64,000 bases of DNA. It comes from Neocallimastix sp. 'constans' (taxonomy: Eukaryota). Under the pieces are notes generated by a model. That model worked only from the letters and a program-made list of their open reading frames with translations. It was not told the DNA's origin and did not search any database. The position numbers and the translations under genes were made by a program. Of this stretch, positions 1-64,000 are shown in pieces. Position 1 is the first letter of the stretch. The number at the start of each line of letters is the position of its first letter. The stretch spans positions 1,302,001 through 1,366,000 of the forward strand of contig JBODTK010000010.1 in assembly GCA_050613775.1 (NCBI GenBank), read 5' to 3'.

Positions 1-303
1 TGTTAAGGTTTTAGAGAATTAAATAAAAATAAAGTAAAGAAACACAAATTTTATTTTTTTATTTATTATTTTTATTTATAAATTTATTTGATTTTATTTC
101 ATGATTTTTAAAAATTGGTAGCAAAATTTACAACTATTTATACTTTTTTCAAGGCATAAAAGTTGTTCTTGCCACTAAATTACATTTTATTTATATTTTT
201 TTTTTAAAAAAAACTATTAAATTTAAATTGAATTTTATAATTAGTTATATAAAATTTAATTATAACAATATAAATAAAATACATTTATAATATTAATAAA
301 ACA

Positions 304-335
<32 letters not shown>

Positions 336-819
336 CTAAAATATTACTAATAAGAATTTATTTAATTGGCTATAATTTATATTACAATCTGTTAAAATAT
401 TCAAATAAAAATAAAAATACTATTCTAATATAAAGGTTTTTAATAAAATAAAACATTTTTCAATATAAAATAAAACATTTCGATATAAAATTTTATAATA
501 AAAGTTAAAATATAATATATAAATTTTTAATTATCAATATATAAAAATATTATTAATACAAATTTTCCTTATTAATATAAAAATAAAAAAAAATAAGATT
601 TATTATTAATATTGCTAATATTAGTTTTAAATATATAAAAATATTACTATTAATATAAGATTTAATATAAAAATATAAAATTTAATATAATTTTTGATTT
701 AATTTTTGATCTTTGGATTTAAAAATTTATTAAAGTACAAAAATAATAATGTACACATAATGTATTAGAAATAAATCGTAGATTTAATTAAGAATGCACT
801 ATTTAGTACATTCTTATCA
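1..819. mobile_element. Probable solo LTR (K), outermost visible member of the locus-1 stack
   Basis: Begins tgttaag and ends cttatca (imperfect TG..CA inverted ends). Followed by the attt spacer once the 823-2326 insertion is removed. Left flank is outside the window. Confidence 0.5.
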
Positions 820-822
820 ATT

Positions 823-2326
823 TGTAAAGAATTAATTAAAAATATTTAATTATATTAATAATTAATTCTTTCTAAAATTAATAATAAAAAATATTATTAA
901 TTGAGATAAAATTAAAAAGTATAATATAAAAATTGAAAACGAAAATTTAAAAACTTAGAGTTTATTATAAGATTATAATAAACAACACTAAAAGTAGGTT
1001 AAGAGAATTTTAGAAATTATTTTATTATAAAAATTTTTTATTAGAAGTAATTTTAAAATATTTGTGTTAATTATTATAATTTCTTATAATAATAACTCTT
1101 GATTATTTTTAGAAGAATCAAGAGTCCTATTTATATTAATTTGATTTCTAATCTTGGAAAATTATCTCTATCTAGAAAAAGATTAGAAGAAAAAACTAGA
1201 TAGATCTCGATTGGTGTTTAATTACATCAATCTTTAGTTAATAAGAAAACCCGAATAAGGGAGAAAACTTATTAACTAATTATATATTAATTTTATTAAT
1301 ATTTAATCACAAGTAAAATTAAATAATTAATTCTTTTAATTATCTTAATTAAAAGTCCAAGAAATAATATAATTTAATTATTTCTTGATTAAATAGAATT
1401 ATCATTTTAATACAATTTAATTTTTCTTAATTAAATAGAATTTATCATTATTTTAATACAATAATACATTATTATAATTTAATATATTAATTATTGATAA
1501 TTTAATTTAATGTAAATAAATTTTAAAACAATAACATTAATTAATAATTACTATGTGACATAATTAATAAAATTATTCATAAAATTTTATAAAATAATAA
1601 ACTTTAAATATTAATTTTTTAATGTTAAGATAATAACTGAATTTCAATTCAATTTCAATTTCGATATTTCAGTTATTTGAATTTCAATATTAATAAATAA
1701 TAATAATATAATAATTATTATTAAATTAACTTTATTAAAATATTTAGGAATTAGTCTAGGCCAACTAATTACTAAATATTATTAACATATTGAATTTAAT
1801 ATATATTAAATAATGTAAACACGTGATTGTCATATTAAATTAATTTCTACATATTATATTTTAATTATAAATTATAATATTTAGCAATATTTCTTATATT
1901 TTATTTATATTAAATATTTATATTATTATCTTATTTTATATTATCAATATCAAACTTATATTAATACTATTACATATTCATATTAATAATTAATATTTTA
2001 ATAATTAATTATTTTATATAAATACATGTTTAAATCTTTTGATTAATCCTTTGTAGGATTATTGTAATTTAAATTATAGTAATAATTATATAAAATAATA
2101 ATGTAATAAAATATTATTAAGATTAAATAAAATTTATATTTTAAATAAAAAACTTAATTATAAAATTTACTAATAACAATATGTTTTAAATAAGAGTAAA
2201 ATTAAGTTATTAATTAATTACTATAATTTGGCATCTTGACCTAATCGTTAAGACCAAATTATCTAAAAACTTTGACATTTAATAAAGAATAATAATTATT
2301 TTGAAAAATAATTATAATTCTTTACA
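823..2326 (-). mobile_element. Solo LTR of family A (5-bp TSD), inverted relative to the other A copies, with a nested element
   Basis: Termini tgtaaagaatta...taattctttaca. TSD caatt at 818-822 and 2327-2331. About 1140-1205 is the reverse complement of the tatctagttttttcttctaatctttttctagata core at about 41210-41270. Confidence 0.8.
1623..2277. mobile_element. Solo LTR-like element nested in the family-A LTR
   Basis: Termini tgttaa...ttgaca. TSD tttaa at 1618-1622 and 2278-2282. Right end is homologous to the spacer foldback element at 56015-56236. Confidence 0.7.
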
Positions 2327-2332
2327 CAATTT

Positions 2333-2934
2333 TGGTACAGGACTTTTGAAATTGATGGATGTATAATAATATATTGGTAAATAGATAGTGGACGTATAAA
2401 AATTACGAAAAACTTATACAATATTTATTTATTTATTTATTGATTATTTATTAATTTATTTATTTAAAAATTTATTTAACTATATATTATTCATCCATTT
2501 ATTTATTTGTTCATTTATTTATTTATTCCTCCATTACATAAAAAAAAAGAAAAGAGAGAGATTTAAAATAATATTATTACAAAATATTTTATAAATTTTG
2601 GTAATACATTGATTAGTTAAAAATAATTTTGTGTAACAATAAAATAATAATAAAATTTTAGATATGAATATTAATAATAAAAATAATAAAAAATTTATAA
2701 TATAAAATAAAATTTATCAAATGTATAATAAAAATATAATAAGAATATAATAAAATATTTATTTTATAGCAAAATATTAATAATTAATAATATATATATT
2801 TATATAATAATAAAGGAAATATTGATAAAGTTAATAAAGATAATAATTAATTAATAAAATAGATTTAAAACATATTTATATGGAGAAATATTAAAATTAT
2901 TATAATTTAAGGTATTTGGGTAAATACCGTATCA
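2333..2934. mobile_element. Solo LTR (L), locus-1 stack
   Basis: Termini tggtaca...cgtatca, resembling the termini of the full-length gypsy LTRs. Flanked by attt on both sides. Confidence 0.75.
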
Positions 2935-2938
2935 ATTT

Positions 2939-3537
2939 TGATACAATATAAGTAATAAAGTATCAGATTTCTATTTATAACGAGGTCGAGCAAATAGGGA
3001 ATTTGTAAAATAATATATTCCAACTCAAAGATAATAAATAATAATTTACACAAATAATAAAATTTATTTATTTCTTTTTAAATCTTGTTTTTATTTATTT
3101 ATTTATTTTACATAAATTATTACAATTATATTTATATTCCTCTGAATATAATGATTTTTATCTATCTCTAATAATTCAATTTATATTAATATCTTAATAA
3201 TAATTTTACTTATAATTGTAGGATTCAACTCTTATCCTTTAACTATAAGTAATTACTTAATTATTTAAACTAAACTATAAGTTCTCTAAAACTATTATTT
3301 TACTCAATTAGAATTTTTTAAAACAACAAGAAAAACTCTCTCTTTAACTTTTATTTCATTCTCTTCTTTTAAATTTATTAATTAATTTTATCTTGAATAT
3401 TATTGGCTGTCTAATTAATTTTTAATCTATTTATATAATGATTTAGTATATTATATATTGTAATTATTTTTTCACTATATTATTATAGGATTTTCTCTTT
3501 GTTAATTTTCTTTCGTATTTCTAGCTGTATTGTATCA
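2939..3537. mobile_element. Solo LTR (M), 13 bp upstream of tRNA copy 1
   Basis: Inverted termini tgatacaata...tattgtatca. TSD attt at 2935-2938 and 3538-3541. Confidence 0.85.
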
Positions 3538-3550
3538 ATTTTTCCAAGCA

Positions 3551-3643
3551 GCTCGTGTAGCCTAGAGGTTTAAGGCGTCGTGCTTATAAGGGTGTACCTC
3601 TTATGCAACGCGAAGATCGCGAGTTCGACCCCCGCCATGAGCA
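3551..3643 (+). tRNA. tRNA-Ile(UAU) with 19-nt intron (3589-3607), copy 1; T-stem mismatch
   Basis: GCTCGTG...CATGAGCA acceptor stem. Anticodon arm TCGTG-CT-TAT-A/intron/A-CGCGA, with the intron at the canonical 37/38 position. TTCGA T-loop. Exons resemble the yeast tRNA-Ile(UAU) sequence as I recall it. A3622 breaks one T-stem pair (GCGAG vs CCCGC). Confidence 0.93.
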
Positions 3644-3710
3644 ATAAAAATTTTTACAGTATTTATTTTATTTTTTTTTTTTTAAATTTATTTATTATAT
3701 ATAATAATTC

Positions 3711-3876
<166 letters not shown>

Positions 3877-3946
3877 ATATTATAATTTTAAAAATTTTAT
3901 TATTTTATTTATTTTCCATTTAATTTTATTTTATTTTTAATTATAA

Positions 3947-3992
<46 letters not shown>

Positions 3993-5141
3993 AGTTTAAC
4001 AATAATTTATTATTACATGTAAATAAAAAATAATTAATCAAAATATATAAGTCATCTTACAGACTCTCCATTCTTATTTATAATATAAATAATCCATTTC
4101 AATTTAAAATAAAAAAAAAATATTAATAAAACATCATTTTTTATATATGTTATATAATATTTTTATCTTTTTAAAACTATTATATTTGTGTAGAAATTGT
4201 TATTATTTTTTTATTTTTTTTTTTGATATATACATATTTTTTTAATTTAATGTAAAACTTTTTCTAATCTATAATTAATTTAATTTCTAACCCTGAAATA
4301 TAATTCTATATAACAATTTATTTATAATATCATCAAAATTAAAAAACCAAAAATTTATTTTAAATATGATTAAATACAAATCAACATAAATTGCTTTATA
4401 TAAAAAACAAATTATATAAAAAATGAATTTATATAAGAATAAAATTGTTATATATATATTATTCAGTTATAAATATAACTCTTAATATTATATGATAATT
4501 TAATATTTTCTTTTTTTTTTTTTTTTTTTTTTAGAAATATCAAAGAAAATAATACTATTTCAAATATTACGGAACCGAAATTAACAATCTTTTTCTTTTT
4601 TAAAATAGATAAATAAATTTATAAGACGTTTTAATTTGATTTTTACTTATTTTTACTATTAATTAAGCAAAATTTTAATAATATATAACTATAATGCTAA
4701 TATTAGCATCAACAATTCTAATAAATATGATATAATAGCCTTATATTACCAATAGTTATAATGATAAAAATAATAATATTAATACTAATAGTAATAATGA
4801 TAAAAATAAATAAAACAATAATATTAGTACTAATAGTAATAATAATAAAAAATGTTAATGATAATTATATTACATATAGAATTTATAAATAAAATAGGTA
4901 AATTTTAGAGGGGTATCTTTTTAATATTTTTATTAATAAATATTAAGAATAAATAATAAAATCAAAATTATTTTATTATCACTTTTTTTTTTTTTCTCTG
5001 CCTTTTCTTTTTCTTTTTCTTATTAATAAATATATATAAAAATGGAGACATTAACTAATTATTATAATGCTATTATTAATGAAGCATTTAATTTAGCAGT
5101 AGAAAATTTCAATAATAGTTATATTAAAATAATAGTTTTTT

Positions 5142-5173
<32 letters not shown>

Positions 5174-5238
5174 TTTTTTTCACAATATCCTCAGATTTAA
5201 ATTTATGAAGTTTTACTTGTGTTAATGTTTTATTGTTG

Positions 5239-6110
5239 TTAGTCTAAATATGAAAAGTATTGCATTGGTGGAATACAATTAATCAGATAAGAGATTAAAC
5301 AATTGGAATAAACCCATTTGTGAAAGCAACGAGCTTGAGCTAAAACACATTTAGCTGATAATGGAATAAAATGAAGTTTCTCTGTAATGGCGTAAATGGA
5401 GAGAATGAGCTTCTTCTTTTTACGAAATCCATAAATCCAATATAAGCATTTATTTAATATTTCCTTGAGAGATTGAAAACATTTGTTTATTGGTACCAAA
5501 AAAAAAAGGGGCGAAGTACGATACCAGACTTATAATTAAAGCTTAAACGAAATAATCTTTTGAAAAACAATAGGGATGTGTCTATTTTTAAAGAAAACCT
5601 TGGAGGTCACGTGTAGCATCTCTAATTTTTTGTATTCATTGTAGAGACAATTTTATTAAGATTAAGGTCATTTTCAAAGGGTATACCAAGATAGGTGTAA
5701 CATTTGGCATTCGGCAGTGGCTCACCAGCTAAAAAAAAAAAAAAAAAAAAAAGGTAGGATAAAATTTATTTAAAAAAATATGGATTTCTTTGATCTTACT
5801 ACTAAGGTGGCCCATTTATTAATACCGAAGGTCATTTCGTTGGTAAAAGCCAATTTATTGACAAGTCAAAAGAATTTATATAATTTATTACTGGAAGGTG
5901 TTCAAATAACAATATCATCAGTAAAGAGACCATTGCAACAATATTTAGGAGTAGATGTCTTCGTGACTTTTGGTTCATAAATATTAACACCTAAATTTCA
6001 AGCCTTAACTTTTAAATTTCTAAAGATTATGAATTTTCTGTAACATAAAAAAAATAAAAAACATTTTTTTGATAATTCTTTTAGTAATAAGAAATACGAC
6101 TCTTCCAGAG
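5239..6110 (-). pseudogene. Degenerate non-LTR retrotransposon (LINE) reverse transcriptase fragment
   Basis: Minus strand reads GLFTDDIV (5931-5908, FADD-type catalytic motif) and KCYTYLGIPF (about 5705-5676, YxYLG motif). Interrupted by stops, frameshifts and poly-A runs. Confidence 0.75.
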
Positions 6111-8176
6111 GTTAGGATTTTTATGCATGGATTAGTAAAAATATTTAATTATTTAAAGAGCAGATATTCTATATATACATTTTTAGAATGTGTATTATTT
6201 CACAATGGTGCATTTCGCAATGTGGCTTGAATTTTTTAATTAATTGCCACATAATTTTTTTTAACCAATAAATAAAAAATTAAATGAATAATTAAATAAA
6301 TATAAAAGAGTAATAATAAACCATTTTTAACATATTTATTTATTTTTTATTTAATATTATTTATTTATTTATTTTATTTATTTATATGTTTATTTTTTAA
6401 AAATATTTTAAGCCACATTTTTCGAAATGCACACTCCCCACCTCCCACATTTTTAATGTCTATCCATCTTTATTATTTTTATTTATTATTATTTTTTTTT
6501 TATTAATCTTCTTGTTTGCTTGGTTTGTGTTTTTAATCTATACATAAATTGCATAATGTATTAAAATAAAATTTAATATATATTCTTAATAGCTATAATT
6601 ATATATTGTATTATTAATATTAAATGAATTTTATATATTTATAAATATATTTTATTTTATTTAATTATATTATTTTTAAGTTGTATACAGATGATTATAA
6701 ATTATTTCTATTTAAACTAGTGAAACATAGTACAAAGTGTAAAAGCCTCTTTCAAAAAGTTTACATTCCTTTTTCAAATATAAACTTTAAAAAAAAAATA
6801 ATTACAAAATTATGTTGAGTTAATTCGTGGACACCGTCATTTTAATTAAATATATACTATTTATTTTATTATTTAAATATAAATTAAATACTTTTAATTT
6901 TTTTTTTATTTTAGATTTAATATATGTAATTAATTTTAATTAATTATTTATATTTAAATTTTAAAATTTATCCATTAAATTTTATTATATGGAAATGTTT
7001 TATTTTAATTTATTTTGAAATTTATCCATTATAATTATTATATGGAAATGGTTTAGTTTAACACTTTATTATTTATTTATTTAATAAAGTAGCATCATTA
7101 TGTAATCATATTTTAATATGATCTGTGCAACATTACATAATTATTTTTCAATTGTGTTACATTTTTATATTAGTTTTTAAAATTATAGTTTTAATAATGA
7201 TATAAAATATATTTTTAATAAAGATAATAGATTATATCAGTAAATAAAATAATAATTTTTTTTTATTATTTATTTATTAATATATACAGTAAATAAAATA
7301 ATAATTTTTTTTTTTATTATTTATTTATTTATTAATATATATAATTAATTTAAAAGTTTTACATTAATTTTTTTTTATGTGGTTTAAGTTTTATAATTCA
7401 TTTATTTATATATTTATAATATTTATTTATATATATATTTATTTATATATTTATTTATTTATTATTAATTTACTAATATTATTATAAATATTTTTTAAAC
7501 TTTTATTCTAATAAACTATAAAAATATAATAAATTAATAAATAAATAAATCTATATATTATTTTATTATATTATTAATAGTCATATTTTTTATTTTATAT
7601 TTTTTAATTTTATATTTTTATTATTTATTATTAATTATTTTTATTTTCTTTAAATTAGTTATTTTGTTATCAAAAACAAAATAATATGTAAATATGAATA
7701 TTTTTTTATTGTTAAATTTATTTATATTTATTTCTCAATTTTTGTATATTTACTTTTTATTGATTTTTATTGGAATGCTTAATTTAGGTTTTAAGCTATA
7801 TTCTATTTGTTTTCTTTTTGTATGATTAATAACATGTATTAATAGATGTATTTTACATTCAAGCTGGATTATTAAATCCAAGCATTAGTTACATATAAAA
7901 TATAAAATATATATTACATTAGATAAATTATTACATTTACATTTTGATGTAATTAATAATAAACATTATTGTGGATACAAATCCAATACAGTTAAAAGTT
8001 ATAGAAGTTACTTAAAAAAAAAAAAAACATTTTAATTTAGGAATCTTGAATATTTTGTGGTTTACAGAAATAAAATTTTTTCCATTAATGCCTGGTTTTA
8101 TTTTGAATATTATCGATTTTAATATATACTTAATTATTTTTAAAATCTTATATTTATATTAAAAATTAATAGTTAA

Positions 8177-8211
<35 letters not shown>

Positions 8212-8497
8212 ATAATTATCTTAAAGTAAAATAGAGAGTTGATTAGTATTTTTTTTATAAACATACTATTTATTTATTTCTAAAATTATTATAAATAATT
8301 TTTTATAATTATATATTTTTATTATTATAATGAATTTTATTATTATTTTTTATTATTTAATTATTTATTATTTAATTATTTATTATTTAATAAAGATAAA
8401 TGAATATATTTTTATTATTTAAAAGATATTTTTTTTATTACTTAACAAATTTAAATATAGATCTTTTTATCATTTAACAAGTATAAATAAAGCTCTT

Positions 8498-8646
8498 AAT
8501 ATTATTCTATCCAAAATTTAATGTGTACTAACAAAGGGATCTATATTTATATTTGTTAAATAATATAAAGATCTATATTTATATTTGTTAAATAATAAAA
8601 AGATCCCTTTTGTTAGTACATAATAAATTTTGGATAGAATAATATT
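8498..8646. repeat. Imperfect ~150-bp palindrome (MITE-like foldback)
   Basis: aatattattctatccaaaattta...tactaacaaagggatct pairs with agatcccttttgttagtac...taaattttggatagaataatatt. Confidence 0.7.
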
Positions 8647-8778
8647 GTGATCCCTTTGTTAGTTACAAATTAAATTTTGAGTAGAATATTATTATGATCA
8701 CTTAGTACATTGTAATAGAATATATATAAATATATATAATTTTAATAGAATATATATATATAATTTAAGCTAAATTTT

Positions 8779-8809
<31 letters not shown>

Positions 8810-10246
8810 ATTTTTTTTTTTTTATTTTTTAAAAAAATTATAAAGTATATTTATATTTATCTTTTAAAAATAAAATATTATTGTAGTATAATTTTTTTTT
8901 AAATTTGTTCTGTTATATTTTATTATTATTTATTTAAAATAATAACAATAAAAACATATAAAAATATACAACAGCATTAGTAATAATAAATATTTATTAT
9001 GAATATTTAATTTTATTTATTGATTTATTTATTTATTTAATAATTTTCAATTTGGCGAAATGCAACTTGGAGAAATGCCACATTTTTTAATACGCCACAT
9101 GCTATCAAAAAAATTGGCGAAATACACTCAATAAATTATTATATTTTATTTTTTTTTATTGTATTTTACTTTTAACCTTTGGAAATTTTTAATTATAGAT
9201 TCATTTTATAAATAAATTTATGTTTTACTCCATAAATTTATTTTATCAAATTTTTATTCACATGGACTGTAATTATTTTCATAACATTTTTTAATTAAAA
9301 TTTTTGTAAATAATAAATAATAAATAAATAATTTTAAATAATTCTATCCTTTTTATTATGGATGTGATATTTCACCAAAGTGGCGTATTACTTAAATTAT
9401 TCATAACAAATAAATAAATAAATAATAAATAAATAAATAAATAATAAATAAATAAATAATAAATAAATAATAAATAAAAAATAAATAAACAAATAAATAA
9501 TATACTTTATTATAATTATTTTATTAAGTAAAATAAATAAAAATAAAACTTTTTTTTTTTGGTAACTTATTAAATCAAATAAAAAAAATTTTTTATATTA
9601 AAATATATCTAAACTTTATTTTATATAAATTTTAAATGAAACCAAAAAAAAATAATTTAAAGCTCAATTTTTATTGGTTCATCCAATAAATTTTTAGCCA
9701 TAAATAAATTAATGTTGATGTGAATTAGCTAAATTGTTTTTTTTTTTTTTTATTTATAAAGATTTATTTAGGATTTCACTAATAATAATTGTAATAAAAT
9801 ATTAAAATATATTCATACTATTTATTTTAATATTTTATTATAATATCAAAAAATTATAGATAATTATGTATTTACTTTTAATAATATTTATTATTTTTTT
9901 TATTAATAATATTTGTATAAAAATTACTGATATTTTGAAATTATTTAAAAATTTACATATTGCTTAAAGATTATTAATGATAAATTTTTTATCATAATTA
10001 ATTATTTAAAATTGAATAAATAATTAATTAATTTATTTAATTTATTTCTTTAATTAATTTAATTTATTTATTTAATTTACTTAATTTACTTTTTTATTTT
10101 AAAAATTTTAAATAATATAATTTAGTTTTTCCTTTCATATAATTGTTATATTATTTGGTGTAACATTCATTTTTGTATCCAAATTTTTTATTTATCAGAA
10201 AAAGTTTGATTGGACATGATTTAAAATGGATATTCCAATTCGACTT

Positions 10247-10545
10247 AAAAAATAAAAAATAAAAAATAAAAAACAAAAAATAAACAATAAACAATAAACA
10301 GTAAAAAATAAAAAATAAAAAATAAAAAAAATAAAAAATAAAAAATGAAAAAATAAAAAATAAAAAATAAAAAAAATAAAAAATAAAAAAATAAAAAATA
10401 AAAAAATAAAAAATAAAAAAATAAAAAATAAAAAAATAAAAAATAAAAAAATAAAAAAATAAAAAATAAAAAAATAAAAAATAAAAAAAATAAAAAATAA
10501 AAAAAATAAAAAAGAAAAAAGAAAAAAATAAAAAATAAAAAATAA
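10247..10545 (+). repeat. (A6-8T)n low-complexity tract upstream of the protease gene
   Basis: Read directly from the sequence. Confidence 0.9.
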
Positions 10546-10647
10546 ATAGAAAATTATTTATAATAATATATTTTAAAAATAATAATAATAATTATATAAA
10601 TTAATAATATTTATAATTATAAGTTGTTATTTATAAAAATTAATAAT

Positions 10648-13600
10648 ATGAAGGGTCTATATTTGTTTTTTCTATTAATTACTTTTGTAAGCAATATAAT
10701 TCTCATTTATGCTGAAAATGAGAATTATATTGTTGCTATAAGAAGAAGTAAAAATGATAAAAAATATGATTATGAAAGTCCAGAAATTCAAAAGAAGATT
10801 GACGAATTAGTTAATGATAAAATGAATGATATTTACGAAATTATTGATGATAATAAAGAAACCTATATTTTAGAAAATGGACAAATGGATGAAAAATTGA
10901 AAGAATTGGATAATTCAGTTGTGGTGAGAAAACGTTCAAATAAAAACCATAAATTTATATTTACTGATGGAAATAGAAAATATAGAAATAAGAGATCCTT
11001 AGAATTAAACCAACTTAGTAATAACTCAACAGAAGAATATATTCCAATTGAATCAGTCTTAGTTAATCATTTATGTCCTATTTCAAATTATTATACGATA
11101 AATGTTTATCTTTCAGAGGAAACTCAAAAAATTGTTTGTAAATTAGATAATGTTATATATTGTGAAAAAGTTCTACCAATTAAAATCGAAAATGTTATTC
11201 CTTCTGATTTTGATACGTACAACCTTAATTCAAATACAGAATCAAATTCCAGTTCTAAATCAAATATATATTATGATATAAAAAAAATTAAAAATGAAAC
11301 CAATTGGTCAGGGGTAAGCGTACAATCATTTCCATATACCCCAAATCATTTGGCACTTTTATCACAATCAGCTTATGTAAATATGAATAAACCATTTGAT
11401 AATAATTTTTATTATCCAAGTTCAGCTGGTAAAGGAATTGATATTTTTCTAGTTGACACAGGTTTAAATGTAAATCATGAAGACTTTGATACTTCCGAAC
11501 GTACTGTAACATGCGATGCTATTGCCACTGAGTATGGTACGTATATCAATGAAGGAGAAGAAAAGAAGCATTGCATAGGTGCTAAAATAAGTGTTGATCA
11601 TGGTGAAATGGTTACTTCAGTTTCAGGTGGAAGTATATATGGGGTAGCTAAAAAAGCTAATCTTCATATGATAGCTATTGATTTAAAAAGCGCTAGTACA
11701 ATACTAGCTTTAGATTATATTATGAGATATGCAAAAAATCCAAATAAAAGTGTAATTAGTATGTCTCTAGGTCATTTTGAATATTCTCAAGCTTCAAATG
11801 ATAAATTGGATGATGTGATAAGTAAAGGTTTTAGTATTTTTGTTGCAGCAGGTAATAATAATTCTAATAGTTGTGAGAGTAAAGAGAGTGGAAATTTTAC
11901 AGGATATTCCGGTTATCGAAAAGCAATTGCAGTTGGTGCTATTGAAAATGATGTTTATGGTAATGGTTATTATAGAATTGACTATTCTAATTATGGAGAT
12001 TGCGTGGATATATTTGCTCCAGGTACTGTTGTATGTGCAGATATATATAAAGGTACAATAAGTGCTTCTGGAACATCATTAGCAACTCCAATTGTAGCTG
12101 GTATTGCCGCAACGATTATGTCAGAAAATCCTGGAATAAAATTTAATAAAGAAAAATTAGTTAAAATGATAATTGATTCTTCCATGAAAAATGTTATCCA
12201 TAATTTAGGATCATCTGATACTCCAAATCGATTAGTAAATAATGGAAAAGTTAGTATCTATCGAAATGAGAATAAAAAATCTTGTGGAAAAGGTGTTGGT
12301 TCATGTTCAGAAGGATGTTGTACTAAGAATGGTGTATGCCTTACTTATAATTACTACCCTTGGGAGGAATGCCTTGTTGAAAATGGATGTCAGAGTGAAT
12401 TTGGTTCTTGTACTTCTAAAAATCAAGCAATCAAAGATTGTGAAAAAGAATATAACGATAATAAAAATTGTTATGTTGAAATTTCTTCAGATATGAATGA
12501 TGCTGAATTTATCGATCACTGTAAAATTTTAGAATCAAATCAATGTAAAGTTTATTTCCGTAAAAAGATTAATAATTTATCAATTTGTACCATTGCGAAA
12601 AAATATAGGTCTTTTAATTTTATTGAAAATTTTGATGAAAAAAAATATCATAGTTCATTAAAATTGTGTCATACTACAGAAAAGAAATTAGAAAGTGAAT
12701 GTATTACCCAAATGAAAGAGTACCAAGATTGTTTAATTAACGGTAATATAAATTTAAATGATCCTTACAGTTTTGGTTCAAATTTCAACCGTTGTTCTAA
12801 GATAACATCAAGTAAGTGTTCCACTCTGTATAATGAAAAAACGGATGAATTGAGAAAAAAATTATCCTATTGTTATCTTCTTAAAGATCATTATGGCAAA
12901 GATATTATAAAAGATAAAATTAATGTTAATATATTCTATAAGAATGCCTATCAAAATTATAACGATTTCGTTAAATTTTGTGACAATACAAAAGAAAAAT
13001 CAATAGATATTTGTGATGACATCATAGACGAACATTCAGAATGCCAAATAAATAAAAATGAAAATAAATATGATTGTAATACATTTATTTCAGGAAAATG
13101 TCAAAATTTTTATAATTTATTAAACATGGGCCGATTTGTATGTAATATTGCCAAAAAATATAAATCCTATGATATTGTTGACAATTTAAAATCTGAAAAG
13201 TTTAACCAATATCAAGAAAAATGTGAAATGATGACTTTGAATACAAATGCCAAACGTTTATGGATTTATAATGAATCGACTGGTAAATGTTTATTTGCAC
13301 CAGATAAAATAAATCAACCACCAGTTTTGAAAGATTGCAATGATAATAATCTATCTCAATGGTATATTTCTTCTTACGATAAAAGTATCATACAATCTGC
13401 TTCAAACACCAATCGATGTTTAAATATTGTAGATCCAATTAATGGTACTATTGAAATAAATAAATGTACGGATAGTATTCAATTTAAATATTTTAGTGAT
13501 GATGGTGTAATTTTTAGTCCTACATTTGGTAGTAGAAAATGTTTAAGTGTTGGAGATGGAAAATCAGCCAAAACTAATAATTCAGTTTATTATAGGGTAT

Positions 13601-15051
13601 GCAATCAATTAGAAGATCAAAAATGGTCTCTATGGAACAGAAATCCTTCTGGATCATCAAACAGTAAAACTCGTATCGTTTGGATTTATAATAGAAAAAT
13701 AAACAGATGTTTATCAGTAGGTTTAAATATAAACGATAGACCTACCGCTTTTGAATGTAGAAATTCGAATCGTTATCAATGGGAAATTCCTGTATCTGGC
13801 GATGGTTTCTTTAAAAATGTCAGGGAAGGATGGTGTTTACATGTTAATGATATTAATAGTGATAAAGAAAGTAATATCGTTATGGGAAAATGTGATGGAT
13901 ATGCAGTTATAAAAGATATTAGTTCTACCTACAATGGAGAAAGTATTATTTCAATATTAGGTGAAAATAAATGTTTAGATTCAATAAATCTCGCGGATCC
14001 TACCACAACTGATCTTAAATTAAGCGTCTGTAATAAAAATAATGATTTTCAACATTGGGAAATTCGTACCACTTTTCCAGGTGATGTTGTTAAATGTGGA
14101 AAAGGTTATGGAAATTGTCCATCAGGACAATGTTGTAGTAAAGATGGTATTTGTGGTACTATGGATAATCAATGTGGAACTGGATGTCAACCATCCTATG
14201 GTAAATGCCATAGCAACATTTCAACTACCATCGCTTCTAATGCTAAACCAAAATGGATCTATAACGCATCTGTGGATAAATGTTTATATACTAAGGGAAA
14301 GGGAATCTACGATTACAATCTTTTAATGAAAGATTGTGAAGATAATAACAAGTTCAAATGGTATATATCACCTTATCCAAAAGGATATTTCCATTCTGCC
14401 TCTCTTACAGATTATTGCTTAACTGTCAATTCAAGTAATAATAATATGGCTATTCGTGATTGTGACTCCAGTACTGCATTAGACTACACAGATGATGGAA
14501 TAATTTATTCGGTTGATATTGGTAATGGAGAATGTATGAGTGCTAGCGGCAGCAGTAGTAATATCAATTTAAAAACATGTAATAAATCAGATGAGCAAAT
14601 ATGGTCAGTATGGGATAGAAATCCTTATGAGATTACCAGATTAAAAACACGTACTGTATGGATTTATAATAAAAAATTAAACAAATGTTTAATTTCTGGA
14701 TCATCCTTTACCTACAGACCATACATTGGTAATTGTAGTGATGAAAAGAAAGCCAAATGGGAAATTCCTGTTTCAGGAGATGGTTTCTTTAAATCATTGT
14801 ATAAAGGATATTGTTTATATGTTACCAACAATAATCGAGGTACTATTGTAATGAGGCAATGTAATAATAATGCCATTATAAAGGATATCAAGACTTCTAT
14901 TAACAAAGAAAGTATTATGTCACCATTAAATAGTAAAAAGTGTTTAGGTTTATTAGAAAGTAATGGTGTGAAATTAAACATGAATACCTGTGATAATTCT
15001 AAAAATGATCAACATTGGGAAATACGTACAAAGAATCCTGCATCCAATTAA
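10648..15051 (+). CDS. Secreted multidomain subtilisin-like serine protease (S8) with prodomain, two CBM18 chitin-binding modules, Cys-rich repeats and ricin-B/CBM13-like lectin repeats
   Basis: ATG at 10648 opens a hydrophobic signal peptide (MKGLYLFFLLITF...). Catalytic motifs VDTG, DHG and GTSLATP, with oxyanion AAGN. Hevein-like CGKGYGNCPSGQCCSKDGICG..C and CGKGVGSCSEGCCTKNGVC. Repeated WIYN..KCL...QxW units. No introns are needed to build the ORF. Confidence 0.92.
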   Translation: MKGLYLFFLLITFVSNIILIYAENENYIVAIRRSKNDKKYDYESPEIQKKIDELVNDKMNDIYEIIDDNKETYILENGQMDEKLKELDNSVVVRKRSNKNHKFIFTDGNRKYRNKRSLELNQLSNNSTEEYIPIESVLVNHLCPISNYYTINVYLSEETQKIVCKLDNVIYCEKVLPIKIENVIPSDFDTYNLNSNTESNSSSKSNIYYDIKKIKNETNWSGVSVQSFPYTPNHLALLSQSAYVNMNKPFDNNFYYPSSAGKGIDIFLVDTGLNVNHEDFDTSERTVTCDAIATEYGTYINEGEEKKHCIGAKISVDHGEMVTSVSGGSIYGVAKKANLHMIAIDLKSASTILALDYIMRYAKNPNKSVISMSLGHFEYSQASNDKLDDVISKGFSIFVAAGNNNSNSCESKESGNFTGYSGYRKAIAVGAIENDVYGNGYYRIDYSNYGDCVDIFAPGTVVCADIYKGTISASGTSLATPIVAGIAATIMSENPGIKFNKEKLVKMIIDSSMKNVIHNLGSSDTPNRLVNNGKVSIYRNENKKSCGKGVGSCSEGCCTKNGVCLTYNYYPWEECLVENGCQSEFGSCTSKNQAIKDCEKEYNDNKNCYVEISSDMNDAEFIDHCKILESNQCKVYFRKKINNLSICTIAKKYRSFNFIENFDEKKYHSSLKLCHTTEKKLESECITQMKEYQDCLINGNINLNDPYSFGSNFNRCSKITSSKCSTLYNEKTDELRKKLSYCYLLKDHYGKDIIKDKINVNIFYKNAYQNYNDFVKFCDNTKEKSIDICDDIIDEHSECQINKNENKYDCNTFISGKCQNFYNLLNMGRFVCNIAKKYKSYDIVDNLKSEKFNQYQEKCEMMTLNTNAKRLWIYNESTGKCLFAPDKINQPPVLKDCNDNNLSQWYISSYDKSIIQSASNTNRCLNIVDPINGTIEINKCTDSIQFKYFSDDGVIFSPTFGSRKCLSVGDGKSAKTNNSVYYRVCNQLEDQKWSLWNRNPSGSSNSKTRIVWIYNRKINRCLSVGLNINDRPTAFECRNSNRYQWEIPVSGDGFFKNVREGWCLHVNDINSDKESNIVMGKCDGYAVIKDISSTYNGESIISILGENKCLDSINLADPTTTDLKLSVCNKNNDFQHWEIRTTFPGDVVKCGKGYGNCPSGQCCSKDGICGTMDNQCGTGCQPSYGKCHSNISTTIASNAKPKWIYNASVDKCLYTKGKGIYDYNLLMKDCEDNNKFKWYISPYPKGYFHSASLTDYCLTVNSSNNNMAIRDCDSSTALDYTDDGIIYSVDIGNGECMSASGSSSNINLKTCNKSDEQIWSVWDRNPYEITRLKTRTVWIYNKKLNKCLISGSSFTYRPYIGNCSDEKKAKWEIPVSGDGFFKSLYKGYCLYVTNNNRGTIVMRQCNNNAIIKDIKTSINKESIMSPLNSKKCLGLLESNGVKLNMNTCDNSKNDQHWEIRTKNPASN

Positions 15052-15925
15052 AATAAAAATAATATAGATTCTACTAACTTTTTAATTAAATAAGAATAAT
15101 TTATCAATTATTCTCCTAAACTATTAATAAAAATAGAATGATTTATTAATTATTCACCTAAACTATTAATAAAAATAGAATGATTTATTAATTATTCTAC
15201 AAACGAACTTTTCAATAGAATAATATAAAATTTTATTATAAATAATTAAATATAAAAATATAAAAATATATATATATATATATAATACATTAAATTTAAT
15301 ATTATTATGTCTAATTTCAAAAGTAACAAGAAATACTTTTTAGAAGCAGATATAATTAATATTATTACATTGAAATAAATAGCATACATATATATATTTA
15401 TATATATATATAAATAAATAAAAATAAATACTTTTGTTAATATAATTTTAAAATCATAATAGAAATAATGAAATAATAATAGAAATAATGAAATAATAAT
15501 AAAAATATTGAAATAATAATAGAAATAATGAAATAATAATAGAATGTAAAAATAATACTAATTTATAAAACAGATTGGAATTTAGAAGAAAAAAAGGTAT
15601 AGCATAATAATAATAATATGTAGATTATATGAAATAAATTATTATGATATATTTTTTACTAAAAAAAAAATAATAATAATAAAAATACTTCAGAAAATAG
15701 AAATATGTAATAGAATAGAAAATAGAAACATGTAATAGATTCGCATTCGCATTAAATAAAAAAAAATAATACTATAGAAAATAGAAACATGTAATAGATT
15801 CTCATTAAATAAAAAGAAATTTTATAATAAAGAAACAAAAAGAAGAAAAAAAAAAACAAAACAAAAATTCATCATTTCGTTTTAACATTTATTTCACTTA
15901 ATTCTACTGTATTTCTATATAAATT

Positions 15926-15994
<69 letters not shown>

Positions 15995-16429
15995 TTTTTA
16001 AAGTTTAATTAATATAACAATTATAAAAAGTAAAAATTTAAAAAAAAAAAAAAAAAAATGTGTGGCATTTCACAATTATGCATTTAGTAATATGACTTAT
16101 ATATTTTATGTAAATGCTACATTATTTAATAATTTTAACAAATGAATAAATAAATAAATAAATATGTTATTATTTATTATTATTTATTATTATTATTTTT
16201 TTTTATTATATATTTATTTATTATATATTAATTATATATTTATTTATTATATATTTATTTATTATATATTTATTTATTATTTATTTATTTATTATTTATT
16301 TATTTATTTATTTATTATTTATTGTTTATTTGTTTATTTGTTTAATTATTCTTTTAAAAAGCTACATTATTCTCCAAAGGAAATATTACATTTAGTAGTA
16401 TTTAAGTCTTTAATAACATCGTAAGGTAG

Positions 16430-17200
16430 ATGATCATATATTATTTGGATTTTTCTTGGAATTCTAGGAATTTTGTTCCCAGGAGGTTTATTTACTTTTA
16501 TTTTCTTATTAATGAGTTTATTTAATGTATTATTTGGAATACTATTTTTATCATTATCAGAAATAATATGATCATTATCCGTTGTAATGACTTGAGGAAT
16601 TACATGTCTAGCGAAAACATTTTATTAAAAAAAACTTAATGATAGCCTTAGATGTAATATTTTCCCGTAGGTTCAGCTTCAACCCATTTAGTGAAATAAT
16701 CAAAAGCAACCATTATATATTGGTTGTTATTACTCGTCTTTACTAAAGGGCCAATAATATAATATAAAGTCCAAGAGGAATAAAAAGGGCCTTCAACTTC
16801 TGTTGAAATATTTTCAGTGGGTTCTGGATATGGCTGAGGGTGATTTAACTGACACTTTTTTTTTTCACATGTTGATACTATCCATTGTATATCATTGATC
16901 AATATCACACCAATAGTATCTTTTCCTAAGTCTTTGATATGTTTATAGAATAACCTTTATGGCTAAACCTGATGTGCTTCTAGTATTAATTTTTATTTTT
17001 ATTTTTATTTTTTTTTTTTTTTATTTATTTCGGTGACAAGTTCTCTTATAATTATTTCCATCAATAAAACAAGCTTCACCATCAATCGTAGTGAATTTTT
17101 CTTCAACAAAATTTCTTTTTAATTACTTTTAGAAAGTGAATCATTCTCATCATTTTTATCAGTTTTTATTAGCTAATAACTTTTGTTCTTTATCATTCTT
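16430..17200 (-). pseudogene. Degenerate Ty3/gypsy integrase fragment
   Basis: IIGPL...DYFTKWVEAEP and FARHVIPQVITT motifs, homologous to the pol proteins elsewhere in the window. Many frameshifts, no LTR recognised, boundaries approximate. Confidence 0.8.
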
Positions 17201-17629
17201 CCAATTTTTTTATTCGAATAGTATTTCAGACTCATAATCTCTTTCTGAAAATCTGATAAATTAATTCAGACACGAAAACACTCTTCGAAAATCTGAAAAA
17301 AAAAAAAATAAAAAAAAAAAAAAAAAAAGAAAATAATAATAATAATTTAAAATTTAGACTCAAAAACCCAATTTGAAAATCTGAAGCCCCTTTTTTTTTT
17401 TTTTTATTTTTAAGAAAATTTTAATATTTATTTTATTCTCTTAGGCATTATTACACAGAATTTGTATATCTTTGTTTTTATTAATTTATTTTGTAGTAAT
17501 AATTTCTTTATTTAATTTTATTTATTTTACTTATTTCTTATATTAAAATTAATTTGAATTAGTTTTGGATTAGGTTAAAATGATTAAATTTAGAAAGTAT
17601 TGATTTATTATTTAAATTTAATTTTTTGA

Positions 17630-19104
17630 TGATACGGGCTGGGGTTGAAACACTAAGATATTCAAAACAAAAAAAAAATAAATATTAACACATAACTATA
17701 AAAATAAATTTGGAAACAAGAAAAAAATTAAATTTTAAAATATTCTTTATTTAAATTTAAAATTAAAATCATTTGTTCCCCGTATTAAAAAGAAAGAAAT
17801 TTATTCTTCTTTTTATACTTTTATTTTAATACATTTTATTTATTATTAATATATTCTTTATAAAAAAAAAAAACTATTATAACTATTTTATTTTAATTTT
17901 TAACTATTATTTTAAATTATTTTTTAAAAAAAAAAAAAATAACATTTATTAAATTAAAATATAAAAAATTAATTTGGAGCTTGTATCACGAAGGGCATTC
18001 CGGGCGGTAGCTTCTTCTTGATATTGTTATTCAGAGAGAGAATTATACAGAATTGATATTTTCTGTATTTTAGATCATTTTTATTATTGGAATTCTTCTG
18101 TATTTTAGTTCATTTTTATTTTAATAAAGATTTAATTTATTTTTAATTTTTGTTTTATTTTTAGTTTATTTCAAAGGTTTTAGAAAATATTATACAGAAA
18201 CTTATAATTCTGTATTTTACATCAAATATTTATTGAAATAGGTTTTTATTATTCTTAATATAAAAATAAGAATTAATAATGATTTAAATATTATATAATT
18301 TTTAATAAGAATATTTAGTAATAATTTTTATTATATTTAATATTAATAAAATATTTAATAATTATTTTTATTAGATTTGATATTAATAAAAGATTTTAAT
18401 AAGAATATTTAATAATAATTTTTATTATATTTAATATTAATAAAAGAATTTTATAAGAATATTTAATAATAATTTTTATTATAAAAGATTTTAATAAGAA
18501 TATAATTTTTATTATATTTGATATTAATAAAAGATTTTAATAAGAATATTTAATAATAATTTTTATTAGATTTGATATTAATAAAAGAATTTTATAAGAA
18601 TATTTAATAATAATTTTTATTATAAAAGATTTTAATAAGAATATTTAATAATAATTTTTATTATATTTAATATTAATAAAAGATTTTTATTAGAATATTT
18701 AATAATTTTTATTATATTTGATATTAATAAAAGAATTTTATAAGAATATTTAATAATAATTTTTATTAGAATATTTAATAATTTTTATTATATTTGATAT
18801 TAATAAAAGAATTTTATAAGAATATTTAATAATAATTTTTATTATAAAAGATTTTAATAAGAATATTTAATAATAATTTTTATTATATTTAATATTAATA
18901 AAAGAAATTTATAAGAATATTTAATAATAATTTTTATTATATTTAATATTAATAAAAGAAATTTATAAGAATATTTAATAATAATTTTTATTATATTTGA
19001 TATTAATAAAAGATTTTAATAAAAATATTTAATAATAATTTTATTTTATTATAATTAAGAGTATTTAATAGGAAATACAAGGTATTTAGTGACACCCCGT
19101 ATCA
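17630..19104. mobile_element. Solo LTR J1 with internal AT-rich minisatellite
   Basis: Termini tgatacggg...cccgtatca. TSD ttga at 17626-17629 and 19105-19108. Confidence 0.85.
18290..19050 (+). repeat. Variable ~36-54 bp minisatellite in LTR J (also about 19760-20580)
   Basis: Tandem aagaatatttaataataatttttattatatttgatattaataaaagattttaat units and shorter variants. Confidence 0.85.
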
Positions 19105-19108
19105 TTGA

Positions 19109-20633
19109 TGATACGGGCTGGGGTTGAAACACTAAGATATTCAAAACAAAAAAAAAATAAATATTAACACATAACTATAAAAATAAATTTGGAAACAAGA
19201 AAAAAAATTAAATTTTAAAATATTCTTTATTTAAATTTAAATTAAAATTATTTGTTCCCAGTATTAAAAAGAAAGAAATTTATTCTTCTTTTTATACTTT
19301 TATTTTAATACATTTTATTTATTATTAATATATTCTTTATAAAAAAAACTATTATAACTATTTTATTTTAATTTTTAACTATTATTTTAAATTATTTTTT
19401 TAAAAAAAAAAATAACATTTATTAAATTAAAATATAAAAAATTAATTTAGAGATTGTATCACGAAGGGCATTCCGGGCGGTAGCTTCTTCTTGATATTGT
19501 TTTTCAGAGAGAGAATTATACAGAATTGATATTTTCTGTATTTTAGATCATTTTTTTATTATTGAAATTCTGTATTTTAGTTCATTTTTATTTTAATAAA
19601 GATTTAATTTATTTTTAATTTTTGATTTATTTTTAGTTTATTTCAAAGGTTTAGAAAATATTATACTGAAACTTATAATTCTGTATTTTATATCAAATAT
19701 TTATTGAAATAGGTTTTTATTATTCTTAATATAAAAATAAGAATTAATAATGATTTAAATATTATATAATTTTTAATAAGAATATTTAATAATAATTTTT
19801 ATTATATTTAATATTAATAAAAGATTTTTATTAGAATATTTAATAATAATTTTTATTATATTTGATATTAATAAAAGATTTTAATAAGAATATTTAATAA
19901 TAATTTTTATTATATTTAATAAAAGAATTTTATAAGAATATTTAATAATAATTTTTATTATATTTGATATTAATAAAAGAATTTTATAAGAATATTTAAT
20001 AATAATTTTTATTATAAAAGATTTTAATAAGAATATTTAATAATAATTTTTATTATATTTAATATTAATAAAAGATTTTAATAAGAATATTTAATAATAA
20101 TTTTTATTATATTTGATATTAATAAAAGATTTTAATAAGAATATTTAATAATAATTTTTATTATATTTGATATTAATAAAAGATTTTAATAAGAATATTT
20201 AATAATAATTTTTATTATATTTAATAAAAGATTTTTATTAGAATATTTAATAATAATTTTTATTATATTTGATATTAATAAAAGAATTTTATAAGAATAT
20301 TTAATAATAATTTTTATTATAAAAGATTTTAATAAGAATATTTAATAATAATTTTTATTATATTTAATATTAATAAAAGATTTTAATAAGAATATTTAAT
20401 AATAATTTTTATTATATTTGATATTAATAAAAGATTTTAATAAGAATATTTAATAATAATTTTTATTATATTTGATATTAATAAAAGATTTTAATAAGAA
20501 TATTTAATAATAATTTTTATTATATTTAATATTAATAAAAGATTTTAATAAGAATATTTAATAATAATTTTATTTTATTATTATTAAGAGTATTTAATAG
20601 GAAATACAAGGTATTTAGTGACACCCCGTATTA
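19109..20633. mobile_element. Solo LTR J2, tandem copy of J1, 15 bp upstream of tRNA copy 2
   Basis: Highly similar to J1. Ends cccgtatta (terminal CA mutated). Flanked by ttga and ttca. Confidence 0.85.
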
Positions 20634-20648
20634 TTCAATTTACAAGCA

Positions 20649-20741
20649 GCTCGTGTAGCCTAGAGGTTTAAGGCGTCGTGCTTATAAGGGTGTACCTCTT
20701 ATGCAACGCGAAGATCGCGGGTTCGACCCCCGCCATGAGCA
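20649..20741 (+). tRNA. tRNA-Ile(UAU) with 19-nt intron, copy 2
   Basis: Same 93-nt sequence as copy 1 but with an intact GCGGG/CCCGC T-stem. T-runs lie just downstream (Pol III terminator-like). Confidence 0.95.
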
Positions 20742-22232
20742 ATATAAATTTTGCTTTTTTGTTCTATATTTATTATTTTTTTTAATTTATTTATTATATA
20801 TAATTCATATTTATATTTATATCTATATTTATTATAATTTTAAAAATTTTATTATTTTATTATTTTTTATTTTTTATTTTATTTTAATTTTTTTGATTCC
20901 TTTTTTTTTTTTTTTTTTTTTTTAAAGAATAATTTAGATTTTTTTATTTTTATATCACTTTAATTCCTTTTTTAATAATTATTTTTATTCGTTTTTATTA
21001 AAAAAATTTTTTTAAATATAAAATTTAATAAATTATAAAGTAAAATAATTTTTTTTTTTTTTCTTATAATATATATATTATAATTAAATAACATCAATTT
21101 AATATTATAAAGTATTGTATATATATATATAATATGTTTAAATCAATCCATAGTTAATATGTTAAATAGTAAATAATATTATGAAATAAATAATAATAAT
21201 AATAATAATAATATTTATTTTCTATAAATTTTGAGAGATTTAATCCTATTTATACAAAACAATCATTAAGAAAAAAATAAATTCGAAATAAAAAATATGT
21301 TTTATTAAAAAAATTTGTTAAAAATCAATATGTATTTATAGATAATAAATGATGAAATAAAAATAATATATATTTAAAACGTTTTATTTTTATTACTTAA
21401 AATATATATATATATATAAGTTGATAATTAACTTTAATAATTATTAGTTATTCAATTTAGTTCAATTAAACTAATTTTTCCTTTATTTTAATAATAAAAA
21501 ATATCTTTTAAATATTACTATTAATCTAATTTAACAATAACCTTACAAAGAACATATTAATATTTCAAATCTCTCTTTTATATTTTATAAATTATATACT
21601 AATACTATTTAATTTTTTAAGATATAATTAATATAAATATTAATAATGTATTATAATAATAATAATAATAATATCAATATATTTATATGTTTTAATATAT
21701 ATATATAAAATAATATTAATAAATACCTGTGAATTCATATATAAATAATTTCAAACTAAATAGAAATACAATTTTACTTACTAATATTTCAGAATTATTT
21801 AATAAGAATTTATATTAATTATTAATCATTTAAGTAAATATTATTTATTAATAATATTAATTATTTAAAATGTAACTAACTGAAATTTAGAATTCAATTC
21901 AGTTATATTTTTAATATGTATTGTTAAAACTTCAAGTCAATTTGGTTTTGACGATTAGGTCAAGATATCAAATTATATTAATATAAAATTATTATTGGAT
22001 AATAATTTTTAGGGATTAGAATTTTAAAATTAATATTAAAGAAATATTAATTAAAAAAATTAAATTAATTAGTATATATTATGTTAAAATTTAATTTATT
22101 AATATATAAAAATAAAGAAAACAAACACTCGAACGTACAAAACTCAATTAAACAATTGGGTTTATGAAATAATATATCTACATTAAACAATGTAAATTTT
22201 TATAAAACTTCAAAAATCAATAAATCAAGAAA

Positions 22233-22274
<42 letters not shown>

Positions 22275-22404
22275 CGGTTTAAAATAAAATATTAATAATT
22301 ACTAAATAAATACATTTTACATTGATATTTGTACTACATATTATTTATTTATTTTTTAATATTAAATGTATTTATTATTTCACATTCCCCCTAATTATTA
22401 ATTT

Positions 22405-24611
22405 TTATTCATATTTGTATAATAAACTATTTCTAAAATTTTGCATTTTATATTTATTTAAAAATTTCGTCAGACCATCTGCTTTATTATTCTTTGATTC
22501 TATGTATTCAAGTTCTACTTTTTTTTCCTTTATTAATTCTCTGATTTTATGATATTTAATGTGTTTTGATCTTGGGTTTATTGTATTATTTTCAGCGTTA
22601 TATATTGCTGCTTGATTGTCAATGTAAATTTTTATGCATTCTCTTTGATCCTTTATTTCTCCTAAAATGTTTCTATACCATAAAGCTTGTTTCGCACATT
22701 CATATAGTCCATAATATTCGGCTTCTGCGGTGGAGGTAGCTACACACTTTTGGAGCTTTGAGTACCAACTAGTTGGACCTGAACCCATAAAATAGATAAA
22801 ACCTGTCGTAGACCTTCTCGTTTCTTTATCATTAGCATAATCTGAATCGACATACGTTTTTAGACATTTTTCTCCATTAAATAAAATACCGTAATATTTT
22901 GCTCCTTTTAAATATCTGAATATTTGTATTACGTTTTTCCAATCTTTTACCTTTGGTTCTTTGCAATGTTGAGCTACTCTATTCACAGAAAACATAATAT
23001 CTGGTCTTGTACAGATAGCCAGATATATTAAACTTCCTACGGCGGACCTATACGTTGTTGGATCAAATAATTCTTCATCATCTTCTTTATCAGATAAACT
23101 TGGTTCGGTAGTTCCTATTTCTTTACAATCTTTTAGTCCAAATTTTTCGAGTATGTCTTCCAAATATCTTTCTTGATGTAAAAGGTAACCATTAGGAATC
23201 CTTTCTATTTTTATACCTATAATAAAATTTGCTTTACCAATATCAGTTACAGAGTATTTTTCTTTAATTCGTCTTACTGTTTTATTAATTTCATCATCTT
23301 TACCTGTAATTAATAAATCATCTACGTATACTCCTATAACACACACAAGTTTATTATCTTTTTTCTTAATAAAAATACACGGTTCACTGACTAATTCATA
23401 GAATCCCAAATGTTTTAAAGTAGTACTAATATTATTATTCCATTCTCTTGCAGCCTGTTTTAGTCCATATAAAGCCTTTTGTAACTTAAAATATCCTTTT
23501 CCAAAATTTGGATCTCCTTCAGGTATCTTCATAAAAATGTCTTCCTTCAAATCGGCATATAGATAAGCTGCCTTTATATCCATTTGGTGAATGTTAAAAT
23601 TGTTTTCTGCAGCAATAGATATTATTATTCTTAATGAATCCTGCTTTAGTGTTGGTGAAAAAGTTTCTTTTTAATCTTCTCCATATTCCTGGGTATAGCC
23701 TCTTGCTACTAGCCTTGCTTTATATTTATCGATTTTTCCTTCACTATCTCTTTTAATTTTGAAAACCCACCTGGAATCGATTATATTAGCGCCTTCAGGA
23801 ACCTTTTCAATCTTTTTGAATACTTTCCTTTCTTTCATATTATTTAATTCGTTTTCTATAGCACTTATCCATTTATCTTTGTCTTTTCTTTTAAATTTCC
23901 ATATATGAATTTGGTTCTCTGATTTGGTTAATTGTCGTTAAACATTCCCTTTTTCTCTTATTACTGTTCTCTTGTATTTCTCCTCTATAGTCATTTACGT
24001 TAATTCCTTCCACATTTTCCTCTACATTTGTATTTAAATTAGCATTTTTATTTAAACTTTTAAGTTTTCTTTTTCCTTTATGCATTATTGTTTCATATTC
24101 TCTACTTTTATTTTTATTAAAATTTAGCGAATCATTATTAATTATTTTAAACTTTTCAAAATTTTTATTATTGTCCATTTTTGATTCATTAATTTTATTT
24201 TTTGAATTAATTAAATTATTTTTTAATTTATACGATTTTAATAAATTTTTATCTTTTGAAAATTTTTTATTGTCTTTATTTTTAAAAGTTAAATGTAAAT
24301 TAGATTTTTGTTTATTTTCTGAATAATTATTTTTTATATTAATTTTATATTTATTTATAACTTCTACATGATTTTTTTTTAGGATTTTTATCAAACTTTA
24401 CAGGATTTTTGTCAGGATTTTCAGGATTTTTGTTTTCAATTATTTTGTTTTAAGGATATATTTGATTCATTAGGTTTGTATTATTTTTCGTATTATTTGT
24501 TTTTATTTTTATTTCCCTTGAATTCTTATTTTTTAATTTTGAATTGCTTGAATGATTTTCGGCATTAACTTTATTTGGATTAATTTCTAAATTAATTTTT
24601 TGACTAATTTC

Positions 24612-24676
<65 letters not shown>

Positions 24677-27150
24677 TATTATTATTATTATTATTATTTG
24701 GAATAATATTTTTAACAATTTGTTTATTGTTATTTTCAAAAATTTCTTTGTTTACATCTAAATGAGAACACTCTTCATTGGGATTATTTTCACTCAAATT
24801 ATTTTCACTCAAATTATTTTCAATCAAATTATTTTCACTCAAATTATTTTTACTCAAATTGTTTTCAGTTGAATTATTATTATTTGAAGTATTTTCAACT
24901 AAATTTTTATTTAAATTATTTTCAATTAATATATTTTTATTTGAATTATCTTCAATTATAATGTTTTCTTTTAAATTAAACGCGTCATTTTCATTATTTT
25001 TGTTTATAATGGTAATTTCTTCTTTATCATAGTCATCTAATTCCAAAATCTCTTTACCTTTATCTTTGTTTTTATTTATAATAGATACTTTTTCGCCGTT
25101 AATACTTTCTCCCTTACCTTTATTGAAATAAATATCTTCGTTAACATTTCTATTTAGAATAACTTCACTATTATTATTGATTAATTTATTCCTTTCATTA
25201 ATAATATTTATATTGTTTTTAATATTGTTTTCTTCGTTATAGTTCTGTTTACTTGTTGAACTTTCTTCTAATTTTTCTTTCTGTTTTGCTTCACCTAACG
25301 AAAGCGTGTTCGTTTTTGTATTACCGTGCTTTATCAACGTGTTTATGTTCTCAAGTTTCTCTTCTATTAATTTAAATTTATTCTCAAGATGTTCTTTTTC
25401 TTTTTGTCTTAATGAAAGACTTTCTTCTTCTTTATCTTTATTGATATCATTTTTTGAATTATTTGAAATATCTTGCATGTCTAAATTGACAATATCTTCT
25501 TTTACTGTTCGTTCATTGTTATTATCTCTTTGACTCCTGTTCTCTTCATTGTTCTTTTCTTGAGGATCTTCTTCTATTTCTTTATTTTCTTGAATAATAT
25601 TAATTATGTCATTTCTGTTGTAGTAATTTCTTTCTTCTAAGTTTTTCATTAATGTGTCTTCATCTTGCGTTTCGGTTTCTTCATTTTCATATCTCCTTGC
25701 TTCAGATACATAATCAAAGTTAAAGTTACCTGGCTGATCTTCAAGAAATTCTACCACACGTTTCACATATATTTTCATTTTATCAATATCGAATATTCTG
25801 TACCCTGTTGAGTCTTCGTCGTATCCCAGAAAGATTCCTTTTCTTGAATTACTCCTAAATTTTTCTGGATTTACTTCATAATAGTAAACTTTACAGCCAA
25901 ATACATGTAATTTACTATTGTCAACTTTCTTTTCGTAGAATACTTCGAATGGGATTTTGTTATTATTTCCATGATGCGGCACCCTATTATGCACATAATT
26001 AGCTGTCTTTAAAGCATCTTCCCAAAATCTTCTACATAATTGACTATCTATTAACATTGCGGTAGCAATTTGGATAAGTACTCCGTTTAGTCTTTCTGCT
26101 CTACCGTTTTGTTGAGGATTTCCTGGTACAGTGAATTGTTGCGTGATTCCGTATTTGTTGCATATTTCTTTAAAATTATTTGAAGTGAATTCAGTTCCAT
26201 TATCACTTCTTAAATATATTATATTTGAATTTGTTTTATTTTTAATTTTGATATACCATGTTTCAAATACTTAATATACTTCCGACTTCTTCTTTACTGT
26301 AAGGACCCAACCATATCTACTATAATCATCTAAAATAGTCACGAAATAGCAGTTGCAATAAATTGATGGTGGTGCCGGTCCAACAAGATCTATATGCACT
26401 AATTCAAGAATTTTTCTCGAATTATTCTGTGCTTTACCATATGGTTCATTCTTCATTTTTGCTTGTATACAGATCTCACATTTATCTATTTTGTTTCCAT
26501 AGGTCAGGTGCCCAATTCTTCGATTCCATAGAATATCATTTCCTTTAGTGTTGACGTTATTGCATAGTATATTATTACTTTTAATACATACTTCAAAAAC
26601 ATCATTATCACTAGCTTTAATTTTTGAAATTGTATTAAAATACTTATCTAGGATATACGCATATACGTCATCGTATTCCTTTATAAAAACTATTACATAT
26701 TCATCCCTTGCTAGTTTACTAATCGAAATTAAATTTCTTTTAATATCCGGAACATATAATACTTCCTTTAGCTTTAATAATTCTTTGTTCATATTTCCTT
26801 GTATCTCTCCAATGTATGTTGAGTTGGTTGTATTCCCATTTGCATAATTTATTTCTTCCACGTGTTCCTCTTCATTCATTAGTATATTTTTGTTTTGAGT
26901 CATATTATTAGATGCACCTGAATCTAGAGTCCACCAACTACATTCTACATGATTTTTAGTTACGTTATTATTAAATACATTATTGCATTGTTTTGTATTG
27001 TCACTACATGGATTTTCAAAAGAAGTGTTATAATCCAGAACAAAAAAATCATTAAGATTTAATTTATCATTGTCTGTTTCTGTTATTGTCATATTGGCCT
27101 GTTTTTTGTTTACCTTGCCTCCCTTGTTTCTTGGCGAATTCTTGTGACAT
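22405..27150 (-). pseudogene. pol: Copia pol (PR-IN-RT-RNase H), disrupted
   Basis: WTLDSGAS protease, ELVHIDLVGP integrase, MDIKAAYL and YVDDLL RT, YVDSDYA and STAEAEY RNase H. Stops at about 26271 and 23671, with further breaks at about 24450 and 23890. Confidence 0.92.
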
Positions 27151-28032
27151 CTTCCTTTTAATCTTGCAATCTCTTTCAAAATGACCAAATCTGTGGCAAA
27201 AGAAACATTCAATATTAGAATTAGTTTTTCTACCTTCTCCATTACCTTTTTCATAATTTCTTTTTGGATATCTTCTAAAGTCTTGATTTACCCCTTTTCC
27301 TTTTCCTTGGCTTTGGGTCGTAGTGCTGAATACATGTTGTATTCCTATCATCTTTCCTTTTTTCCTTTCTTCGACTTTCTTGAGTCGTTCTACTAGCCCT
27401 AATGTATATTCTTTACAGCTTTTCCAGTCTTTTTGATCAAAAATATTTACGCTTTGATATTCTTCTGGTAAAGAGTTAAATAATAGTAATTTCTTTTCCT
27501 CATCTGTAACTACAACATTCATATATTCTATCATATTAATATTCTTACTTAATTTTGTTAAAAATCTTGAAAAGCTTGTTTTGGGGTTGTATCTTAAAGC
27601 ATTAGTTTCATCGATTAATTGATTTCTCCTTGTCACATCATCTCCAATATGAATTTGTTGTAACGTTTGCCAAATTTGATAACCTGTAAGAGATGGATCT
27701 TGAATATCTTGTTGTGTTTTTGGTCCCAACGTGCTTCTTATTAAACTTTTTAAACTGGCATCTGTTTTTAAATCCTCTTTTGTCACTGATTCTCCATATT
27801 TCATTTTGTACTCATATGGTGCAATTAAATCATTTATACTTTCTGTTCCACTAACTATGGGAACTTTTGGAGTATGATCTATATCGACCCATTCTTCGAG
27901 ATCATAGTATTGTAAGATACCTCTCATGAATAGTTGCCAGGTTATGATGTTATTACTGTCTAATTCATATATAACTTTTCCTATTAGGACAGAGGGATCA
28001 AATCTTTTGATTTGAGGAATATTATTATCCAT
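27067..28032 (-). CDS. gag: Copia Gag with CCHC zinc knuckle (C-terminus frameshifted)
   Basis: CFFCHRFGHFERDC. First ORF after the PBS. Confidence 0.85.
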   Translation of the reverse strand: MDNNIPQIKRFDPSVLIGKVIYELDSNNIITWQLFMRGILQYYDLEEWVDIDHTPKVPIVSGTESINDLIAPYEYKMKYGESVTKEDLKTDASLKSLIRSTLGPKTQQDIQDPSLTGYQIWQTLQQIHIGDDVTRRNQLIDETNALRYNPKTSFSRFLTKLSKNINMIEYMNVVVTDEEKKLLLFNSLPEEYQSVNIFDQKDWKSCKEYTLGLVERLKKVEERKKGKMIGIQHVFSTTTQSQGKGKGVNQDFRRYPKRNYEKGNGEGRKTNSNIECFFCHRFGHFERDCKIKRKMSQEFAKKQGRQGKQKTGQYDNNRNRQ

Positions 28033-28190
28033 AGTAGTAATGGTACTAGAAGTAGCATTTTCTGTTGGTCGTTTTAAAGTATTTTTACTTATTTTGAATT
28101 TTAAATATTTTAATTTTTTTTTTTTTTTATTTACTTATTTAAAAATTGAAATTGAATGATTTTTCAATGAAGTAAAATTATAATGAGTCA

Positions 28191-28205
28191 ATGAGACTCT
28201 TAATC
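28191..28205 (-). promoter_or_regulatory. Copia primer-binding site complementary to the anticodon arm of tRNA-Lys(CUU)
   Basis: Plus strand atgagactcttaatc abuts the 5' LTR. It matches the conserved eukaryotic tRNA-Lys(CUU) segment AUGAGACU-CUU-AAUC as I recall it. Confidence 0.75.
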
Positions 28206-28385
28206 TGTTAAAATTTAATTTATTAATATATAAAAATAAAGAAAACAAACACTCGAACGTACAAAACTCAATTAAACAATTGGGTTTATGAAATAATAAT
28301 TTTATTAATAAATATTAAAATAATATATCTACATTAAACAATGTAAATTTTTATAAAACTTCAAAAATCAATAAATCAAGAAAAG

Positions 28386-28426
<41 letters not shown>

Positions 28427-28834
28427 CGGTTTAAAATAAAATATTAATAATTACTAAATAAATACATTTTACATTGATATTTGTACTACATATTATTTAT
28501 TTATTTTTTAATATTAAATGTATTTATTATTTCACATATTATTACTATAATTTGGCATCTTGACCTAATCTTTATAGCCATATTTATTCCAAAGTATTAA
28601 CATTTATACAATAAAAATTAACTGTTAAAACTAAATGTATATAAAGAGTTTCAATTTTGATACAAAAAGGGTCTTTTATCTTAATCTAATATAGAATTAA
28701 AAGTGATAATAGACTATATCAAAATAAAAAGAAAAATGTATAAATAATGCAAAAATTTAATAATATTTTATTATAACAAATTTGTTTTATTATAATTTTT
28801 TATTTATTATAATTTTATTTACTTATTTACCTAT

Positions 28835-28865
<31 letters not shown>

Positions 28866-29797
28866 TTAATGATTTAATTGTATATTAAATTAATAATAAA
28901 AATTTAAATATGTTTATTAAATCAAAATTAAATATAGATACTAATTTAAATAATATGAAGAATTAATTTTATATATCAATTATAAAATTTAATAATGAAG
29001 AATAATTGAATAAAGAAAATATTTACATCTATCTAGTTTTTTTTCACAAGAATTATAATAATTTATATTATAAATGATAAAAGAAATAAAAAGAAATAAA
29101 AAGAAATAAAAAGAAATAAAAAGAAATAAAAAGAAATAAAAAGAAATAAAAAGAAATAAAAGGACATAAAAGGAAATAAACGAAGATCATTTGTTTACAA
29201 GTTTAATATTTATAACACTATTTTAAATTTTATTTACAAGTTTATTTAATATAGAAAGTTATTGTTAAAGTGTTAAAGTAATGATTTAATATTAAAAATA
29301 ATTAGAATTAAACATATTTTTTTTTTTTACATTAAAAATTAATTAACGAATTGTATTTGAAAAAAGAATATATTTATTATATTATATTTTAGAATATTAT
29401 TAATAAAATATTGTTATTAATAATTGTTGGTAGTTTATTTATAATTTTGTTTATTATTTTATCTGTTATTTATTTTTATTATTATTAAGGCTTTATTTTA
29501 GAGAAATAACTAGAATCAATAAAATAGACTTATGGCTACAATTTAAGTGTAATTTATAATATATATTTATTATGCAAAAGCTTTTCAATTTTAAGTTGCT
29601 ATCGAGACACTTTTTAAATTAAATTTTTATTATAATTTTTCCTAGAAGTATAATTTTGAAGAAGAGTTTAATTTTATTTTAAGTTTACCGTTGGGTATCT
29701 ATTTAATAAATAGAATAAGCGTTGGATTAGGTTAGTATGATTAAATTTACAAAGTATTGATTTATTATTTCATTATAATTTTTTGATTTTCCAAGCA

Positions 29798-30663
29798 TGT
29801 AAGAATCTATAATTATTTGTTAGCAAATAATTATTTTTTCTTAGTTAAGTTATTATAACTATAACTTTATTTAATTACATATAATATTTATTAAATTTAT
29901 TTAATTTAATTTTAAATATTCATTAATTTAACAAAATTTATTTAATTAATTTTAAATAATATATTTACAATATGCTAAATTCTCTACTGTAACTAATGTA
30001 TTTTGTATTGTATTCTGTATTTTATAATGTATTCTGTATTTTATAATGTATTCTGTATTTTATTAACTATTTAATTTTATATTTTTAATATAAGGATAAA
30101 TTATATGATCGAAATATCTTTTATTATTTTATTCTTTTATTTTCGATCATTAGATTGGAAAATCGGTTAATTAAGATTTTTTCCAATTACTTTTTAGAAG
30201 TAATCGGTTTTACTTAACTAATGCGATGATCGATATGGATAGAATATCGATCGAAAACTTATCTAGGTTTTTCTATCTAATCTTTTCCTAGATAAGAGAT
30301 TTGTTAAGATTAGAAAACCCTTTCTTATTTAACCTTATTTTCATAAAAAAATATAAATAAGGCTCTTGAGTTCTCTTTGAGAAATCAAGAGTTATTATTA
30401 TAAAAAACATAGTTATAATAGTAACAATTTTATATTTTTAACTTTAATAAATTAATAAAAATATTTTATTCAAAAACATATTTTTAAAATCAATTTATAC
30501 AAACAATTCTTTTCTTACTTTTTGTGTTATTATTATAATTAATTTTATAATAAACTCTACTCTAAAGGTAAAAAAATTTATTTTATTTTATTTTCTCAAC
30601 TTAATGAATTAGTCGTTAAGTTGTAGTTAATAATTCTATTTTGAGTTAGTTCTTAATAGAATT
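29798..30663 (+). mobile_element. Solo LTR family A (A1), interrupted about 6 bp before its end by element B
   Basis: Nearly identical to 48963-49842. Starts right after the tRNA 5' flank ttttgattttccaagca. tataaata at about 30352 with aataaa downstream suggests + orientation. Confidence 0.9.
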
Positions 30664-31340
30664 TGTTGAGGTTCGGGACAGAATAATAAAAAATATAGAA
30701 ATAAACACTAAAATAAAAAAAATTAAAAATTAAAATATATCTTTTTTTTTAAAATATTTTATTTATTTATTTAATAAAAATTATTCAATTAAAAACTAAA
30801 AATAAAATAATTTCTTTAATAAGATTATATTTTTTTCTTTTCTGCGATTAGATAAATCTATATCAGTAATTTCCATAAGTGATTGAGAAGTACTAGCAAG
30901 TTCTTTATCACGAATTTCTTTTTCTTTTTGTTTTTCGAGATTGATTAAGGGCTGTGACATTATCGAAGGATGTATCTGACTTGATGTTTGTTTTGGAGTT
31001 GGATTAACTTTCAATTCATTTTCTTTCTTCTTTCGCAAAGCTGGAGTAACAATTGGTTTATCTCTAAGACTTTTGTGAATTTTCTTTTCTTGATTACCTT
31101 TATGATCTTTACTAATGTTATCACGCTTTCTTTTAAAAGCAGCAACCAAGTAGTCGTTTTCATCTTGAATTAAGTCAATATCTTCTAAATCATTGATGTC
31201 TTCTTCTTCGATTTCATCCTCAGATAATTCATAACTTTTTTTTTGATCTTCTATTTCTTCATGGAAGTAGTCATTAGCTGAAGATTGTTGATATTTAACG
31301 GAAGCTATTTTATTGACAATGGGAGTGCTTCTTCTCCCTT

Positions 31341-32291
31341 TTAGTGATTTAAACGTTTGTTTTCGAAGTATTCCTGACGATTCTTTTTGATAATAGCATT
31401 AAGTTTTGGACATTCGGTTTGAAAATGACCTTCTTCACTACAAAAGAAACAGGTACTAACAGTTAAACCTTTTATTCTTTTAGTTAAGTTATCAACAGTT
31501 GAATCTTTTTCCTTTATTTTTGAATCATTAAATACTTTTCCTTTAGATTGGTTGTTATTAAAATTTGATGATTTATAAGAATTGTTGAAATTTGTTCTAA
31601 AATTTTCGTTTATTTCTTGGTTAAAGGTAGGCATCAATCTATCTACTTTTTCAGCTATTGCAAATGCTTTCTTTAAAGAAATGTCATCCTTGAGTGAAAC
31701 CTTTTTCCAGGCTTCTTTATTATTTTTCAAAGAATCAGCATAATCCAATACACTAATTCTTCTTTTCCTCTTTTTATCGAGTTTTAAATAGAGTGATCGA
31801 TAGCGAATGTTAAAATCTTTAACTTTTTCATACTTTTTAATTTTTAAGGAGCGAAGTTCCTTAAGCAAGACGTTTTGATCTTCTTTTTTTCCATAAAATG
31901 TTTCTAACTCATTAATAATTTCATCAAGACTTGGATAATGATTATCTTCTTCATCATCGCTATCATCGTCATCATCGTCATCATCATCATCGTCATCGTC
32001 ATCACTAAAGTTTTTGCCATATTCCATATTTTGAATTACTTCTCTTGGTTCACCAGTCGAAGTTAAGATACATGCCGTAAAAATAGTTTCTGGATCATCT
32101 ACATGTTGATATCTGATCCAAAATTTTAAATCTGAAGCCCAAGATCTAATATCGAGATGTTCTTTGCTTAGTTTTTCTATGTCTTTTAATTCTTTCTTGA
32201 GTTCTCTAAAGCTAATAGCGTGATTTTTGTTTATAACAGTTGGAATTGGAACTGAAGGATTTGAAGTTGATGGAGAAGATCCTGAACTCAT
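31341..32291 (-). CDS. gag: Gag of element B
   Basis: ATG at 32291 (MSSGSS...). LKIKKYEKVKDFNIRY capsid-like motif shared with the other Gags. CFFCSEEGHFQTEC knuckle. Ends at a TTTAAAT slippery site. Confidence 0.85.
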   Translation of the reverse strand: MSSGSSPSTSNPSVPIPTVINKNHAISFRELKKELKDIEKLSKEHLDIRSWASDLKFWIRYQHVDDPETIFTACILTSTGEPREVIQNMEYGKNFSDDDDDDDDDDDDDDSDDEEDNHYPSLDEIINELETFYGKKEDQNVLLKELRSLKIKKYEKVKDFNIRYRSLYLKLDKKRKRRISVLDYADSLKNNKEAWKKVSLKDDISLKKAFAIAEKVDRLMPTFNQEINENFRTNFNNSYKSSNFNNNQSKGKVFNDSKIKEKDSTVDNLTKRIKGLTVSTCFFCSEEGHFQTECPKLNAIIKKNRQEYFENKRLNH

Positions 32292-32447
32292 TTTAACTAA
32301 TATTGAAAGTAACAGAATAGAATTGAGCAAAATGAATGTTTGAAAATAATTAATAAATAATATTGACTGAAGTAATATCAGATTTTTCTTGAAGTTAATA
32401 ATTCTAGTATAAACTAAAGTCCAATGATAACCAAATATACTATTGAA

Positions 32448-32705
32448 GATATAAACTAGTGTTACACTGACCCCCAAATATATCTGAAAAGAATAATATA
32501 TAGATATAAACTAGTGTAGTGATAACCCCTAAATATATCGGAATAATAAACAGTATAGATATAAACTAGTGTTACACTGACCCCCAAATATATCTGAAAA
32601 GAATAATATATAGATATAAACTAGTGTAGTGATAACCCCTAAATATATCGGAATAATAAATAATATAGATATAAACTAGTGCTTTGTCTTGCCCCTAAAT
32701 ATATC
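32448..32705. repeat. Five 55-bp tandem units in the 5' leader of element B
   Basis: gatataaactagtg recurs at 32448, 32503, 32558, 32613 and 32668 with alternating variants. Each unit is bounded by gatata/tatatc. Confidence 0.92.
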
Positions 32706-34318
32706 TTGATAATTTTATTGTTCTTTACTTTCAAAAAAAAAAATTTTAATGTAATGGAATCTTCGAATTAATGGTGTTGTGTTGTTGTGTGCTTTTGTTA
32801 TTATCAATTGGCAATGTGGTAGGAAACTTTTTCTGAGTTGATCGTAAGACGACTTTGATATAACTCAATTAAAATTTAAAAATAAAAATATTATTTGTAA
32901 TCAACTAAAAAAAAATAAAATATGATTTATTAGAACAAAAAAAAAAATTTTTATGGAATAATATACATATAAAAAGAGCATTTCCTGGAATTTTCCATAT
33001 CCAGTACTAAAAAGTAGGTATGTAGTGCTTGAATTACCACAGCTTGCCTATTACGGTGTCATGTAGTAATTAAACCAGACGCTTCTGCTTTCAAATAAAC
33101 AGAACGACCAGAGCTCAAGAATGACCTTTCAATTCTTGAGATAAATTAATCCGGAAACTACCTACTGTTGGAATTTTAGTACTAGGTATGCTTCTAAACC
33201 GTACTAAATCCCTTTTTATATGTTTCCAATAAATTTTATTTTATTAAAGCTTCACCGGTAATTGCTTACCTATCACTTTAATATTAAAAAAAAATTAACA
33301 AAAAAAATTGTTTTATTAGAAATATTACTATCCTATTATTGTTTACTTTATATTTATGATTATTAACTTCCCCGATATTTCCACCACTTTTTATGTTGAG
33401 GTTCGGGACAGAATAATAATAAATATAGAAATAAACACTAAAATAAAAAAAAATTAAAAATTAAAATATATCTTTTTTTTTAAAATATTTTATTTATTTA
33501 TTTAATAAGAATTATTCAATTAAAAACTAAAAATAAATTAATTTCTTTAATAAGATTATATTTTTTTCAGATTATTTTTCTAAAATACAATTTTCTCATC
33601 TATTTATATTTTTTTTATCGTTAGAAATGGTCAAGCCATTTCTTTAGAATATCTTAGAGTTACATGTTTGAATTGTATTTAAATTATAAATTCATAATCT
33701 ATTCTATTATAATAAATAATTATTACATATTATTAAATTCTAAACTATTTATTATTAATTGTAGTAATAATATATTTTAAAAATAATTTTATTACTTTTA
33801 CAGAACTATTAGTAATAGAGTATTATTTAATTTTATACTATTTTTAAATAAAAGTATTTTAGATTATTATCTATTATTAATCTTATTATAAATAGGGTGT
33901 ATTTTGGAAGGAAGTATTACTAATTTTAATGACAAGGATCATGGATTTAAGTAAAATATTTTTAAATCATTATTAATTATATTAATTTTTATTAATAATA
34001 AATAATCTGTATTAGTAATATTTGTAAAATAAAATTTTCTTTAATAATAAAATATTGATAGAATAAATCATATTAATAAAACTAGATATTGATAATAATA
34101 TTGATATTAATAATATAGTATTAATTTTAATAATAAAGTATTGATATTAATAAAGAATTTATATTAATAATAATAAATTTAATATTAGTAATAATTTGGC
34201 AGTAATAGAACATAAGAAAGTTCCCCAAGTAAGGAAATAAATAATTTAATTTTAGTGGTTAAGTTATTTTTATGAATAATAATAAAATTAACATTATTTG
34301 TTCATTCCTTAACAAGAT

Positions 34319-34812
34319 TGGTACGTGTTATTGTACCTTGGGCTTTTTTGACACTACTCTAGTTAAGATAAATTATTCTAAATTGAATAAACACAATAAT
34401 TAATAATTTTTATTTCTTCTTATTATTAAGATATTTTATTTATTCTTTTTTTTTTTTTTTTTTTTATTTTTATTAATATTCTTTTTTTATTTATTATATT
34501 ACTTAATTATACATTATTTTAATTACTACATTTTTATTATAATCTAACTAACTATATATTTTTATTTCTTATTATATCTCCATTCTACACTACATTTTTT
34601 TATATTTTTGTCCTATTTATATTTTTTTTTTCTTTCTTTTCTTTCTGATCTCTTCCCCCTTATAATTATTTTCTTATTTACATCTTTTTATATTCTTTTT
34701 TATCTAATTTAAGGTTACAATTGTTTATTTCTTAATATTTTAAATATTTAATCTTATAACTTTATTCTCAAATTTATTGCTTATTTCATAGTTATCAGGG
34801 CGTCCCGTACCA
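34319..34812. mobile_element. Solo LTR C
   Basis: Termini tggtacg...cgtacca. TSD agat at 34315-34318 and 34813-34816. Confidence 0.85.
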
Positions 34813-35414
34813 AGATTGGGACAACACAGGTAATTATTAAAATTTATTATAGTAATAATATATTCAATTATATTTATTTATCTTTATTAAATAATTTTTT
34901 ATTTTTGAAAGAGAGAGTTTTTAATTATTTTATTTTCATAATTTCTTAAATATTTAATATTCTATCAATTTGATTTGTTAGTATTAAAAATTTTAATTTA
35001 ATTGGTTTCGAATTTATATATAAAATTATTATAAATCATTAATATAAATTATTATAAAATTTTAATATAAATTATCACAAGATTTTAATATAAAACTATT
35101 ATAGAATATTAATATAAAACTATTATTAATATAAAACTATTATAAAATATTGATATAAAACTATTATAAAATATTAATGTAAAACTATTATAAAATATTA
35201 ATATAAAACTATTATAAAATATTGATATAAAACTATTATAAAATATTAATATAAAACTATTATAAAATATTGATATAAAACTATTATAAAATATTAATAT
35301 AAATTATTATAAAGTATTGTTAACAAATATTATAATCTTTTTTGTATATAATTGAATATTTAATTATTATTCATTTTTTTTTTATTGTCTCGTAACAAGA
35401 TGCCCACGCCGAAA

Positions 35415-38400
35415 TCAGACTTCGTCCCTTGAAGTCGGTAGTTCGCACAGCCTATATGGGATAACGTTCTTAAGATGCACATTCCTGTCCGCAATTTCAT
35501 TAGTGACAGGATCACAAACCGTGATAGTGTTAAATTGTTTTTTCACAATTTTCATAGGGCCAATGAAATAAGGATCAAGCTTTCTTCTGTTAATATACTT
35601 TATAAGTACAAGATCCCCTGGTTTATAGTCGGACTTAAGCCTTCTTATTTGTTTCCTGCGATCTTCCCAAATTTTGTTGGCTGTTTGAATGTTATTTATT
35701 GCTTCTTTTATCCAACGATGATGGCGAACAAATTTCCGAACCATGAATTCTTCGTCAGTTTCGCAATCTTCTTTTTGATCAATGTTAATGGTCAATTCGA
35801 ATGGTTGTAAATCTCTACGTCCATAGAGTAATTCAAAGCTAGAAAATTGAGTAGTTTCATTTTTACAAGTTCGCAAGGCCCATAAAGCGCTAGGAAGTAT
35901 TTCATCCCAATTTTGAATGTTCTTGTTGCATAGTAGCCTTAAATACTTTCCTATTTGTTTGTTACGATTTTCAACCATGCCATTAGATTCCGGATGATAC
36001 ACCGTAACAAATTGTACCAACACACCATACAAGTCAAGAAAAGCTTTTGTTTTGTCTGAACAAAACTGAGGACCGTTATCGGTGACAATAACCTCTGGAA
36101 TTCCGTGGCGTGCAAATACTTTCATTAGGAAACTAATGACGTCCTTAGATTCGATGGTAGAAAGTGGGTCGGCTTCAACCCATTTTGTCAGGTAGTCGAC
36201 CAATACTATAATATATTGGTTCCCTTTGTTAGTCTGAGGCAGCGGGCCTATGATATCAAGTCCTACTTTTGTGAAAGGTCTACCCGGTTTGGTTGGAATA
36301 TTTTCAACGTAAGCATTTTGTGGTTGTGGCTTGAATTTTTGACATCTATCACACGTATTGACAATATATTTAACGTCTAAGATCATGTTTATCCAAAAAT
36401 AGTCTCTTTTTAGGCGATTGTAAGTCTTAAACACACCTTCGTGACCAACTCTGTGTGCATCAAGTATTAGTTGTAGCTTTTGATTATCATTATTAATTAC
36501 CTTCCTATAAGTACCATTGTCTAAGTAATATTCTTCGTCATTTATTGTAATAAATTTGCTCTTGATAGGGTTCAGTAAGTTTCCTTCATCAGTAGAATTG
36601 ATCTCCGACAAGACAGTTGAAACTATTGGATTGGAAGATTTTAATCTCGAAAGCGCATCTGCAAGCACATTCTTCTTGCCAGGTTCATAGATTACTTCAA
36701 CCTTAAGCATTGAGAGTAGCAATACCCATCTGGTCTGCCTAGAGTTATTAGTTTCCTTGTTCTTAAATAAGCTTACTAACGGTTTATGGTCTGTGAACAA
36801 CAAGGTAGTATGTGGGTTTCCTCCGATATAGGATTTGAATTTCTTTACGCAGTACGCTGCTGCGGTTCCCTCAAGATCTGTGATTCCATAATTTTGTTCT
36901 GATGGCTTCAGAGATCTACTAATATAATGGATGGGTCGTTCCTTGCCAAATTCATCTTTTTGCAGTAACACTCCGCCAATGCCATCGAAAAATGCATCCG
37001 TACGGATTATAAATTGGTTCTTGAAGTCAGGCATCATTAATATGGGAGCCGTAATCATCCTGTACTTTAACTCTTCGAAACTATCATTTTCAGCTTTTCC
37101 CCACTTGAATTCAACGTTCTTCTTTAACAACTTAAATAAAGGTTTCGCAATTGTAGCAAAGTTAAGAATAAATTTACGATAATAGCCAATAGCACCGAGA
37201 AAAGATTGAAGTTGGGATGTGGTAGCTGGGGGCAACCATTGGGCTATAACCTTTACTTTATCTGATAATGGTGAAATGCCATCAGTTGAAACAGTGTGAC
37301 CCAACAGTTCAACTTTATCTTTGAAAAAATGGCATTTCTCTAAATTCAATTTGATACCGTTTTCCTTTAAGATGGTAAATACTTTCTCTAAATCTCTTAA
37401 GTGGTCTTCAATAGTTTCGGAAAATATAATTAAGTCATCTATATATACAAAAAGACATTGCCCGATTAAAGGGTAGAAGATTCGGTTCATTTCTCGTTGG
37501 AATGTTCCTGGGGCATTACATAACCCGAATGGCATTACGAGAAATTGGTAGTTCCCAAAAGCCGTGGTAAAGCTAGTTTTTGGAATATCTTTTGGGTTCA
37601 TTGGTATTTGATGGAACCCAGAAAATAGATCAATAGTAGTAAACACTTTAATTGTTCGTCCTATAAAGAAAAGAATGTCATCAATTAGAGGAATGGCATA
37701 AGCATCCTTTAGTGTAACGTTGTTCAACTTCCGGTAATCCACGCACATACGCCACTTACCATTCTTCTTAAGTACTAAAATGACTGGTGACGACCATGGT
37801 GAACTAGAGGGTTCAATTAATTTATTGTTAAGTAGTTTGGTAATTTCAGCCTTTAATGCCTCAGCTTGAGCTTTAGATAAACGGTAGGCTTTTTGTTTAA
37901 TTGGTAGAGTGTCTTTTTCTAATATTATTGAGTGTGGTAATAACTTTGATCCGCCTAATTCTTCTATATTTATGGCCAATACTTCCTTGTAGTCATTAAA
38001 AAGGCGTCCTAATTGTCTTCGAATTCCTCTAGGAACCTGTTCTAGAATATTTCCAAGTAGAGCTTCTTTCTCTTCGCTGACCAGCATGACTAATGATGAC
38101 TTGGCAGATTTTCCTTTTAGATTTCTCTTTTCACAAATGAAGCAATGAAGTATAGAATCCTTTGTTAAATCAATCTGATTATTTTTATCATGGATATCTT
38201 CCTCAAAGTCAGTTTGAACTTCTTCTTCACTAGGTTGATCTTCGTCTTCACTAGTTGGAACTTCTTCGTCTGCGGATAAAGGTGCTATTCTTGTCCAAGT
38301 TTCATCATCATTCATTTTACAAAGGTAGTTGTCATAAGGATTAATAAATAACTTGATTTCTTTAAGTGTTTTATAACCTACTAATACATCAAACAATCCT

Positions 38401-39296
38401 TGATTATCATCGATTACTCTGAATACGTCTGAAATTGTAAGATTACCAAAGGTTACCGTTAAAACGTACAATTCCGAAGACATTCTAGTCTTAGAAGTTA
38501 CTTGGATGATATTATTTGTGGTAAATCCAAAAGGTCTTATTCCCTTTAAATTTTTTAGAAAACTACGAGTTACGATATTGATACTTGCACACGTGTCGAG
38601 AAATGCAAAGCCCTTTACGCCATTGATTAGGCACTCTGTAGTAGCTATATCATCTTTGGAAATTGTTGTCAACATAATTTTTTCCATACCTTCTTCCTTA
38701 AATTCAATGTTTTTTAGTCTGAGAGCCTTATTCAACTGTGCCCTTAATTTCGGACAAATGTCCAATAATTGTCCAAAGGTGATATCAGCAACTTTGTGGT
38801 TGAGATCCTCTTTGATGTCGTAAGTTTTAATCCCTTGGGCCAATTCTATGTGCTTAACACCTCTTTTCTCAGTGTTAAAAGGTTTCGGTGTTTTGTTTAG
38901 TCTTTCGTCTAATAAAGTACTTGGTAATTTTGTAGTGCTAGTCTTAGATTTCTTATTGTTATCACTAAGTTCATGTGCTTGCTTCATTATTTCTTGCTGT
39001 TTTTGTTCTTTGGCTTTTATTTTACTATTTCTTATTGATGGCTGAGCTATAACTGAAACATCAATTTCATTTAATGCCTCAGTATTTGGTACAGGATTCT
39101 GAAACGACAGGGATGGTTCTGGGACTTGTTCGTGGTTTCTTGGTAATGGGATAGGGACTGGATTGTCTTTTAATGAAGTAATTTTTGTATATGGTTTATT
39201 TGGAGGTTTGTCGGATCTATTTCTTCTAACGGCGGTAGCAACTAGATCCTCGGTTTGTTTAGAGGAAGTTTTCCTTCTTCCTTCCATTAGTTTAAA
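35415..39296 (-). CDS. pol: Pol polyprotein of element D (PR-RT-RH-IN), -1 frame relative to gag
   Basis: FLDTCAS protease, YIDD RT, RTDA RNase H, HHCC and GLDIIGP..TDNG..E integrase, GPM(K) GPY/F-like motif, no chromodomain. Confidence 0.95.
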   Translation of the reverse strand, partial: FKLMEGRRKTSSKQTEDLVATAVRRNRSDKPPNKPYTKITSLKDNPVPIPLPRNHEQVPEPSLSFQNPVPNTEALNEIDVSVIAQPSIRNSKIKAKEQKQQEIMKQAHELSDNNKKSKTSTTKLPSTLLDERLNKTPKPFNTEKRGVKHIELAQGIKTYDIKEDLNHKVADITFGQLLDICPKLRAQLNKALRLKNIEFKEEGMEKIMLTTISKDDIATTECLINGVKGFAFLDTCASINIVTRSFLKNLKGIRPFGFTTNNIIQVTSKTRMSSELYVLTVTFGNLTISDVFRVIDDNQGLFDVLVGYKTLKEIKLFINPYDNYLCKMNDDETWTRIAPLSADEEVPTSEDEDQPSEEEVQTDFEEDIHDKNNQIDLTKDSILHCFICEKRNLKGKSAKSSLVMLVSEEKEALLGNILEQVPRGIRRQLGRLFNDYKEVLAINIEELGGSKLLPHSIILEKDTLPIKQKAYRLSKAQAEALKAEITKLLNNKLIEPSSSPWSSPVILVLKKNGKWRMCVDYRKLNNVTLKDAYAIPLIDDILFFIGRTIKVFTTIDLFSGFHQIPMNPKDIPKTSFTTAFGNYQFLVMPFGLCNAPGTFQREMNRIFYPLIGQCLFVYIDDLIIFSETIEDHLRDLEKVFTILKENGIKLNLEKCHFFKDKVELLGHTVSTDGISPLSDKVKVIAQWLPPATTSQLQSFLGAIGYYRKFILNFATIAKPLFKLLKKNVEFKWGKAENDSFEELKYRMITAPILMMPDFKNQFIIRTDAFFDGIGGVLLQKDEFGKERPIHYISRSLKPSEQNYGITDLEGTAAAYCVKKFKSYIGGNPHTTLLFTDHKPLVSLFKNKETNNSRQTRWVLLLSMLKVEVIYEPGKKNVLADALSRLKSSNPIVSTVLSEINSTDEGNLLNPIKSKFITINDEEYYLDNGTYRKVINNDNQKLQLILDAHRVGHEGVFKTYNRLKRDYFWINMILDVKYIVNTCDRCQKFKPQPQNAYVENIPTKPGRPFTKVGLDIIGPLPQTNKGNQYIIVLVDYLTKWVEADPLSTIESKDVISFLMKVFARHGIPEVIVTDNGPQFCSDKTKAFLDLYGVLVQFVTVYHPESNGMVENRNKQIGKYLRLLCNKNIQNWDEILPSALWALRTCKNETTQFSSFELLYGRRDLQPFELTINIDQKEDCETDEEFMVRKFVRHHRWIKEAINNIQTANKIWEDRRKQIRRLKSDYKPGDLVLIKYINRRKLDPYFIGPMKIVKKQFNTITVCDPVTNEIADRNVHLKNVIPYRLCELPTSRDEV

Positions 39297-40108
39297 GATC
39301 TTCTATTTTCTTCTAACTTTCCGGATTCCTCCATCTCAGCAAGTTCCTTATAAGAGTAAGGGCATGACTTCATTACATGACCTAATTGATAGCATTTGTA
39401 GCATCTAATTTCTTTGTTTTTATTAACTTTCTTGCTTTCAGTTTTTCCTGTTCTGTTTGATTGAATGCTCTTAACATCGTTCCTTCTTGACAAGTAATTA
39501 CTTCTAAATAAACTAAATGGATGTTGGTGACTTCCTTTGTTAGCAGGATAAATGGTGGTGAAAACTTTATCACTAAAGAAATTTTTAGCGTTTGTCTCAG
39601 CTTTCTCGGCCAATTCAGCTTCCTCAAAGGCTTCTTCTAAGTCAACTTATTGGTTGGTAATCACTTGTGCCCTCGCGTATGGTCTATACGAAATAGATTC
39701 AGCGTAATCATCTACGGTAATGAATTCTTGGTATAACCTTGGCAGATTGTTGTATAACTTCTTGTACCTCCAGTTGAAGTTCTTAATAGTCTCGTTCTTT
39801 TTTATCTTTAGTTTTTGCAATCTTTTGCATTTCAACTGTGGGGTCACTTCTAATGCATCTTCCAGAGCCTTTTTCATTTGTTTAACATTAGGATAAACTT
39901 CTTCACCATCTTCGTTAATAGTAACCAAGTATTGAAGGACACCTCATAGCTTCCCTTCTACACACTCCATAGCCCAAATATGTATTGAAGATGGAGTGTT
40001 AATATCTGCTAACTTCATAAGTCTAACGAATTCTTCCGACCAAGTGTCAACATCTTTGCCAGATTCATCTAGTCTAGGTAAAAGATCTTCTAATTCCAAT
40101 ATTTTCAT
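39287..40108 (-). pseudogene. gag: Gag of element D with a frameshift (about 39940) and an in-frame stop (39647-39649)
   Basis: ORF fragments contain LKIKKNETIKNFNWRY and CYKCYQLGHVMKSC. ATG at 40108. Confidence 0.85.
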
Positions 40109-40818
40109 TAATAACTTTATGTTTATTACTAATTAAATAGTATTATTATTATTACTTAATATATATTTTTCTGTTTATATTTTTTTTTGTTCTATTATTC
40201 ATCCATCAATCTTTGAAAATTTCTAATTTTATAATCTTTTCATATTATTACTATTTTGGGTCCTGCATAGCTCGCCAGATTTTGGGACAACACAGGTAAT
40301 TATTAAAATTTATTATAGTAATAATATATTCGATTATATATATTTATCTTTATTAAATAATTTTTTATTTTTGAAAGAGAGAGTTTTTAATTATTTTATT
40401 TTCATAATTTCTTAAATATTTAATATTCTATCAATTTGATTTGTTAGTATTAAAAATTTTAATTTAATTGGTTTCGAATTTATATATAAAATTATTATAA
40501 ATCATTAATATAAATTATTATAAAATTTTAATATAAATTATCACAAGATTTTAATATAAAACTATTATAGAATATTAATATAAAACTATTATTAATATAA
40601 AACTATTATAAAATATTGATATAAAACTATTATAAAATATTAATGTAAAACTATTATAAAATATTAATATAAAACTATTATAAAATATTGATATAAAACT
40701 ATTATAAAATATTAATATAAATTATTATAAAGTATTGTTAACAAATATTATAATCTTTTTTGTATATAATTGAATATTTAATTATTATTCATTTTTTTTT
40801 TATTGTCTCGTAACAAAA

Positions 40819-41615
40819 TGTAAGAAACTATAATTATTTGTTAAATAATTATAATTTCTTTATTTGATTATTTATCTATTACATAATTTATACATTCATT
40901 CATTAAATTAGTAATTATTTATCAAGTTAACATGTATTTGTACATTTAATTATAGTTTTAATTTAATTAAAAAATTTTTTCTTTAAATTTATTTAGTATA
41001 CATTTATTTTATTTAATTTATTTAATTAATTATAATTTTTATTAATTTTTATAGTAATAAATTAATTATTTAATTATTATTTTTAATTAAAATTTGAATT
41101 AACGGACTTTAAAGTTTTTTTATTTTCTTATTAAAATATAAATCAATTTTATCGGACTTAAGGTTTTTTCTAATTTATTATAATAATAAATTGGTTTTTC
41201 CTTAAAGAACTTATCTAGTTTTTTCTTCTAATCTTTTTCTAGATAAGATAATTGTTAAGATTAGAAAACCTTTTAAATTATTATTTTATATAAAATTTAT
41301 AAAATTTTATTATTTAATTTTTCGTATAAATAGCTATTGATTTCTCTAAATTTTTGAGAAATCAAGAGTTATTATTATATAACAAATATTAATAAATATA
41401 TAATAATAATTAATAAAATCTACAAACATTTTCAATAAGTGTTCTTTTATTTTGTGTTGTTTATTATATTTGTTTATAATAGACTCTTCTCTGTCAAGAT
41501 AAGTTAAAATTTTCTTTATTTTTTCTAATTGTTTTCTTATTTTCTCAACTTGATGTTAGTATCAGGTTGTAGTTAATAATTTTGTTATAATAAATATTAT
41601 AATGAAATTATTACA
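40819..41615 (+). mobile_element. Solo LTR family A, divergent subfamily (A2)
   Basis: Termini tgtaag...ttaca. TSD caaaa at 40814-40818 and 41616-41620. Shares blocks such as gagaaatcaagagttattattata with A1 and A3. Confidence 0.88.
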
Positions 41616-41621
41616 CAAAAT

Positions 41622-42083
41622 TGATACGATATTTTATTTATGTATCTAAATTAATATTTATTTATGGGCAATGACAATAAGGAATTATGACAAAATAATA
41701 TATTCTAATATTAATTAGAAATAACACATACAATAATACAAAATAAAGTAATAAATATATCTTTTTAATGTTCTCTTTATTTATTATTAATTATTAATTA
41801 TTACATAAATTATTATTATTACTCTCTTATATAAATATTATAATTAATTATCTCAAATATATATAATATCTCTTTTTAACTATACTAAAATAAAATATAA
41901 AATAGCTATTTATATGAATTAATTTATCATAAGTATAAACTTATAAATAAAAGAATTCTCCGTTTAATAATTATTATTCTAAAATTATATATATTATTAT
42001 AAAATTATTGACCAATAATATTTAAGTATTTCTTTAACCTAAAGAATCTACCTAAATACCATTTTTATAGTGGTCACGTATCA
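41622..42083. mobile_element. Solo LTR E
   Basis: Termini tgatacg...cgtatca. aaat on both sides (41618-41621 and 42084-42087). Confidence 0.85.
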
Positions 42084-42835
42084 AAATTGACAAACGATTC
42101 TATTATCTTAATTTGAAGTTATTACTTCAAAAGTGATAATAGATGTATCAAGTTTGAATTAATATAAATTTAATATGAATGAATTTATGTTATTATTATT
42201 AATAATTAAGTTATTATTATTCTAGCTTAACACTGAATTGTTATTAATTTTTCAAAATTATACATTTCTTTTGTGTTTAGAATTAATTTTTATTATTATA
42301 TTTATTAATTTTTATTATTATTTATTAATTTTTATTATTATTTATTATTATAATATTTGGTTATTATTTTTTTTATTACATTTCTAATAACAACGAGAAA
42401 TTAATTTTATAAAATATTTACAAGTATTTATATTTTTACAATAATTTAAAGTATTTACAATTTTTAATAATAAAATAATTAAGAATAATTATATTTATAA
42501 AAATAAACAATAAAATAAACAAATAAACAATTAATACAAGAATTATTATAAACAAAGAATTCAAAATAATAAAAAAAAAGAGAAAATTGTTTACAAACTA
42601 TTTACTTTTAATTAAAAAGAGAAATTAATTAACATTAGTATTTCATTATTTTAAAAATTAAAATAGAATTAAAGTATAATTTCGAGTTTTAGAATTTAAT
42701 TAAAATAAATCTTTTTATTATGATTTTAATTTCAAATTTTAATTTATTAATTTGTTGTTGAATAGGTTAGATATTATTCAAGCTTTCTAATAATTTTATG
42801 CTTAAGAATTCCAATCTGTATCAATTCGTCGGCCC

Positions 42836-45800
42836 TTAAGAGATGACTTCGTCCCTTGAAGTCAAAGAATTTTCTTGAAGTACATATGGAAAAACATTTT
42901 TAATATGAACATTTCTATTTAAGAGTTTTCCAGTAGTTGGATCTTCTAATACTAAGGTATTGAATTTTTGTTTATTAACAACTTTAAAAGGTCCGTAAAA
43001 GTAAGGATTTAATTTACTTCTTCCTATAAGTCTTATCATTACGTAATCTCCTGGTTTATATTTCTTCTTTAGTGCATTTTGAAATCCAATACGGTGTTCC
43101 CAATATTTATTTGCATATTCTGAATATTCAGTAGCCTGTTTTACCCAATTTTGATGTCTTAAGAAACGTCGAAATATATATTCTTCTTCTGATTCATTTG
43201 GATCTTTATAAATATCGGGGAACATGACTTCTAATGGCCAAGTGTCGTGTCTGCCATAAAGTAATTCGAAACTACTAAATTTTGTTTTTGAATTTTTAGT
43301 AGTTCTTAAGGCCCATAAAGCCGATGGAAGATATTCATCCCATTCAGACTCATTTTCTACTAATAATCTTAATAACTTCCCTATTTCTCTGTTTCGATTC
43401 TCAATCATTCCATTCGATTCAGGATGATGCGGGGAAACGTAATGAACCCATGAACCATAAAGGTCAATCATCATCTTTGTTACTTCAGAGATAAAGGAAC
43501 TACCATTGTCGGTAATTATTATTTCAGGTGGTCCATGTCTTGTAAATATTTCAACAAGAAATTTTATTACTTCTTCGGATTTCATGTTCGGGATTGCTTT
43601 AGCTTCAACCCACTTGGTAAAATAATCGACTAAGGTTATTATATAATTGTTACCATTTTTAGTAGTTGGTAACGGTCCTATTATATCGAGTCCTACTCTA
43701 GTAAATGGTTGTTCAACAGGGGTAGCATTATCTCCAGAACTTTTTGGAAATGGTTTAGGCCTGCATGTTTGACATTTGTGACAACTTTTTATCCACATTC
43801 TTACATCATTCCAAATGCCAGGCCAATAGTAAGATTGCATAATTCTATTAGTAGTTTTCTCTGCTCCTTCATGTCCTACTAAATGGGCACGATTAATAAT
43901 ATCCTTTTTGTCTTCATCTTTATAGATAACTTTTAAATAAAGATCATCTTTTTTATAATATAGAGTATTATCAACAACTTGATAATTCTTAGTGAAGTAT
44001 TTTATTATACCTTCTGGTAGATCCAAATCCCTTGGATTAAAGTCGGCTAATATTGCATTAGCGCATTGAATAATTCCTTTTGAATTTTTAGAAGGTAATC
44101 TTGATAACGCATCAGCGAATACATTTTTCTTTCCTTTCTCGTAAATAAGTTCAATCTTATATTTGTTAAATTCTTCTATCCATCTTGCATGACGATTAGA
44201 AGTAGGAATGCTTTTTTTGAAAAACCCAAGTAATGGTTTATGATCCGTAATAAATTTTGTTAAATTTTTATTGCTTAATATATATTGACTAAAATATTTT
44301 AAACTAAATATAACAGCTAATCCTTCTAAGTCCGTTACGGAGTAATTCTTTTCAGATGTAGAGAGTGTTCTACTTACGCAACAGATAGGATGTTCAAGAC
44401 TATCCTCTTCCTTCTGTAAAAGAACACCACCAATACCTTTAAGAGAAGCATCAGTACGAATGATGAATTCCTTTTTAAAATCTGGGTAACTTAATATTGG
44501 ATCATTAAGTAAACATTCTTTAATATTTTCGAAAGCTTCTTCGCATTCATTTGACCATATATATTTTGAATTCTTTTTTAATAACTTAAAAAGAGGGTCA
44601 GCAATAATTGAGAAATTTTGAATAAATTTTCTATAATAACTAGCTAAACCTAAAAAAGAACGAAGTTCACTTACATCTTTAGGATTGTCCCACAAAGCAA
44701 TACTTTGTACTTTTGATGGAATTGTTTTTAATCCTTTTGATGTTAGAACATGACCTAATACTTCAACACTTTCTTGAAAGAATTTACATTTTTGTAAGTT
44801 AAGAGAAAGATTGTATTTAGAAAATATTTCAAAAGCTAACTTTAAATGTTTAAGATGTTCATCAAGAGTTCTTGAATAAATTACAATATCATCTAAGTAA
44901 ACAAATAAACATTTACCGATTAAAGGAAGTAATATTCTATTCATCTCCCGTTGGAAGGTAGCGGGAGCATTGGTAAGGCCAAATGGCATTACTTTAAAAT
45001 TGTAATTGCCGAATTTTGTGGTAAATGCTGTTTTCTCTATATCTTCTGGATTCATTGGAATTTGATGATATCCAGAATATAAGTCTAATGCGGAGAATAC
45101 CGTCGCACCATTTACTGAATAAATTAGTTCATCTATAAATGGTAGTGCGTAAGAATCTTTTATAGTAATTTCATTTAATTTGCGATAATCAATACACATT
45201 CTCCATTTCCCATTTTTCTTTTGAACTAATAGAACAGGAAAAGACCATGGAGAATGTGAAGGAACTATAAGTCCTTTTTCTAATAGTTTAATTATTTCCG
45301 ATTTAAGAATATCTGCATGCTCTTTTGATAATTTGTATGGTTTTAATTTTATAGGTTTATTACTAATTGTCACAATTGAATGTGGTTCTAAATTAGCTGT
45401 ACTTAATTGTGACATTGAAGTTGCCATACAGTTTTTATACTTCTCAATTAAATTTTTAAATTCTGTCTTAAATTTTTCCGGGACAGATTCAATAATTTTA
45501 TTTAATGTATCGATGAACTCTTGTTGTTCATCTTTTTCTATAATAATGGAATTAACAAGAGGTATTTCTAATTTACTATTAATTATATAGGTTACTTGTT
45601 TAATTCCTTTCTTAATTTTCTGGTAGACAGCATCATCATCTGGATCTATATACAAACGATACTTTTTCTGAATTCCTCTACCAAATATAATTTCAAAATA
45701 TGGATTCGTATAATTAATTACATAGAATTTTTCTGTAATAGTTAATCTATTATTTACGTTTATTTTTAATTCAATGTAACTATTTGTAGTTACTTTAGTA

Positions 45801-46606
45801 CCATCCACAATGGTAATATCTTCTAAATTTTCACATTGTTTAATTACTTTATGTTTTAGTTTGCCTAGACAATTATTTGTTATAACATTAACGTTTGCAC
45901 CGGTATCGTATAAGATTTTAAATGTCTTATTATCTATTTCACCACAAATAATAGGAAGACTTGTATTAGTTAAGGAACAAAGAATTTTCTCAACTCTTGG
46001 TTTACAACCTTGTTCAAGTTCTTTTCTAATGGACGGACTTGCAGATAATAATTGAGATAAACTAATTTTTGGAAAAAGGTTATTAGCTTCTTCAGTTATA
46101 CTAAACTTTTCATTTTCATTTAACATTTGGATATTGGTCATTTTTCTTTTCTTAATAGTTTTTGGTTTTTCTGATTCTTTTTCATTATTACTTTCAATAT
46201 ATGAGGCTCCATTAATCTCATTTTCATTGCTATTTTCTTCTTCATTAACTTCCATCACTATATCATCACTAGTATTTGGTTCATTTTCTTCAGAATTGCT
46301 AAGCTTTCTTCTTCTAGCATCTTTAATTACTTTCTTTTGTTGTTTTACTAATTTTGTTTTGGGTTCACTTAATAATGAAGGCTTTACTATAGATTTGTTA
46401 TTTAATTTTCTTGTCGAAGTTTTTCTCTTTTGTACTGTACCGATAAAGTTTGAAGAATTTCTTTCAATATTACTTTCTTCTTTAGTGAAATTTTCTTTGT
46501 CATTTTCACTTCTTTCGAAATTATTTTCATTTTCATTTTCATTTTCATTTTCATTTGCAATTTTAATTGTCCTGGGAGATTGCGTACTCCCGATTATTAA
46601 TTTAAA
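42836..46606 (-). CDS. pol: Pol polyprotein of element F, expressed by -1 frameshift
   Basis: Frame is open from the TTTAAAT site (46606) through LYDTGA, YLDD, RTDAS, HHCC/DDE integrase and GPF to TSRDEVIS*. Confidence 0.95.
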   Translation of the reverse strand, partial: FKLIIGSTQSPRTIKIANENENENENENNFERSENDKENFTKEESNIERNSSNFIGTVQKRKTSTRKLNNKSIVKPSLLSEPKTKLVKQQKKVIKDARRRKLSNSEENEPNTSDDIVMEVNEEENSNENEINGASYIESNNEKESEKPKTIKKRKMTNIQMLNENEKFSITEEANNLFPKISLSQLLSASPSIRKELEQGCKPRVEKILCSLTNTSLPIICGEIDNKTFKILYDTGANVNVITNNCLGKLKHKVIKQCENLEDITIVDGTKVTTNSYIELKINVNNRLTITEKFYVINYTNPYFEIIFGRGIQKKYRLYIDPDDDAVYQKIKKGIKQVTYIINSKLEIPLVNSIIIEKDEQQEFIDTLNKIIESVPEKFKTEFKNLIEKYKNCMATSMSQLSTANLEPHSIVTISNKPIKLKPYKLSKEHADILKSEIIKLLEKGLIVPSHSPWSFPVLLVQKKNGKWRMCIDYRKLNEITIKDSYALPFIDELIYSVNGATVFSALDLYSGYHQIPMNPEDIEKTAFTTKFGNYNFKVMPFGLTNAPATFQREMNRILLPLIGKCLFVYLDDIVIYSRTLDEHLKHLKLAFEIFSKYNLSLNLQKCKFFQESVEVLGHVLTSKGLKTIPSKVQSIALWDNPKDVSELRSFLGLASYYRKFIQNFSIIADPLFKLLKKNSKYIWSNECEEAFENIKECLLNDPILSYPDFKKEFIIRTDASLKGIGGVLLQKEEDSLEHPICCVSRTLSTSEKNYSVTDLEGLAVIFSLKYFSQYILSNKNLTKFITDHKPLLGFFKKSIPTSNRHARWIEEFNKYKIELIYEKGKKNVFADALSRLPSKNSKGIIQCANAILADFNPRDLDLPEGIIKYFTKNYQVVDNTLYYKKDDLYLKVIYKDEDKKDIINRAHLVGHEGAEKTTNRIMQSYYWPGIWNDVRMWIKSCHKCQTCRPKPFPKSSGDNATPVEQPFTRVGLDIIGPLPTTKNGNNYIITLVDYFTKWVEAKAIPNMKSEEVIKFLVEIFTRHGPPEIIITDNGSSFISEVTKMMIDLYGSWVHYVSPHHPESNGMIENRNREIGKLLRLLVENESEWDEYLPSALWALRTTKNSKTKFSSFELLYGRHDTWPLEVMFPDIYKDPNESEEEYIFRRFLRHQNWVKQATEYSEYANKYWEHRIGFQNALKKKYKPGDYVMIRLIGRSKLNPYFYGPFKVVNKQKFNTLVLEDPTTGKLLNRNVHIKNVFPYVLQENSLTSRDEVIS

Positions 46607-47565
46607 TGGCTTTCGTCGTTTTCAGGGCAATCATTCATTTTGTGACCAATTCGTTTACATTGTACACAAAAATTTATTTTTAATTGTTCTAATTTTTTTG
46701 TAATGTCATCTAAATCTTCTATTGTTGATTGAGGGTACCTTAAAGTGTTCATTCTATGTTCAATTCCTTTGTTTATTTCTTCTCTTGATTGCATTTTATG
46801 CCTATTATTTCTTATATTGTTATTATAGTTATCATTATGTTTATTTTTATTATCGTAACGATTATAATTATTATTATTGTTGTTATATTGCTTATTATTC
46901 GATCTGGAATTTGAAGTTGAAAAATAATCATTTCTATAATTATAATTGTTATAATTATTATTATAATTTTTAGATTCATTGAAATCTTTTATTTCTTTCT
47001 TGTTAACTCCGTGTAATTTTTTATATTTATTTTTATTTTCTTCCATTAAAGCAATAATTTTTCCTTTCTTGGATGTTATTTTCATTGCATCCTGAAGTGA
47101 GGTTGGTTCCTCTTCTAATAAGGCTTCATAAATTTTACCCCAATTCTTAAAAGCATTAATATAATATGAAGTGATAACTTGGTCACTAATTTCTAAATTC
47201 ACTTGATTACATAGGGTATTGAATCTTACATCAAATTCAGAAATTCTTTCCCCTTTTTTAATAGTGACTGTAGATAATTCCAATAATCTGGCATTTTTAG
47301 AGGTAGAGACTCTGAAATGTCCTCTTAATTTATTTATTATAGTTTTGTAACTATCTGGTGCTTCTTTGTTTAGTGAATTGAATACAATGGTTCTCGCTAT
47401 ATCTGTAGTTAAGGAGATTAAGTATTCAATTTTATCTTCTTCTTCTTCTATTTTATTAGCTTTACACCAGCGTTCATACGAAAAATGCCATTCCTCAAAG
47501 GAAACCTTATCCTTCCCTAATATAGGTAACCTATTAAAGGTTATTGCCTTGGTTGAATTTTCCAT
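46597..47565 (-). CDS. gag: Gag of element F
   Basis: 322-aa ORF with VTIKKGERISEFDVRF capsid-like motif and CVQCKRIGHKMNDC knuckle. Confidence 0.9.
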   Translation of the reverse strand: MENSTKAITFNRLPILGKDKVSFEEWHFSYERWCKANKIEEEEDKIEYLISLTTDIARTIVFNSLNKEAPDSYKTIINKLRGHFRVSTSKNARLLELSTVTIKKGERISEFDVRFNTLCNQVNLEISDQVITSYYINAFKNWGKIYEALLEEEPTSLQDAMKITSKKGKIIALMEENKNKYKKLHGVNKKEIKDFNESKNYNNNYNNYNYRNDYFSTSNSRSNNKQYNNNNNNYNRYDNKNKHNDNYNNNIRNNRHKMQSREEINKGIEHRMNTLRYPQSTIEDLDDITKKLEQLKINFCVQCKRIGHKMNDCPENDESHLN

Positions 47566-47690
47566 TATTATTATTATTTTATTTATAAATTTTAAAAAGA
47601 AACCTTACAATTTATATTTTCGCTTATCTTAATTTATGAATTTATGAATTATTTTACTTATTTCTTTTTTATTTATTCTTGCAAAAAGAA

Positions 47691-47725
<35 letters not shown>

Positions 47726-48095
47726 ATTCTTTCGACTGTAGATAGTAGTATTTGTATACAATTTTATTTTAATTAACACCTTTGCCTCACAACCATAAAA
47801 AAAAAACCGGCGGTGTTAATATAACAAAAAGGGAACAAGTAAACCCTTAAAAGAAAATTTTAAAACTATATATTTAATCTTAGACCTTCGGTGATCTAAG
47901 CGCATTAACCGTTGTTAACTCGTTTACTGCAACCTCACTCTGTTGAAGAGATATGGGATTAGATTACGTCTTTTATAGTAATCCTTTACGCAGTCTCTAA
48001 CCAAATAGATTCGTCTAAACGAGTTGCAAATGAGCTTATTGAATACACTCAAAAACAACGTATAACCGAGTATTCTAACACTCGTCCTAATAATT

Positions 48096-48146
<51 letters not shown>

Positions 48147-48962
48147 CTACTTAAATCTACTTGAATAATTAAAATAGATATAACTTACTCGTATAGGAGT
48201 TATATCACTCACTCTCCACCAATTGACAAACGATTCTATTATCTTAATTTGAAGTTATTACTTCAAAAGTGATAATAGATGTATCAAGTTTGAATTAATA
48301 TAAATTTAATATGAATGAATTTATGTTATTATTATTAATAATTAAGTTATTATTATTCTAGCTTAACACTGAATTGTTATTAATTTTTCAAAATTATACA
48401 TTTCTTTTGTGTTTAGAATTAATTTTTATTATTATATTTATTAATTTTTATTATTATTTATTAATTTTTATTATTATTTATTATTATAATATTTGGTTAT
48501 TATTTTTTTTATTACATTTCTAATAACAACGAGAAATTAATTTTATAAAATATTTACAAGTATTTATATTTTTACAATAATTTAAAGTATTTACAATTTT
48601 TAATAATAAAATAATTAAGAATAATTATATTTATAAAAATAAACAATAAAATAAACAAATAAACAATTAATACAAGAATTATTATAAACAAAGAATTCAA
48701 AATAATAAAAAAAAAGAGAAAATTGTTTACAAACTATTTACTTTTAATTAAAAAGAGAAATTAATTAACATTAGTATTTCATTATTTTAAAAATTAAAAT
48801 AGAATTAAAGTATAATTTCGAGTTTTAGAATTTAATTAAAATAAATCTTTTTATTATGATTTTAATTTCAAATTTTAATTTATTAATTTGTTGTTGAATA
48901 GGTTAGATATTATTCAAGCTTTCTAATAATTTTATGCTTAAGAATTCCAATCTGTATCAAAA

Positions 48963-49842
48963 TGTAAGAATCTATAATTATTTGTTAGCAAATAATTATA
49001 TTTTCTTAGTTAAGTTATTATAACTATAACTTTATTTAATTACATATAATATTTATTAAATTTATTTAATTTAATTTTAAATATTCATTAATTTAACAAA
49101 ATTTATTTAATTAATTTTAAATAATATATTTACAATATGCTAAATTCTCTACTGTATTTAATGTATTTTGTATTGTATTTTATTCTGTATTTTATAATGT
49201 ATTCTGTATTTTATAATGTATTCTGTATTTTATTAACTATTTAATTTTATATTTTTAATATAAGGATAAATTATATGATCGAAATATCTTTTATTATTTT
49301 ATTCTTTTATTTTCGATCATTAGATTGGAAAATCGGTTAATTAAGATTTTTTCCAATTACTTTTTAGAAGTAATCGGTTTTACTTAATTAATGCGATGAT
49401 CGATATGGATAGAATATCGATCGAAAACTTATCTAGGTTTTTCTATCTAATCTTTTCCTAGATAAGAGATTTGTTAAGATTAGAAAACCCTTTCTTATTT
49501 AACCTTATTTTCATAAAAAAATATAAATAAGGCTCTTGAGTTCTCTTTGAGAAATCAAGAGTTATTATTATAAAAAACATAGTTATAATAGTAACATTTT
49601 TATATTTTTAACTTTAATAAATTAATAAAAATATTTTATTCAAAAACATATTTTTAAGATCAATTTATACAAACAATTCTTCTCTTACATTTTGTGTTAT
49701 TATTATAATTAATTTTATAATAAACTCTACATTAAAGGTAAAAAAAAAATTTATTTTATTTTATTTTCTCAACTTAATGAATTAGTCGTTAAGTTGTAGT
49801 TAATAATTCTATTTTGAGTTAGTTCTTAATAGAATTATTACA
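48963..49842 (+). mobile_element. Solo LTR family A (A3)
   Basis: Termini tgtaag...ttaca. TSD caaaa at 48958-48962 and 49843-49847. Confidence 0.9.
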
Positions 49843-50613
49843 CAAAATTGATACGATATATTTTAAATATTCGTATTTACAATAGTTTTGGGCGCTACAC
49901 TGGGGAATTGTATTAAATTATATATTCTAATAATAATATTAATTATTTTATTTAATTATTTAAAAATTTTTATTTTATGATATTTGTTTTGTAATATTTT
50001 ATTTTTATTTTATTTTATTTTTATTTTATTTTATTTTATTTTATTTTATTTTATTTTTATCATATTAATTAACTATTAATAATTATAATTTAATTATAAT
50101 ATTCTACAATTAATTACTTAAACAACTAATTTTATTAAAACTAATAACTAAACTACTATCTTAACTAATTAAAACATTTTTCTTATATTAAATCAACTAT
50201 TACTAATTAACCTATATCAATAATTTTTTTTAACAAAAACATTTTTTTTTTTTTTTATAATATTTTTATATATTTTTTTTTTATAATTATTATCTCTATA
50301 TTAAATCATAATTGTTATATTTTATATAAACATTAATATAAAAGTTTATATTATAATAATTAAATTTTATACTATAATAATATTATTTTATATGATTTAT
50401 AATTAATATAATTCATCATTTTTATATAATTAATTTTATAATAATATATATTTTACAAACTTTATATAATTAATATAATTTAATAATAATTTTAAAATAT
50501 CATTATTTTTCTTTTCATCTTGTATCAGAACGCCCACGCTTTAGATCAGACTTCGTCCCTTGAAGTCTAAAGAATATTTGTATGAAATAATAAATTTTAA
50601 AATTTATAAGGCA

Positions 50614-52430
<1,817 letters not shown>

Positions 52431-52440
<10 letters not shown>

Positions 52441-52991
52441 TTGCTATCGCTTCTAATATTTTGCTGATGAGGATTTTGATTATCAAAGTACCTAGGATTA
52501 CTTTTATTTGTTATTTCTTCAATATTTCTTGCATTATTGTAGTTATCATTGCTATAGTTGTCATAATTAGTATTATTAGTATTATAATTATTATTTCCAT
52601 AATTACTATTACTGTTATAATTATTATTTCTATTATAATTATTATTGTTATTATACATATTATTGTTATTATAATTATTATTGTTATAATTGCTATTAAT
52701 ATAATTATTATTGCTATAATTGTTATTATTATAATTATCATTGTTATTATAATTATTTTTTCCTCTATTGTTGTTGTTCCTAAAATTATAATTACCATTG
52801 TTAATATTATTATTATTGGAATTATTATTATAGTTACCAAAATTATTATTATTATTATTATTGTTACTGTTATTGAAATTATTATAATTACTATTATTGC
52901 TACTATTAATATTACTGTTATAGAAATTATTATAATTATTATTGTTATTATAATTACTGTTATAATTATTATTACCATATAGAGTATTATA

Positions 52992-53024
<33 letters not shown>

Positions 53025-54002
53025 ATTATAATTATTTCCATTATTTCCGTTATTAAACATTCTATTTCCATTATTATTATAATTATTTTCATTATAAAAT
53101 CCAGAATTAAATTTTCCGAAGGTCATTAATTGATTCTGATCCTGATTATAATTAAGAGATTTATTTTTATTTCTTAAATTTCTTTTGTTACATTCTCTTG
53201 CTTTGTGACCTGGTTCGCCACAGAGGTAGCAAGTAAAATTTCTAAATTGATTATTATTATTGTTGTTATTATTATACCTTGAATTAAATCTTTCTTGACG
53301 ATATCGACCAGTAGAAAACAGATCAGCATTGCCCACATAATACGCATTTTGTATAGAATTATCTAAATCCCTATTTCCTTCGGTCAATCCTCTATATAAT
53401 GGATGTTCTAATAAAGAATTTTGACAATTAGAATTATTTTGGAAGACCATAGAAGTGTTGAGAAATTCATTATTTCCTATGGTCCTTTTTTCGGCTTTCT
53501 CGGCTCTTACAGCCACTTCAAAAGCATCCGACAAGGTATCACATTCGGCTAAGAGAATTTGAGAATGAACATATATTCTTGATTTTATTGAATTTAAATA
53601 ATCATCGACTGATATAATCTTCTGATAATCTCTATCTAATCGATGATACAAGGTTAAATAACGGTAGTTAAAATTCTTTATATTTTCATTTGGTTTTATT
53701 TTCAGATTTTTTAAAACTGAGCATTTATCAGCTGGTTTTATATCCATATACTTTTCAATAGCTGATTGCACTTCTTTATAGTTTGGATACCTTGTGATAT
53801 TATTCCGAGTGGTTACTAATGATTTCAAAACGTTCCTCAAGTCAGCCTCCACGGCTATTTTTAGCCATACAAAAATTCTAGATGAATCTTGGATGTCATG
53901 CATTTCCATGACACCCTTAAAATCTTCTATCCATGTGTCTATGTCTTTACCATAGTCACATAGATATGGTAGATCACGTTTTACTTTGGAAGCGTCAACC
54001 AT
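52431..54002 (-). CDS. gag: Gag of element G with long Asn/Tyr-rich C-terminus
   Basis: LKIKPNENIKNFNYRY motif and CYLCGEPGHKAREC knuckle, followed by roughly 200 aa dominated by Asn. Confidence 0.9.
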
Positions 54003-54151
54003 TATTAATTAACTACTAAAAAAAAGGAAAAAAAAATGAAACAAAACTTATATTTAATACGTAATTTATTTTCTTATTTAATTCGACTTATCTCTAATAT
54101 TATTTATTTATTTTTACTATTATATATATATATATATTTTAATAAAAAAAA

Positions 54152-54182
<31 letters not shown>

Positions 54183-54936
54183 AATATTATTATTATTTTC
54201 ATATAATTTAATAGTGCAGCGCCCGGATTCTCCACCAAAAATATGATACGATATATTTTAAATATTCGTATTTACAATAGTTTTGGGCGCTACACTGGGG
54301 AATTGTATTAAATTATATATTCTAATAATAATATTAATTATTTTATTTAATTATTTAAAAATTTTTATTTTATGATATTTGTTTTGTAATATTTTATTTT
54401 TATTTTATTTTATTTTTATTTTATTTTATTTTATTTTATTTTATTTTATTTTTATCATATTAATTAACTATTAATAATTATAATTTAATTATAATATTCT
54501 ACAATTAATTACTTAAACAACTAATTTTATTAAAACTAATAACTAAACTACTATCTTAACTAATTAAAACATTTTTCTTATATTAAATCAACTATTACTA
54601 ATTAACCTATATCAATAATTTTTTTTAACAAAAACATTTTTTTTTTTTTTTATAATATTTTTATATATTTTTTTTTTATAATTATTATCTCTATATTAAA
54701 TCATAATTGTTATATTTTATATAAACATTAATATAAAAGTTTATATTATAATAATTAAATTTTATACTATAATAATATTATTTTATATGATTTATAATTA
54801 ATATAATTCATCATTTTTATATAATTAATTTTATAATAATATATATTTTACAAACTTTATATAATTAATATAATTTAATAATAATTTTAAAATATCATTA
54901 TTTTTCTTTTCATCTTGTATCAAAATTTTCCAAGCA

Positions 54937-55029
54937 GCTCGTGTAGCCTAGAGGTTTAAGGCGTCGTGCTTATAAGGGAGTACCTCTTATGCAACGCGAA
55001 GATCGCGGGTTCGACCCCCGCCATGAGCA
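54937..55029 (+). tRNA. tRNA-Ile(UAU) with 19-nt intron, copy 3
   Basis: Exons identical to copy 2. One substitution in the intron (agggagtacc vs agggtgtacc). Confidence 0.95.
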
Positions 55030-57246
55030 AAATAAATTTTACGTTTTATTTTTTTTTTAATTTATTATATATATTTCATTATCTATATCTATATTATCTA
55101 TATATATTATAATTTTAAAAATTTTATTATTTTATTATTTTTTCTATTTTATTTTATTTTAATTTTTTTTAATTCCTTTTTTTTTTTTAAAAAAAAAAAT
55201 AATTATTTAGACCATTTTATTTTTATATCTTTTTAATTTCTCTTTTAATAATTATTTTTATTTATTTTATTAAAAAAAAATTTTAAATATAAAATTTAAT
55301 TAATTAAAGTAAAATAAATTTTTTTTTTTCTTTTTTTTTTTTTTTACGATATATAAATTATAAATAAATAATTTCAATTATTTAATGTTATAAAATATTG
55401 TATATATATATAATATAATTAAACCAATCCATAGTTAATATGTTAAATTGTAAATAAATAATATTATATATACATTATGAAATAAATAATAATAATAATA
55501 AAATTATTTTCTATAAATTTAAGAGATTTAATCCTATTTATACAAAACAATCATTAAGAAAAAAAAAATTCTAAATAAAAAATTATATATTTAAAATATT
55601 AGATTTCCATTACTTAAAAAAATATATATATACATTGATAATTAACTTTAATAATTATTAGTTATTCAATTTAGTTCAATTTAAACTAATTTTTCCTTTA
55701 TTTTAATAATAAAAAATATCTATTAAATATTACTATTAAGCTAATTTTACAGTAACCATACAAAGAACATATTAATATTTCAAATCTCTCTTTTATATTT
55801 TATAAATTATATACTAATACTATTTAATTTTTAAGATATTATTAATATAAATATTTATAAAATATTATAATAATAATAATAATAATATCAATATATTTAT
55901 ATGTTTTAAATATATATATATAAAATAATATTAATAAATACCTGTGAATTCATATATAAATAATTTCAAACTAAATAGAAATACAATTTTACTTATTATA
56001 TTTTTAATATTTATTGTTAAAACTTCAAGTCAATTTGGTTTTGACGATTAGGTCAAGATATTAAATTATATTAATATCAAATTATTATTGGATAATAATT
56101 AATTTTTAGGGATTAGAATTTTAAAATTAATATTAAAAATATATTAATTAAAATAATTAAATTAATTAGTATATATTACTATAATTTGGCATCTTGGCCT
56201 AATCTTTATAGCCATATTTATTCCAAAGTATTAACATTTATACTATAAAAATTAACTATTAAAACTAAATATTTATAAAAAGTTTCAATATTGATACAAA
56301 GGGTCTTTTATCTTAATCTAATATAGAATTAAAAGTGATAATGGACTGTATCAAAATAAGAAGAAAAATGTATAAATAATACAAAAATTTAATAATATTT
56401 TATTATAACAAATTTGTTTTATTATAATTTTTTATTTATTACAATTTTTATTTTCTTATTTATTTATTTATTTTCTTATTTATTTATTTATTTGTTTATT
56501 TATTTATTTATTAATTATCTAATTTTATATTAAATTTTTAATAAAAATTTAAATATGCTTATTAAATCAAAATTAAATATAGATACTAATTTAAATAATA
56601 TGAATAATTAATTTTATATATCAATTATAAAATTTAATAACGAAGAATAATTAAATAAAGAAAATATTTACATCTATTTAGTTTTTTTCACAAGTATTAT
56701 ATTAATTTATATTATAAATGATAAAAGAAATAAAAAGAAATAAAAAGAAATAAAAAGACATAAAAGGAAATAAAAGAAGATCATTTGTTTACAAGTTTAA
56801 TATTTACTATATTATTTTAAATTTTATTTACAAGTTTATTTAATATATAAAGTTATTGTTAAAATAATAATTTAATATTAGAAATAATTAGAACTAAAAA
56901 TATTTTTTTTACATTAAATATTAATTAACGAATTGATAATATTTGAAAAAAGAATATATTTATTATATTATATTTTAAAATATTATTAATAAAATATTGT
57001 TATTAATAATTGTTTGTAGTTTATTTATAATTTTGTTTATTATTTTATCTTTTATTTATTTTATTATTATTAAGATAAAATTTTATTATAATTTTTCTTA
57101 AAAGTATAATTTTATAGAAGAGTTCAATTTAATTTTATTTTAAGTTTACGGTTGGGTATCTATTTAATAAATGGAATAAGCATTGGATTAGGTTAGTATG
57201 ATTAAATTTACAAAGTATTGATTTATTATTTCATTATAATTTTTTG
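55030..57246 (+). repeat. Spacer of the tRNA-Ile tandem repeat unit
   Basis: Colinear with 20742-22081 plus 28542-29797. Partial copies at 3644-3945, about 17560-17629 and 63591-64000. Confidence 0.9.
56015..56236. mobile_element. 222-bp foldback (MITE-like) element in the spacer; second copy 21922-28602 is split by the copia element
   Basis: Termini tgttaa...ttaaca. TSD tttat. Subterminal inverted repeat gattaggtcaagat...aaattata / tataatttggcatcttg(g/a)cctaatc. Confidence 0.7.
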
Positions 57247-57965
57247 CATTGATATGGGCACAGATCATACACAATATTTTAAAAACACAATATTAAATAT
57301 TATAAATAAATTTTTATTAGTTTAAAAGTATTTTATAAATTTTTATTTTATTTTATTGTCGTCCTTTTTCAAAAGAAAGAAAATTTTTTCCTTTTATAGT
57401 TTTTTACATGAATCTTGAATTGAACAATAACATATATATTTATTTATATTATTCTATTATGGATGTTATTTTAATATTAATATATTTTAAAATTAACCTA
57501 TTCTAAAGTATCTATTTTAAAATATAGTTGTATAATTATTAATGATTTATTTATATTTAAAATTTTAACTATCTATTCTAATAATGTTTTAATTTATCAA
57601 TTAATATATAATTTAATATTCTTGTAAATTATTAATATTATATTCTTATAAAGTTTATTATTGTAAAAAGAATACTGAAAATAATAATCTATTTTAGAGA
57701 AAACAATAAAAATAATAGTTAGTATTGTCAATCGATTTAATTTTATACAGAATTAAATATTTCTGTATTTATTTTATTAAAAACAATTTATAGATAATTA
57801 TTTTTATTAGAAATAATTTTATTATAAATAAAAATTTTTTTATTATAACTATTTTAATTTTAAATAATTTCATTATTATAAACATTTTATATTTTTTTCT
57901 TTTTATTATTTTTATGTATGCTTATTTGAAGTAAATAAGCTAGTTCCGGATCAGAATCTCCCCGC

Positions 57966-62579
<4,614 letters not shown>

Positions 62580-62589
<10 letters not shown>

Positions 62590-63590
62590 GACTTATTGTT
62601 ATTATTAATATTATTGATACTAAGCTTTCCTTCTTCTTCCATTATGGCTAATTCACGATAAAAATATGGACAATCTTGTAATTTATATCCGAATTGATTG
62701 CATTTAAAACATTTTAATGTTTTATTATTATTATTAATATAATTGTTATTATTGACATTATTATAATTATTATTTTTAACTTGTTTATTCAAATTCCTAT
62801 CATTGTTTACATTGTTTGTGAGAAATCTTTCATTATTAATGTTATTATTGCTATTACTATTATATCTCGTATTATTGAAGTTATTATTTTATTAAGATTA
62901 TTATCATTTTTCAAATAATTATTATTGAAATTGTTCCTATTGTAACTGTCAAAATTATTAAAATTGTTATTATGATAATTATTATAAGGGTCATATTGAG
63001 AATAGTTATTGTTTAATCCTTGATTAAATCGGTTATTGTATTCATTATTATTATAAAGATTAGAATAAGAATTGTAATAATTATTATACTTTCTATTATA
63101 TTTAAAATTCATATTTCCATTGTTATTAGGAATATTGAAGGATTTATTATTAGTATAAAGGACGGGATTTATGTTATTATCAAAAGTGTCATAATAAGGA
63201 TTATTGTGTAAGAAATTAAAAGGAGAGCTATTGGGCATATAATAAGGATTGAAAACTATTATTTTCATTTCCCAAAGCCATTATTATGTTATTCGGAATG
63301 TTTGGTGTTTCAGTTGCGTTTTCGGCTAATTCAGCAATTTGGAGTGCCTCTTCAAGTGTATCTGGTTGAGCAGTAATTACTTGGGTTCTGACAAAAGGTC
63401 TACTTGATATAGAATTACAATAATCTTTAATTGTGATAAATTCCTGGGATTCAGGGTTTAATGAATTATGTAAGTTATTATATCTCCAATTAAAATCCCT
63501 AATAGTTTCGTTTCTTCTTATTTTAAGTGCCTTTAAATTAAACCATTTTTCTTGTTGGGTAACTTCCAGATAATCTTCAATAGCGGTTTT
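62580..63590 (-). pseudogene. gag: Frameshifted, N-terminally truncated gag of element H
   Basis: Minus strand LKALKIRRNETIRDFNWRY at about 63540-63480. Degenerate knuckle. Ends SLN* at a TTTAAAC site. Confidence 0.8.
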
Positions 63591-64000
63591 ATGTTTATTA
63601 AATCAAAATTAAATAAAAATATTAATTTAAATAATATGAAGAATTAATTTTATATTTCAATTATAAAATTAATAACAAAGAATAATTGAATAAAGAAAAT
63701 ATTTACATCTATTTAGTTTTTTTCACAAGAATTAAACTAATTTATATTTTAAATAATAAAAGAAATAAAAGGGAATAAAAAGAAATAAAAAGAAATAAAA
63801 AGAAATAAAAAGAAATAAAAAGAAATAAAAAAAAAAATAATTAAAAAGAAATGAAAAGAAATAAAATAAATAAAAGGACATAAAAGGAAATAAAAGATGA
63901 TCATTTGTTTACAAGTTTAATATTTGCAATATTATTTTAAATTTTCAAGTTTAATATGTACAAGATTATTTAAAATTTTATTTACAAGTTTAATATTGTA

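What the first reader, a model, noticed from the sequence alone, without database searches (positions are those of the whole stretch)
1..3643. Independent solo-LTR stack upstream of tRNA copy 1 with its own TSD (attt)
Seen: K, (caatt), inverted A, attt, L, attt, M, attt, ttccaagca, tRNA, with the last TSD at -13..-10. The LTR sequences and the 4-bp spacer differ from locus 3, but position and architecture are the same. Inference: targeting is set by distance from the tRNA rather than by target sequence. Every member has collapsed to a solo LTR.
Basis: partly seen in the sequence, partly recalled or inferred. Interest (0 to 1): 0.8.

Follow-up and report, generated by a model that had tools for sequence, protein, structure and literature searches.

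The report
Stacked retrotransposon ends before fungal tRNA
Four leftover end-pieces of different jumping genes sit back to back just in front of a tRNA gene of an anaerobic gut fungus, likely because each new copy was aimed at the same spot near the tRNA start and later collapsed, a habit known from yeasts and social amoebae but not found described for these fungi.

Summary
The stack is real, with one correction. K (1-819), an inverted A-family unit (823-2326), L (2333-2934) and M (2939-3537) abut, and ATTT lies at -13..-10 of an intron-containing tRNA-Ile(TAT). L and M carry the 4-bp ATTT duplication; A carries a 5-bp CAATT on both sides. In public runs, deep contigs break exactly at the ends of M and the right end of L. 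Elsewhere L abuts a polypurine tract and integrase end, so it is a Ty3/gypsy LTR pointing away from the tRNA. An empty tRNA site also exists. The host is a Neocallimastix. The two other tRNA copies carry stacks at -15 and -14. Best reading: Ty3-like targeting of the Pol III start, each insertion pushing older ones upstream, then collapse to solo LTRs. 'Distance, not sequence' is only partly supported, because all three targets are copies of one tRNA with a near-identical spacer; other tRNAs, the parent of M, and copies of K were not tested. This is a known kind (Ty3, Tj1, DGLT-A). Nine literature searches found no report for anaerobic fungi. This scan has noted similar targeting on other DNA (a budding yeast, another early-diverging fungus).

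The parts
1..819 (.). K: likely solo LTR, oldest visible member; left flank outside the window
   Evidence: TG..CA, 8/12 inverted ends; start motif shared with the C-family LTR ends at 30664, 33394, 34314; whole-length similarity to C not significant; not tested with reads
818..822 (+). left copy of 5-bp TSD CAATT of unit A (includes the terminal CA of K)
823..2326 (-). A-family unit, inverted relative to the A copies at locus 3; likely solo LTR with 5-bp TSD (strand is relative to those copies; its transcriptional sense is unknown)
   Evidence: 12/12 inverted ends; 956-1257 matches 48963-49842 reversed at 92.8 bits against a null mean of 19
2327..2332 (+). right copy of CAATT (2327-2331) overlapping the ATTT (2329-2332) that is the left TSD of L
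2333..2934 (-). L: solo LTR of a Ty3/gypsy element, pointing away from the tRNA
   Evidence: deep contig ends exactly at 2934; loose end = PPT plus integrase C-terminus RDEV-stop in X1, X5, X9; left 10 nt equal the reverse of the PBS-side LTR end of related element L020
2935..2938 (+). ATTT, TSD shared by L and M
2939..3537 (.). M: young high-copy solo LTR, likely the last insertion; probably minus strand
   Evidence: 11/12 inverted ends; 592-nt contig 2939-3530 at depth 1926 in X1, 80-nt contig ending at 3537 in X5; weak start-anchored likeness to unit E 41622-42083 (33.9 bits, null max 21-31.6)
3538..3541 (+). ATTT, target site at -13..-10 of the mature tRNA
3542..3550 (+). conserved spacer TTCCAAGCA before the tRNA
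   Evidence: same or near-same before all three tRNA copies and at 29789-29797
3551..3643 (+). tRNA gene, read as Ile (anticodon TAT at 3585-3587) with a short intron; one T-stem mismatch against copies 2 and 3; T5 run follows
   Evidence: isotype is my reading of the Rfam alignment (ARAGORN left it undetermined)
17630..20633 (.). locus 2 stack: two tandem 1.5-kb solo LTRs, TSD TTGA/TTGA/TTCA at -15..-12 of tRNA 20649-20741
33394..54922 (-). locus 3 stack: C, N3, D, A, E, F, A, G with spacer AGAT then AAAT at -14..-11 of tRNA 54937-55029; D and F are full Ty3/gypsy elements (pol 35415-39287, 42836-46258)

Best explanation
The region is a row of four abutting TG..CA units ending 13 bases before a tRNA gene, likely left by Ty3/gypsy retrotransposons that each inserted at the tRNA's transcription start and then lost their interior by recombination between their two LTRs. 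Shown: unit borders, the 4-bp and 5-bp duplications, the match of the ends of M and of L's right end to deep contigs, and a gypsy parent for L. Inferred: the integrase is tethered by the Pol III initiation complex (TFIIIB/TFIIIC), which binds through the tRNA's internal promoter and so survives each insertion. Each new element then lands between the previous one and the tRNA and re-duplicates the same bases, giving the order K, A, L, M from oldest to youngest. Two cutting geometries use the same landmark: a 4-bp stagger (L, M and the coding clade) and a 5-bp stagger shifted 2 bases upstream at its left end (A family).
For: Junction table and chance test (0 of 2000); contigs start or stop exactly at 2934, 2939 and 3537; M depth 1926 against 35-76 for low-depth contigs in X1, and 648 against 13-32 in X5. 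A loose end behind 2934 in 3 of 4 runs reads, reversed, as RDEV-stop plus a purine tract, as in the window's coding elements D, F, G, H. A loose end before 3545 in X1 is an empty tRNA site matching the flank at 29760-29797 and 57220-57249. All 3 tRNA copies in the window have an LTR end at -13, -15 or -14, with different TSDs. The first insertion at locus 2 had no LTR upstream of it. The 5-bp A site sits at the same offset from the 4-bp site 3 of 3 times (-15..-11 here, -16..-12 twice at locus 3). LTR pairs at locus 3 fit the predicted age order, weakly: G 0 and F 0 substitutions, D 2. Position matches DGLT-A (18 of 20 at 13-18 bp, PMC6101501 passages) and Ty3 (about 15 bp upstream of the mature tRNA, PMC5006619 passages).
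Against: Only one tRNA isotype was seen, three paralogues with almost the same spacer, so position and sequence are confounded. No genome was held, so no genome-wide test. M is 3.2 times deeper than the tRNA-Ile core contig in both X1 and X5 while only 1 of 3 tRNA copies here carries M. Most M copies are therefore probably elsewhere, and whether at other Pol III genes is unknown (contig depth is not a copy number). No parent was seen for M, K or A. About 1 kb of A (1260-2216) matches nothing, and its right end with L's start resembles the spacer DNA between tRNA copies. One X1 loose end shows an A-like start 4 rather than 3 bases after an L-like end. X17 holds an M-like contig at depth 13.5 with no tRNA or L cover. 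No protein interaction was tested.
Confidence: 0.74

Rival explanations
1. The integrases recognise the DNA sequence of this tRNA-Ile gene or its conserved spacer, not the Pol III machinery.
For: All three targets are copies of one gene differing at 2 of 93 positions with spacer TT(T)CCAAGCA or a close variant; no other tRNA type was seen next to these LTRs.
Against: The cut position and TSD differ between the paralogues (-13, -14, -15). The locus-3 site changed from AGAT to AAAT and was still used. Pol proteins only 43-60% identical use it. M appears to outnumber this tRNA about threefold in depth.
Confidence: 0.11
2. After a first insertion, later elements home on the CA end of the previous LTR (self-targeting), and the tRNA only marks where stacks were seeded or tolerated.
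For: The register is constant within a locus but differs between loci. Every later site directly follows a CA, and the A-family TSD includes that CA.
Against: First insertions without an upstream LTR (17630; also 57250, whose tRNA is outside the window) still fall in the conserved pre-tRNA flank. Every LTR has a CA end, yet inner LTR ends of D, F and G were not hit. After A inserted, L did not cut directly after A's own end but 2 bases further, in the old register (a duplicated CA lies there too, so this is not decisive).
Confidence: 0.11
3. The pattern is chance in AT-rich DNA, an assembly artefact, or random insertion filtered by selection.
For: The region is 11-19% GC. K and most of A have no strong homologue in the window. 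No single contig spans the junctions.
Against: Chain test 0 of 2000. Contig breaks at the exact borders in independent runs. The same layout occurs at 3 of 3 tRNA copies. Random insertion would not reuse one 4-bp site.
Confidence: 0.04

Closest known systems
Ty3 and its sigma solo LTRs (Saccharomyces cerevisiae; Ty3/gypsy, Metaviridae)
   Same: PR-RT-RH-IN order, GPY/F-type integrase end without chromodomain, insertion about 10-15 bp before the mature tRNA, solo LTRs left behind. Best PDB match of pol D (7q5b, E 3e-107), though PDB holds few such elements.
   Different: 4-bp TSD for the main clade (Ty3's 5 bp is recalled). All orientable coding-clade members point away from the tRNA, whereas Ty3 inserts both ways (PMC5911963 passages). 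Many divergent families reuse one site. Nearest look-alikes of the integrase in the ESM Atlas are mostly animal and Mucoromycota clusters. Kinship with Ty3 was not tested in a tree.
DGLT-A (Dictyostelium discoideum and relatives)
   Same: Ty3/gypsy LTR element 13-18 bp upstream of tRNA genes, no chromodomain (PMC6101501, PMC5006619 passages).
   Different: DGLT-A has one gag-pol ORF and both orientations; element F here has a separate upstream ORF (46597-47565, no Pfam match). Different host kingdom. Multi-family stacks at one base-pair register were not seen in the passages read.
Tj1 (Schizosaccharomyces japonicus); also Tca8/beta, Ylt1, Tyl3, Tyl6
   Same: Gypsy elements at Pol III starts; Tj1 has a fixed orientation (PMC4600332 passages).
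   Different: Tj1 points the same way as the target gene, has a 5-bp TSD and self-primes. The elements here point away and have TGG-starting tRNA-type primer sites. All of these hosts are ascomycetes.

Membership tests
Solo LTRs of Ty3/gypsy (Metaviridae) elements | TG..CA ends with short inverted repeats | tested here: met
   K 8/12, A 12/12, L 8/12, M 11/12; known LTRs D, F, G score 8, 6, 9
Solo LTRs of Ty3/gypsy (Metaviridae) elements | 4-6 bp TSD on both sides | tested here: met
   L and M ATTT, A CAATT; K's left side is outside the window
Solo LTRs of Ty3/gypsy (Metaviridae) elements | same sequence occurs as the LTR of a coding element (PPT/PBS and pol next to it) | tested here: inconclusive
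   met for L (loose end = PPT plus integrase end); not seen for M (125 loose ends not shown), K or A
Solo LTRs of Ty3/gypsy (Metaviridae) elements | multiple copies with the same termini | tested here: met
   M and right end of L by contig depth and breaks; A by three window copies; K untested
Ty3/gypsy (Metaviridae), coding relatives D, F, H | pol order PR-RT-RH-IN, PBS and PPT | tested here: met
   Pfam (protease hit for D only); PBS for C, D, F, G and PPT for D, F, G, H
Chromoviruses (Skipper, Tcn1-like) | chromodomain after the integrase | tested here: not met
   no Chromo hit at E <= 0.001 in the 3 gypsy pol ORFs; protein D ends about 45 aa after the GPY/F-like motif
Pol III-targeted LTR elements (Ty3, Tj1, DGLT-A type) | insertion in a narrow window at the tRNA transcription start | tested here: met
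   3 of 3 tRNA copies, -13, -15, -14; one isotype only
Pol III-targeted LTR elements (Ty3, Tj1, DGLT-A type) | targets many unrelated Pol III genes genome-wide | not testable with these tools
   no genome held; collection scans gave no tRNA-bearing relative
Pol III-targeted LTR elements (Ty3, Tj1, DGLT-A type) | integrase or RNase H binds TFIIIB/TFIIIC | not tested
   no interaction call was made
Ty3 lineage proper | RT groups with Ty3 in a tree | not tested
   the tree held no Ty3, Tj1 or DGLT-A sequence

The most novel reading that the evidence does not exclude
A Ty3/gypsy radiation of anaerobic gut fungi invented Pol III-start targeting on its own and has kept it since its root. Dozens of families, with a fixed away-from-tRNA orientation and two cutting geometries (4 and 5 bp), queue at the same base pair, so that each tRNA gene carries a dated ledger of insertions up to 25 kb long. 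Much of the DNA between tRNA genes would be decayed older stacks, and targeting would here inflate a large genome rather than protect a compact one.
Probability: 0.35. Interest if true: 0.7.

Novelty: new variant of a known kind. Interest (0 to 1): 0.5.

Why it matters
It would extend precise tRNA-start targeting from ascomycete yeasts and dictyostelids to Neocallimastigomycota. The usual explanation, a safe haven in compact genomes (PMC5006619 abstract), would not fit a host whose genomes are large and repeat-rich (recalled). Because each insertion lands between the last one and the tRNA, stack order gives the relative ages of families without a clock, which can be checked against LTR divergence. 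Element F (identical LTRs, open pol) is a candidate active, site-specific integrator for fungi that lacked gene-insertion protocols as of PMC5796279 (start of abstract, search listing).

Tried and rejected
No whole genome was held. A degenerate L/M end motif in metagenome contigs gave 17 matches; 0 of 17 had a tRNA or extended likeness to L or M, so all were chance. The tRNA 5' pattern found nothing in viral contigs or genome contigs. Pol as query: none in viral contigs with one protein, one distant with an alignment, 79 loci in genome contigs. Of these 80 loci one had an ARAGORN call, a doubtful tRNA with a 208-nt intron in the distant L089; none matched K, A, L or M, and one (L020) matched F weakly. 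Searching five MAGs that hold mis-binned fungal contigs gave only short AT-rich noise for L+M and 0 of 5 for the tRNA. Reads were laid only on 2860-3700, on 4 of 24 listed runs, so K, A and most of L have no read evidence. Plain BLAST and equal-weight alignment were swamped by AT content and were replaced by composition-weighted scores. L against N3, H, F and M against G were not significant or marginal. Rejected: a shared ATTT TSD for A (gives imperfect ends; the 5-bp parse gives 12/12). Rejected: tandem arrays from multimeric cDNA or unequal exchange (the units are different families separated by TSDs). A as a DNA transposon or MITE was considered and is not excluded, but its TG..CA ends, 5-bp TSD and three relatives inside the locus-3 stack favour an LTR. 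PMC10627285 (passages) was irrelevant to targeting.

Full report
Setting. The window is very AT-rich and holds three near-identical 93-nt tRNA genes at 3551, 20649 and 54937. Rfam scores copy 1 at 49.5 bits, and the alignment reads as tRNA-Ile(TAT) with a short intron (the isotype is my reading). The host gene at 10624-15051 is identical over the region searched to a protein its source names Neocallimastix, with further hits in Anaeromyces, Piromyces and Orpinomyces/Pecoramyces, so the host is an anaerobic gut fungus. No whole genome was held.

Observation. The borders are K 1-819, A 823-2326, L 2333-2934, M 2939-3537, then ATTT (-13..-10), TTCCAAGCA and the tRNA. L and M are flanked by ATTT on both sides. 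A is the only TG..CA pair in 1-3560 with 12 of 12 inverted terminal bases, and under that parse it has CAATT on both sides, so it has a 5-bp TSD of its own. It is the reverse of the A family at locus 3: 956-1257 aligns at 81.6-92.8 bits against shuffle means near 20, and both complete A copies there also have 5-bp TSDs (CAAAA). K begins at base 1 with a motif that marks unit ends in 4 of its 5 window matches, but its whole-length likeness to the C LTR is not significant and its left flank is missing. In 2000 simulations none produced the observed two-unit chain and 27 produced one unit. The region has no ATG-started ORF of 50 aa or more and none of the primer-site or integrase-end motifs of the coding elements.

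Outside evidence. Twenty of 24 listed runs hold part of 1-6000. Contigs of four runs were laid on 2860-3700. In X1 one 592-nt contig covers 2939-3530, starting at the first base of M, at depth 1926, with 1 substitution and 3 gaps. A 71-nt contig identical to the right end of L stops at 2934 at depth 1872. Low-depth contigs are 35-76. In X5 an 80-nt contig stops at 3537 (depth 555). Contigs that break at exact termini are what a dispersed repeat gives, although the tool warns that depth is not copy number. In X1, X5 and X9 (3 of 4) a loose end follows 2934 whose reverse reads as the integrase C-terminus RDEV-stop and a purine tract. The same motif sits inside the left LTR of D, F, G and H in the window. 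L is therefore the LTR of a gypsy element of that clade and points away from the tRNA. L's left 10 bases also equal the reverse of the PBS-side LTR end of a related element from another sample (L020). A loose end before 3545 in X1 is an LTR-free flank matching 29760-29797 and 57220-57249, that is, an empty tRNA site.

The other tRNA copies. Locus 2 has two tandem 1.5-kb LTRs with TTGA at -15..-12. Locus 3 has eight units from 33394 to 54922, separated by AGAT and then AAAT at -14..-11, including full elements D and F with RT-RH-IN pol. The first base after the last LTR is -13, -15 and -14 at the three loci. The 5-bp A site is offset from the 4-bp site by the same amount 3 of 3 times. C, D, F, G and L (and H, whose tRNA would lie beyond the window) all point away from the tRNA; A occurs both ways. 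LTR pairs differ by 0 (G, nearest), 0 (F) and 2 (D) substitutions, in the order expected if the newest is nearest, with little power. L, M and the locus-2 LTRs share GTATTT-N11-GTAT(C/T)A at the right end, which accounts for all 4 window matches.

The clade. Pol D, F and H are 43-60% identical. In a quick IQ-TREE of 120 of 122 RT-RH rows (2 dropped for length), 112 rows form one branch (SH-aLRT 99) apart from plant and arachnid rows. F lies on one side of its deepest split and D and H on the other, and Pecoramyces proteins fall inside it. The rows were chosen by likeness to F, most are unnamed, long branches meet at the base, and no Ty3, Tj1 or DGLT-A sequence was available. The tree thus suggests that targeting is old in this clade but says nothing about an origin separate from Ty3. 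No chromodomain was found.

Mechanism. tRNA promoters are internal, so an insertion at the start site leaves TFIIIC/TFIIIB binding intact and the same spot is offered again (established for Ty3; PMC5911963, part 1 and passages). Each insertion duplicates the same bases and pushes older units upstream; LTR-LTR recombination then leaves one LTR between TSDs. This accounts for the junctions in order: K with ATTT, A with CAATT at -15..-11, L and M with ATTT at -13..-10. Borders, TSDs, copy status of M and L and the parent of L are shown. Tethering to the Pol III complex, the time order and the collapse are inferred. The main gap is that all targets are paralogues of one gene with the same spacer. 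M is 3.2 times deeper than the tRNA-Ile core contig in both X1 (1926/610) and X5 (648/204), which hints that most M copies sit elsewhere, at other Pol III genes if the model is right.

Literature. Read as passages: PMC5911963 (also part 1 of 10), PMC5006619, PMC6101501, PMC4600332, PMC7175516, PMC10627285; no supplements were opened. They list Pol III-start targeting by gypsy elements in Saccharomyces, Yarrowia, Candida, Schizosaccharomyces and dictyostelids, and PMC5911963 expects it to be common in fungi. Nine searches, judged from listings, showed no report for anaerobic fungi or of multi-family stacks reusing one TSD; subscription journals and Repbase entries are not covered. This scan noted two stacked solo LTRs at a yeast tRNA-Ala (e1-9514968), a tRNA-targeting clade in another early-diverging fungus (e1-9986045) and LINE stacks before tRNAs (e1-9705041); I did not check these.

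Verdict. Real, and best read as a new host lineage and a more extreme form of a known strategy. It works like Ty3 and DGLT-A; membership of either lineage is untested. Interest 0.5.

Noticed in passing
window 2163-2527 vs 56123-56512 and 28541-28863: The end of A, the ATTT and the start of L are collinear at 62% (65 bits, null max 25-28) with the spacer DNA between tRNA copies, which keeps a CA-4 bp-TGATACA junction at 56287-56292 and 28653-28658: probably a decayed older stack.
   Followed up: partly
window 29787-29798: An intact pre-tRNA spacer TTTTCCAAGCA is followed directly by an A-family copy (98% like 48963-49842) with no tRNA; that copy lacks its last bases and runs into element C. Unexplained: insertion at +1 or a rearrangement.
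   Followed up: no
window 34315-34816 vs 40816-54926: The locus-3 spacer changes from AGAT to AAAT across element D, which dates a point mutation of the target site within the stack.
   Followed up: partly
window 35418, 42845, 50549, 57975: A DNA motif coding for the integrase end (RDEV) is kept just inside the 3' LTR of D, F, H and also of G, which has no pol: likely a cis signal. 22 of 120 related pols end in this motif.
   Followed up: partly
window 49849-54922: Element G has identical 679-bp LTRs, a zinc-knuckle ORF and no pol: a young non-autonomous member nearest tRNA 3.
   Followed up: partly
window 22082-28537: Copia element with LTRs differing by no substitution, inserted 1.3 kb downstream of tRNA 2 and splitting the spacer; not part of the targeted stacks.
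   Followed up: no
window 2217-2260, 21939-21982, 28541-28580, 56033-56075, 56175-56214: A near-palindromic motif of about 35 bp recurs in A and twice in each spacer copy.
   Followed up: partly
window 57250-63590: Element H starts in the conserved pre-tRNA flank, implying a fourth tRNA beyond the window; it has a broken pol and runs into a copy of spacer DNA at 63590.
   Followed up: no
window 3622: tRNA copy 1 has G>A in the T stem relative to copies 2 and 3 (a mismatch pair in the Rfam alignment); the B-box core is intact.
   Followed up: partly
window 16380-17340: Text resembling a decayed integrase on the minus strand upstream of locus 2 (seen by eye, not searched).
   Followed up: no
L019-L026: AT-rich contigs encoding close relatives of these fungal pols sit in bacterial and archaeal MAGs from gut samples, most likely mis-binned fungal repeats.
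   Followed up: partly
window 10624-15051: Host subtilisin-like (S8) gene with a ricin-type lectin domain lies between tRNA loci 1 and 2.
   Followed up: partly
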